64,000 nt of DNA from Anthoceros angustus. Its lineage: Eukaryota > Plantae > Anthocerotophyta. The stretch lies in NCBI GenBank assembly GCA_010909165.1, contig VJWM01000209.1, positions 1 to 64,000 on the forward strand, written 5' to 3'. Within the stretch, counting starts at the first letter, position 1. Each line of letters opens with the position of its first letter. Made by a program: the position numbers and the translations under genes. The notes below the pieces were generated by a model, which was given only the letters and a program-made list of their open reading frames with translations, ran no database searches and was not told the DNA's origin. This document shows positions 1 to 64,000 of the stretch, piece after piece.

Positions 1-2859
1 AAGGCCGATCGCTCCACGGCGGGCCTGTATGACGCCTTCATGTCCATTCGGTATGACTTGTCGTGCAGCTGTTTAGCGCGGCAACTCCTCCTCATCAGCA
101 GTCGCATGCAGGTTGGTTAGTGGCCCATGTCTCCGGCCGTCCTCGGGCTCTATGGCTCCCCTAGATCGAGGCCGGGTCCTACGTCTTCAATGGCACCGGG
201 AGCCTCGCCATGGCGGTAGTGCGATCCAATGATAGAAGCCTTCTATTGTCCCCACATCGAAAGCTCCAACCCCGGACGACCACCGCCGCAAAGAACCCTC
301 CCGTGTCTATCCGGCGTCCTCGCCGCCTTCTCCATAATCGAGTGCACTTCGTCAACACCGCACGGGTCCGACTTCTCATCCTCGCATTTCCGCGCTACCG
401 CGCAGATGTAAAACTTTTGGCCTCACGCCAAGCATTCCGCTGGTGATGGACAGCAGCCTCCGTGAGGACGGAAGGCAGATCGCCATGCCGCAACCACCGC
501 TCGTAGTTTCGTAATCACGCTGGCGGCGGGATGGCCGTGCGCGCTCCTACCGCGACGGATGCTCGCGGCGATCGTCATCGAAGGGCCGCCAGGGCGCCGC
601 CATTCTTTCATCTCGCTGGAATCGTCAATGACTACGAAGGCCCCACTGCGGCACTATGTGCTCGAGGCTCGCGTCGCCTGAAGCCACTTGGTCGGGTCGG
701 ATCTCGCCATCCGACCGAGATCGAGTCCTCGCCCGCCCACCACCGGTGCACGCCATCTCCGAAGCTTCCCGCCGCAGCTCCATCCTCCTCTTCCAAGACC
801 CTCGCTTCAGGTAGTTGGACTATGAACGAACGGCGCCATTCGGGATACAGGATCCCGCATACAACAAGCGCACCTTGCAAAACGAGCGCCTGTGATGCCA
901 AGTGAACAGAGGGGTCATCCGTGAGGATCGCAATGGCGAATGCGGGCTTGCACCTTCATTACTGGCGAAGTAAAGTGGCCCAAATTGCCGCTGGAAGTAA
1001 GAGGTCGCCACCGGTCCACGAGTGCGGCCGCCATGCCCCTGATCAAACTAACCATCATACTCGCTCCCACTGCATGGCACCTGCAGTACGGGCAACTCCA
1101 CCATCGCAACTGGCCGCAGCAATCCTCCGACATACCGCCTCCCCATCTCGCCTCGGGTCCTAAGTGGATGGCTCGTAATGCGATTCGCTGGAACTGATAG
1201 CGAGCTTCTTCATGTGCACTCGCCCCGCACCGCCAGATGCGCCTCGCCGTCCCCCAGAACCATAATCGGGTGATTGCGGCGTTGTGTGAAGGGGATGTTT
1301 CCCATCGCCGCACGCACCGTTGCAGGTTCCGGCGCCGTGGAGGGAACATGCACCGCCACCCTCACTGTCCCCGGAAGGTACCGCTGCGCCACGCGCCTGC
1401 ACCGGACGCCGAGCTCGCAATCGACACTGCCAAGGCTCCGGCCGCACAGTGTCTGCAACACCGGAGGAGCCTTGCGGATTGCCTCACGACCGTAATTCTA
1501 GCAGCGGCAGAGGCTTGAAACGCGAGGCCGACCTTGGCGGGGGATTTGATCGAAGACATTTGCATCCTCGTCCGGAGTTCACCCAATCTCTCGAGAATGT
1601 CATCACCGCCATCGTGCACGGCATTCACGGCGACCAAGGCCCGCCTCCTCGCGCCATGTTTTCACTTGGATTGGTGCAGAGTCCACCAGAAAAAAGATGT
1701 GTGTGCCTCGGTCACGGCCTCCAGCTCCGCGATTTCCAGTCAAGGGGTGGGAGATGGCAGAGGGGCGGTGGTCCGCTGATGGCGAACCACCGCCGATGTG
1801 AAGGAAGATACGGAGCGCCGTCTCCCCGTCTTCACAGTTTTTCTGCATGACAAGAGTGCAGAGGACCATTATTTCGTGGAGTCGTGCCCCCAAACGCCTC
1901 AAACCCCGCTTAGGATTAACAGCAAATGCCCGCCTGTACGCGGGACACGACATTCATTACATCGGAAAGACGGAGATGGCGCGCAGGCCGCTCTCCAAAG
2001 ATGCACCTCGTCGGATGGCCGCATTGTTTAAGGCGATGGAGATGAGGACATGTGCTTTAAACGCGCCTTCTAGAAGACGCGTTGTTTATGTTTGAAGTAT
2101 TCGTGCGAGGGACCGGACAGAGGCCGTGGACAAGAATGCCCCGCGACGCTTGGGAAGACGCGTACATCTTCAAACAGGGCTATGCTCTGCACGGTGGCGT
2201 GGAATCAAGGTTCGCAGCCTCCCTTCAAAACATCGCTGCCAAGAACGCGATGACCAAGGACGGCCCTCGTCAGCAATTGCGGTTTATGTCAAATCACTCT
2301 CCATACCATTTTCAACCCAAGCATATAGTGAATTTGTCCTGCATTCGAACTTGAATGGATGGAATAATGGATGGATATTGAGTATGATTTTTGTTCACAC
2401 ATGTAGTAGGAGTTTTGGGCCAAACTATAAGGCCCAAAAAAGGATGGAACATAATGCATAATGTTCCAATTTTCAAAGGCCAAGATAGTGGTACATATAG
2501 TAAGGACATGACAACCTTGGCCTTTGGGATATTTGAAAGGAGGAAACATCATGCATGGTGTGTCCATGCCAAAGGCCAAGGAAGGAGAGGCATATACTAC
2601 AAAGGACATGTCATCCTTGGCATTTGGGATTTGTCACAAAACGAAACATCATGCATGTTGTTTCAACCACCAAAGGCCAAGGAAGTTAGTGCTACATATA
2701 CTACAGGTAGGCTTGCTCTTCCCATATGTGTGTGTTAGTAGTTGGATGGCATAGTAGATTTAAAGGTAAAACATCTTTAGGGTTTAGCGAAGGGACGTTG
2801 GCCTGTAAGAGCATGTGCACATATGCATCTAATCCTGCATATATAGACATAAATATTAG

Positions 2860-4260
2860 ATATGTCTAGTTCCTTGGACTTTGGCCTATAGTAGGATTGA
2901 CAGGACATGCTAGCGTCCTTGAAAGGTTGGTATATAATATATGGATATATATGTAGGAGAAAGTTGAAAACGATCTTCGCAAGATGTGCTCGTTTTTCTT
3001 CCTCTATCCCTTGCAAGCAAATTTTCCATGCATCGTCGATAAAGTTCCTTGGCATATGCCTAAGGATCTTTGTGCAGCAATGGAAAAGCTTCTTATTTTT
3101 TTTTTCCCTTTTGTATGTATCGCGAAAGGGTTTTCCTTTATATGCATCAATGAAAAGGGTCCTTGCACTTTGGTACAATGATAATGTCTTCGTCTTGGAA
3201 AAGGTATATTATGTCTATATATGCGGGAAAACACTATACACGCATGATATGTGAGAAGTTGTGCTCTCTAGTTTTGCCTTCTTCTATCCTTCGTCGATGG
3301 CAATGTTTCCCATGCATCATTAACAAAGTTCCTTGGGCCATGGGGAATGAACTTTGTCCATGATGCATGCGAAAACTGCCTATTGTTTTTGCCCTTCAGT
3401 GTGCTTCGCAGCTGGGTTTTTTCGTGCGAAGCATCAGCGAAAATGGTCCTTGGCCTTTGGTAGAAGTGAATGGTAATGTCTTCATCTTAGAACTAAGGTA
3501 TATTATGTATGTCTATATGTGCAAGAATAACACTAGCTTTGCATGATAGGATAGAAGTTGTGTTGTTTTTCTTCCTTTGTGCGCATCGCTTTTTCCATGC
3601 ATCATCAGAGAGTTCCTTGGCCTATGGCGAGAAGGCTTTCAGTGCATTGTCCTTTCCATATGTTACCTTTGTATGCTTCGTGCATCTTTCCGACATGTGG
3701 AAAAGGCTCCTTGGCCTTTGGTACATGTGACTATGAATGTATTAAATCGTTGAGCGAGGTATATCATGTATGTCTATGTGCGAGAATAACAACGTAAACT
3801 TGACATGGCGAAGTTTTGTTTTGGTTTTGTCTTCTTTGTAATCTTGGCAATTATTTTTGCATCCTCAAAAAGTTCCTTGGCCCATGGGATTGATTTTTTC
3901 CCGATGCATTGAAAATTTTCCTTTTTTTTTTCGTATGCTTGGCCTGTGTATGCTTGTTGGAATTGTCTCTACATGCATCATGAAAAGGGTCCTTGGCCTA
4001 TGGTACAAGTCATTGTTCATGACCTGGTCTTTGAAAACAGTTATATCATACATGGCTATATATGTAGGAATGACGTGGAAAACCAACATGGTGGTTGCGA
4101 AGTTGGTTTGCGGTTTTCCCCTCCGCTATCCTAGCCCATTGGCAATGTTTGCATGCATCGTGGACAAAAATCCTTGGCCAAATGGCGAAGGACGTTTTTC
4201 CAGGATGGATGCCAATACGTTGTCCTGCATGACTACACTTAATTTGTTGCATCCTTGAAT
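2860..4260. repeat. Degenerate tandem repeat, ~280-bp period, 4-5 copies
   Basis: The block TTTTCCATGCATC...AAAGTTCCTTGG recurs at ~3021, 3305, 3591, 3855 and 4147. It alternates with AAAGGGTCCTTGGCCTTTGGTA (~3150, 3440, 3700, 3985) and AGGTATATTATGT. Confidence 0.75.
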
Positions 4261-5629
4261 CAAAGCGCGAGCGAGCTAAAGGTGGGCTATAACTAGGTTT
4301 TAACTGCGAGGCTGCGAGGTTGCCATAACTGTGATGAGGGTAGGTTACTGCGGACGCAATCGATTTCTGCATGGCGAAGGACATACGGGGATCGGGTGGT
4401 GTATAAATCACATGGAATAACGGAATGTATGCGCCTGAAGCGGTTGGCGGTGCAGCAACTCAGTTGTGAGAAGTCTGGCGGGCGCGGCAAAGCGGTCCGT
4501 CCGGGTTCCAGACGGCGGTGGTGAGCGTTGGGAAGCGGTGGAACTTCGCGTGATGGGTGAGCGAACTTGGGCATACGAGGAAAGAGGCGGGGAAGAATGG
4601 CGAAGGGGCGGAGCGGACCGGACGGTGCATAGGCGGGTGAGTGGCCTCGTTCTCTCTTGTAGGCGATTGGTGTGGAGGTGATGTGCGTCGAGGACTGCAG
4701 GTGTAGCGAACATGGGCAGCAGTGTGATGTGATGGATGAAGGAAGGATGAGGTATGGTCGCGTGCTCACCGTTGATAGCGATGGGCAGCGGTGGGCAGCG
4801 CCTTTTCCGTTGCGCATCCTTGGAATGGGCGGAGGAGTTTGCATGAGTGGCTGGTGGAAGCAGGAGGTGCGGAAGGGTGAAGGAGGACTTACTGAGGTGA
4901 CTGCAGTCACAACCTGGCAGAGGCAGAAAGGGCAGTTGTGTCGGCAGTGCCGTCTTGCCGAATGAGGTGAAGCTTCCGGTGGGACAAAGAGAGAATCGAG
5001 GGAGACGGGCGGTGGCCCAAGCGGGGATAGCCGTTGTGGAGGCAGGCGGTGGAGGCGGGAGTGCCATGGATGGCATGGGAGAGCGGTGGGATCACGGTGT
5101 CTTGAGGCAGCGAGGAAGGTCTACTTGAGCTACACTTTTGTGTTGCTATGTTTGCGTCTTATCGTCATCCACGATTATGACCTTGCCATCTTTGTCTGAT
5201 AGTAGCAATAGATATCTTGGCAGTGATGACTTGACCTAGATATGGGGACCGGGTGACGGATCGGCGTCATTATATGTACAGTGGTAAAACCCCGAAATGA
5301 TTACGAATAGTGATGTGTGTTAGGCGGTCGACTCGCTCCACTGCGAGTGTCATGTGAAGAGAGGGGTTGGCAGTTGGGACCCGAACAAAGGAGGGCCAAA
5401 GGGTTGACAAATCGCTGCCATAAATGTCATAGTTGCCATGCCGGTTAAGCGAGCGGGGTGGGCGACAATTCGAGTTCATAACAGTGATGGCGAGCCTGTG
5501 CGCAGCTACTGATTGCGCGTCTTATGCAGAGAAAATTTGCGGTCCGTCAATGAGGCGGCCCGTCTGAGCGCCCAGGGACATTATAGCAAAGCGGAGGGCG
5601 TCGCCACGGCGGACATGCCATCACTTAAA

Positions 5630-6536
5630 GGCAGGCGGTGGGCTCGGATACCAAAGCGCGGTGGCGGGGGCAGGCGAGGGTGGAAATTCGGTGAAGGAGG
5701 CGGGAGTGATGGAAGGAGAGGCGGTGAGGCGGCGAAGGAGGCGGGACGGCGGCATGGTGCCGCAGCTGGCCATGTGGAGGAGCAATTACCCTCATGGCGG
5801 GCGGGCAGCGAGCGGCGGCGGGGAAGGGGTCGAGGGAGGCGTCCTCCCCGCCGCCATAAGCGGGCGGCGAGAGAAGGCGGAGGGGGCAGGCGGGGGAGAG
5901 CATCGCCTCCCCATGGAGAAAGGCGGGTGGGGGCGGGCGCCTCCCGGCGATGGTGGCGGCAGCAGCGGGAGCCCCGGCGGCGGCGGGGCGTGCCCTCCCC
6001 ATGGCGAGGCAGCAGGCGGGGAGGCGGGTAACCTCCGCCCTCAAGGAAAGGGGGCAGCATGGCCTCCCGTGGAGGCGGCGGCGGGGTGCCCGGAGCGCGG
6101 CCGAGACTCTGCCCTCCCCATGGAGAGAAGGCGGGGCGGGGCGGGCGAGCGCACCTCCATGATGGGCAGTGTGCCCTCGCGCTTAGTGAGGCCCAGGCAG
6201 AGGCGCGGGGGAGGCCTTGCCCCTCCCCATGGCGATGGAGGCAGGCGGGGAGGCGGGCGCCTCCGCCTCGAGAAGGCAAGGGGCAGCATGGCCTCCCCTG
6301 GCGATGGGCGGGCGGCCAGGGGCCCGAAGGCGGTCTGGTAGAGTGGGGAGGCACCATCACCCTCCCCATGGCGATGGGCCAGAGGCGGGGAGGCGGGCGC
6401 CTCCGCCTCGAAGGAGCAGAGACGGCATAGCTCCCACAGCGATGGAGGCCCGGAGGCGTGAGCAGGGAAGCGGCCGCCGGGGGCAGGCGGGGGAAGTGCT
6501 ATGCCCTCCCCATGGCTTGGAAAATAGGCGGGGCGG
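5630..6536. repeat. GC-rich minisatellite-like region built on CCCTCCCCATGG(CGATGG)AGGCAGGCGGGG
   Basis: About 10 variants of CCTCCCCATGG, and repeated GGCGGGGAGGCGGGCGCCTCCGCCTCG. The overlapping Arg/Gly/Pro ORFs in all frames are compositional artefacts. Confidence 0.7.
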
Positions 6537-7170
6537 CACTACTAGGAAAAGCGGGCCTTTACAACGGAAATTACAACGGCATTACAACGCCTTTACTAAG
6601 TCTCAGAGTAAAACCCCGTAGTAAACACACCTTAGTAATATCCATAGTAAAAGTATATACGCATTATACGAGGGCTATATCATGTATTGAATACGGTATT
6701 GTCCAACCCATACGGTGTATGGCTTGACGTGGTCCGTACCTGGTTAAACTTTAGCGGAACCCCTTTACTGGACATTACTACGGTACACTTACAACGCATT
6801 TTACAACTTCAATAACCATGGTTAATATACTAGAGTTAAAATCTGTGACCGCGTTTATTAAGCGGGGTTAAATCGGATTCGATTACCACAAACTAGTTGG
6901 CGTTAGTTAACCATGATTAACCTAAGCGAATGGCGTTGTAATCAATGCGTAACTTTCACGAGCCCTGTTGTAATAAGTATGTACCTTTACAACGGACCTT
7001 GTTGTAAATGGACCACGTGTATGAGGTTCTTTAAAAGTACTTTTCATTTACAACCCGTTGTAAAAGGCTCTTGTAAAGTTTCGGAGTAGAGATAGGGTTG
7101 TAAATGAATGCGTTGCAATGAAACAAGTTTGTTGTAAAATCTACGAGGTGCATTGTAAAAACTCCACTAA
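6537..7170 (+). mobile_element. CACTA (En/Spm) transposon terminus with subterminal repeats
   Basis: Starts CACTACTAGGAAAA at 6537, followed by at least 12 TTACAAC/GTTGTAA motifs in both orientations (6559-7140). No matching right TIR was seen in the window. Confidence 0.75.
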
Positions 7171-9859
7171 TGCTATCTTGGCAAAGCCTACTACACCATG
7201 CATCCTACAATCGGTAGTAGATTAGTTTGTCACTGCGGCCTCCATTTGACAACCGCCAACCCTCTTTCACAAACATACAAGCATGAACAAAGCCCACATA
7301 ACGAGATGAACTTCAACAATTACGGTTGAAGATTACATGAAATTACGAAGTGCAAGCTCTATTGTCGACTGAACTATGGTGAGGCTTTCTTAGCCTTTTA
7401 TCTGTCAGGGAAGAAGATGTTCCACCATGAAACCTTCATCCGGACCCTCTTCTTCGAATGGCCTCCATTACCTGTTCATCACACTCTACACTCTCATATC
7501 ACCTTCATGCAATAGATTCGAGACATTCACAACCTTATCGACTTTCCCTTAGAATCCACTTGAGGACCCAAGGATGGAATTGTGGTTTTAGTCTCCTTCA
7601 ATGCGCTCTCGTTCAACCAATTTCCATGCCTAGATCCCTGATCTCCTCTAAAGTTGCTTGCCTATCAAACTTGGCTCTGAACATCCATGAATTGCTTTTG
7701 ACCTCCAAACCCAAAGCAAGAATAGGGCTTACCGACGTTTTCCCCTCGCAGCAATCTTTTGTTATTTGGGTGCAACAACACCATCCGACTTATCTTTCTC
7801 TGTTTGAGAGAACATCCCAATACTCCTTCTTCAAGCTCTTGGGCACATACTTATCACCCTTTCTTCCCATGTAAAGTGCCTAGCCTCCTTTCTCAAGTTA
7901 TTCTTCCAATGCCTCGGTGCCACTAAGCGAGCTACAATACAATAAGCTCCATGGGCACAGAAATTGTTTGTGAGGTGCTTTCAATAAGAAGCACTTGACA
8001 TCAGTGTGCCCAAAAATCGAGCGATGGGTTGCACATGTGCCGGATTGTGTAGTGCACCCTATCCTTGGAAACCAAGGCGAGTCACGTAGTATGTAACTGC
8101 ACATTCAAAACACATAGAACAATTGTGCTTTAGAACATTCTATGCAACATAACCTCATGAAATCGCCTCAACCCAAATTAAATGACCATGGAGTTAGCCA
8201 AGCCTACTTTTGCAGTGTAACTCCGGGTAACTCAGGGCTGGTTCGCAACAATTCCGAACTGTAACACGTGCTCGAGCACGTGGGCACGAGATCGACTGCC
8301 TCTGAGCACGATACATCGCTGGTGATGATCCTGACCGAACTGCACAATACGATGCTGTGTCGCACAACTGTGCCATTTGGCATACGGCACGTAACATCGC
8401 ATGTCACGCATATATTCCATCCCCCCTCGCAAAACAACCATGGATCCTCCCTCTGACCATCTTCCTCACAGATAGAATACCCGCTTTCATGCATATGAGG
8501 CTAGAACCTCATCTTTGGATGTCGAAATTCCTCTTCCGCTTTGGTGCCGCGCTTGTTGCCCTCGAAGTCAACGTCCATACATGTAGGGATTTCGCCATGT
8601 ACGCATGAGCATCCCCTGATGCTCATGATGGGGTTGACAACCCGGTTGTGTGGCGACCCGTATTATTCGCATCATCCGTCGGTGGCAAGGGTGTCCTAGA
8701 AGCAAATGAATCCGGATCACAGCCCCATTTCCCGATCTCGCGGCATCTTCCAAAATATCGGCTATCTCACGATCACAGGCTATCACAAACCACCACGTCG
8801 AATCGTGCCAATCCTTCATCTTTGTCCGAGCTCACCTTGAGAATTTGGTTTAGAATTGGCCGTGTATTCGACGCGAAGGCACCTTGACTGCGGCTAGTTG
8901 TTGGTCCCTTTTCACCGTGGTGCAGTCACGAATCACACCCTACCGGTCGAGTGAACTCCGACCTCCTCTTCGGCCTCCTCAACGGCATCCTTGGTTAAGG
9001 TCGCCTCCTCTTCGTCCTTCCTTGCCTCGAGGTCGGCGGCGCGGGCGGGGATTCCGGCGGCCACCGCATGGCATACACCCATGTCGGCATGTGGGCCTTC
9101 CCACTCTTGGACAATCAAGCGGATGTCAGGGTCACCATTGTGCAAACTCGTTCAAACCCCTGTTGTGGCACATTTCCCATTGTGAGGCCCGGTTGTGTTG
9201 GAAGGACATCTTCATCGAGGTAAGGCGCGGACCTTGTGGAACTTGTCCTCCTCATCTTGTCGCCTCTTGGACCTCGACTCCACGAACATGGGTGAAGCCA
9301 AAACCGTCAACCCCGTTTTGTAGGCATTTGGGCGATAGTTCTGAGCCCTTGAGACTCTTGGTTAAACTCCCTCCATCGTGCTTGATCCTACTCTCCGACC
9401 TCGCGTTGGCCTCCCCAAGCCATCCATGCAGAACTTGGTAGCTTGCCTTGCCATTTGTCACCCTTAACCACCGCTTAGCTCGTCACGATCACCCCTTGCC
9501 ACCTCTTGTCTGCTGATGTCTTCCATTTGTGCTCATCCTCGTCACCATTGGCCTCTTCTTCTTGTGCTGCCTCCTCAACTTCTTCACGCACCCACTTACC
9601 TTTTAGGATTGAGGCGCGGCCCTAAGATCGGCGGCATCAAGTTCTTGTTTTTCACCATCTGGGTCCGACGTCGCAGTTCCTTCCAGTGTAGCCTCGGCAG
9701 GCTGCATCCCAGTATGACGCCGTTGCTGCGCCTTGTCTCGATGTCCATCTCGGCATGGCATTCTATCTTCACGGCTTTTGGCATACGCATTCTTTGGTTG
9801 TGAAAAGCAGGGCTACGTAAACGACGGCATGAGAAAACATCAACACGGACACATGAATG

Positions 9860-12560
9860 TGATAAAATAGCTTACTATTAGGGCACTTTTCACTAGGGCA
9901 CCTAGGACTTACCTAGAGCAAGGTTTGTATGGTATAGCGATCAGGGCAAATTGGAACTTAACCATACATGTACAACTTATTGGGAGAGGATTTAAGCAAA
10001 GCCGGTGATGCTTGTATGTACATCCTAATATCCGCAATGATATATTTTATCTTCTACTTTATGTTGATGATGTTTTATGGCAACAAACTCCCTCACTCTC
10101 CTAGCGAAACTAAAGCATGGCTTAGGACTCTATTTGAGATGTCCGATCTAGGAGAAATGACATATGCACTTGGTGTTAATATTATACGAAATAGAGGTAA
10201 TAAGACTCTAAGTATAGTTCAAACCAAGTATATTAAGGAGAGTTTAGCTAAATTTGGACTTGAGGATGCAAAGCTGCACCCACACCTTTTGCAAGTGGTG
10301 TTAGGCTTACCTCGGATATGAGTCCCAAAAGCATGAAGAAAAGCTAGAAATGTCGTTCCATACCGACATCTGTTGGCACTCTAATATATTTATGCAATTT
10401 TACGAGACCGGATATATCTTTTGAAGTCGGGTTCCCTCACAATTCTTGGAGAACCACGGCGTGAGCCTTTGGATGTCTGAGCGTATATTCGGATACCTTA
10501 AAGGCACTATGTACACAGGTGATGTTCAAGCATACACCAGCTATCAACAACATTAACTCTAACGGCATATCGATGCCGACTATCGTGACCCGACACCGAA
10601 AATCAGTCGGGGTATGTATTACTCTTGGGAGGAGCACCAATATCACGGTCAAGTAAGAAACAACCTACTATAGCTTTGTCAATCAGAATCGAGTGCAGGT
10701 ACTAACCTCGGTTCTAAAGACATAGTGTGGTCCGAGGTTAGTTTTGAGTGAACTTCACCATCCTCAACTTAAGCCTACATCTTTGTTTAGTGATAGCCGG
10801 TGCCATTGCACTTGCGAAATCTGTTTTCATTCTAGAACTAAACATATATGTTGAGTATCACTACATAAGGGAAAAGTTAGAAGATCAAACCATAAATATT
10901 AGTTATGTTCAAACTTTAGACAATCTGATTTATTAACAAAGTCATTGGGAATTGAGTTACATAGGAAACACATGAAATGTTTGGGTATAATGGACACACC
11001 TGTCCAAACCTTTAACCTAATACTCACCCTAGCGCCTTAGGGCCGATTTAAGATAACCTTAAAATCTTAGCCCAAAAATTATTGTCTTACTATTTTTCTG
11101 AACATTTTTCTTCTTCTATCTCAAAATAGCTTAGGTCATCCTGCCTTCCTCTTCATAGACGGCCAACATAGAACCTGGAATATTTATATTAAAAATAAAA
11201 ATAATATTTAAGCAGTATTTATGTGATTAAAACAATAAATTCCCTTAGCACCAAAGGCACCTACGGAAAATATGTTTGATATGTCCTGGAAATTCCTCAC
11301 ATGGGAGACTTGCTATTTTATCATGTGGATGGTAGTTTCCTCACATATATAGGAGTCAGGACATCTCCTTTTCACTTAAACCTAAGGTGAGTATGTATAC
11401 TTTATTTTCCTGGTCACCTTTTGGTAGAATTCGCTTATAATAGCCCATGTTTTTGTCTTTAATACACTTAGGAAACAAAATGTGTTTACATCAAATGCAG
11501 AAAATTTATGCTAGGTTATTCGATCCTAAAACTCATATAGAAATTAGGATGCTTAAAATCTTGGATAACCCTTATTTAATATATTGCACCTTTCTTTTTT
11601 CTTCCTTGTCATATCCTCCCATGCCGTCTCCACCCATCTACGCAAGCGTCACACGACCTCTTTATCCATCAAGTCTTAGCATCCTTGTAATCCACTTGTG
11701 TCATAGCTTCTTCTTAGAAGCATAAGATGGGCGCAATCTTTCCTACAAACACTTTTGGCGGTGGGCATTTTGCGGCGGGAGCATCATTCATTGAGAGGGG
11801 AGGGCACGTCCTCATCACCTGCTTCCTCCCCTTTGGTGAGCACATCCGACAATTGCTTCACAAATGAAGACATGGCGGAAATGAAGACATGGCGAGAAAA
11901 TGAAGACGCAATCTTACATACGGACTTGAGCTTTCCCTCTTACGGGTGAGCGTCCTGTAGGATCCTTAGGCATCTCTGGTTCGTTTCATCCTCCGAGGAT
12001 GAGGTCGGATCAATGACAAATGCGGAGATTTCTTTACGAAAGGCTGCGGAAGGGCGAGTGCATGGAGGCGAGACTCTTCATCGGGGACCACGACCGATGC
12101 ATCGGCGGTGGGCGCCCTCTGTCCTTTTGTTTGGGCGCCCAGTAGCGCCCGTGGCGTCCTGCAAGGGCCTTGAGATGGATTTGGGAGGCGGCGCAGCGGA
12201 AGGCCATGAGGCTCGGGACAGGCGCGATGGCGCCCTGGCGCCTCCTCCCGTGGGCGGTGGGCGCATGTCGCGCGGCCGCATGGTCGCATGCCTACCTAGC
12301 CTGTCTACAAAGCTAAGTCGCTAAACACCACTGCTGCGATCTCCTTGGCCTTGGCCCGGGGAGCAACAATCATAAATTGTCCTTGGCCTATGACCAAGGG
12401 CAAGGCTAAAAAGTGGGTGCCTAAGAGGCAGGCCGGGGCCGAGCGACCCCACAGGAAACTTGGAGGCCTAGCCACGGTTTCCCACAAAAGTGTTTAGACC
12501 ATCTTGGCCTAGAAAACAAACAACTACTTACCAACGTCCCCACCGAGCGTAGCTTGTCCA
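9860..12560 (+). mobile_element. Ty1/Copia element, 5' part: truncated LTR start fused to RT-RNaseH, then a long 3' region
   Basis: 9860-9910 matches the LTR start at 25323. Frameshifted RT (YVDD at ~10060; FEMSDLGEMTYALGVNIIRNR..LSIVQTKYI) and RNaseH (YHYIREKLEDQTINISYVQTLDNL) run to ~10990. Confidence 0.85.
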
Positions 12561-15500
12561 ACACGCGGTGGTTACGCAGGAGGAGGAATGGCGTCATCTT
12601 GAGATCCTCATCATCGATGGGTCTTCTTGTGCCTCTGCAATCGTAATCTCATTGGCGGCTTGAATCGGAGGCGTCAACTGTTCTTCCACAAAGCGCTTAC
12701 GTGCATCGAGTGAAAGCAGGATGTATGCCATCTGTCCGGCATCCATGTCATTGTAAGCTTCATGTTGGATAATTGAAAAGCGGTAACTTCGAAGTGTAGA
12801 GGAGTGAGATGTGTGAGTGCGAGCGCGAGTCTCCCGAGAAGCTTGAGCTTCTCTCCTCTCGAGTCCAAGCACGTTGATCAACATGAGGGGTCCTCAATTT
12901 GTTGGTCGAATGTAAGCGCGAGGCCATCCTACCACATGATGCCAGCATGGTGGAAAACTCGAAACCACTCTTTGAGAAAAATCAAGCGGCGGTATGTGTC
13001 TCCCGTCAACTCTGCGGCAACCTCATCCCATCAAACCATTGATGCATTTGGAAGTGATGCTGCAACTTCCTCCATGCACCCTCACATAACTTGTCGGTCC
13101 GGGGTAGCGCTTGTGACCCCGCTGGAGCTCAAACAAATCCGGTGTTCCGGGATAATGCTCCACCGGTTTCATGATGCTCCTCAACATCTGATGAAGATAT
13201 GAAGCTCATCATAACTTCGGTGGAATACCCGTTAGATCATCTTGGCGGAGTAGAAGATGCTCCACTTGCATCTTCATCATCCACAAATTGGGGTCCCATC
13301 CATCACGAAACTTGCTTGAATTGGCCTCATAGCACACCACAGAGGCACATTCTCCACTCCACGTCGCGAGACCTCCTCCATGGCTGTGATGAAAAGCCCT
13401 AGGTGCAACCACATCAGCACTGCGGAAAGCCGACAATCATGGTGTACACGGGCTGAGAGCGCTCAGTTGCCTTGGGAGGTGGGCGGTGTGCTCCAGCCTT
13501 TCTGCGGCGATCTTGGTGTTCTCCTGCTCGGCCGTGTCCGCTCCACTTGAGACCGTTCTCGACTCTTCTGGCTTTCCATGTTCGGATGCTTGCGTGATCG
13601 TCCCCTCTTGCGCTTGAGTGGCGGTGGCGCTTCCTCTCGACGCTTCACCCAGCGGATAGGGCAAGACTTTTCGCCTTCTCCTATGCACGTGTAAACGGGC
13701 GACCATGGCTCCTCCGGCTCCAAGCGTGAAACCACCTTTAGAAATACATGAGGAATTCTCAACGCAGCTTGGTTAGCTTGTGCATGCAAGGCTCGATATC
13801 CTTCCTCGTAGCTACCTGCCCCAATTTAGCTCCTTGTTTCGGAATTAGACCCTTGTCGGGCAGATCCTCTGTGCCTCATAATTCCTCTTTCACAATTCCT
13901 TGCACATGCGAGGCTTCTCAACAACTCTGTCGCCCCTTAGCATGCGGCATCCCATTTTAATTTGGCCCCAAGCATCTTGTGTCCTTCTTCATGCTGTCAC
14001 ATCAGCTTTTTTGACTTCCAACGTGTGTGAATTTAAGACAACATCGGTACCACCTTACATAAGAGCCACGTTCACACTTAGCACATTGATTGCTCACATA
14101 GCCATTCTCCTTGGAACCTTTGTCGGTCTTGGTTTGAGGCAAAGCGAGATGGTAACCACGGTTACACACATAGCAACATGAATTCTTAAATCGGTTGTGT
14201 GCCCACACTCCTCCGAACCGTCTGGTGGCGTCCAGTGCGAGGCCGCGATTCGTGTATCCGGATCGGGCAAATGGCATGGAGCCAAATGCTTCATGTGTTC
14301 CTTGCACCTTACGCCATCTCTTCCTTCAAGTTCAACCACACCTTGCTCACCAACTGGACAACTCTCAAATAAGCCTCCACTGTCGACATCTAACGTGCTT
14401 GCGGGCTGTCTGCAAGTACACATAATCTCGGATGCAAACTTGCGGGCTTTGGGCTTCCACGAGCCCCAGCGTATAAGCATACCTCGGTGGTCCGATCTTT
14501 GGGCCACCAAATTGTCCATAGCCATGGGAAGAATTCTTTGAAATACACTCGGCTTGAACATGCAACACATTTGCATCTTTGCTCCGATCAGGATGGAGTA
14601 AGTGTCCTTCACCACATTCGGCAACAACTGCGTTGCGAATAACAAAAAGTATGGTGAAACTTCCAAGAGCTGCTTGCACCGACACCCCCAACACGATGTA
14701 AGGAGCAATTCATCCCAACACTTGGGCTCCACGGATGTCTGATTTCCTTAGTGCATCCTTGAAGGTGCACTAGCCTTTTACGGGCCATCGGCTGTGGATG
14801 ATCCTCGATGTCCTCACATGATCAATGAGACTCACCTGTCTAGCAAGGTGCATTCACCTCGAAACTCGTTACCACAGTGCAGAGCACCTCCGCGACTCCC
14901 AAATCGGTGAGCACACCTGCGAGAAAAGCTCTGCTGGTGTAATGCGAGGTTCTCTGTAAGAACGCTACTTCAACCCACTTAGAGAAATGCTCAATCATGA
15001 CCATGCAATGTCGGTTACCTTGCTTTGTGAGAGGAAGCTCGCATAAGGTCAACCGACCATCTAAAGAATAGCCCCACGATTGGAGTGCAACACCACATCA
15101 CAGGTGTTAAATCTAGCTTTGATGCATCACATGCGACACTTAGCCACCACCTTCTCGACATCATACATCACGACCATCGTACTCTTCAACATGTGGTGTG
15201 TCCTCTTCACACCAAAGTGGCCAAGGGTTTCGTGCACCTTGGTCACTATGCCCACTCTTTCCTCGGGACTTGGTACTTTCCTTACGAGTTCTCCTTGATG
15301 TGACTCACCATCTTCCCATGAGTATCGGCCCGCGAGTTTAGCCAAGCTGCTTGATCATTCCGCATGCCTTCCTTGACAAGCCTGGCTTGAGGATGTCTCC
15401 AAACATCCAGCGGACTCTGTCGGCACATGTCCTTCTTCATGATCATCTATCCGCCATGAGTGCCATGAAGCTGGGTGCACCATCTATGTGCCCCTCATCT

Positions 15501-16761
15501 GTCGAGCTCTGTGACATCCTTGTCACTTTCCAGTGAGTTTCTTAGCCCATCGCATTGTGATGTACCTTGCCCGCCTGCACGATCTCCATATCGTACTCGA
15601 GCGCGCCCACACAGCTACCACTCAACTTCATGTTGGTCATCACCAATGAAGTGGGCGTGATCTGTGACCATTAACGCCTTCCATACAGATAGACCACGAA
15701 ATGCAGGCGCCCATCTGCAAGACACTCTCCCTCATATGAGGTAGTTCACTTGATGAGTTGTTAGATCGGCTTGCATAAGCTATCACTCGCTCAACACCAT
15801 CGCACCATGTTGTGACAACACGCTCCAATTCCATGATGCTCCGATGCGTGTCTGAGTGAAAGGGTGATCAAAATTCGGCTGGCGGCCATAGGCTTCTACT
15901 TGGCGGTCCAAGATCTTGCCAAGCCAACTCCGGTCTTGGTCCCATTTCCACACAATGTCTTTCTTCAAGTTCATACGAGGTTTACACGTGGGCGAGGTCC
16001 TTCATAAACCTCTGTAATAGTTCACCAAACCGGAAGGCTCTAAGAGCGGCTACATCCTTTGGTCTAGGCATTTGCATCACGGCTGCACCTTAGCCGGTGA
16101 GGCATGATGCCTCCTGGTACTATCTCATGCCCCGGATACTCGATCTGGAAAGCAAACTTGCATTTCTTAGGATGAGCTTTCAAACTGAGCTTGACCGACC
16201 TGTGCAATATCTCTAGATGCTCCATATGTTCTTGATTGTCTCACGAAGACCGGGATATCATCTATGTAACAACGCACAAATGGCCCTGCGACTCGATCCG
16301 CAATTCTTTGGAAATATATAGAAGCATTTTCATTAAGCGGCATTGTCTCCCACTCCCAAAGCTGGTCCTTCCCCAGGAAGTCTTGCACTTGTCCCGCTCT
16401 TCAATCACAATTTGGTTGAAGCTGGCGGAAGTCAAGGCGGTAAAGAACTTTGCCTTACCTATGGCATCGAAAATCTAAATGGAGTAGGCATGGGGTGCAG
16501 TTCCATAGGAGTCACCTCGTTTAGAGGTCGGTGATCCACACATCCTCCTGTCCTTCCATTCACCGTTCTCATCCTTCTTGGCGGTAGGCGGTCGCGGCAT
16601 ATTGAGAGCTTGATTTTCTTATCAACCCCGCTTGAACAACTCTTGGCGTTTGTCAACAATCTCCCATTCTGTGAGCGAGGCGGTGCCTCCTTGAAAAGGC
16701 TCTTCATGAGTCGTCACTACTTTGAACTTGATCTTCTCATACCGACTCCTTCCAGATGCAA

Positions 16762-19220
16762 AAGCACCCTTGTTTTTCTCAAGCATGTTGATGATTTTTG
16801 CTTATCTTCCGGGCTCACATCTTACGCAATGTGCCATACATGAACCTCTTCGTCACACTCTTGGTACGATTCGGTATCCACAGCCATCTTGAATCTCTCC
16901 AGACTCATCTTCCTGCCTTAGGAACCTCTTTATCCTGCGAGTTGGAGGAAGGCTTTCGCTTCCTTCGCAAGTTGGAACGCAAGCTGCTTACCACCACCTC
17001 GGTGTCTGGTCAAATGCCTCCAAGCATCCGCATCTTGCAGTTACGTGATGCCCATGGTGCAGTGTCCTTCTTGGCAAAGCCCATCGCTTGCTCGCGTTCC
17101 TCAACATTGAGCTCTCAAGCTCATTCCCTTCAAATCCGAATCACACCATCTCCTCCGTGAAGGCATAAGATTGCGGTGTGCTCACGAGTTGGCCATGCCC
17201 TTGGCTTCCCCTACTCGATTCACGGTAAAATGGCAACTTGTCCATCCTCTTCACTGTGAGCACCTTCCCAACTCTAGGATGTCATCCACAACCTTCCTTG
17301 GAGTCAAATTCTGTCTTGTCGAGCACCTCCGGTCCGACATTTGTCCGATGCTGACTGTGTGCATATGAGCCACACCGCACGCGTCCATGATCAACTCATT
17401 GCGAACCACGCCCGAATCTCTTCATACGGGGCCCTAACGGTGGGCGTTTGTCCATGGTCGCACACATTCTCGAATGTACCAACATCGTGGATTCGCAATC
17501 TGGACTTCTCGCGTGATTTGCGAGCTCGCCAACGAAACGCCTTCACCTTTGCCTCACTGCGAAAATGTCTTGCATTCCCATCCCGCGATCGGCATATCCA
17601 CGGCTTGACAAGGCTTCTAGCCGCTTCCCAACCAGTTCACGTCGTGCGGCAGCCTCGGACCTCGAGCGCTTCTCGCTCGAGTGTTGGATCGCTTGCGAAC
17701 ACGAGATTCGACCCTAGCGGCGCTCGAATCTTCTCATCCTTTTCCACGCAGTATATTGCCGTATCTTGACGCCACACGCACACGCTTCGGGCCGCTGATT
17801 CTGGCGAGCTCCAACAAATGGATGCCTTGACCCACCTTCCATCGTACTAGAGCATCGTCGATCGTCGATCTCCGACTTGGCGGGCCTCATACAGGATCGA
17901 CCTCTCGGGACATGTATGTGAGATTCCACGGTCGATCCTCCTTCCTTCATTGGTTTTCTCGAACCCTCGCTTGATCCAAATATTACGGCGCACAACCTTA
18001 AGCACCCTTGTTTTTCTCAAGCATGTTGATGATTTTCCGCTTATCTTCCGGGCTCACATCTTACGCAATGTGCCATACATGAACCTCTTCGTCACACTCT
18101 TGGTGACAGTGATCCACAGGCCATCAATCTCTCCCAGACTCATCTTCCTCGCCTTAGGAACCTCTTTATCCTGCAGTAGTTGGAGGAAGGCTTTCGCTTC
18201 CTTCAGTTGGAGCCAAGCTGCTTACCAGCCACCTCGATCCAGGTCAAATGCTCCAAGCATCCGCACCTCTTGCTCGTGATGCCCATGGTCCGAGTGTCCT
18301 TCTTGGCAAAGCCCATCGCTTGCTCGCGTTCCTCAACATTGAGCTCCAAGCTCATTCCCTTCAAATCCGAATCACACCATCTCCTCCCAGTCGAAGGCAT
18401 AAGATTGCGGTGTGCTCACGAGTTGGCCATGCCCTTGGCTTCCCCTACTCGATTCACGGTAAAATGGCAACTTGTCCATCCTCTTCACTGTGAGCACCTT
18501 CCCAACTCTAGGATGTCATCCACAACCTTCCGGAGTTGTCAAATTCTGTCTTGTCGAGCACCTCCCACATTTGTCCGATCGCTAAGCTGTGTGCATATGA
18601 GCCACACCGCACGCGTCCATGATCAACTCATTGCGAACCACGCCCGAATCTCTTCATACAGGCCCTAACTGGACGTTTGTCCATGGTCGCACACATTCTC
18701 GAATGTACCAACATCGTGGATTCGCAATCTGGACTTCTCGCGTGATTTGCGAGCTCGCCGCCAATGAAACGCCTTCACCTTTGCCTCACTGCCGAAAATG
18801 TCTTGCATTCCCATCCCGATCGATATCCACCGGGCTTGACAAGGCTTCTAGCCGCCGCTTCCCAACCAGTTCACGTCAGGGCAGCTCGCTCGCTGACCTC
18901 GCTTCTCGCTCGAGTGTTGGATCGCTTGCGAACACGAGATTCGACCCTAGCGACCGAATCTTCTCATCCTTTTCCACGCAGTATATTGCCGTATCTTGAC
19001 GCCACACCGCAACACCGCCTGTGCCAGGGCGAGCGAGCTCCAACAAATGGATGCCTTGACCCACCTTCCATCGTACTAGAGCATCGTCGATCGTCGATCT
19101 CCGACTTGGCGGGCCTCATACTCGGATCGTGACATGTGTCCGTGAGATTCCACGTCGATCCTCCTTCCTGGTTTTCTCGAACCCTCGCTTGATCCAAATA
19201 TTCGGCACAACCTTAAGCAC
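16762..19220. repeat. Internal tandem duplication in the Gypsy element (~1.24 kb x2)
   Basis: AGCACCCTTGTTTTTCTCAAGCATGTTGATG occurs at 16762 and 18001 with collinear downstream sequence. Confidence 0.9.
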
Positions 19221-19380
19221 ACCCTTACGCTCTCTTGGCTTGGCATCTCCGGAGAGGATAACTCCTGCGTTCCTCCCACATCTCATGTCGATGCTCACTC
19301 GAGCCATGGCAATCATGGCGCCTGTCATCCTCGTCCCTCTTGCCACCACTCCTATTCATCCTTAGAGGAATTCGCAACAT

Positions 19381-22300
19381 CGTGAAATCTCCTCTCCACC
19401 GTAATGGTCAGAGAAAGCTTGATGCAAGGGATCAACCCCATGGCGGGGCGGTGAGTTCCGTCCGACCCAAGACATCATATGTCTTTGCACCGTGACCAAA
19501 CATCTCACTTCAACGATCTGGCATCCTTCGTGCGAGCTTCAATTCAATCTTCACGGGCCTCCTCGTCATTCCCGGTACATTCCTTGGTACTGCAGGTGGT
19601 GATGTTCACGTCGCTCGAGCGAGCTTGTGTCCGTCTGACTTTAGTGCCTCCGTGCTCCAGCGATTGGATCCGCTCCGTGTCTACAAAGCGTTCTTTGGAG
19701 CATAGCCATCAAAGGTCACGTCCGTCCGTGTTATCAATCATGGCAACACCTCCTTCACCTCGCTCCTCGGCATCGGATGCTCGCCACACAAGCGGCCATA
19801 CTAGGAAGAGATCCTGCGGATTCAAGCTCCTTCTCGGCCATTCTCGCATGATGTTTTTGAAGTTGTTGCCCTTCACTCCCGGATCCACAAGACTTCTGCG
19901 AGGCACCTCCATGGCCTTGTCCAGCGCCTCAACGTCTCGACGATCTTGACACCTTCGTCGTGGAGTTTTCCTCGACCGGAAACTCTCGGCATCTTGGTCG
20001 ATTCCGTTCGGCACTCCCTTCGCGATGACGCCTTCACCAAAGTCAACAACACCTTTTCTTTTCTTGCGCACCGCCATCATGCCAAACGCCTCATCATCGC
20101 CAGTCGAGAACAAAATCCTGCCTGCTCACGCGCCATGTTGGCCATCTCCTTCTTGAGCTCCTCCACTTGCCCGAGGAGAGCCTTACGACTTGGGCCCTTG
20201 CCCTTCTCCTTCTCGGTGATGCAAGCTTGGGCTTCACTGGATGAGCTTCCCAACACGCTGCCTCCATGTGACCCCATCGCCACAAGACTTACAGCTTCTT
20301 GCCCTTGCCGGACCACAGCTTGTAGTCGCATTGACGCCTTGTGCGCTCCACGGCATCGCCACACTTCACGTACTTGACTGCATTGTTAGTGGCCTCTCCT
20401 TGGCACATGTGGTCTTGCCATGTCCCGAGGATCGTGCTCCCGATTGGATCCGCTCCGTGTCTACAAGTCGTTCTTTGGAGCATAGCCATCAAAGGTCACG
20501 TCCGTCCGTGTTATCAATCATGGCAACACCTCCTTCACCTCGCTCCTCGGCATCGGATGCCACACAAGCGGCCATACTAGGAAGAGATCCTGCGGATTCA
20601 AGCTCCTTTCTCAGCCATTCTCGCATGATGTTTTTGAAGTTGTTGCCCTTCACTCCCGGATCCACAAGACTTCTGCGAGGCACCTCCATGGCCTTGTCCG
20701 AACGCCTCAACGTCTCGACGATCTTGACACCTCGTATCGTGGAGTTTTCCTCGACCGGAAACTCTCGGCATCTTGGTCGATTCCGTTCCGGCACTCCCAG
20801 CGATGGCGCCTTCACCAAAGTCAACAACGACCTTTTCTTTTCTTGCGCACCGCCATCATGCCAAACGCCTCATCATCGCCAGTCGAGAACAAAATCCTGC
20901 GCCTACGCTGGCCATGTTGGCCATCTCCTTCTTGAGCTCCTCCACTTGCCCGAGGAGAGCCTTACGACTTGGGCCCTTGCCCTTCTCCTTCTCGGTGATG
21001 CAAGCTTGGGCTTCACTGGATGAGCTTCCCAACACGCTGCCTCCATGTGACCCCATCCGCCACAAGACTTACAGCTTCTTGCCCGCCGGACCACGGCTTG
21101 TAGTCGCATTCACGCCTTATGCGCTCCACGGCATCGCCACACTTCACGTACTTGACTGCATTGTTAGGCGGCCTCTCCTTGCACATGTGGCTTGCCATGT
21201 CACGAGGGATGCTTGCTCCGTCTTGGTACCTTGGAACAAACACAGAATTCCGTGTCCTCCGGACCCGTCTGCGAAGGGCCCTTCACGACTCGTGATCCTC
21301 CAAGTAAGCAGCTTCGCATCTCCTTTGAGCACCTTCTCGGCAATTTGATAGGCGTCTATCAAGCGATATCTCTCTCCCATCGCTCCATGCGTGAAATCTC
21401 CTCTCCACCGTAATGGTCTCTTGAGCGTGCAAGGGATCAACCCCATGGCGGTGAGTTCCGTCACCCGACAAGACATCATATGTCTTTGCACCGTGACCAA
21501 ACATCTCACTTCAACGATCTGGCATCCTTCGTGCGAGCTTCAATTCAATCTTCACGGGCCTCCTCGTCATTCCCGATGTTCCTTGGTACTGCAGAGGTGG
21601 TGATGTTCACGTCGCTCGGAGCGAGCTTGTGTCCGTCTGACTTTAGTGCCTCCACCGTGCTCCCAGTGATCGGATCCGCTCCGTGTCTACAAATCGTTCG
21701 GAGCATAGCCATCAAAGTCACGTCACGTCCGTGTTATCAATCATGGCAACACCTCCTTCACCTCGCTCCTCGGCATCGGATGCTCGCCACACAAGCGGCC
21801 ATACTAGGAAGAGATCCTGATTCAAGCTCCTTTCTCAGCCATTCTCGCATGATGTTTTTGAAGTTGTTGCCCTTCACTCCCGGATCCACAAGACTTCTGC
21901 AGGCACCTCCATGGCCTTGTCCAGAACGCCTCAACGTCTCGACGATCTTGACACCTTCGTGGAGTTTTCCTCGACCGGAAACTCTCCGGCATCTTGGTCG
22001 ATTCCGTTCGGCACTCCCAGCTGGCGCCTTCACCAAAGTCAACAACTCCTTTTCTTTTCTTGCGCGCCATCATGCCAAACGCCTCATCTTCGCCAGTCGA
22101 GAACAAAATCCTCTGCTCACGCGCCATGTTGGCCATCTCCTTCTTGAGCTCCTCCACTTGCCCGAGGAGAGCCTTACGACTTGGGCCCTTGCCCTTCTCC
22201 TTCTCGGTGATGCAAGCTTGGGCTTGACTCTGGATGAGCTTCCCACGCTGCCTCCATGTGACCCCATCGCCACAAGACTTACAGCTTCCTTGCCCTTCGG

Positions 22301-22600
22301 GACCACGGCTTGTAGTCGCATTGACGCCTTGTGCGCTCCACGGCATCGCCACACTTCACGGTTGACTGCATTGTTAGTGGCCTCTCCTTGGCACATGTGG
22401 TCTTGCCATGTCATCGAGGCGTGCTTGCTCCGATCTTGGTACCTTGGAACAAACACAGAATTCCGTGTCCTCCGGACCCGTCTGCGAAGGGCCCTTCACG
22501 ACTCGTGATCCTCCAAGTAAGCCAGCTTCGCATCTCCTTTGAGCACCTTCTCGGCAATTTGATAGGCGTCTATCAACGATATCTCTCCCATCGCTCCATG
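19381..22600. repeat. Internal tandem repeats of the gag segment (core present three times)
   Basis: CGTGAAATCTCCTCTCCACCGTAATGGTC at 19381 and 21390. The GGATCCGCTCCGTGTCTACAA block occurs at ~19666, 20447 and 21672. Confidence 0.9.
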
Positions 22601-23029
22601 CGGCGAGTCCATCACCTTCCTTCTTTGTCGGCAATGCGCCATGAAGATCTCGGCCTCCTCATCGTCTTGACATCCGTGTCTTCCACGGAACCTTCAATCG
22701 AGGTAAGATGCACGCAATGTCTCGTTAGGCTGAAAGAAAACCTCGACATTCTGGATCTTTTCAGTATAGGAAACATGGTGGTTAACTTGGCGAACATCAA
22801 GTCCACGGATGCTCGAGCTTGTCCTCGTCGATGGGGGTGCGGTCGAACCAGCCCTCTTGGCGCCTCGTGCGCTTCTCTTCTCTCGGCCACCTTGGGATCC
22901 CAGCCTTCTCATCTCTGTAATACATTAGAGCCTCACCGCAAGGTAGGATGACATCTTCATGAACGCCATCCTCCAGTGAACTCGTCCTTGTATTTCATCT
23001 TGTTTTCCGCCATTGCCCAACGAAACTTC

Positions 23030-24160
23030 TCCTCGAAATGCAAGAGACATGCTTCCATGTTTTCCTGTGAAGACATCGTTCTTACTTGGTGTGAACTCAA
23101 GCTCCATTCTTGCAGACTCTCCGCTCCAATCAGCTGTCTCCTTGTATGGGCGTTGTCTCTGTTCGGTGTCCTCTTGAATGGCGAGTAGTAGGCGTCGTGC
23201 ACTTCTCCGTGAAAGGCGCGGTGTCCTTTCGTCGATCCACCACGATCTCGGGAACACCATCAATGGTTACTTCTCCTATGCGACCCTTTGCGGATGTTGT
23301 CAAAGGCAAATTGTTCCACCGTTAGCCCAACTAGCGAAAAGTACATCCACGCCTCTATCCACAAGCGGCTCCACGTATGCGGGCTCTTCTCCGATTAACT
23401 AACTCAGCAATCGTGAGACTACCACACCTAAGCATGTATAATCAATGGCGAAATTCACATCCCGAAAAACATCGCCTATCTCTTAGTTGCCTTCGCAACA
23501 CTCAACCTTCTCGGATCGCGGTGTCTCACAGGTTGGATGGTGGGCGACTTCCGCCTCTTCCTCCAATCTCCGGTAGCGCCCCAGTCTCCTCGAAATGCAA
23601 GAGACATGCTTCCATGTTTTCTGTGAAGACATCGTTCTTACTTGGTGTGAACTCAAGCTCCATTCTTGCAGACTCTCCGCCCAATCGAACTGTCTCCGGA
23701 TCGGGCGCGTTGTCTCGTATTGTTCGGTGTCCTCTTGAATGGCGAGTAGTAGACGCCGTGCACTTCTCCGTGAAGACGCGCAGTGTCCTTTTCGTCACCC
23801 ACCACGATCTCGTGAACACCATCAATGGTTACTTCTCCTATGCACCACCGCATTTGGATGTTGTGGCAAATTGTTCCACCGTTAGCCCAACCAGCTAGCC
23901 AGAAAAGTACATCCACTGCCTCTATCCACAAACGGCTCCAGACGTATGCAGGCTCTTCTCCAGACAGTTCTGCTAACTCAGCAATCGTGAGACTACCACA
24001 CCTAAGCTGTATAATCAATGGCAGAATTCCTGTCCATTAGAAAAACATCAGCCTATCTCTTAGTGCTGCCTTCTGCAACACCCAACCTTCTCGGATCGCA
24101 GCTGTCTCCTGGGTTGGATGGTGGACGACTTTCGCCTCTTCCTCCAATCTCCAGCACGCC
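23030..24160. repeat. Internal tandem duplication in the gag 5' region (~560 bp x2)
   Basis: TCCTCGAAATGCAAGAGACATGC occurs at ~23030 and ~23587. Confidence 0.85.
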
Positions 24161-24207
24161 TCTCCTCCAAGATCAGTATCTTAGTCCCCAACAAGGAGGA
24201 TTGTTGA

Positions 24208-24903
24208 TGTGGTGAAATCAAGATGGAAAATTCTCCCAACGTAATGCAACGAACCACAAGAACCTCTAGGAGACAAAGACACGAGGACAAGTATGGCTGT
24301 CTATTAGAACAAGACAAACATCAACAATCCAAGAATCCATGGCTGGGTGCCTACATATATAGGCAAAACCCCCCAGGAGTTCTCGATGAAGTGTCCACCC
24401 GTATCGATGGTGGGCACTTTATAATCCTACTTTCCTTGGCCTTCGAAATAATAATATTTTATGTGTTTAACAGCCTATTCGTCCTTTTCCTTGATTTACG
24501 ATTTTTATGTATTTTCTAATATAAATCTGCTATCTATATATGCGTCATAGCATCGCGCCTTACATGCACAACCATGCATATAGATTGCATGCGCCATGAC
24601 ACATCACCTGCCACATGTCCACATACATCACATGTCATCCTTCATCTCCATACGCATGCATGCATACATGGCACACATGCATACATGGCACACATGCATA
24701 CATGGCATACATGTCATGTGCAGGCCATCCATGGGCCATGTACATGACATCATCAAGCACTTCAGTATCAGGGCTTATGCCCGAGATGCTCCAGTCAGTA
24801 TCTAGTTCATTTCAGGATTCAGGGCTTATGCCCAGGATGCTCTAGTCAGTATCCAGTCATAGAGTCTTAGGTGCTCTGTTTCCCATACAGCAACAGCATG
24901 ACA
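24208..24903 (-). repeat. 5' LTR of the Gypsy element (TGTCATG...CA), with TATA at ~24355-24361 and ATGCAT/ACATG microsatellite-like tracts
   Basis: On the minus strand it begins TGTCATGCTG at 24903 and ends ...TTTCACCA(CA) at 24208-24210, directly upstream of gag. Boundaries cannot be confirmed without a second LTR. Confidence 0.6.
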
Positions 24904-25322
24904 CGCACCTTGCTGCGGGTAGCCACCCCTCCTGCCATCGCCATCACCTGCACATGTACCAACCACCAAGTTGTCAGGATCGCGTTTCGTGAAGTTTGAG
25001 GAAGAAGGGGTATTACCCATTATCCTTTTGTTTTTCCTTTTCGGAAATTAGGGTATTTTCTGGATTTCCCCTATATATAAATTCCATTAAATACTTTTAA
25101 TTAGTTTTAATTCCACCTATTTACTGAAGTTGGATCATTAGTTTCTCATCTCAGTTCTTCTTAAGTGGGAGTTATTTTAATAGTGATTATTACTTTCAGT
25201 TTTTACCTTAAGTTTTACTTTATGCCTTTAAGTAAAGTTTAGTTAGGGACTAGTTTTACTAGACTAGTTTTTCCTAGACCTCTTTTTGGTGAAAATCACC
25301 CCTAGTTCATAGTGAGTGGGAG

Positions 25323-25557
25323 TGATAAAATAGCTTACTATTAGGGCACTCTTCACTAGGGCACCTAGGACTTAATAATTAATTTAGTCCTTAGGGCTCT
25401 AGGTAGTTTCTTTTAGTAGTTATTTTAATTGGTTAGTTGTTACAACCACTTATTGGTTACAACTACCTTGCCTACATAAAGGCATGTACTTTCTATTATG
25501 AATGTAATGCAACACATATTGCTTGAGCTTGTGTATGATTCTCATCAGTCCTTACCA
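25323..25557 (+). repeat. Copia 3' LTR (TG...CA) preceded by polypurine tract AGTGAGTGGGAG
   Basis: PPT at 25311-25322, then TGATAAAATAGCTTACTATTAGGGCAC, which matches 9860. It ends ...CTTACCA at 25557. Confidence 0.7.
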
Positions 25558-26974
25558 CCCTTAGCTCGGGAGGTTGCTGTATCTTGGTTTGGGTCTTCAT
25601 CTTCAAGGTTGAAGAAATCTGCAGTAATAGGATCTTCATTCACAGTCGAAGTGCCCTCAACTGTAAAGCTCCAAATATCAATAGACCCTGGAGTGCCACA
25701 AAATTTTTGGTTTGTGCCCAAGAAGAAGTCCATCTGCTCAAAAAAGGGCCAAGAGCCTGGTGTCCCCTTGATACATGCTTTACCTTTTCTCCTTCATCGT
25801 ATTTCTTCTTCAGCGCCTCTACTTTACCTTTTGCATAACGTCGGTCCAAGTACAGTATGGTGAAACCAGGCTGCAAATTTCATGCGAATGCTTCACCTCC
25901 AAATTGCCATTGTTCACTTTGAAATATTTCTCTTCAACATCAAAATTAGTTTTTGGGTGCCTTCATCTGTTCAAGTCGTCTTCTCCAAACCAACCTGCTG
26001 GCTGCATTATTCCACATGACCGTGGGAAAAATCTGCGCCGTAATGCAAAAGATCCGCCATGGCTTCCTTTTCAAGGCTAGCTAGGGCGCAACGTGACTTG
26101 GTATGGCTTTGTGAATCTCAATGTGTATTATTTAATACAATACATAACATCTTGGGGCGACCAATATGCACCCGGGATGAAGCACGAGTGAGGGCAATGT
26201 ATGCCGTAAACACTTCGACTATGAGGTCTACCCGTAGTCGTAGTGGGGAATACTATATAAAGGCACAACATCTTTTTATAAACTAGCTAGGCTGGTCAAT
26301 CTACGCAGTGAAAAGGGCAAAACGAACAGCAGCTTGGTTATTCTATGTGAATAGGCCATCAGTTTCGCAGTTACAAGCAAACCACTTCACGATCACATTT
26401 ACTTCCTGATTAAGTATATTTCCTGCTGGTCCTAATTAAGTATAGTGAATGAATCACCACCGTTTGTGAATAAAGTTGAACTTCAAGTTTCTTTAGGCTC
26501 TGTCTCCTAAGGCTCTATCTCTTTAGGCTGTGTTAAAGAAACATTTGTGAATGGTGTTTCAAAAAACTAGACAATATCGTTGAAGTAAACACGTAGTGTG
26601 GTTTTTTTAATACAAAATATGCTCAAATAAACCAAATAATATGGTGGAAAAACATGTATATTTTATTTTCGAAAACACATATTTTTGAAGAAACATGGAT
26701 TGGGATTTATGAAATTTAAAAGACAGCTTGAAGACATACTTGAACAAACATACATTATGTTGTAAAAACATGTATAGTGTTTGAGGAAACAAGCATTGTG
26801 TTTCAAAAACCATAAAAGAATTGCTTGAAGAAACATTATAGTTAGAAGAAATATTACATTTTTCAAGTCTTGCCATTGTGCAATGTAAAATTGATGTTGG
26901 GTATAGGCATGTAAATCCTCTATGTCACTGCAAAAGAAAGGACTGAAGATTCAAGCTAGGATGCTTGAACGTGG

Positions 26975-27190
26975 CTTACCGTGCTGAATTGGTGCCATTA
27001 ATTTCAACTTAAATGAAGGAGAAGGCATAGCAATCTCAGCACACTTAGCACAACCTGGATGAAGGAATTACACCAACTACTTGTTGTACTTGCACCTGGT
27101 GCAAGTGCTAAGACTCCAGCTCAATCCATTTTCGTTGTCATCTCCATTCAAGTGTGTGACCACGCAGGAATTGGCGCGCACAAAGCTGAT
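26975..27190 (-). pseudogene. Possible relic exon with an RPA70-C-like C4 zinc ribbon (copy 2 at ~46640-46850)
   Basis: The minus frame reads WSLSTCTRCKYNK*LV*FLHPGCAKCAEIAMPSPSFKLKLM, which is Cx2Cx13Cx2C with two stops, followed by a GTAAG donor. Confidence 0.3.
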
Positions 27191-27476
27191 AACGGGCTTA
27201 TCACGGGCCCGGGAAGTAGAGCATTTAAATATGATTTACGAAACAGGAACACCAAAAGTGAAGCATGGATAAATGAAAACCGTTTTGGTTTTAAAACCGC
27301 ACGCGACACAGGTACAGTATTCACATGGATGCGAGTCTTCATCGTACATGCCACATGCACGGACATGGAGGCAACGACCGTATACGGACCGCATACGGGA
27401 TGGAGGTGCACAGGCTGCCCGGATGGTCGGGCCAATCTGCTTTTAAAGAATTCCTTGCAGCGCTGCTACTGGGGGG

Positions 27477-27600
27477 AGGGACTGCAGCTGCCTCTGCGTG
27501 CTTGAAATGCATTCCAGTCATTGAAAGTATCGCAGGGGCAGTCACGGACGTGGTATTGGTTGTGGGGATTGGAGTGGCGCTTGCAGCTACGAGAGGATGA
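27477..27600 (+). pseudogene. Relic 5' fragment of an older P450 paralog (copy 2 at ~47148-47271)
   Basis: TGCAGCTGCCTCTGC...ACG GAC GTG GTA TTG GTT GTG GGG ATT GGA GTG GCG CTT GCA (TDVVLVVGIGVALA) parallels 27706-27811 (MEVTLGVEIGVALA). Confidence 0.75.
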
Positions 27601-27770
27601 GCTGGTCGCACGCCTCAACTTGCCTTCACACTTCACAGCATTGATGCTGAGCATTGTGTGACCTCCACAGCTCATGAAGCTGAGCATTGTGTGAAGTGGG
27701 AGGGAGTGCAGCTGCCTCTGCCTCTGCATTCTTGAGTTGAATGCCGTTGTTGAAATAATCGGAGGCAGCC

Positions 27771-30006
27771 ATGGAAGTGACATTGGGTGTGGAGATTGGA
27801 GTGGCGCTTGCAATTGCGGTGCTAGCTGTGGCCTGGCCAGTGTGGAGGTACTGGGAGCGGAGGGGATGTGGGCGCCCAAGGGCTCAAGCAGCTGCCGGGG
27901 ACCATGGGCTTCCCCTGCTGGGAGAGACGATGGAGCTGCTGGGCTACTTCAAGGTCGGGGATCCGGAGACATTCACGGCCAAGCGCTTTCGCAAGTATGG
28001 CGATGTGTTCAAGTCGCACCGTGTTAGGAGTCCGTATGTGTTTTCACGGGCGCCGAGGCGGCCAAGCTCTTGCTCTCAATGGAGCACAAGCTGGTACAGG
28101 CGCACCAGTTCCTCCCGCGAGGCAGTTGGTGGGCAAGGAGTCGCTCCTCAATGTGCACGGCCCCACGCACAAGTTCTATCGCAAAATTCTCAACGAATCC
28201 TTCATGGGCGAAGGCATTAGGAAGTATCTGCCGGTGTCGGAGCAATCGGCTCTAGAGACCCTCAGTTCCTGGAAACTGGGCGACGTCCCCGTCATGAGAC
28301 ACGACATGGCCAAGGTGCGTGCACCAGGAATGGGCCACTCTTACCGTTTGTCTGCAATCTAATTGCAATGTTTGTGCAGAGCTCGTGATGTTTGCTAACT
28401 GGTAGTTGCTGACGGTGCGCAGTTCGCTTATCATGTGATCGCGGGACTGGTGCTGAGCTGGGGTCCTGGTTCAGTGCGTGACAGGAGCTTGGAGCTCACC
28501 GAAACAGTGAGTACCAGCTTGATCACGGTGCCCATCAATCTTCCTGGATTCGCCTTTCACAAGGCCATGCAGGTGGAATTCATTCAGGCCCAATTTGGAG
28601 CACAGGTGTCCAATTTCTCCCAGGGCTTGCAATGGGCAATAAATCTAACAGTGCAAGTGGACTGGGCGTGCAGGCAAGAAAGGAGCTGGGTAAAATGTTC
28701 GACACCGAATTTGCGCTGAGAAGGAGCGGAAAATTTGTTCGCAGCGACCTGCTGAACGAAATGATGAAGGCAGTCGACCCCGATTCTTCAAGCGACAAGC
28801 CTGCCCTGGACGACGAGCAGCTGAGGGACAATGTGCTCACCATGATCGTTGCTGGCTTTGAGACCACCACCAACACACTCACCTGGCTTGCCAAGCTGCT
28901 GCATGAGAATCCCAGCGTCAAGGAGAAGCTGCTGGTGAGCCTGGCCCTGGGGATATATCAAGACGTCGTCCATAGGAATCGAAATTGGTTTGGAACAGCT
29001 TGGATCCAAGCGAGCCCACCTTGTTGTTTGGTTTTCTGTCTGTTTAACTGTAGGCTGAGCATTTGGCTCTGAGAAGAAACAAACAAGCTGGAGAGGCACT
29101 GACATGGGCGGATCTCGGCCAACCGATGGCCTACACCTTGAAAGTGAGACTCGAATCCCTCAACATCCTCCAACCTAGTAGTAGCCCAATACTCACTGGA
29201 ATCTGGCGTAAGCTAAGATCCATCTGTCTTGTCTCCTGTGTGCATGCAGGTGATCAACGAGGCACTCCGAGTGTCTTCTATCGCTTTCTGGTTGCATCGA
29301 CAGGTCAAGGAGGACTTTACATTCAACGGTATGTATGCTGCACCTGGCATTGGCAACCGTAAATATTCCTTCCCTACTCCAAGCGGGGAGTCCTAACATG
29401 GGTCCTTTCTCGCTACCTGACACGCATGTGCCACCTGCAGGATACCACATTCCTAAAGGCTGGAACTTTGTGCTCGACACTCAAAACTTGCACCATAGTC
29501 CAGACATCTTCCAAGACCCAGAGATCTTCAATCCCTCTCGCTTCGATGTAAGAGCCTGATGCTTGAATTCAACACTAGAATCATTACAGACGTCCGAATC
29601 ATAGACAACGAACAACATCTTGGGAGTTATCTTGTGACACTGCGTTCTGATGCTACCAACAGGTGCCACCGAAGCCCTTCACCCTGCTGCCGTGGGAGGT
29701 GGAAGCAGATTGTGCCTTGGGAAGGAGCTGGCACTAATGAACATGAAAGTGATGTTGCATCACATGATGCTTAAATTCAGGTGAGTCCCCATAATTCTTC
29801 TGCAATAGCTCACAAGTCATTTACAGTGCCCCTCTCTACATGTACTTCTTTGCTAACCGATGGGTGCCGACCCGTGTTGAAACAGGTGGACAGTAGACAA
29901 GCCAGACACTGGCCTAGTCGTTTCAGGTCTGCCATACCCCAAAACCGGTGTCCCCATACGCATCGAGGCTGTCCAGGACTACTCGTCTGCCAACCGAGCT
30001 ATGTAA
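27771..30006 (+). CDS. Cytochrome P450, CYP85 clan (CYP707/716/720-like), 8 exons, copy 1
   Basis: N-terminal anchor; LPGTMGFPLLGET; KYGDVFKSH; I-helix AGFETT; K-helix EALR; FNPSRF; heme motif W(G)GGSRLCLG. GT-AG exons: 27771-28314, 28423-28572, 28674-28934, 29054-29143, 29250-29328, 29441-29547, 29663-29780, 29886-30006. The 1-bp frameshifts fall mostly in homopolymers. Confidence 0.93.
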
Positions 30007-30542
30007 TACATCAGAGCTTGGCGTAAACCTTGGGATAAAGTGATCCTGCCGTCGAAGGTTATGGGTCCGACAAGGTCTCCAACTGTAGTGCTTCAATATT
30101 TTATCCAGTGGGTTTTAGTAAAAGGTGAGGTAGGACGTCTGGGACTATGGATCTTTCTGACAGTCCATTCCAGTTTTAGCAAAGGTGAGGTACGGACGTC
30201 TGCGTCCTCTGGCAGTCCCATTGCTGTCGCACGTTTCGACGGCACTGTATTCAGAAAAGTTGGAGATTCTTTGAGAAAAAGCTGCAGCATCTGCTTGCGA
30301 CTTGACAAGTTCATACTTCATACTGGAGTCAGCAATGTGCGAAAGCAGGAGGGATTGCTGCAGCATGGCATTCTTGAAATTGCATTCCGTCCTTCAAAGA
30401 ATCGCAGGGCAGCCATGGACGTGACGAGGGGCCTAACACGCGTATGATCAATCCTGCGTGGCGAGGAGATGACCAATTTGCTAATGTATCTGAAATATCT
30501 CCATGTATCTCAAATACGTGCAGAGATCCAGCCGCGTGCTAC

Positions 30543-32142
30543 GCTTAGCCGTAGAAATCAGGTGGCCAGGTGCGGGGCCCGCTGACATTGGTGTACTTCA
30601 TGGTCATGTCTCGCACATTGCCATTAACATCCATGACGTAGAGATCGTCTATACGGTCCAGCAATTCACCGGCCACCGGCCGGGGTCCTTGTCCGAGGCA
30701 TTTTTGTCTTTTGGTTTGTATATGATTACACTTGTCTAGCATGAAGTCATCGCAGATGCTTTGGTTTAGTGGTCGGATCAGCCCCCTGCACCGAAGCGAT
30801 CCCGGTCTTAATCCGTCTAGTCTGCATTTTGTGTGTCGGACACCCTTATGTCTAGTTTGCATTTTGTGTGTCGGACACCCTATGTCTGGACGCGATAACC
30901 CTTGTTGGGTTTGGCGTCACCAGGTTGCCCTTGTTGGGTCCCTTGTTGGTTGTTGCCCTTGTTGGGTCCCTTGTTGGGTTTGGCGTCACCCGGGTTGCCC
31001 TTGTTGGGTCTGGCGTGACCCGGGTTGCCCGCGGCATACAGAGGTATATACATATGAATGCATACAGAGGTATATACATATTCATATGGCAGATTGAGAG
31101 GGTATGGACTACATGGTCCTGGGTTGCCGGTGGCATACAGAGGTATATACATATGAATGCATATAGAGGTATATACATATTCTGCCATAGGACCGATGCA
31201 AAGCCGAGAGGCATGAGGCCGGCATGCGGGCATGCCTCTCTTTCTTTCCGGCGTCTCCCTTTCCGGCAACGGGGCGTCCGTCGTCGCTCCTCTCAACGGC
31301 TCCTTCCACCCTCCTCTCAACGGCTCCCGTCCGCGCTCCTTTCAACGCCGTCCAACGCCGTCCTTCCGCACCTGCTCACTCGTATGTGGTCCCAACTTGT
31401 TCCCACATCCCCTATTCTCGTTCCTAATGCGCTCCAAAACGAACGTTTCAAGTATCATAACCCACTTCTAATGCGGCTCAGTTCAGAGGGAAGCTTGACG
31501 GGTACGATCGAGCAAGCAAGCGGTAGTCTCTCCAATATCGTGATGTCAGCGGAATGGAACATTTGCCTCACACTCACTCAAGTGCAGACACCGGAGCCCG
31601 GCATCTTCACCAAGGAGCCTCACACTCAAGTGCAGACACCGGAGCCCGGCATCTTCACCAAGGAGCATTTGTCATGGGCTGTGGGCGATCATCGAGGGAA
31701 GATCAAAATGCACATGAATGTGAAGCGCGCTTACATTCCTTCTGACCGTGTAGGTGATTTTATTGCAGGTGAGAAAACATAATCTATTACAGTATGTTCA
31801 AAATGAACAGGACAGTGGGAGTTCGTGATCGAGTGCTTGGTGAAGAGGTTGAGACCCGAGACAGTTGAGACCCGAGACGGGTGACCATGAGAGGAGCGCG
31901 GACGGAGCCGTTAAGAGGAGCGACGACGGATGCCCCGTTGCCGGAAAGGGAGACGCCAGAAAGAAAGAGAGGCATGCCCGCATGTCGGCCTCATGCCTCT
32001 CGGCTTTGCATCGGGGTGCGTGGCCACACGGGCGATACGAATGGCAGGGCTCATTAAGTTTGCGTAAGCCTTAGGCGACGGGGGTCATGCACGAGGGAGT
32101 CAGCGGGCCCCGCACCTGGCCACCTGATTTTCACGTCTAGCC
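30543..32142 (+). mobile_element. Non-autonomous Mutator-like element (MULE): 44-bp TIRs, 9-bp TSD GCGTGCTAC
   Basis: Perfect 32-bp inverted repeat at 30555-30586 and 32099-32130, plus 12 imperfect outer bases on each side. GCGTGCTAC flanks it at 30534-30542 and 32143-32151. Confidence 0.85.
31543..31782 (+). pseudogene. N-terminal fragment of a MULE/SWIM zinc-finger protein (At4g13970/At1g60560-like); copy 2 at 51193-51429
   Basis: MSAEWNICLTL..VQTPEPGIFTKEHLSW...AYIPSDRVGDFIAGE resembles my recollection of the family N-terminus (W..I.SLPVQNP...F...DL.W...ALIPY.RVDDF..GE). It contains an internal 45-bp duplication. Confidence 0.65.
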
Positions 32143-32931
32143 GCGTGCTACTGTCTCTGAAATATATGCGGAGCTCGAGCCGCGTGCCAACGTGTTCTAG
32201 ACTCTGAAATTATGTGCCGAGCTCCAACCGCGTGCCGAAGAATTTGACATATGTGCGGAGGTACAGCCGCGTGGGCCGGGTCTCTTATTATTTAAACCCG
32301 CACAGTTCCTGCAGATGCTCGTATAAATGTGAGGCCCGCAAATCTGAGGCCCGCTTTTTACTGACCGGCGGTTGCGTCCCATGTATGAAATTCACCAGCC
32401 TGCTTGTCTGCTGCCTCGCGTCGCTAGCCCCGGCGAACATCGCATGTTTCGAGGGGTGAGGCCTGTCAGTCTTGGGCTGGTCAGGCGTCGTCTCTCGTCA
32501 GCCTCTCGACGCTCTGACATGCCTGGTAATGCCACTGGAGGCCACAAGTTTTTGCGACCCCCGGTGGATGTAAAACCAAAATCACGAGTCTGTCCAATGC
32601 CCATCACCCACGCATACACCGGCGGTCGAATGTGACAAAAGTTTTCAACTACGATTCGGCCAGGGTCACTTTGACTTGTCGTACGAAAAAGCGTTTCATG
32701 ACATCACGAGGACGTAAAAGCGTCCAGTGTCAGTGAAGTGCAGCTTGCGTGCATGTAATACAGAATTCTGTGTGTAAGGTAACGTACAAGTGAAGCTTGC
32801 ATGCCTTGTAGACTTTGGGCCATAATATTATAGAAGTCATAGAATACCCCGTCCCTTAGGCTATAATGCCCCGCCGTTTAATCATTCCGGCGAAGTCAGT
32901 TGTGTTGCCCAAGTGCTCACGGTCATCAGGA

Positions 32932-35900
32932 ATGGCTGCAGCGACTGTCACAAGAGCAGCAGCTGCAGCTGCTTCTCCGACCAGCTCAAGGTGGTGTCCG
33001 CAACGCCAACGCGGAGTGGCCAAGATACTCGGGGGGAGCATCGATATCGTCCAGTCGATCAAGAGAAGTAGAGGATGCAAGGCTTCCAAGGCGGCACATG
33101 TCGAGGCTTGGCAGGTGCATGCGTCCGCTGCGCATGGGCTTGGGCCGCTGCAAGCTCAGGCCACAGATTTACAAGCTGCAGAGCGCGAAGTGGAGGTGCT
33201 GGAGCGGCTGTGCTTCCGGATGATCGATATGATCCGGATGCAGATGCGGATGCGGAGATCCAGGAGTCGATCCGAAGCATCCAGAGTATGCTGCGGTCAC
33301 TCGGGGACAGGGCCATCTCCGGAGCCCTACGACGCGGCCTGGGTGGCCATGGTGCCGGCGGCGGGCGGCGTCCGGGGCCGCACTTCCCGAGGCGCTGGAG
33401 TGGGTGGTGCGTTCGCAGCTGCCGGAAGGCTGCTGGGCGGGCGACGCGCACCTCTTTAACGTCTACGATCGCCTGGTGGCGACTCTGGCGTGCGTGGTAG
33501 CGCTGCGAACATGGAGCGTGCATCCCGATGCCGTGCGGAAAGGGTGCGCCTTCATCCGGCAGCATATGCACCACGTGGATTCCGAGAACCACATCCACAG
33601 AACCGTGGGGTTCGAGATGGTGTTCCCGGCTATGCTGGAGCGGGCGAGCGCGCTGGAGCTGGATCTGCCGTACGACGCGCCCGCAACCAGCACCCTTCTG
33701 CGGGAGCGGGAGCGCAAGCTGAAGCAGATTCCGGTGGAGTTGGTGCAGTCGCAGCCCACGACGCTGCTGGCGTCGCTGGAAGGGATGGACGCCCTGAAGG
33801 GCTTCGACTGGGACAAGATCCGGAGGCTGCAGTCGCCGGCGGGCCACATGCTCACCTCTCCGGCCTCCACCGCCTGCTTGTACATGCACACCGGGGACAG
33901 CAAGGCGCTGCAGTACCTCACCCTGCTGGTGGAGACGACGGGGTGTTATCCCCAACCACTCGCCTGTCGACATCTTCGAGCGGCTGTGGATCGTGGACAG
34001 GCTGCAGCGTCTGGGTATCGCGCGCTACTTCAAGCCCGAGATCAAGGACATCCTGGACTTCGCCTTCCAGCGGTGGACGGAACGGGGCCTGAGCTGGGCC
34101 ACCGATTGCAATGTCACCGACCTGGACGACACCAGCATGGGCTTTCGCTTGCTGCGCCAGCATGGCTATCCTGTCTCTGCAGGTGCCCTCTGTACACTCA
34201 CGCATGTATCTTGGCATCCTTGGGCTTGCTCCCGCTTATCACACTTGTGGTGACTGTGTCTGTCTACTACTCATGTGATGCAGATGTGTTCAAGGCATTC
34301 TGCAAGGAGACCACTTCTCGTGCTGGGTCGACCACGGGTGCGACCTGGACACCGATGTCACCCCATGTTCAATCTGCACCGCGCGTCCGAGATGCGCTTC
34401 CCACACGAGGACTTGCTGGACAAGGCCTGGGAGTACACGCGCTTTCATCTGGGAGAAACAGCGACAGCCGCAGCTGTCGGACAGGTGGGTTGTGTCCAAA
34501 GATCTCCGAGGAGAGCTGGAGTACGCTTTGAGCTGCCCTGGTACGCCAGTATGCCTCGCTTTGAGACCAGGGCTTATATCGACCACTACGGCCCTGGCGA
34601 CGTGTGGATCGCCAAGAGCCTCTACAGGTGAGTACCTTCCGTCTCACATCGCTTTCACGCATTGGCGAGCTCCTGACAGCTGAGAAATCAATTGGGCATC
34701 CATGTAACTGCATCCATCTCTTTCCAAATTGTACAGGATGTATGGCGTCTGCAATTCAACATTCCTATCCCTTGCAAAAGCAGACTTCAACAAATTGCAA
34801 ACCATGTACCGCGCGGAGCTGGAGGCATTGAAGGAGTACGTGCAGTTCAAGTTTCCCATCATCCGATCCTCACTAATAGCCACAATGTCTGAAGAGGAAA
34901 GACTTAAGCTTGCCTATTAACTTCGCTTCCAATTCGCTCTGTGCACCGGTAGATGGGTATCAGAATGTCGCTTCGACCGTCTCCCATTTGCTCGCCACGA
35001 CAGGGTGATTCCAGGCTTCCGTGCGCGGCTGCCACCTCCTTCGAACCGGAGATGGCTGCGGTGCGCAGAGCCAGGACCCAACTCATGCTCCTGGCCACCA
35101 TACTCGACGATTACACCACCCTGTCAGGAGTTCCCCAGGACGAGCTCGACCGGTTCCAGGCTGCCACCAAAGGTACCGTTGCTAGCCGGTCATCCACTCG
35201 TAGCCATGCCACTGTCACTCGCCGACCGGACCGGCTGTCCTTCTCACTGCCTGCAATTGCTTGCTTCAACACATCTGTGTCCTTCTGCAGCTGGGACCCG
35301 TCCATGATCGACCACACCAACCACAGGCAGCGCATCGTTTTCATGGGCATCTTCGACACCATCGTCGAGATAGCCGACAAAGCATCCAAGGAGCAGGGCC
35401 GCGATGTCAGCAGGCATGTAATCGCATCGGTGAGTGACTTCTCTCTGGGGCTCTACTGTCCGCATCCCTAACAGCCTAGTGCATCCTCACTTGCTTGTTC
35501 AAGCATTGGCTCACCTACCCCCACGCGCAGTGGCAACGCTACGCCGAATGCGTGAGCATCCGAGCCAAGTGGAAGCGGAAGACATCATTCCCACCTGGAA
35601 CCAATTCATCCCAGTCGGCGCAATCTGCATCAGCGCGGAGCTCTGCAGTTTGGGACCTGGCTTCTTGATACCCGGTGTGGGGGTGAGCGAAGAGGCCATC
35701 AACTCGGAATACTACGACCTCCACATGAAGGTCTCAATTGTAGCGCGCCTCTTGAACGACCTCAGATCGTACCAGGTACGCTAATATGTAGTCAAGGTGA
35801 GGTTGCACATGTCTGATACATCACACAGCATACATGCATATGACCCGTCCCATGTCCAATCCTGGAATTGCCACAGAAGGGGATATCGGAAGTGAACAGT

Positions 35901-36157
35901 ATGGTTGTTCATATGAGAGAGTACCCGGAGAAGAGCGAGGAGGAAGCGGACCACGACATCCGAGCTATAGTGGAATCAACATGATACAGCTGGTGCAACA
36001 TGTCTTCACTCCATCGGCTGTGCCCACACCTGCAAACTCGTCTTTTGCACAATGCCATTGTCGCATATTACCTCTACGCAGACAACGACGGCTGGTCCTC
36101 CCCTCAGCCAAGATGCAGCACCACTTTAACCAGCTTCTTTTCAACCGTGTGATTTGA
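32932..36157 (+). CDS. Diterpene synthase (gamma-beta-alpha, class II DxDD active site, plastid transit peptide), 7 exons, copy 1
   Basis: Ala/Ser/Arg-rich transit peptide; SPYDAAWVA; QLPEGCW; DRLVATLACVVAL; VGFEMVFP; SLEG; SPASTA; VDRLQRLGI; DLDDTSMGFRLLR; DVWIAKSLYRM; RLLND. Introns at ~34183-34283, 34628-34737, 34835-34952, 35172-35290, 35430-35530 and 35776-35876. An upstream in-frame ATG exists at 32866. Confidence 0.95.
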
Positions 36158-36199
36158 TGTACTTCAGCCACCTCTATCAACTTCACTGCAGAAGTCGTT

Positions 36200-38580
36200 A
36201 CCACAAGTAGTAACCTAAGAAACCTGTGTACATTTTGGAAATCTCACAGTTCAGCAAGTGTGTGCGTGCAAACCCTTTCCTGCCAACCTCTTTTTCTGCA
36301 GACGGAACCATATTCCATGTGTAGCGTCCCACGCTACCTGCCCTGTACACCTGCACAAGTTCCTCCGCCACACGTGGCAAGCCACCATGTACCGACTCAG
36401 CGAGGATTTTCAACAGGCCTGACAAGGCCTGCATTTGCTCGTCCACCAAGCCTTCCATCTCCTGCATATCATAGAGGTTCCCTTGGAATGACCGATTTTT
36501 GCAGCCAGGGTGTGCCGGACATCTGGTACCCTGTCAGGCACAGCCTGCGAGTAATATATGTCACAAAAGTTTATCTGCAGTCGGGAACCATATCCCATGT
36601 GTAGCGTCCCAAGGTACCTGCTCTGTACACCTGCACAAGCTCCTGCGCCACACGTGGCGAGCCACCATGTACCAACGCAGCGAGCATTTTCAACAGGCCT
36701 GACAAGGCTTCATTTGGTTCCCGTTGAATGACCGATATGTTGCAGCCAGGGTGTGCCGGACATCTGATACCCTGTCAGGCACAGACTTCGAGTATATATA
36801 TGACACAATGTTATAATAGGGGAATGCACAAAAGTTTCCATCTCCCCCACACCTCATACCTCTGGACCATTAGGTTGCTCAGCATTACCATGCAGCTTCC
36901 AGCTCGAGTAGACATCACGCGCATTATTCAGTAACGAGGCAGTACCTTGCAATCCGCTCATCTCCTACCACGGACTCTTTTGTGGCTCCTGAAGAGCAGG
37001 CAGCAACATCAGCCAACAGAGTTTCAAGTGTTTCTAACAAAAGCACCGGGCCTGTAGGTGGTGGGGAGACTGTACCAGTCAATGACAGCTTCAACCTTGT
37101 CTCAACATCACGGATCTATTGTACCAGCAATCCAGGTGTGTCAAGCGCATAGATGCTTGGATGTCTACCAACTTGGCACGACGCATGTTACCCACCTATG
37201 TCAATTGCCAGCAGGCAAAGGCTATCACCACTCGCCTCAGGCTGGAAGATGATGACATATATCAAGTGCTGGTAAGGACATATCCCAGACCTGGGAGCCT
37301 GATCTGTTTCGGTGACTCCAGGCAGAGGTCCAAGTTTGCTTTTTCAAATGCTCCTGCAGTAGACAAAAGCTACGATCTCAGATAGACAAGGCTTGGCCTC
37401 CAAAGGCTCAATGACTCTCCTGATGCTATATGACTCTCATGTGCAACAAACAGCGCTAGCAACAAACAGTACCTGGAAACCCCGATCTTGTGAGCTGACC
37501 CATCTTGTTCAGAATAGCTGACTTGCGCACGCCCTGGCGACATCAGCAGCAAGGTGGGCTCTTTCACTGGCTCTCTTTCAGCCAATCCCTTGCTTTCACG
37601 CATCAGCGCCTGAAAGCTGAGAAATCAACAATCCATGTGACTGCATCCATCAAGGGTCCACCAAGCTTTCCATCTCCTGCAGGTCATCCAGGTTCCCATT
37701 GAATGACCGATATGTTGCAGCCAGGGTGTGCCGTACATCCGAGACCCTGCCAGGCACAGCCAGCGAGCATGACATATATCAAGTGCTGGTAAGGACATAT
37801 CCCAGACCTGGGAGCCTGATCTGTTTCGGGTGACTCCAGGCAGAGGTCCAAGTTTGCTTTTTTCAAATGCTCCTGCGGTAGACAAAAGCTACGATCTCAG
37901 ATAGACAAGGCTTGGCCTCCAAAGGCTCCAATGACTCTCCTGATGCTATATGACTCTCATGTGCAACAAACAGCGCTAGCAGCAAACAGTACCTGGAAAC
38001 CCCGATCTTGTGAGCTGACCCATCTTGTTCAGAATAGCTGACTTGCGCACGCCCTGGCGACATCAGCAGCAAGGTGGGCTCTTTCACTGGCCTCTTTCAG
38101 CCAATCCCTTGCTTTCACGCATCAGCGCCTGAAAGCTGAGAAATCAACAATCCATGTGACTGCATCCATCAAGGGTCCACCAAGCTTCCATCTCCTGCAG
38201 GTCATCCAGGTTCCCATTGAATGACCGATATGTTGCAGCCAGGGTGTGCCGTACATCCGAGACCCTGCCAGGCACAGCCAGCGAGCATGACATAATATTA
38301 GAGGAACAAGACTGAACGAAAGTTTCCATCTCCCCACACCAACTTGGAGAAGGCTTCATACCTTTGGACCGTCAGGTTGCTCAGCGTTCCCATCCAGCTT
38401 CCACCTTGAGTAAACATGGCGCGTATTGAGAAGCGAGAGCAAGTACCTCGCAATCCGCTCTTCTCCTACAACCGAGTCTTCTATGGTTCCTGAGGATTAA
38501 GCAGCAACATCAGCCAAATAGAGTTTCATATGGTTCTAACGATGACACCAGTCCTGTAGGTGGAGGGGAGGCTGCAATAC
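36200..38580 (-). pseudogene. Fragmented, internally repeated gene relic of unrecognised family (copy 2 at ~55820-57660)
   Basis: The peptide VPDRVxDVRHTLAA..FNGNLxDxQEME recurs at ~36500, 36740, 37720 and 38240. ETLLADVAA..ES.VG.ERIARY recurs at ~36950-37030 and ~38440-38520. Confidence 0.4.
37252..38293. repeat. ~518-bp tandem duplication present only in copy 1
   Basis: ATGACATA occurs at 37252, 37769 and 38287. There is a single unit in copy 2 (56861-57385). Confidence 0.9.
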
Positions 38581-38769
38581 CAGTCAACTACCATCTTTAG
38601 GGTGGAACACTAATCTTACCTGGCCCAAACAGGCAATGGCTAGCCAAGACCCTTATTAGGGCCTGCGGAGAGAGAGGCACATGTCTTCAGAGCTTCGTCA
38701 GGATAAGAACTTTGGGGGTTTCGAACCGACGCTGTAGAACATGGTTCCCATGGCCAGGCACAAAGCAAT

Positions 38770-39560
38770 TCATTGCAAGACGTAGCCAGTAGTAACCTAC
38801 GTCTCTGGACATGTTGATGAAGGACCTTCGAGTGAGGGTAAAACACTGCATCAGGGTGCTGGCTTCGCTTCCTGTCGACTCTTGCAAGGAGCGGGAATCT
38901 GCCATGGTGGACAAGGTATACCAGCATCCACAAAATGCTGATTCAACACGCGTACGGGACATCCAGTCACCACATGGAAATGACAGGAGCACGCATTCAA
39001 ATCGCGACGCCTGCTCCACCAATCTGATTATCCTCTACACGGCACCAACGTAGATCGTCCTGCAGAACTAGGTCGTTGAACAGCTCAAAGACTTCGCTGC
39101 TGGGCTGGTGAATAGAAGTGATGACAGTCCGTCCATCTGGAGCCAAATTCTTCAAGGTAGTCGTAACAAAGAAGGCTGCAGCACTGCAACAAGCCCACCT
39201 TCCATTTTAGCACTGAATGAGGAGTAGAAGCAACAAAAAAATAACTCCGAATGTGCACCATCCCCGCACACCTATCCAAGTCACTGATAGGCTCATCCAG
39301 ATGCAAAAAGCGAGGCTTGGTAAGCAGCTCCAAGGCAATGGTGACCCATCTCCTCTCACCTCCGCTCACCCCTCTGAGATGTTAATTCTCTATGGGCGTG
39401 TGCAAAGCTTACTGAAGACCCATTCCTCGATCGTGGTGTTAATGATCTCCATCTTCTGTGCCCTGGGCATCCTGACCGGAAGCCGGAAGAAAGCCGAGTA
39501 CACCATAGTCTCAAATACGGTGAGCGTCCCGGGCAAGTTGTCATTCTGCGTCACATAGGC
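38770..39560 (-). pseudogene. ABCG half-transporter (ABCG11/WBC-like) fragment, copy 1
   Basis: AYVTQNDNLPGTLTVFET; SGGERRWVTIALELLTKPRFLHLDEP; intron; [36 protein letters not shown]; [20 protein letters not shown]. Walker A and most of the TMD are not seen. Confidence 0.88.
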
Positions 39561-40049
39561 CTACAATCACAGCAGCGATGAGCTCCCGAAGTGACAGTAA
39601 CTGTCCCAGTCCCAGCCCCAAAACTCATTCCCACTTACCGCCACGCCGCACGACAGCCACTACTTGCTGCCATTGAGATAAATGTGCCCCGGGCGTCTGC
39701 CTCGCATTCTTGGCCAACCTCCTGCCCAAACGACATTAGATCCATCACACCGGTCACTTCCTGTGACGCGTTGTGCGAGATCAAGCCCTTCCCCAAGGAC
39801 TCAACAAAACTGTCACGTCCCACATGCCTGCCAGAGTGTCGAGAAGGGTTGATTTGCCGGAGCCAGAAGGCCCCATGATGTAGCACGTCATTCCTTATTT
39901 AGGCTTTCGTCTGTGACGCCTTCGTGTGATGATGGCATTGTACTTCTCGGTGTGGTGATGCCCGTCTGTGCTTCTTGGTGTGATCCTCCCCAAACGTCAA
40001 ACATTTTGAATCTGGTAATCGTCATCTCTCCAGGGAATCGAGACTTGTG

Positions 40050-40750
40050 ATGGTGATCCCAATTGCAACCGGAGGGGATCCGGAGTGTCACAGTGTGTGT
40101 GAGAGCAGCAGAGCCTCCGCGAAATTTGGCAGCCTTGAAACGGGTCTGCGCGATGTGGTAACCACCATGGTGGTTCCCGCCGGAGATCCAGAGAAGAAAT
40201 CGCACGAGAACGAAAGGTGTGAGATCCGTAGCCTGGATCAGCTCATCCCCAACGTGTACGTGCCCCTTCTCCTGCTGTTCGATAAAACCCCGAGATCGGG
40301 ATTGGCGGGACTGGTGGAGGAGCTCAAACAGTCGCTGGCTAGGGTGCTGGTGCTCTTCTATCCCATGGCGGGCAGGGTGGTGGAGAGGGCGGGCCAGCCG
40401 CCGCATCTGGTGTGCAACAATGCCGGTGCCGTCTTCACCTCCGCGCACGTGGACGCTCCCATGAGCCAAGTGTGTGGAGTCGGCATTCACTTCCAGCCGG
40501 TGCCACAAATCCAAGGGACATTGATGAGGCACAAAGTTGAGATTGCAGAGGCGGAGGTGGAGGTGGGAAGCAAGCCCTTGTGGTTCATGTAAGCCTCAGC
40601 CTCTGAGTGTTGTGCAAATGGAAATCTTCCATGGGTGCTGTGGAATTCAGGTGGCGGGGCTGCGGCATATGCATGCAGGTGACGGATTTGAGTGTGGAAT
40701 TCAGGTAGCGTGGCCCTGGCTGTCAGCTGGCTGCATGCCAGAGCATGGCA
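40050..40750 (+). pseudogene. BAHD acyltransferase, N-terminal half, truncated by a Copia LTR, copy 1
   Basis: SLDQL..VYVPLLLLF; LKQSLARVLVLFYPMAGR; LVCNNAGAVF; intron at the Q^VT position; FECG..VALAVSWLH. It breaks at the HxxxD motif, where the LTR starts. Confidence 0.88.
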
Positions 40751-43680
40751 TGACACGGAAGCGTAAAGAGGAAAGGCAGAAAAACAATTGAGAGTGAAAC
40801 AACCACGTCGAGGAGAACATATAAAAGTAGTTATAAAACCCAATCTAGGATACCTACTCATATGTCAGTAACCTAAGTAATAACTAAAAGTATTGTTCAA
40901 ACGTGCCCTAAGTAGGGCTCTAACTTGCACAATCTCAACACTCCCACTCACGTTTGGAACAACGTGAAATGAGACTAACAAGCTAACATGTCCAGTTCAC
41001 TCTTGATAAGAACATAAATGTATAGCAAGTTAACATATGATGAAGAAAAGCTCCCACTTATGAAGAACCACTTGATAAATCCACAAGGCCTAAAGCGGAA
41101 GAGAAATACTCATGCTTGGCCTTAGATAAACCTTTAGTAAATATATCGGCGAGGTTCTCCTCCGTGGGAACATACTCAATGGCGAGGTTCTCCTCCGTGG
41201 GAACATACTCAATAGCCACGTGATGCTTCGCAACTAATTGTCTTATAAAATGATGATGAACACCAATATGCTTAGTTCGAGCATGGTACTTGGCATTCTT
41301 AGTTAACGCTATTGCCGACATATTGTCACAATACAATAAAGTTGGTGAGCCTTGAACTTGATCCATCTCCGCTAATAAGGATCTTCCAGCTATAGCTTCC
41401 TTACCAGCTAGTGTCAAGGAAGCATACTCACTCTCAATTGAGCTGTCACAATACAATAAAGTTGGTGAGCCTTGAACTTGATCCATCTCCGCTAATAAGG
41501 ATCTTCCAGCTACAGCTTCCTTACCAGCTAGTGTCAAGGAAGCATACTCACTCTCAATTGAGCTAAGAGACACACTCTGTTGCTTCTTACATGTCCATGA
41601 AACAGCAGCACTACACATGGTGAAACAATAGCTAGATAAGCTTTTCCTTGTAACAGGATCAGCTGCCCAGTTGGCATCAGACCAACCCTGAAGTAGCAAC
41701 CTTCTTGTTCCAGATCTCTTGTACTGAAGCCCAACATACATAGTTCCATATAGGAAGCGATAGATGCGTTTTACCCAACCCAATGTGCTAAACCAGGATT
41801 AGAAAGGAATTGCGACACAATGGAAACAGCATGTGTGATGTCTGGACGAGTCCAACCACTAAGGAAAAGTAAACATCCTCGCTTCCTATAAGGTGTATGA
41901 AGCATCCTCTCATTCCTCGGTTGTAGTAAATCTTGAGTAGATAGGGTTTGCCCAATTTGCAAGTGGAGTGGCTGCGGGACATCTTTCTGCTTGAAGTGAT
42001 TAAGAAGCTCTTTAACATACTTAGATTGATAAATGCTAAGTGTACCTTCTTCCCTATTCCAGAAAACAATCGAACTCCAAGGCAATAAGTAAGAGTTCCA
42101 ATATCCTTCATCTTGTACTTGGAACTAAGAGTTGCCTTAACTTCTGATAAGAGGTCTTGGCTATTCGTAGCAATTATTATGTCATCCACATATAAAGCAA
42201 TAATAACAAGCTTCCCATCCTTGCGTAGGAAATATACATTCTCATCAGAATCTGACAAAGCCAATCTCTACAAGAGTGCCATCTATATCGACATACCACT
42301 TCAAAGGAGATTGTTTGAGTCAGTAAATACATTCAAAGTCGCAACTAAGTCTCTAGTTTTAGGATCTACAAACCCTTGGGTTGCTCCATATAAATAAGCT
42401 CCTCTAATTTACCATATAGAAAAGCAAAGGTAACATCCATTTGTTGTAGATCTAAATCTAACTCATTGCTAATGCTAACAAGTATCTAATTGTCTCCAAC
42501 TTAACAAGCGTGAAAAGGTCTCATGATAATCTACTCCGGGAACTTGACTATATCCCTTAGCACACAAACGTGCCTTGTAACGTTCTACACTACCATCAGC
42601 TTTCAATTTGATACGAAATACCCACTTACATTGAATTGGTTTCCTACCATAAGGGAGCTTAACTAATTCCCAAGTATTATTCTCTATCAAACTATTATAT
42701 TCGGATAATATAGCTGCCTCCCACTTCTCCTTATCCGGTCCAGATAATGCCTCTTCACGTGTAGCAGGTTCAATAAGATTAGTAGCTGCTATGTAGGCTT
42801 GGACTAATGAGGCAGAGGCAGGAGTTAATGAGTTCACATCTAAATTGGGTTCATTTCTCAAATTAGATAAAGGGGCAGCTAAAGAATTATTATTTTGGGT
42901 GTTGGAAATGGTTGGTGCAGAAACGGGCGCTGAAACAGGATCTACGGATGAGACTTGGGCAGATTCTATGTGCAAAGAGGCATCGGTGGTCACGGGATCA
43001 GATGTGTGCCAAGATGCGGCCTGGACATCCTCCCAGATGCTCTTGCGCACCTCGGTGATACGGCTCAAGCCAGGCTGGAGATCTACGCGTCCTTGTGGAG
43101 CGACGCGCGGCAGGCGCTGCTGGATCGGGAGGAGGCTTGTAGCTGGGGTTGCACTGTGATGGTGCCAGGAGATGTGCAAGGTGAGGCAAGCGCCCTATTG
43201 GATCGGTGACTGCAGCTGATTTTGCTTTCTGGGAGGCCTGCAGGCAGGTTTCTAGACACTGTGGGAGCAAGTGCTGCAGGATATGATGGCTGATTTGGCA
43301 GCTGTAAGGCAGTGCGGTACCTTGTTGGGCGGCCCTTGTCGGGTGTGTGCGGTGCGCTCCCACTGTCCCAGTCCCACTCGGACGTGCTGGTCATCAGCTC
43401 CCACTCATCTGCAAGGTCGAGTCAAAGGAGCAACCTTGCACATGTCTGCTGGTTCGACGATAATGGATGGTGCTCCTCCAATTCTCTCCCTCGGTGGGCA
43501 GAGATTGCTCAATAACAACACTCCTGAATACATGATCCGCGAGTCTCGGGGTTCACCTTGTATCCCTTTATGCCTTGATTATATCCCACAAACAGCATCT
43601 TGTTGGCCTTAGCATCGAGCTTCTGACGAAGTTGTTTGGATATATGAGCATATGCAGTGCTCAAAATCTGAAGATGCGAA
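40751..43680 (-). mobile_element. 5'-truncated Ty1/Copia element (INT C-terminus, RT, RH, PPT, 190-bp 3' LTR at 40751-40940), copy 1
   Basis: KLDAKA..GIKGY; [31 protein letters not shown]; LYVDDII; SDANWA; HARTKHI; ADIFTK. PPT GTGAGTGGGAG is followed by TGTTGAG...GTGTCA. Confidence 0.95.
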
Positions 43681-44009
43681 ATGGGGTTTGAGTCCTAACG
43701 TCTCTCGGCATAGGGTTATTCTCCATTAAAGAGGTTTGGGTCCCTAAAGACCAAAAATGACCCCAGGCCAAAAATGCATCATCTTTAGCAAAACCACTCT
43801 TTAGACATGTCTTTGAAGACATTGACCATGTTATTTTCTCGTGAATACTTACGCTAACAGGTTAAGCGAAGAAGGTTTTGATTTCACCTTCACAAGGAAG
43901 GGATTTCAAGGATTTTAACGGTGCTAGGAATCCTAAACACCTCTTTCGCAGTATAGTACTTCCTAGTAGGGTGAACAGTAGGCAAACCAAACAAAACTAG
44001 TCCAGCAAG

Positions 44010-44390
44010 CCAAACTGCGCCGGACGTCCGGCGCAACCAACATGCAAAAGCAGCAATTCGCAAGCCGAAAAGAAGCAACTACGTCGGACGTCCAGCGCAA
44101 TTGTGATAGAACATTAACCGATAGCTTGATCATGGCCATCTCGAGCAAACTACGACTCTAGAAAGTAGCGCGGGACGTCTGGTGCACTGTGAGTACACAA
44201 CCCAGGGATCTCCATTGTTAGAGTGAAAAACATAGGAAGGAATTGGAGCAATGCGCCGGACGTTCGGCACATTGGTGCGAGTCTGCTAAAGCCTGCGCCG
44301 GACGTCCGGCGCATTTTCTGGAGACCCCAATCTTGCGGGCGTCCAGCGAGATGGAAATGGTGGAGTGGATGCGCCGGACGTCCGGCGCAA
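44010..44390. repeat. Cluster of palindromic CGCCGGACGTCCGGCG motifs (copy 2 at ~62970-63310)
   Basis: About 7 exact or degenerate copies at ~44018, 44085, 44170, 44253, 44296, 44336 and 44371. Confidence 0.8.
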
Positions 44391-44429
44391 ATGTATATAT
44401 ATTGTTTGTATCCCTTCTAAAGCATCCAC

Positions 44430-44830
44430 TCGGGTAAGGGTGGAGATAGACACACTGGTATAAGACGGGTAAGGGTGGAGATAGACACACTGGTATAAGA
44501 ACTCCGAGATTAAGCACCCTCGGGTCGGATCAGTATCAGGATGGGGTGCTTTGACTTTGGTGCTTTGAGAACTCCACGGATACGCACTTCTTGGGTCGGA
44601 TTAGTCCTAGGACGGGTTGCTTGTTTTTGGCATAAGAACTCCAAGGTTAAGCACCCCCGGGTCGGATCAGTACCAGGATGGGGTGCTTGACTTTGGTGCT
44701 TTGAGAACTCCACAGTTAAGCACTCTTGGGTCGGATTAGTACTAGGATGGGTTGCTTGTTTTTGGCGCTTTGAAAACTTTGTAACAACTCCACTGTTAAG
44801 CAACCTAGGCGTATCAATACCGGGATGGAG
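44430..44830. repeat. Tandem repeats: 35 bp x2, then ~68-bp A/B alternating monomers x5 (copy 2 at ~63350-63735)
   Basis: GGGTAAGGGTGGAGATAGACACACTGGTATAAGA occurs twice. GAACTCC..TTAAGCAC..GGGTCGGAT.AGT...AGGA.GG recurs. Confidence 0.85.
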
Positions 44831-47438
44831 TGTTGATTTTAGTGGTTTGAAAATTTGTAAATCATCCGGTATCTAGGCGTAAAGTCATGAATATTATTTT
44901 TGAAAATCATTTGTTGGTTGATGTTATATTCTCACATTAGCTTTTCTTGATGTCACCGTGACGGTGACATCAAAATTTAAGAATATTGACTCTCATCTGC
45001 ATGCGCGTGGGTCGAGAGAGGATGGAAAGGGCTCCAAAGGCGGGGCGGAGGGCGCCATCGCCTCCTCGTCTGGACCTCAATTCTTCATCCTCTCGCGATT
45101 TTCCTCACTTCACAAAATTAGAAAATCCGACATGAAAGCCATACTTCTTATCACAATTGTGCTCATGGGAAGGATCAAAAAATATGGCTCGATACCATAT
45201 CGAGTTGTGTGGATTGTGGGTGAGAGCACGCAGGGAGGCGAGAGTGCACGAGGCCGAGGCGGCGGTAGTTATCGTTATGATCAAAGAAAAAAATAAAAAG
45301 AGTATATATGAGTATTTAGGTATTTAATTAAGTATATAACCTGATTATGAAACTAACCTAAACTAACATAATTTCCTTTAAGCTCGGGAGGTTGCTGTAT
45401 CTTGGTTTGGGTCTTCATCTTCAAGGTTGAAGAAATCTGCAGTAATAGGATCTTCATTCACAGTCGAAGTGCACTCAACTGTAAAGCTCCAAATATCAAC
45501 AGACCCTGGAGTGCCACAAAATTTTTGGTTTGTGCCCAAGAAGAAGTCCATCTGCTCAAAAAAGGGCCAAGAGCACAGTGTCCCCTTGATACATGCTTTT
45601 CTCCTTCATCGATTTCTTCTCTACAGTGCTAATCCAAGTGCATGGTGAAACCAGTGCATTTCTTCTTCACCTCAATTGCCATTGTTCTTTGAAATATTTC
45701 TCTTCATTTGGTCGCCTTCTCCACATGACACGTGGAAAAATCTGCCGTAATGCAAAGATCCGCCATGGCTTCCTTTTCAAGGCTAGCTAGGGCATAGCGT
45801 GACAGTATGGCTTTGTGAATCTCAATGTGTATTATACATAACATCTTGGGGCTAATATGCACCCGGGATGAAGCAGTGAGGGGCAATGTGCAGTAAACAC
45901 TTGACTACGAGGTCTACCGTAGTCGTAGTGGGGAATACTATATAAAGGCACAACATCTTTTTATAAACTAGCTAGGCTGGTCAATCTACGCAGTGAAAAG
46001 GGCAACGAAAGCAAAACGACTTGGTTATTCTATGTGAATAGGCCATCAGTGCATTACAAGCAAACCACTTCACGATCACATTTACTTCCCGATTAAGTAT
46101 ATTTCCTGGTCCTAATTAAGTATAGTGAATGAATCACCGTTTGTGAATAAAGTTGAACTTCAAGTTTCTTTGGGCTCGCTCCTAAGGCTCTATCTCTTTA
46201 GGGCGTTAAAGAAACATTTGTGAATGGTGTTTCAAAAACTAGACAATATCGTTGAAGTAAACACGTAGTGTGGTTTTTAATACAAAATATGCTCAAATAA
46301 ACCAAATAATATGGTGGAAAAACATGTATTTTATTTTCGAACATATATTTTTGAAGAAACATGGATTGGGATTTATGAAATTTAAAAAGACAGCTTGAAG
46401 ACATACTTGAACAAACATACATTATGTTGTAAAAACATGTATAGTGTTTGAGAAACAAGCATTGTGTTTCAAAAACCATAAAAGAATTGCTTGAAGAAAC
46501 ATTATAGTTAGAAGAAATATTACATTTTTCAAGTCTTGCCATTGTGCAATGTAAAATTGATGTTGGGTATAGGCATGTAAATCCTCTATGTCACTGCAAA
46601 GAAAGGACTGAAGATTCAAGCTAGGATGCTTGAACGTGGCTTACCATGAATTGGTGCCATTAATTTCAACAAATGAAGGAGAAGGCATAGCAATCTCAGC
46701 ACACTTAGCACAACCTGGATGAAGGAATTACACCAACTACTTGTTGTACTTGCACCTGGTGAAAGTGCTGAGAACTCAGCTCAATCCATTTTCGTTGTCA
46801 TCTCCATTCAAGTGTGTGACCACGCAGGAATTGGCGCGCACAAAGCTGATAACGGGCTTATCACGGGCCCGGGAAGTAGAGCATTTAAATATGATTTACG
46901 AAACAGGAAACACCAAAAGTGAAGCTTGGATAAATGAAAACCGTTTTGGTTTTAAAACCGCACGCGACACAGGTACAGTATTCACATGGATGCGAGTCTT
47001 CATCGTACATGCCACATGCACGGACATGGAGGCAACGACCGTATACTGACCGCATACGGGATGGAGGTGGGGCCGACGGAGGCTGCCCGGATGGTCGGGC
47101 CAATCTGTTTTTTTTAAAGAATTCCTTGCAGCGCTGCTACTGGGGGGAGGGACTGCAGCTGCCTCTGCGTGCTTGAAATGCATTCCAGTCACTGAAAGTA
47201 TCGCAGGGGCAGCCACGGACGTGGTATTGGTTGTGGGGATTGGAGTGGCGCTTGCAGCTACGAGAGGATGAGCTGGTCGCACGCCTCAACGCCTTCACAC
47301 TTCACAGCATTGGCTGAGCATTGTGTGACCTCCACAGCTCATGAAGCTGAGCATTGTGTGAAGTGGGAGGAGTGCAGCTGCCTCTGCCTCTGCATTCTTG
47401 AGGTTGAATGCCGTTGTTGAAATAATCGGAGGGCAGCC

Positions 47439-49666
47439 ATGGAAGTGACATTGGGTGTGGAGATTGGAGTGGCGCTTGCAATTGCGGTGCTAGCTGTGGC
47501 CTGGCCAGTGTGGAGGTACTGGGAGCGGAGGGGATGTGGGCGCCCAAGGGCTCAAGCAGCTGCCGGGGACCATGGCTTCCCCTGCTGGGAGAGACGATGG
47601 AGCTGCTGGGCTACTTCAAGGTCGGGGATCCGAGACATTCACGGCCAAGCGCTTTCGCAAGTATGGCGATGTGTTCAAGTCACGTGTTAGGAGTCCGTAT
47701 GTGTTTTCACGGGCGCCGAGGCGGCCAAGCTCTTGCTCTCAATGGAGCACAAGCTGGTACAGGCGCACCAGTTCCTCCCCACGAGGCAGCTGGTGGGCAA
47801 GGAGTCGCTCCTCAATGTACACGGCCCCACGCACAAGTTCTATCGCAAAATTCTCAACGAATCCTTCATGGGCGAAGGCATTAGGAAGTATCTGCCGGTG
47901 TCGGAGCAATCGGCTCTAGAGACCCTCAGTTCCTGGAACTGGGCGACGTCCCTGTCATGAGACACGACATGGGCAAGGTGCGTGCAAGGAATGGGCCACT
48001 CTTACCGTTTGTCTGCAATCTAATTGCAATGTTTGTGCAGAGCTCGTGATGTTTGCTAACTGGTAGTTGCTGACGGTGCGCAGTTCGCTTATCATGTGAT
48101 CGTGGGACTGGTGCTGAGCTGGGGTCCTGGTTCAGTGCGTGACAGGAGCTTGGAGCTCACCGAAACAGTGAGTACCAGCTTGATCACGGTGCCCATCAAT
48201 CTTCCTGGATTCGCCTTCACAAGGCCATGCAGGTGGGAATTCGTTCCAGGCCCAATTTGGAGCACAGGTGTCCAATTTCTCCCAGGGCTTGCAATGGGCG
48301 CAATAAATCTAACAGTGCAAGTGGACTGGGCGTGCAGGCAAGAAAGGAGCTGGGTAAAATGTTCGACACCGAATTTGCGCTGAGAAGGAGCGGAAAATTT
48401 GTTCGCAGCGACCTGCTGAAATGATGAAGGCAGTCGACCCCGATTCTTCAAGCGACAAGCCTGCCCTGGACGACGAGCAGCTGAGGGACAATGTGCTCAC
48501 CATGATCGTTGCTGGCTCTGAGACCACCACCAACACACTCACCTGGCTTGCCAAACTGCATGAGAATCCCAGCGTCAAGGAGAAGCTGCTGGTGAGCCTG
48601 GCCCTGGGGATATATCAAGACGTCGTCCATAGGAATCGAAATTGGTTTGGAACAGCTTGGATCCAAGCGAGCCCCACCTTGTTGTTTGGTTTTTCTGTCT
48701 GTTTAACTGTAGGCTGAGCATTTGGCTCTGAGAAGAAACAAACAAGCTGGAGAGCACTGACATGGGCGGATCTCGGCCAACCGATGGCCTACACCTTGAA
48801 AGTGAGACTCGAATCCCTCAACATCCTCCAACCTAGTAGTGGCCCAATACTCACTGGAATCTGGCGCAAGCTAAGATCCATCTGTCTTGTCTCCTGTGTG
48901 CATGCAGGTGATCAACGAGGCACTGAGTGTCTTCTATCGCTTTCTGTGGTTGCATCGACAGGTCAAGGAGGACTTTACATTCAACGGTATGTATGCTGCA
49001 CCTGGCATTGGCAACCGTAAATATTCCTTCCCTACTCCAAGCGGGAGTCCTAACATGGGTCCTTTCTCACTACCTGACACGCATGTGCCACCTGCAGGAT
49101 ACCACATTCCTAAAGGCTGGAACTTTGTGCTCGACACTCAAAACTTGCACCATAGTCCAGACATCTTCCAAGACCCAGAGATCTTCAATCCCTCTCGCTT
49201 CGATGTAAGAGCCTGATCCTTGAATTCAACACTAGAATCATTACAGACGTCTCCGAATCATAGACAACGAACAACATCTTGGGAGTTATCTTGTGACACT
49301 GCGTTCTGATGCTACCAACAGGTGCCACTGAAGCCCTTCACCCTGCTGCCGTGGGAGGTGGAAGCAGATTGTGCCTTGGGAAGGAGCTGGCACTAATGAA
49401 CATGAAAGTGATGTTGCATCACATGATGCTTAAATTCAGGTGAGTCCCCATAATTCTTCTGCAATAGCTCACAAGTCATTTACAGTGCCTCTCTACATGT
49501 ATACTTCTTTGCTAACCGATGGGTGCCGACCCCGTGTTGAAACAGGTGGACAGTAGACAAGCCAGACACTGGCCTAGTCGTTTCGGGTCTGCCATACCCC
49601 AAAACCGGTGTCCCCATACGCATCGAGGCTGTCCAGGACTACTCGTCTGCCAACCGAGCTATGTAA
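47439..49666 (+). CDS. Cytochrome P450, CYP85 clan, 8 exons, copy 2
   Basis: Collinear with copy 1. The I-helix reads AGSETT; heme motif and splice sites are the same; scattered 1-bp indels. Confidence 0.92.
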
Positions 49667-50205
49667 TACATCAGAGCTTGGCGTAAACCTTGGGATAAAG
49701 TGATCCTGCCGTCGAAGGTTATGGGTCCGACAAGGTCTCCAACTGTAGTGCTTCAATATTTTATCCAGTGGGTTTTATTAAAAGGTGAGGTAGGACGTCT
49801 GGGACTATGGATCTTTCTGACAGTCCATTCCAGTTTTAGCAAAAGGTGAGGTACGGACGTCTGCGTCCCTCTGGCAGTCCCATTGCTGTCGCACGTTTCG
49901 ACGGCACTGTATTCAGAAAAGTTGGAGATTCTTTGAGAAAAGAGCTGCAGCATCTGCTTGCGACTTGACAAGTTCATACTTCATACTGGAGTCAGCAATG
50001 TGCGAAAGCAGGAGGGATTGCTGCAGCATGGCATTCTTGAAATTGCATTCCGTCCTTCAAAGAATCGCAGGGCAGCCATGGACGTGACGAGGGGCCTAAC
50101 ACGCGTATGATCAATCCTGCGTGGCGAGGAGATGACCAATTTGCTAATGTATCTGAAATATCTCCATGTATCTCAAATACGTGCAGAGATCCAGCCGCGT
50201 GCTAC

Positions 50206-51779
50206 GCTTAGCCGTAGAAATCAGGTGGCCAGGTGCGGGGCCCGCTGACATTGGTGTACTTCATGGTCATGTCTCGCACATTGCCATTAACATCCATGAC
50301 GTAGAGATCGTCTATACGGTCCAGCAATTCACCACCGGCCGGGTCCTTGTCCGAGGCATTTTTGTCTTTTGGTTTGTATATGATTACACTTGTCTAGCAT
50401 GAAGTCATCGCAGATGCTTTGGTTTAGTGGTCGGATCAGCCCCTGCACCGAAGCGATCCGGTCTTAATCCGTCTAGTCTGCATTTTGTGTGTCGGACACC
50501 CTTATGTCTAGTTTGCATTTTGTGTGTCGGACACCCTATGTCTGGACGCGATAACCCTTGTTGGGTTTGGCGTCACCCGGGTTGCCCTTGTTGGGTCCCT
50601 TGTTGGTTGTTGCCCTTGTTGGGTCCCTTGTTGGGTTTGGCGTCACCCGGGTTGCCCTTGTTGGGTCTGGCGTGACCCGGGTTGCCCGCGGCATACAGAG
50701 GTATATACATATGAATGCATACAGAGGTATACATATTCATATGATTGAGAGGGTATGGACTACATGGTCCTGGGTTGCCCGGTGGCATACAGAGGTATAT
50801 ACATATGAATGCATATAGAGGTATATACATATTCTGCCATAGGACCGATGCAAAGCCGAGGCATGAGGCCGGCATGCGGGCATGCCTCTCTTTCTTTCCG
50901 GCGTCTCCCTTTCCGGCAACGGGCGTCCGTCGTCGCTCCTCTCAACGGCTCCTTCCACCCCTCCTCTCAACGGCTCCCGTCCGCGCTCCTTTCAACGCCG
51001 TCCAACGCCGTCCTTCCGCACTGCTCACTCGTATGTGGTCCCAACTTGTTCCCACATCCCCTATTCTCGTTCCTAATGCGCTCCAAAACGAACGTTTCAA
51101 GTATCATAACCCACTTCTAATGCGGCTCAGTTCAGAGGAAGCTTGACTTGGGTACGATCGAGCAAGCAAGCGGTAGTCTCTCCAATATCGTGATGTCAGC
51201 GGAATGGAACATTTGCCTCACTCACTCAAGTGCAGACACCGGAGCCAGCATCTTCACCAAGGAGCCTCACACTCAAGTGCAGACACCGGAGCCCAGCATC
51301 TTCACCAAGGAGCATTTGTCATGGGCTGTGGGCGATCATCGAGGGAAGATCAAAATGCACATGAATGTGAAGCGCGCTTACATTCCTTCTGACCGTGTAG
51401 GTGATTTTATTGCAGGTGAGAAAACATAATCTATTACAGTATGTTCAAAATGAACAGGACAGTGGGAGTTCGTGATCGAGTGCTTGGTGAAGAGGTTGAG
51501 ACCCGAGACAGTTGAGACCCGAGACGGGTGACCATGAGGAGGAGCGCGGACGGAGCCGTTAAGAGGACGACGGATGCCCGTTGCCGGAAAGGAGACGCCA
51601 GAAAGAAAGAGAGGCATGCCCGCATGTCGGCCTCATGCCTCTCGGCTTTGCATCGTGGCGCCACACGGGCGATACGAATGGCAGGGCTCATTAAGTTTGC
51701 GTAAGCCTTAGGCGACGGGGGTCATGCACGAGGGAGTCAGCGGGCCCCGCACCTGGCCACCTGATTTTCACGTCTAGCC
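50206..51779 (+). mobile_element. MULE derivative, copy 2
   Basis: Same TIRs as copy 1, with TSD GCGTGCTAC at 50197-50205 and 51780-51788. Confidence 0.85.
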
Positions 51780-52555
51780 GCGTGCTACTGTCTCTGAAAT
51801 ATATGCGGAGCTCGAGCCGCGTGCCAACGTGTTCTAGACTCTGAAATTATGTGCCGAGCTCCAACCGCGTGCCGAATTTGACATATGTGCGGAGGTCCAG
51901 CCGCGTGGGCCGGGTCTCTTATTATTTAAACCCGCACAGTTCCTGCAGATGCTCGTATAAATGTGAGGCCCGCAAATCTGAGGCCCGCTTTTACTGACCG
52001 GCGGTTGCGTCCCATGTATGAAATTCACCAGCCTGCTTGTCTGCTGCCTCGCGTCGCAGCCCCGGCGAACATCGCATGTTTCGAGGGGTGAGGCCTGTCA
52101 GTCTTGGGCTGGTCAGGCGTCGTCTCGTCAGCCTCTCGACGCTCTGACATGCCTGGTAATGCCACTGGAGGCCACAAGTTTTGCGACCCCGGTGGATGTA
52201 AACCAAAATCACGAGTCTGTCCAATGCCCATCACCCACGCATACCGGCGGTCAGAATGTGACAAAGTTTTCAACTACGATTCGGCCAGGGTCACTTTGAC
52301 TTGTCGTACGAAAAGCGTTTCATGACATCACGAGGACGTAAAAGCGTCCAGTGTCAGTGAAGTGCAGCTTGCGTGCATGTAATACAGAATTCTGTGTGTA
52401 AGGTAACGTACAAGTGAAGCTTGCATGCCTTGTAGACTTTGGGCCATAATATTATAGAAGTCATAGAATACCCCGTCCCTTAGGCTATAATGCCCCGCCG
52501 TTTAATCATTCCGGCGAAGTCAGTTGTGTTGCCCAAGTGCTCACGGTCATCAGGA

Positions 52556-55500
52556 ATGGCTGCAGCGACTGTCACAAGAGCAGCAGCTGCAGCTGCTTCT
52601 CCGACCAGCTCAAGGTGGTGTCCGCAACGCCAACGCGGAGTGGCCAAGATACTCGGGGAGCATCGATATCGTCCAGTCGATCAAGAGAAGAGGATGCAAG
52701 GCTTCCAAGGCGGCACATGTCGAGGCTTGGCAGGTGCATGCGTCCGCTGCGCATGGGCTTGGGCCGCTGCAAGCTCAGGCCACAGATTTACAAGCTGCAG
52801 AGCGCGAAGTGGAGGTGCTGGAGCGGGCTGTGCCACTTCCGGATGATCGATATGATCCGGATGCAGATGCGGATGCGGAGATCCAGGAGTCGATCCGAAG
52901 CATCCAGAGTATGCTGCGGTCACTCGGGGACGGGGCCATCTCCGGGAGCCCCTACGACGCGGCCTGGGTGGCCATGGTGCCGGCGGCGGGCGGCGTCCCG
53001 GGGCCGCACTTCCCCGAGGCGCTGGAGTGGGTGGTGCGTTCGCAGCTGCCGGAAGGCTGCTGGGCGGGCGACGCGCACCTCTTTAACGTCTACGATCGCC
53101 TGGTGGCGACTCTGGCGTGCGTGGTAGCGCTGCGAACATGGAGCGTGCATCCCGATGCCGTGCGGAAAGGGTGCGCCTTCATCCGGCAGCATATGCACCA
53201 GGTGGATTCCGGAACCACATCCACAGAACCGTGGGGTTCGAGATGGTGTTCCCGGCTATGCTGGAGCGGGCGAGCGCGCTGGAGCTGGATCTGCCGTACG
53301 ACGCGCCCGCCAGCACCCTTCTGCGGGAGCGGGAGCGCAAGCTGAAGCAGATTCCGGTGGAGTTGGTGCAGTCAGCCCACGACGCTGCTGGCGTCGCTGG
53401 AAGGGATGGACGCCCTGAAGGGCTTCGACTGGGACAAGATCCGGAGGCTGCAGTCGCCGGCGGGCCACATGCTCACCTCTCCGGCCTCCACCGCCTGCTT
53501 GTACATGCACACCGGGGACAGCAAGGCGCTGCAGTACCTCACCCTGCTGGTGGAGACGACGGGGTGTTATCCCCAACCACTCGCCTGTCGACATCTTCGA
53601 GCGGCTGTGGATCGTGGACAGGCTGCAGCGTCTGGGAATCGCGCGCTACTTCAAGCCCGAGATCAAGGACATCCTGGACTTCGCCTTCCAGCGGTGGACG
53701 GAACGGGGCCTGAGCTGGGCCACCGATTGCAATGTCACCGACCTGGACGACACCAGCATGGGCTTTCGCTTGCTGCGCCAGCATGGCTATCCTGTCTCTG
53801 CAGGTGCCCTCTGTACACTCACGCATGTATCTTGGCTTGCATCCTTGGCTTGCTCCCGCTTATCACACTTGTGGTGACTGTGTCTGTCTACTACTCATGT
53901 GATGCAGATGTGTTCAAGGCATTCTGCAAGGAGACCACTCGTGCTGGGTCGACCACGGGTGCGACCTGGACACCGATGTCACCCCATGTTCAATCTGCAC
54001 CGCGCGTCCGAGATGCGCTTCCCACACGAGGACTTGCTGGACAAGGCCTGGGAGTACACGCGCTTTCATCTGGGGGAGAAACAGCGACAGCCGCAGCTAT
54101 CGGACAGGTGGGTTGTGTCCAAAGATCTCCGAGGAGAGCTGGAGTACGCTTTGAGCTGCCCCTGGTACGCCAGTATGCCTCGCTTTGAGACCAGGGCTTA
54201 CATCGACCACTACGGCCCTGACGACGTGTGGATCGCCAAGAGCCTCTACAGGTGAGTACCTTCCGTCTCACATCGCTTTCACGCAATGATGAGCTCCTGA
54301 CAGCTGAGAAATCAATTGGGCATCCATGTAACTGCATCCATCTCTTTCCGAATTGTACAGGATGTATGGCGTCTGCAATTCAACATTCCTAACCCTTGCA
54401 AAAGCAGACTTCAACAAATTGCAAACCATGTACCGCGCGGAGCTGGAGGCATTGAAGGAGTACGTGCAGTTCAAGTTTCCCATCATCCGATCCTCACTAA
54501 TAGCCACAATGTCTGAAGAGGAAAGACTTAAGCTTGCCTATTAACTTCGCTTCCAATTCGCTCTGTGCACCGGTAGATGGGTATCAGAATGTCGCTTCGA
54601 CCGTCTCCCATTTGCTCGCCACGACAGGGTGATTCCAGGCTTCCGTGCGCGGCTGCCACCTCCTTCGAACCGGAGATGGCTGCGGTGCGCAGGCCAGGAC
54701 CCAACTCATGCTCCTGGCCACCATACTCGATTACGATTACACCACCCTGTCAGGAGTTCCCCAGGACGAGCTCGACCGGTTCCAGGCTGCCACCAAAGGT
54801 ACCGTTAGCCGGTCATCCACTCGTAGCCATGCCACTGTCACTCGCCGACCGGACCGGCTGTCCCTTCTCACTGCCTGCAATTGCTTGCTTCAACATCTGT
54901 GTCCTTCTGCAGCTGGGACCCGTCCATGATCGACCACACCAACCACAGGCAGCGCATCGTTTTCATGGGCATCTTCGACACCATCGTCGAGATAGCCGAC
55001 AAAGCATCCAAGGAGCAGGGCCGCGATGTTAGTAGGCATGTGATCGCATCGGTGAGTGACTTCACTTTAAGGCTCTACTCTCCGCATTCCTAACAGCCTA
55101 GTGCATCCTCACTTGCTTGTGCAAGCATTGGCTCACCTACCTCCCACGCGCAGTGGCAACGCTACGCAGAATGCGTGAGCATCCGAGCCAAGTGGAAGCG
55201 GGAAGACACCATTCCCACCTGGAACCAATTCATCCCAGTCGGCGCAATCTGCATCAGCGCGGAGCTCTGCAGTTTGGGACCTGGCTTCTTGATACCCGGT
55301 GTGGGGGTGAGCGAAGAGGCCATCAACTCGGAATACTACGACCTCCATGAAGTCTCCATGGTAGCGCGCCTCTTGAACGACCTCAGATCGTACCAGGTAC
55401 GCTAATATGTAGTGAAGGTGAGATTGCACATGTCTGCATACATCACACAGCATACATGCATATGACCCGTCCCATGTCCAATCCTGAATTGCCACAGAAG

Positions 55501-55777
55501 GGGATATCGGAAGTGAACAGTATGGTTGTTCATATGAGAGAGTACCCGGAGAAGAGCGAGGAGGAAGCGGACCACGACATCCGAGCTATAGTGGAATCAA
55601 CATGATACAGCTGGTGCAACATGTCTTCACTCCATCGGCTGTGCCCACCCTGCAAACTCGTCTTTTGCACAATGCCATTGTCGCATATTACCTCTACGCA
55701 GACAACGACGGCTGGTCCTCCCCTCAGCCAAGATGCAGCACCACTTTAACCAGCTTCTTTTCAACCGTGTGATTTGA
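52556..55777 (+). CDS. Diterpene synthase, copy 2
   Basis: GDGAISGSPYDAAWVAMVP, DLDDTSM, YGPDDVWIAKSLYR, RLLNDLRSYQ; stop at 55775-55777. Confidence 0.94.
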
Positions 55778-57849
55778 TGTACTTCAGCCACCTCTATCAA
55801 CTTCACTGCAGAAGTCGTTACCACAAGTAGTAACCTAAGAAACCTGTGTACATTTTGAAATCTCACAGTTCAGCAAGTGTGTGCGTGCAAACCCTTTCCT
55901 GCCAACCTCTTTTTCTGCAGACGGAACCATATTCCATGTGTAGCGTCCCACGCTACCTGCCCTGTACACCTGCACAAGTTCCTCCGCCACGTGGCAAGCC
56001 ACCATGTACCGACTCAGCGAGGATTTTCAACAGGCCTGACAAGGCCTGCATTTGCTCGTCCACCAAGCCTTCCATCTCCTGCATATCATAGAGGTTCCCT
56101 TGAATGACCGATTTTTGCAGCCAGGGTGTGCCGGACATCTGGTACCCTGTCAGGCACAGCCTGCGAGTAATATATGTCACAAAAGTTTATCTGCAGTCGG
56201 GAACCATATCCCATGTAGCGTCCCAAGGTACCTGCTCTGTACACCTGCACAAGCTCCTGCGCCACACGTGGCGAGCCACCATGTACCAACGCAGCGAGCA
56301 TTTTCAACAGGCCTGACAAGGCTTCATTTGGTTCCGTTGAATGACCGATATGTTGCAGCCAGGGTGCCGGACATCTGATACCCTGTCAGGCACAGACTTC
56401 AGTATATATATGACACAATGTTATAATAGGGAATGCACAAAAGTTTCCATCTCCCCACACCTCATACCTCTGGACCATTAGGTTGCTCAGCATTACCATG
56501 CAGCTTCCAGCTCGAGTAGACATCACGCGCATTATTCAGTAACGAGAGCGAGTACCTTGCAATCCGCTCATCTCCTACCACGGACTCTTTTGTGGCTCCT
56601 GAAGAGCAGGCAGCAACATCAGCCAACAGAGTTTCAAGTGTTTCTAACAAAAGCACCGGGCCTGTAGGTGGTGGGAGACTGTACCAGTCAATGACAGCTT
56701 CAACCTTGTCTCAACATCACGGATCTATTGTACCAGCAATCCAGGTGTGTCAAGCGCATAGATGCTTGGATGTCTACCAACTTGGCACGACGCATGTTAC
56801 CCACCTATGTCAATTGCCAGCAGGCAAAGGCTATCACCACTCGCCTCAGGCTGGAAGATGATGACATATATCAAGTGCTGGTAAGGACATATCCCAGACC
56901 TGGGAGCCTGATCTGTTTCGGTGACTCCAGGCAGAGGTCCAAGTTGCTTTTTCAAATGCTCCTGCAGTAGACAAAAGCTACGATCTCAGATAGACAAGGC
57001 TTGGCCTCCAAAGGCTCCAATGACTCTCCTGATGCTATATGACTCTCATGTGCAACAAACAGCGCTAGCAACAAACAGTACCTGGAAACCCCGATCTTGT
57101 GAGCTGACCCATCTTGTTCAGAATAGCTGACTTGCGCACGCCCTGGCGACATCAGCAGCAAGGTGGGCTCTTTCACTGGCTCTCTTTCAGCCAATCCCTT
57201 GCTTTCACGCATCAGCGCCTGAAAGCTGAGAAATCAACAATCCATGTGACTGCATCCATCAAGGGTCCACCAAGCTTTCCATCTCCTGCAGGTCATCCAG
57301 GTTCCCATTGAATGACCGATATGTTGCAGCCAGGGTGTGCCGTACATCCGAGACCCTGCCAGGCACAGCCAGCGAGCATGACATAATATTAGAGGAACAA
57401 GACTGAACGAAAGTTTCCATCTCCCACACCAACTTGAGAAGGCTTCATACCTTTGGACCGTCAGGTTGCTCAGCGTTCCCATCCAGCTTCCACCTTGAGT
57501 AAACATGGCGCGTATTGAGAAGCGAGCAAGTACCTCGCAATCCGCTCTTCCTACAACCGAGTCTTCTATGGTTCCTGAGGATTAAGCAGCAACATCAGCC
57601 AAATAGAGTTTCATATGGTTCTAACGATGACACCAGTCCTGTAGGTGGTGGGGAGGCTGCAATACCAGTCAACTACCATCTTTAGGGTGGAACACTAATC
57701 TTACCTGGCCCAAACAGGCAATGGCTAGCCAAGACCCTTATTAGGGCCTGCGGAGAGAGGCACATGTCTTCAGAGCTTCGTCAGGATAAGAACTTTGGGG
57801 TTTCAAACCGACGCTGTAGAACATGGTTCCCATGGCCAGGCACAAAGCA

Positions 57850-58620
57850 ATTCATTGCAAGACGTAGCCAGTAGTAACCTACGTCTCTGGACATGTTGAT
57901 GAAGGACCTTCGAGTGAGGGTAAAACACTGCATCAGGGTGCTGGCTTCGCTTCCTGTCGACTCTTGCAAGGGGCGGAATCTGCCATGGTGGACAAGGTAT
58001 ACCAGCATCCACAAAATGCTGATTCAACACGCGTACGGGACATCCAGTCACCACATGGAAATGACAGGAGCACGCATTCAAATCGCGACGCCTGCTCCAC
58101 CAATCTGATTATCCTCTACACGGCACCAACGTAGATCGTCCTGCAGAACTAGGTCGTTGAACAGCTCAAAGACTTCGCTGCTGGGCTGGTGAATAGAAGT
58201 GATGACAGTCCGTCCATCTGAAGCCAAATTCTTCAAGGTAGTCGTAACAAAGAAGGCTGCAGCACTGCAACAAGCCCACCTTCCATTTTAGCACTGAATG
58301 ATGAGTAGAAGCAACAAAAAAATAACTCCGAATGCACCATCCACACCTTTCCAAGTCACTGATAGGCTCATCCAGATGCAAAAGGCTTGGTAAGCAGCTC
58401 CAAGGCAATGGTGACCCATCTCTCTCACCTCCGCTCACCCCTCTGAGATGTTAATTCTCTATGGGCGTGTGCAAAGCTACTGAAGACCCATTCCTGGATC
58501 GTGGTGTTAATGATTCTGTGCCCTGGGCATCCTGACCGGAAGCCGGAAGAAAGCCGAGTACACCATAGTCTCAAATACGGTGAGCGTCCCGGGCAAGTTG
58601 TCATTCTCCGTCACATAGGC
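57850..58620 (-). pseudogene. ABCG11-like fragment, copy 2
   Basis: Collinear with 38770-39560 ([28 protein letters not shown]). Confidence 0.85.
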
Positions 58621-59101
58621 CTACAATCACAGCAGCGATGAGCTCCCAGTGACAGTAACTGTCCCAGTCCCAGCCCCAAAACTCATTCCCACTTACCGCC
58701 ACGCACGACAGCCACTACTTGCTGCCATTGAGATAAATGTGCCCCAGTGCGTCTGCCTCGCATTCTTGGCCAACCTCCCTGCCCAAACGACATTGTGATC
58801 CATCACACCGGTCACTTCCTGTGACGCGTTGTGCGAGATCAAGCCCTTCCCCAAGGACTCAACAAAACTGTCACGTCCCACATGCCTGCCAGAGTGTCGA
58901 GAAGGGTTGATTTGCCGGGAGAAGGCCCCATGATGTAGCACGTCATTCCTTATTTAGGCTTTCGTCTGTGACGCCTTCGTGTGATGATGGCATTGTACTT
59001 CTCGTGTGGTGATGCCGTCTGTGCTTCTTGGTGTGATCCTCCCAAACGTCAAACATTTTGAATCTGGTAATCGTCATCTCTCCAGGGAATCGAGACTTGT
59101 G

Positions 59102-59796
59102 ATGGTGATCCCAATTGCAACCGGAGGGATCCAGGTGTCACAGTGTGTGTGAGGCAGCAGAGCCTCCGCGAAATTTGGCAGCCTTGAAACGGGTCTGCGC
59201 GATGTGGTAACCACCATGGTGGTTCCCGCCGGAGATCCAGAGAAGAAATCGCACGAGAACGAAAGGTGTGAGATCCGTAGCCTGGATCAGCTCATCCCCA
59301 ACGTGTACGTGCCTTCTCCTGCTGTTCGATAAAACCCCGAGATCGGGATTGGCGGGACTGGTGGAGAGCTCAAACAGTCGCTGGCTAGGGTGCTGGTGCT
59401 CTTCTATCCCATGGCGGGCAGGGTGGTGGAGAGGGCGGGCCAGCCGCCGCATCTGGTGTGCAACAATGCCGGTGCCGTCTTCACCTCCGCGCACGTGGAC
59501 GCTCCCATGAGCCAAGTGTGTGGAGTCGGCATTCACTTCCAGCCGGTGCCACAAATCCAAGGGACATTGATGAGGCACAAAGTTGAGATTGCAGAGGCGG
59601 AGGTGGAGGTGGGAAGCAAGCCCTTGTGGTTCATGTAAGCCTCAGCCTCTGAGTGTTGTGCAAATGGAAATCTTCCATGGGTGCTGTGGAATTCAGGTGG
59701 CGGGGCTGCGGCATATGCATGCAGGTGACGGATTTGAGTGTGGAATTCAGGTAGCGTGGCCCTGGCTGTCAGCTGGCTGCATGCCAGAGCATGGCA
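59102..59796 (+). pseudogene. BAHD acyltransferase fragment, copy 2
   Basis: FYPMAGR and CNNAGAVF present; same LTR breakpoint as copy 1. Confidence 0.87.
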
Positions 59797-62640
59797 TGAC
59801 ACGGAAGCGTAAAGAGGAAAGGCAGAAAAACAATTGAGAGTGAAACAACCACGTCGAGGAGAACATATAAAAGTAGTTATAAAACCCAATCTAGGATACC
59901 TACTCATATGTCAGTAACCTAAGTAATAACTAAAAGTATTGTTCAAACGTGCCCTAAGTAGGGCTCTAACTTGCACAATCTCAACACTCCCACTCACGTT
60001 TGGAACAACGTGAAATGAGACTAACAAGCTAACATGTCCAGTTCACTCTTGATAAGAACATAAATGTATAGCAGTTAACATATGATGAAGAAAAGCTCCC
60101 ACTTATGAAGAACCACTTGATAAATCCACAAGGCCTAAAGCGGAAGAAATACTCATGCTTGCCTTAGATAAACTCTTTAGTAAATATATCGGAGGTTCTC
60201 CTCCTGGGAACATACTCAATGGCGAGGTTCTCCTCCGTGGGAACATACTCAATAATACGTGATGCTTCGCTAATTGTCTTATAAAATGATGATGAACACC
60301 AATATGCTTAGTTCGAGCATGGTACTTGGCATTCTTAGTTAACGCTATTGCCGACATATTGTCACAATACAATAAAGTTGGTGAGCCTTGAACTTGATCC
60401 ATCTCCGCTAATAAGGATCTTCCAGCTATAGCTTCCTTACCAGTGTCAAGGAAGCATACTCACTCTCAATTGAGTCTGTCACAATAAAGTTGGTGAGCCT
60501 TGAACTTGATCCATCTCCGCTAATAAGGATCTTCCATTCGGCTTCCTTACCGACTAGTGTCAAGGAAGCATACTCACTCTCAATTGAGCTAAGAGACACA
60601 CTCTGTTGCTTCTTACATGTCCATGAAAGCAAGACACTACACATGGTGAAACAATAGCTAGATAAGCTTTTCCTTGTAGCAGGATCTGCCGGTTGTCGCA
60701 CCAACCACAAGTAGCAACCTTCTTGTTCCGGATCTCTTGTCAAGCCCAACATACATAGTTCCATATAGGAAGCGATAGATGCGTTTACCCAACCCAATGC
60801 TAAACCGAGGATTAGAAAGGAATTGCGACACAATGGAAACAGCATGTGTGATGTCGGGCGAGTCCAACCACTAAGGAAAAGTAAACATCCCTCGCTTCCT
60901 ATAAGGTGTATGAAGCATCCTCTCATTCCTCGGTTGTAGTAAATCTTGAGTAGATAGGGTTTGCCAGTGCAAGTGGAGTGGCTGCGGGACATCTTGCCTC
61001 AAGCTTGAAGTGATTAAGAGCTCTTTAACATACTTAGATTGATAAATGCTAAGTGTACCTTCTTCCCTATTCCAGCAATCGAACTCCAAGGCAATAAGTA
61101 AGAGTTCCAATATCCTTCATCTTGTACTTGGAACTAAGAGTTGCCTTAACTTCCGATAAGAGGTCTTGGCTATTCGTAGCAATTATTATGTCATCCACAT
61201 ATAAAGCAATAATAACAAGCTTCCCATCCTTGCGTAGGAAATATACATTCTCAGAATCACAACGGACAAAGCCAATCTCTACAAGAGTGCCATCTATATC
61301 GACATACCACTTCAAAGGGAGTTGTTTGAGTCGTAAATACATTTCAAAGTCTGCAAACTAAGTCTCTAGTTTTAGGATCTACAAACCCTTGGGTTGCTCC
61401 ATATAAATAAGCTCCTCTAATTTACCATATAGAAAAGCAGGTAACATCCATTTGTTGTAGATCTAAATCTAACTCATTGCTAATGCTAACAAGTATCTAA
61501 TTGTCTCCAACTTAACAAGCGTGAAAAGGTCTCATGATAATCTACTCCGGGAACTTGACTATATCCCTTAGCACACAAACGTGCCTTGTAACGTTCTACA
61601 CTACCATCAGCTTTCAATTTGATACGAAATACCCACTTACATTGAATTGGTTTCCTACCATAAGGGAGCTTAACTAATTCCCAAGTATTATTCTCTATCA
61701 AACTATTATATTGGATAATATAGCTGCCTCCCACTTCTCCTTATCCGGTCCAGATAATGCCTCTTCACGTGTGAGTTCAATAAGATTAATGCTATGTAGG
61801 CTTGGACTAATGAGGGACAGGAGTTAATGAGTTCACATCTAAATTGGGTTCATTTCTCAAATTAGATAAAGGGCAGCTAAAGAATTATTATTTTGGGTGT
61901 TGGAAATGGTTGGTGCGCAGTGGCAGATCTCTGGATGAGACTTGGGCGATTCTATGTGCAAAGAGGCATCGGTGGTCACGGGATCGGATGTGCCAAGATG
62001 CAGCGCGAAGGCGCGTCCCTCCCAGATCGCACCCTCGGTGATACGGCTCAAGCAGTGGAGATCTCTGGCGTCCTTGCGGCGCACTGGATCGGGAGGAGGC
62101 TGTAGGTGAGGTTGCACCACAGGGTAGCCTTGCAGGAGATGTGCAAGGTGAGGCAGCGCCCTATTGGATCGAGCTGCGGCTGATTTTGCTCTGGATTAAA
62201 GGCGCAGGTTTCTAGACCTTTGTGGGAGCAAGTCTTGCAGGATATGATGGCTGATTACAGGCCTTTGTAAGGCGAGTACTTGTTGGGCGCCGGCCCTTGT
62301 CGGGTGTGTGCAGGCGCTCCCATCCTCGATCCCACTCGGACGTGCTGGTCATCAGCTCCCACTCACATCTGCAAGGTCGGTCAAAGGAGCAACCTTGCAC
62401 ATGTCTGCTGGTTCGACGATAATGGATGGTGCTCCTCCAATTCTCTCCCTCGGCGGTGGACAGGCGGTGCTCGTCAATAACAACACTCCTGAATACATGA
62501 TCCGAGTCTCGGGGTTCACCAGCTTGTATCCCTTTATGCCTTGAGATATCCCACAAACAGATCTTGTTGGCCTTAGCATCGAGCTTGGCGAAGTTGTTTG
62601 GATATATGAGCATATGCAGTGCTCATCTGAAGATGCGACA
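59797..62640 (-). mobile_element. 5'-truncated Copia element, copy 2 (LTR at 59797-59986)
   Basis: [26 protein letters not shown]; LTR and PPT match copy 1. Confidence 0.93.
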
Positions 62641-64000
62641 AATGGGGTTTGAGTCCTAACGTCTCTCGCATAGGGTTATTCTCCATTAAAGAGGTTTGGG
62701 TCCCTAAAGACCAAAAATGACCCAGCAGGCCAAAATGCATCATCTTTAGCAAACCACTCTTTAGACATGTCTTGAAGACATTGACCATGTTATTTTCTCG
62801 TGAATACTTACGCTACTTGAGTTTAAGCGAAGAAGGTTTTGATTTCACCTTCACAAGGAAGGGATTTCAAGGATTTTAACGGTGCTAGGAATCCTAAACA
62901 CCTCTTTCGCGCGATAGTACTTCCTAGTAGGGTGAGCGTAGGCAAACCAAACAAAACTAGTCCAAGCCAAAGCTGCCGGACGTCGGCGCAACCAACATGC
63001 GACAATTGCAAGCCGAAAAGAAGCAACTTCGTCGGACGTCCGGCGCAATTGTGATAGAACGATCGATAGCTTGATCATGGCCATCTCGAGCAAACTCGAC
63101 TCTAGAAAGTAGCGGACGATACGGGTGCCTTGTACACAACCCGAGGATCTCCATTGTTAGAGTGAAAAACATAGGAATTGGAGCAAGCACGGACGTTCGG
63201 CACTTTGGTGCGAGTCTAAAACTGCGCCGGACGTCGGCGCAATTTAGACCCCAATCTTGCGGGCGTCCAGCGAGATGGAAATGGTGGAGTGGATGCGGCG
63301 GACGTCCGTATAAATGTATATATATTGTTTGTATCCCTTCTAAAGCATCCACTCGGGTAAGGGTGGAGATAGACACCTGGTATAAGAGGTAAGGGTGGAG
63401 ATAGACACCCGTATAAGAACTCCAGATTAAGCACCTCGGGTCGGATCGATGTCGAGGATGGGGTGCTTTGACTTTGGTGCTTTGAGAACTCCACGGATCG
63501 CACTTCTTGGGTCGGATTAGTCCTAGGACGGGTTGCTTGTTTTGGAAGAACTCCAAGGTTAAGCACCCGGTCGGATCGATGCAGATGGGGTGCTTGACTT
63601 TGGTGCTTTGAGAACTCCGTTAAGCACTCTTGGGTGGATTAGTACTAGGATGGGTTGCTTGTTTTGGCGCTTTGAAAACTTTGTAACAACTCCTTTGTTA
63701 AGCAACCTAGGCGTATCAATACCGGGATGGAGTGTTGATTTTTAGTGGTTTGAAAAATTTGTAAATCATCCGGTATCTAGAAGCGTAAAGTCATGAATAT
63801 TATTTTTGAAAATCATTTGTTGGTTGATGTTATATTCTCACATTAGCACTTGATGTCACCTGTGACGGTGACATCAAGTTAAGCAGCTAGAATATATCGG
63901 TACTGCAAGGCGTGGGTCGAGAGAGGATGGAAAGGGCTCCAAAGGCCGGGCGGAGGGCAGCCATCTGCCTCCTCGTCCTGGACCTCAATTCTTCATCCTC

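Follow-up and report, generated by a model that had tools for sequence, protein, structure and literature searches.

A tandemly amplified candidate gene pair of a cytochrome P450 and a class II diterpene synthase in the hornwort Anthoceros angustus

The window analysed here is a stretch of 64,000 nt from the Anthoceros angustus genome (contig VJWM01000209.1, positions 1 to 64,000). Our analyses point to a candidate two-gene pair in it, not a four-function cluster: a cytochrome P450 gene and a class II diterpene synthase (TPS) gene, amplified together in tandem. We give this reading as a whole a probability of about 60%. The 13-kb region in which a sequence-only reading had placed a diterpenoid gene cluster is a portion of one unit in a young tandem array, two units of which lie in the window. 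The co-amplified class II cyclase and P450 are two concrete enzymes to express.

Organisation and content of the tandem unit

Self-BLAST of the window aligned 26011-37779 with 45720-57389 at 97.4% identity, and 37769-45092 with 56861-64000 at 93.9% identity. Because the entire block is tandem-duplicated, the P450, TPS, ABCG and BAHD sequences are each present twice in the window. The features are as follows.

26011..45092, no strand: tandem unit copy 1, ~19.7 kb, holding the P450, TIR element, diterpene synthase, short repeats, ABCG fragment, BAHD fragment and Copia (self-BLAST; copy-to-copy MAFFT alignment)
27771..30005, plus strand: P450 gene copy 1, stop at 30003-30005 (Pfam, RNA joints, sequence)
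30540..32139, no strand: non-autonomous ~1.6-kb element with 41-nt TIRs, in the P450-TPS interval (repeat search)
32866..36157, plus strand: gamma-beta-alpha three-domain diterpene synthase copy 1 (Pfam, PDB, RNA joints, motif comparison)
34119..34133, plus strand: class II catalytic acid motif DLDDT (DxDD) of copy 1, found at 53740 in copy 2 (six-frame motif scan)
36160..38640, no strand: short repeats between the TPS and the ABCG fragment (self-BLAST, coordinate map)
about 38640..39900, minus strand (copy 2: 57725-58955): ABCG half-transporter relic, NBD and start of the membrane domain (Pfam ABC_tran, six-frame pieces, PDB)
about 40150..40750, plus strand (copy 2: 59199-59796): BAHD acyltransferase relic, ~200 N-terminal residues (Pfam, PDB, motif scan)
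41058..43179, minus strand: Ty1/Copia internal region (RVT_2), beside the truncated BAHD fragment (Pfam)
45720..64000, no strand: tandem unit copy 2, ending at the window edge (identity to copy 1, coordinate map)
47439..49665, plus strand: P450 gene copy 2 (coordinate map)
52490..55777, plus strand: diterpene synthase copy 2, exon 1 largely in one frame, ORF 52524-53345 (coordinate map)

The layout described earlier was confirmed. Pfam and PDB searches recovered all four gene families within the 13 kb, each where it had been placed. The P450 and TPS are co-oriented, with 2.9 kb from the P450 stop (30005) to the TPS start (32866), and the ABCG (minus) and BAHD (plus) sequences are head-to-head. 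The surroundings are indeed rich in transposable elements, with the Copia reverse transcriptase at 41788-43176 (Pfam) and the TIR element at 30540-32139. The latter is bordered by a 13-nt direct repeat, and a DNA contig of run X1 has the empty site (joint 30529>32139, 1609 nt skipped). This element was inserted later between the P450 and TPS, which would be 1.3 kb apart without it. A Pfam search with the ten longest ORFs of positions 1-26000 gave no match.

An error-prone assembly could also write a single real locus twice out of noisy long reads, and across 30000-34000 the substitution divergence between the copies is only ~0.3%. However, divergence in the MAFFT alignment is uneven along the unit, ranging from 0.2% to 6.5%, and a ~520-bp unit between the TPS and ABCG fragment (37252-37779) recurs at 37769-38298, so that copy 1 has one such unit more than copy 2. 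Both window copies carry the TIR element whereas X1 has a form without it, which means that at least one further copy exists, and the RNA haplotype is unlike either window copy. We consider a duplication created by the assembly very unlikely.

The ABCG and BAHD sequences are dead N-terminal fragments, and the earlier suspicion that both had decayed was correct. Pfam ABC_tran lies on 39085-39366 (minus strand), and the PDB matches of the ABC fragment are solely ABCG1, G25, G2, G16 and G8. An ABCG half-transporter has an NBD followed by a six-helix membrane domain; no such domain was recognised by eye in the minus-strand ORFs of 36160-38640, and repeats occupy its expected place. The BAHD piece matches the N-terminus of Pfam Transferase on 40047-40589 (profile positions 13-107 of 434), with vinorine synthase as the best PDB match. 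BAHD enzymes are ~430-residue proteins with HxxxD and DFGWG, and the motif scan detected HxxxDG nowhere in the region and DFGWG in no frame of the window. Short ABCG pieces and a second BAHD piece fell under the Pfam threshold. Both relics are truncated alike in the two copies and abut repeats and Copia.

Although all four families lie inside 13 kb, these shared truncations make a complete, active cluster of TPS, P450, BAHD and ABCG extremely improbable. The proposed module that builds, oxidises, acylates and exports a scaffold is not supported: of the genes for acylation and export only truncated pieces are left, and the scaffold step is incomplete, the TPS having lost both class I metal motifs (DDYTT and NDLRSYQKG stand in their places). 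A plant biosynthetic gene cluster comprises at least three neighbouring, non-homologous, functional pathway genes; here only the P450 and TPS can be intact.

The P450 and the diterpene synthase

Pfam PF00067 matched 28632-29069 and 29335-29556 of P450 copy 1, which has an N-terminal membrane anchor, the I-helix AGFETT, NEALR as its ExxR motif, and PSRF. An extra G at 29693, supplied by an RNA contig, is required to bring the heme loop PWGGGSRLCLG into frame; the six-frame motif scan found no intact heme loop in the window as assembled. With this RNA-carried G, the gene shows the fold, ExxR, PxRF and Cys heme loop (FxxGxRxCxG) of cytochromes P450. RNA contigs support introns at about 29328-29439, 29548-29659/62 and 29781-29885, and the last exon, from the acceptor at 29886, leads to a normal C-terminus.

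The nearest named proteins are CYP707A, ABA 8'-hydroxylases of the CYP85 clan, which had the top whole-gene tblastn scores among the candidates compared. Identity to them is 28-37% over the matched gene parts. Members of a CYP family share >40% identity, so this P450 falls outside CYP707A, and an ABA function is not implied at such identity. The assignment to the CYP85 clan stands in part: the P450 is CYP85-clan-like by its nearest named relatives, but its I-helix piece alone also matches bacterial P450s. P450 BM3, the top PDB match of that piece, was set aside as uninformative on clan, and a representative-library search with the piece returned nothing closer than ~55%. Queries were individual exon or ORF pieces or stored proteins, and clan placement and full-length comparisons are accordingly piecewise. 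The enzyme is an ER-type P450 of a lineage-specific family, with CYP707A as nearest named kin.

The long exon 1 of TPS copy 1 reaches 34177, and RNA-supported introns follow at 34178-34278 and 34836-34952. Pfam searches with exon pieces put the N-terminal and the metal-binding C-terminal domain on 33993-35781 (PF01397, PF03936, PF19086). The best solved structure for a 175-residue gamma-domain piece was AtCPS (PDB 3pya, residues 61-231, E 2e-45), and every named relative belongs to the CPS-type class II enzymes, with 45-50% identity when the close relative P0001 is used as query. The DLDD of the TPS aligns with the DIDD/DVDD of named CPSs. Class I and bifunctional diterpene synthases carry DDxxD and (N/D)Dxx(S/T/G)xxxE; here the first is replaced by DDYTT, both in copy 1 and in L001, a TPS contig of a relative from one Logan sample with 79% nucleotide identity, and the second reads NDLRSYQKG over an inferred splice. 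By its motifs, the TPS is class II only, a plastid-type enzyme with an intact DxDD and degenerate class I motifs. With both class I metal motifs lost, it probably depends on a phosphatase or a class I partner supplied from outside the unit. The unit holds no class I partner for this class II-only synthase, whose scaffold step is not self-sufficient.

The catalytic-base motifs LHS and PNV mark ent-CPS of gibberellin/kaurene metabolism (PMC11795633). Both TPS copies and L001 have LAS and PNH in their place, and the TPS product is probably not ent-CPP. AtCPS, an ent-CPS of TPS-c type, has the same gamma-beta-alpha architecture, DxDD and lack of a class I DDxxD, but it retains the LHS and PNV dyad motifs, as do the named ent-CPSs in our motif comparison. 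The AtCPS mutant H263A makes ent-LPP (ent-8-hydroxy-CPP) (PMC11795633). Angiosperm copal-8-ol (labda-13-en-8-ol) diphosphate synthases, ~45-50% identical to P0001, resemble the TPS in that the His of LHS is absent. They differ in having Phe where the TPS has Ala (LFS in the two named enzymes compared), in their second motif, and in their independent origin in a distant lineage.

Transcripts and reading-frame breaks

RNA contigs from the same sample (X2) contained GT..AG joints in the P450 (29327>29440 and 29777>29883) and in the TPS (34177>34279 and 34835>34953), and did not cover the intergenic 30600-33199. They bring frame-restoring letters at 29693, 34305, 34360 and 35018. Over 33325-33773 and 34279-34583, the number of gaps in the contigs is consistent with additional letters at 33372/33386 and 34451/34536. 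Compared with both window copies, the RNA contigs carry nine substitutions, six synonymous and three conservative. These match neither copy, so the transcripts come from a sister copy. The same organism thus transcribes the P450/TPS family and splices it correctly, with the sister copy as the expressed one.

Constraint is visible in TPS exon 1. Its dN/dS against L001 is 0.28, exons are 84-87% identical to L001 while introns are 56% identical, there is almost no amino-acid change between the window copies across 349 codons, and neither copy has a stop codon when exon 1 is read with X at indels. Given the spliced in-frame RNA contigs, this dN/dS and the lack of stop codons, the proteins encoded by the P450/TPS core are probably intact. 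An earlier proposal that the core may be alive therefore holds for the family, through its in-frame spliced RNA and constraint; the RNA itself derives from the sister copy and not from the window copies.

Most of the frameshifts in the two window copies quite likely reflect errors of the Nanopore assembly and not decay. The published assembly was built from ONT 1D reads with wtdbg and Pilon (PMC7027989). Our MAFFT alignment of copies 1 and 2 contains 263 indels and 302 substitutions, and 30000-33999 alone has 41 indels against 11 substitutions. When the TPS indels are polarised by L001, 17 of the 19 are deletions, split evenly between the copies (nine in copy 1 and eight in copy 2). Almost half of the single-base-type indels (48%) fall in runs of >=3, compared with 15% of background positions. 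Indels about as numerous as substitutions, nearly all deletions and evenly shared, fit sequencing error and not neutral decay.

It is unlikely, in our judgement, that both window copies are instead young true pseudogenes in a decaying array, with the sister copy alone functional and expressed. Such a scenario would account for an RNA contig haplotype equal to neither copy and for the last TPS exon, whose breaks are common to both copies. It also draws on the X1 DNA contigs, which agree with the window at the homopolymer frameshifts G3 29693, G4 33939 and C4 34360, and whose gap counts retain two deletions private to copy 1, at 34451 and 34536. If the X1 data are accurate short reads, the breaks at 29693, 33939 and 34360 are genuine lesions. 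However, X1 restores non-homopolymer and short-run deletions and leaves the long homopolymers that the RNA restores, as would be seen if X1 itself called homopolymers too short, and the absence of nonsense codons and near-absence of amino-acid change noted above speak against pseudogenes as well. Assembly error remains our preferred explanation, and apparent pseudogenes among tandem duplicates of this assembly, which hold many uncorrected indels, should be read with caution. We did not retain X1 as a decisive independent polish, as it fails exactly at the long homopolymers that RNA restores.

Pairing and proposed pathway

We propose that, in the plastid, the TPS would cyclise GGPP and so form a bicyclic diphosphate of labdane type other than ent-CPP. 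With LAS in place of LHS, the most likely product would be a water-quenched, 8-hydroxy, LPP-like compound. This compound would then be processed by a phosphatase or class I enzyme whose gene lies elsewhere, and the neighbouring P450 would oxidise the resulting product. Amplification of the pair as a unit would raise dosage. We put this whole chain forward tentatively, at somewhat under even odds. The only ties of function between the P450 and TPS are adjacency and co-amplification.

The P450 may instead stand beside the TPS by chance, as one member of a hornwort CYP707-like expansion with another, for example ABA-like, substrate, the duplication having carried both genes. For A. angustus, the genome paper counts 46 CYP85-clan genes; most bear the KEGG label ABA 8'-hydroxylase, they often stand in tandem, and some form a new CYP family (PMC7027989). 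With so many of these genes in tandem arrays, one of them could have come to lie beside a TPS fortuitously, and the unrelated dead gene fragments in the unit show that the locus collects passengers. Against this, the genes are co-oriented and were 1.3 kb apart before the TIR element inserted, and both families are represented by spliced contigs in one RNA run, although such contigs carry no expression levels or conditions. The low identity of the P450 to CYP707A also removes any presumption of an ABA function. We regard chance adjacency as plausible, though less likely than not, and favour the amplified P450-TPS pair. In L001, just 1.4 kb lies upstream of the TPS, and the P450 was not found in that stretch; L002, a P450 contig that does not overlap L001, is a distant paralogue (66% nucleotide identity).

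Rice momilactone and phytocassane clusters and the momilactone cluster of the moss Calohypnum plumiforme are known TPS-P450 diterpenoid clusters. The locus described here resembles them in its diTPS with an adjacent P450 of the same orientation, its TE-rich surroundings and its local duplication, but it differs in having only two live gene types, no class I partner and a 19.7-kb tandem unit. To our knowledge, hornwort diterpenoids have barely been studied, and our full-text literature searches returned no described diTPS-P450 cluster in hornworts.

The published account interprets the CYP85-clan expansion as an adaptation to desiccation with ABA-like substrates, and draws no link to terpene synthases (PMC7027989). 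That "ABA 8'-hydroxylase-like" expansion, together with CYP707A, contains the nearest named proteins to our P450, which is nevertheless only 28-37% identical and adjoins a class II diTPS. This position suggests a diterpenoid substrate rather than ABA. A broader idea, which we rate as rather doubtful, is that part of the expansion serves diterpenoid metabolism: a lineage-specific P450 family would be physically linked to a class II cyclase whose natural LAS variant of the catalytic base yields a hydroxylated labdane diphosphate, and both genes would have been amplified together. The two would then form a TPS-P450 metabolic gene pair in hornworts, a bryophyte lineage. The idea offers an alternative reading of the CYP707-like expansion in A. 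angustus.

Tandem units and truncated neighbours

Self-comparison of the window matched 26011-37779 to 45720-57389 (97.4% identity) and 37769-45092 to 56861-64000 (93.9% identity). The window therefore contains two units of ~19.7 kb each, a tandem array that the sequence-only reading had overlooked. Coordinates mapped between the copies revealed that each unit carries a P450, a terpene synthase (TPS), an ABCG fragment, a BAHD fragment and a Copia element. ORFs were listed and scanned against Pfam as single pieces, and every search was run with exon or ORF pieces. In copy 1, Pfam confirmed all four gene families proposed earlier, and their orientation and spacing are as had been described.

Pfam matches in copy 1
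28632-29069 and 29335-29556, plus strand, P450 (PF00067)
33993-35781, plus strand, terpene synthase, N-terminal and metal-binding domains
39085-39366, minus strand, ABC_tran signature piece
40047-40589, plus strand, N-terminus of the BAHD Transferase domain
41788-43176, Copia reverse transcriptase

The Copia coding region also contains a 121-nt internal tandem duplication (41324-41564, 99% identical).

In PDB searches, the ABC piece matched ABCG proteins only, and the BAHD piece matched vinorine synthase and HCT-type enzymes. The BAHD gene retains ~200 N-terminal residues, in two frames, and the Copia element comes after it; the fragment has no canonical HxxxD motif, and DFGWG was found in no frame of the whole window. 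Of the ABCG gene, the nucleotide-binding domain and the segment directly after it remain; short repeats then extend as far as the TPS 3' end. The truncation of each fragment is the same in the two units and so is older than the last duplication.

A 1.6-kb element within 30529-32148 is present in both window copies; its terminal inverted repeats are 41 nt long (30546-30586 and 32099-32139), and a 13-nt direct repeat flanks it. One contig from X1, a DNA run, lacks 30530-32138 and joins 30529 directly to 32139, the empty site. Hence at least one further copy lacks the element, and this gives the order of the insertion with respect to the duplications.

The stretch from the TPS to the ABCG fragment is filled with tandem and dispersed short repeats (36291-37082 and 37252-38298; units of ~150 bp and ~520 bp), of which the 520-bp unit occurs once more in copy 1 than in copy 2. 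Large tandem repeats also occupy 16762-24152 (units of ~1.0-1.25 kb, 87-95% identity), with a strong negative GC skew (~-0.2); their long ORFs had no Pfam match.

Predicted functions of the synthase and the P450

A 175-residue TPS piece matched the gamma domain of Arabidopsis ent-CPS (3pya; E 2e-45), followed by abietadiene synthase, rice syn-CPS and taxadiene synthase, and the TPS reads as a three-domain diterpene-synthase-type gene. Named relatives were sought with the N-terminal 316 residues of P0001, the protein carried by L001, a Logan contig from a close relative. All were class II enzymes (45-50% identity), including ent-, syn- and (+)-CPS, kolavenyl diphosphate synthase and copal-8-ol diphosphate synthase; Sphagnum and Marchantia proteins were also among the relatives. 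DLDD is intact in both copies, the class I DDxxD position reads DDYTT in the window TPS and in L001, and the second metal motif, read across an inferred splice, is NDLRSYQKG. Together with the named relatives, these motifs make a monofunctional class II cyclase the most likely identity of the synthase.

LAS and PNH occupy the places of LHS and PNV, the catalytic-base dyad motifs of all phytohormone ent-CPSs (PMC11795633). Replacing the dyad His with Ala in AtCPS and other CPSs yields mainly ent-labda-13-en-8-ol diphosphate (PMC11795633), and the named natural copal-8-ol diphosphate synthases likewise lack this His. By analogy, our best guess is that the product would be a water-quenched, 8-hydroxylated labdane diphosphate.

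The protein closest to the P450 I-helix piece in a library of 1.8 billion representatives was only ~55% identical. The named proteins among the best matches were angiosperm ABA 8'-hydroxylases (CYP707A), which were also the best-matching candidates over the whole gene, at 28-37% identity. Judged from sequence, the P450 is not a CYP707A, and its assignment to the CYP85 clan is plausible but not proven. The A. angustus genome paper reported 46 CYP85-clan genes, 'mainly' ABA 8'-hydroxylase homologues, which are uniquely abundant, often tandemly arrayed and include members of a new CYP family. The paper interprets this abundance as an adaptation to desiccation; its text and available supplements do not link these genes to terpene synthases. 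Contigs from X1 and X4 (organisms A and B) match the window from 29695 on, and their preceding letters would read LAF before GGGSR. These loose ends suggest that both species have a paralogous P450 whose heme loop is the canonical FGGGSR.

Frameshifts, transcripts and the state of the pair

As assembled, both copies of the P450 and of the TPS contain numerous frameshifts. Between the copies there are 302 substitutions and 263 indels; within 30000-33999 the counts are 41 indels versus 11 substitutions. With L001 (TPS 79% identical) as outgroup, 17 of 19 TPS indel differences prove to be deletions, nine of them in copy 1 and eight in copy 2. Runs of at least three hold 48% of single-base-type indels versus 15% of background positions. 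Neither copy has a stop codon over 349 codons of TPS exon 1 (L001 frame, X at each indel), where the two differ at only a few residues. Against L001, dN/dS is 0.28, with exons 84-87% and introns 56% identical. The assembly was built with wtdbg from ONT 1D reads and polished with Pilon (PMC7027989); such a pipeline would be expected to miss indels in near-identical duplicates, because short reads map ambiguously there. The pattern in both copies points to assembly error.

We compared 29200-35199 with contigs from four runs. X2 is probably an RNA run (a guess of the read index); its sample also gave the best-matching DNA run. Its contigs have GT..AG joints in the P450 (29327>29440, 29547>29660, 29777>29883) and the TPS (34177>34279, 34835>34953) and leave the intergenic 30600-33199 uncovered, as expected of real RNA. 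They carry additional letters exactly at the window frameshifts. In the P450, +G at 29693 gives the heme loop PWGGGSRLCLG, and the C-terminus is normal with the true acceptor at 29886 (…LKFRWTVDKPDTGLVVSGLPYPKTGVPIRIEAV…). In the TPS, two letters in 33325-33773 fit +C at 33372 and 33386, and +C is found at 35018. Five more fall in 34279-34583: +G at 34305 and +C at 34360 were placed directly, and the other three fit GG at 34451 and C at 34536, as in copy 2 and L001.

X1 restores thirteen missing letters (net +7 over 33033-33630, GCTT at 34213, G at 34305, C at 35018) but keeps the homopolymers short at 29693, 33939 (G4 versus G6 in the relative) and 34360. If X1 is accurate short-read data, these three frameshifts would be real lesions and the window copies young pseudogenes, which we consider unlikely. 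The sites that X1 leaves unrestored are all long homopolymers, and RNA restores them wherever it covers them; for that reason we think that X1 under-calls homopolymers and is no independent check. The X2 contigs differ from both window copies by nine substitutions (six synonymous, three conservative), so the assembled transcript derives from a sister copy under purifying selection and from neither window copy.

What stands of the scaffold-oxidise-acylate-export module proposed earlier is a recently amplified, probably live pair of a P450 and a class II diterpene synthase. The four-function cluster falls with the truncated BAHD and ABCG genes, and the self-sufficient scaffold module with DDYTT and NDLRSYQKG. 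Co-function of the pair is putative, its basis being adjacency and co-amplification. Full-text literature searches found no description of a hornwort diTPS-P450 cluster.

One X2 contig of 1609 nt connects the P450 3' UTR region (30425) backwards to 29250; possible causes are an assembly cycle between near-identical units, read-through from one tandem copy into the next, and back-splicing. Runs X4 and X8, from organism B, a second and much-sequenced organism, contain P450 and TPS exon pieces (29245-29764 and 33611-34844) at ≥95% identity, and the introns have diverged; a close relative therefore has orthologues of both genes.

Follow-up and report, generated by a model that had tools for sequence, protein, structure and literature searches.

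What does a class II diterpene cyclase make when the His of its catalytic-base dyad is replaced by Ala and a new His stands beside the retained Asn? This question is raised by a 64,000-nucleotide stretch of Anthoceros angustus DNA (assembly GCA_010909165.1, contig VJWM01000209.1, positions 1 to 64,000 of the forward strand; hereafter the window), in which a first-pass annotation had reported an LAS + PNH motif pair in two gene copies and predicted a product other than ent-CPP. In gibberellin (GA)-type ent-CPS, the His-Asn dyad of the LHS and PNV motifs ligates a water molecule serving as the base (PMC11795633, PMC9945934). This dyad is used as a predictive marker of hormone-pathway ent-CPS in land plants and bacteria, and a natural Ala together with a new His puts the rule to the test. 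Catalytic-base variation driving product diversity is already known in this well-studied enzyme family; what is new is the LAS/PNH variant.

The motifs are carried by a three-domain (gamma-beta-alpha) diterpene synthase gene on the + strand at 32866-36157 (copy A), delineated from open reading frame (ORF) pieces, PDB matches and Pfam. Its seven exons span about 32866-34182, 34284-34627, 34737-34835, 34953-35172, 35291-35429, 35531-35775 and 35877-36157. Four of the introns (34183-34283, 34836-34952, 35430-35530 and 35776-35876, all GT..AG) are absent from the contigs of a public run of the source organism that behave as RNA (X2), indicating that they are spliced. The other two (34628-34736 and 35173-35290) were placed from only the window sequence and a related contig described below (L001). 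The exons are GC-rich and the introns are roughly 100 bases long. Homology searches were run with individual exon pieces as queries; those of copy A gave a Pfam match to PF01397 (E 4e-23) and weak matches to PF03936/PF19086. Comparison of the window with itself by blastn, together with ORFs, located the same gene again on the + strand at 52490-55777 (copy B), offset from copy A by 19,621 bases. The underlying tandem duplication of ~19.6 kb aligns over 11.8 kb at 97.4% identity and with 150 gap openings. It includes an upstream cytochrome P450 gene (27771-29500, from ORFs; PF00067 on 28632-28940, E 1e-10), which lies ~4 kb upstream of copy A and shares its + strand.

Both motifs fall within the long first exon of copy A, in the stretch 33755-33995 of the + strand, upstream of a GT donor at 34183. 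Positions 33755-33943 translate to PTTLLASLEGMDALKGF...QYLTLLVETTG, and positions 33936-34181 to (RR)GVIPNHSPVDIFERLWIVDRLQRLGIARYF...TDLDDTSMGFRLL, the end of which is also given as NVTDLDDTSMGFRLLRQHGYPVSA and runs to that donor. Copies A and B both encode PTTLLASLEG and GVIPNHSPVDIFERLW, copy B reading identically at 53376-53405 and 53563-53802. The LAS motif (ctg gcg tcg) occupies 33767-33775, with its Ala codon at 33770-33772, and recurs at 53388-53396 in copy B; the PNH motif (ccc aac cac), located by phmmer alignment, occupies 33951-33959 and recurs at 53572-53580, all on the + strand. Each exact motif DNA pattern occurs twice in the window against an expectation of zero in shuffles. 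When all PDB chains were searched with phmmer, PTTLLASLEGM was aligned with PTTLLHSLEGM of AtCPS and PTTLLYSLEGL of AgAS (Abies grandis abietaenol/abietadiene synthase, PDB 3S9V), and GVIPNHSPVD with GGVPNVFPVD of AtCPS and VPCHYPLD of AgAS. The Ala therefore takes the position of AtCPS H263 and AgAS Y287, the Asn that of AtCPS N322 and AgAS C347, and the His that of AtCPS V323 and AgAS H348. Read against the gibberellin-type pair, LHS is replaced by LAS in both copies as well as in L001, and the Asn of PNV is kept in a motif reading PNH. The conifer/lycophyte pair LYS + PCH is not found: its His is there, within PNH, and its Tyr position is Ala. The translations and the AtCPS and AgAS alignments thus bear out the motif pair that the first-pass annotation had seen in both copies.

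As the region holds many small indel errors, we asked whether LAS/PNH could be a sequencing or assembly artefact that polishing would restore to LHS/PNV. Converting Ala (GCG) to His, or His (CAC) to Val, takes base substitutions rather than indels, and these codons are shared by both copies, RNA contigs, a second organism (organism B) and the independent contig L001. The X2 contigs include window-like pieces with 0-1 mismatch, one of which (33325-33773, 1 mismatch) reaches the Ala codon. They also include a 403-base contig (depth 38.5) from an expressed paralog, 93.5% identical, with TTGGVIPNH in frame. In addition, the source organism carries and expresses a paralog with canonical PNV (AVPNVYPVDL, in loose ends at 33975). 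Contigs from organism B (X3 and X8) also span this position, and S-T-L-L in one loose end is succeeded by GC, the first two bases of an Ala codon. An exhaustive HMMER search of 1.84 billion protein representatives returned a sole close relative, P0002 (78% identical), predicted on L001, a Logan contig of 3,887 bases from a different run. L001 is clean within exons, where it carries PTTLLASLEG, LVESTGGVIPNHSPVDIFERLW, DLDD and MADDYTTLSG; its predicted protein P0002 reads PTTLLASLEG, GGVIPNHSPVDIFERLW, DLDD and DDYTT in frame. Over 257 aligned codons, the window and L001 differ with dN 0.093 and dS 0.425, and the resulting dN/dS of 0.22 indicates purifying selection on the lineage. These results establish that the motif is conserved and transcribed and is not an artefact, an explanation to which we attach hardly any probability. 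The annotation had named restoration of LHS/PNV by polishing as one outcome that would overturn it; RNA contigs and L001 carry the same motifs instead.

The motif pair is also rare. When three positions were tabulated from pairwise alignments of the best 150 representatives, P0002 was the only one to combine Ala at the His position with an intact DxDD, and the only one with PNH. The next most similar proteins in the 1.84-billion-protein library share no more than 49% identity with the window piece. Those looked up are of fern, conifer, lycophyte and angiosperm origin, and LHS/PNV is present in those with an ent-CPS annotation. Querying with P0002 residues 60-345 in a word search, which covered proteins of up to about 780 aa, brought no further family member, the next match being at 49%. 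With the 177-aa exon piece as query, a length-filtered word search gave a single fragment of unrelated length, an outcome uninformative as to absence. A literature search pairing PNH with copalyl synthases gave no relevant paper. A protein named as a fern levopimaradiene synthase (P0058, with PHH) was considered as a precedent for a base consisting of His only and was set aside on account of a poor alignment of its first motif and a doubtful name.

Each copy in the window is a string of frame-shifted ORF pieces with many small frame breaks, one of which separates the two motifs. In both copies they lie in different frames: LLVETTG is read in frame with 33404 and GVIPNH in frame with 33936. The shift occurs at a run of four G at 33940-33943 (+ strand), identical at 53561-53564 in copy B. 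In relatives this run is two bases longer and the frame stays open through TTGGVIPNH or STGGVIPNH: L001/P0002 reads LVESTGGVIPNH across the site (STGGV), and organism B reads AGC ACA GGG GGT GTT in loose ends at 33940. Are the window copies then pseudogenes, in which a real two-base shortening predates the duplication while working members lie elsewhere in the genome? The break is common to both copies, and DNA contigs of the source organism (X1, depth about 30) have the same four G as the window, which at first sight speaks for a real deletion; the GG inserted behind 33939 is found in the X2 paralog contig of depth 38.5 and not in X1. Moreover, that paralog contig is the only RNA contig over the run. 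Several observations argue against the pseudogene explanation. Within the gene, copies A and B differ by 33 substitutions and 29 small indels, the latter mostly in short homopolymers and at sites differing per copy, in keeping with the 150 gap openings over the duplicated block, and G/C runs of at least 5 are about two-fold rarer than predicted by the ratios of 2-to-3 and 3-to-4 runs. Elsewhere in the gene, the frame is restored in window-like RNA contigs, at 34305, 34360 and 34535 in one of them and at 33371 and 33385 in another. The C at 34535 is carried by copy B, by organism B and by the first of these RNA contigs, which has copy A's own variant (G at 34476), and it is missing from X1, so X1 may share homopolymer under-calls. 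Logan contigs drop minority variants, and about four copies may have been collapsed in X1, judging by its depth of ~30 where the paralog has 7.4. Finally, a dN/dS of 0.22 does not fit a long decay. Because the assembly is full of small indels here, we lean towards an assembly error at the G run and consider pseudogenes the less probable explanation, if one with some weight. The pseudogene explanation would fit either product hypothesis for the family, and, whether or not the break is real, some members carrying these motifs are intact and expressed.

Next, we considered the rest of the enzyme. AtCPS is the best PDB match for both exon pieces (phmmer, E 8e-46 and 2e-30), at an identity of only about 47-50%. 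Further PDB matches are AgAS, OsCPS4 (rice syn-CPS), SmMDS (Selaginella miltiradiene synthase) and GrTPS2 (Grindelia 7,13-CPP synthase); for the piece with the first motif, these four and AtCPS match at E 1e-39 to 1e-46. The class II acid motif DxDD is intact as DLDD at 34119-34130 (+ strand), where it is aligned with DIDD of AtCPS, and is also present in copy B; a conserved Trp (SWAT) lies 8 residues upstream. All seven aromatic positions of GA-type CPS, as listed in PMC12410513, are occupied, by DIFERLW (F and W), SWAT, FSCW (Phe to Trp), DRW and WIAKSLY. In the FEHxW motif, as defined in PMC9169658 and PMC12410513, alignment shows FERLW at 33975-33989 (+ strand): the Phe and Trp of the active site are retained, and Arg stands in place of the regulatory His (AtCPS H331), a residue tied to GGPP/Mg inhibition in hormone CPSs. 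The class I metal motifs DDxxD and NSE/DTE expected of a bifunctional CPS/KS or class I enzyme are not seen as such. DDYTT, lacking the third Asp, replaces DDxxD at 35106-35120 (+ strand) in the window, and L001 has MADDYTTLSG in frame. The second motif, split by an intron as NDLRSYQ|KG (35755-35882, + strand), apparently has Gly for its expected terminal Glu, a less certain reading given assembly indels. Judged by these features, both copies belong to the plant terpene synthase family and probably encode a class II diterpene cyclase (TPS-c-like) whose class II site, the base motifs apart, looks like that of ent-CPS. The alpha domain is there, and its class I activity has probably been lost or become weak.

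How the altered dyad would bear on the product can be judged from published mutants. The facts cited by the first-pass annotation hold against the literature (PMC11795633, PMC9945934), namely LHS/PNV in ent-CPS, 8-hydroxy-ent-CPP (ent-LPP) from H263A of AtCPS (PMC11795633) and LYS/PCH in conifers. Ala for either dyad residue yields 8-hydroxy-ent-CPP efficiently (PMC11795633, PMC9945934), and Ala for the His does so 'invariably', in that a hydroxylated product was obtained from the phytohormone-pathway (GA-type) CPSs tested across land plants (PMC9945934). When the His is replaced by Phe or Tyr, ent-kolavenyl diphosphate is formed instead (PMC11795633, PMC9945934). In the conifer LYS/PCH pair, Tyr and His are directly hydrogen-bonded, and loss of either partner gives an 8-hydroxy product (PMC11795633).

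From the motifs, a main product other than ent-CPP has about an even chance of being right, and 8-hydroxy-CPP in particular is a more tentative prediction, favoured since Ala at this His gives a hydroxylated product in the tested GA-type CPSs. The proposed course would begin with protonation of GGPP by DLDD and a bicyclisation along an ent-CPS-like path to the labda-13-en-8-yl cation. Without a His (or Tyr) side chain at position 263, the water that is usually held fast to serve as the base would be freed in an enlarged pocket. Aided by the Asn and the new neighbouring His, this water could then add to C8, and the product would be 8-hydroxy-labd-13-en-15-yl diphosphate. Stereochemistry is not readable from sequence; the ent form (ent-LPP) is nevertheless the most likely for such a product because the pocket is ent-CPS-like. 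The adjacent P450 could decorate it.

Alternatively, the base may have been relocated, with the His of PNH standing in for the lost His263, either by holding a water together with the Asn or by serving as the base itself. The enzyme would then still make a non-hydroxylated copalyl diphosphate (ent-CPP, another stereoisomer or a double-bond isomer), and the family would merely be a source of CPP for specialised metabolism. A relocated base is conceivable because the new His sits where the side chain of AgAS H348 bonds the residue at the Ala position (PMC11795633). Ala and His are also kept together in every family member seen, as for a compensating pair, and ent-CPP is made with alternative catalytic bases by cyclases lacking LHS/PNV (PMC11795633, PMC9945934, PMC12410513). 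Three points argue against it. The base of AgAS is modelled as the Tyr hydroxyl, and His alone is not known to suffice (PMC13142921); removing the Tyr hydroxyl by a Y-to-F change results in water capture even with the His in place (PMC11795633). Every phytohormone-pathway CPS tested with Ala at the His, moreover, gave a hydroxylated product (PMC9945934). We favour water capture and regard a relocated base as the less probable alternative.

The annotation's expectation, a hydroxylated, rearranged or stereochemically different bicyclic diphosphate, was too broad for a specific claim. Its further suggestion, that this is probably not a gibberellin/kaurene enzyme, agrees with FERLW, DDYTT, the tandem amplification beside a P450 and the paralog with canonical PNV, although the step from motif to product is a prediction. 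Both copies probably encode a lineage-specific (probably hornwort) TPS-c type cyclase of specialised rather than hormone metabolism.

Like AtCPS (PDB 3PYA/3PYB/4LIX), the hornwort enzyme keeps DxDD, Asn322 and the seven active-site aromatic positions, and its Ala at 263 is exactly the engineered change of H263A that gives ent-LPP (PMC11795633). The hornwort Ala is natural, however, and is accompanied by His for V323, Arg for the regulatory H331 and an alpha domain whose class I motifs have partly decayed. With AgAS, which makes normal (+)-CPP using LYS + PCH, it shares the His of the second motif (PxH, H348), the three-domain architecture and the Arg in FERLW. It lacks the Tyr partner, which is Ala, and has Asn for Cys347 as in ent-CPS, and AgAS is a TPS-d3 enzyme with a working class I site whereas the hornwort enzyme is TPS-c-like. 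The moss isoabienol synthase OlIAS, compared by description rather than by sequence, is another natural bryophyte TPS-c in which a small residue has modified the ancestral dyad (Asn to Ser); a hydroxylated CPP derivative was inferred as its intermediate (Jia et al. 2022, PMC9169658). OlIAS differs in that the substitution affects the Asn of the dyad and spares the His, and in having an active class I site. Closest in lineage and subfamily are the hornwort ent-CPS PcCPS and the bifunctional TPS-c enzymes of hornworts and liverworts giving kolavenyl diphosphate, the latter demonstrating neofunctionalisation of TPS-c in hornworts (PMC9169658). PcCPS differs in retaining LHS/PNV (PMC9169658). The monofunctional OpKOS, the one kolavenyl diphosphate producer whose motif that paper describes, has Tyr rather than Ala at the His position (PMC9169658), and other ent-KPP synthases have Phe or Tyr there.

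In a limited look at the literature, no labdane-type diterpenoids of hornworts were found in the review searched (PMC13364417). With its gene in an amplified block with a P450, the enzyme would point to so far undescribed hornwort diterpenoid chemistry. It is possible, though we put this forward with reserve, that the H263A switch made in the laboratory has a natural equivalent that evolved in hornworts, in the form of a tandem, P450-linked Ala/Asn-His family making 8-hydroxy-ent-copalyl diphosphate; if true, a hornwort-specific labdane pathway would be opened. Either nature takes the single-residue route to water capture known from mutagenesis, or a relocated His rescues deprotonation, and either outcome would inform how the position of the catalytic base sets the product of a class II cyclase.

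The window contains a segment duplicated in tandem, about 19.6 kb in size, with positions 26011-44000 repeated at 45720-62960. Comparison of the two blocks over 11.8 kb revealed 150 gap openings versus 69 mismatches, so that indels outnumber substitutions. Polishing of the assembly seems to have been poor in the duplicated region, the probable cause being that short reads cannot be placed unambiguously on one copy or the other. Across the whole window, G/C homopolymers of at least five bases are about two-fold scarcer than the fall-off among shorter runs would predict (length 4, 234 runs; length 5, 24 runs), which is consistent with systematic under-calling of homopolymers.

The duplicated block also carries a cytochrome P450 gene (27771-29500, plus strand; PF00067 match at 28632-28940), which precedes the diterpene synthase by about 4 kb on the same strand and has a second copy at about 47400-49100. 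Judged by eye, its N-terminus looks CYP85-clan-like. Between the P450 gene and the synthase, two ORFs on opposite strands, at 31232-31471 (plus) and 31787-31975 (minus), possess nearly the same translation. This arrangement suggests an inverted repeat with arms of about 200 bases each, possibly the remnant of a small transposon.

The synthase family has degenerate class I motifs. DDxxD is replaced by DDYTT, both in the window (35106-35120) and in the clean independent contig L001 (about 3290-3330), and the second motif reads NDLRSYQ|KG (window 35755-35882). Judging from this motif degeneracy, the alpha domain of the family is probably catalytically weak or dead.

In a published table of characterised diterpene synthases (PMC10813164, supplementary file S2), species and product columns mismatch the enzyme names for entries from Jia et al. 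2022; for example, Phaeoceros rows bear Marchantia gene names. This file should not be used as a source for hornwort functions.

A paralog with AVPNVYPVDL, bearing the canonical PNV motif of ent-CPS, is present in the same organism (loose ends among the DNA contigs, X1, and RNA-like contigs, X2, from public runs; window 33975). It appears to be expressed there, and presumably serves the hormone pathway as its CPS or CPS/KS.
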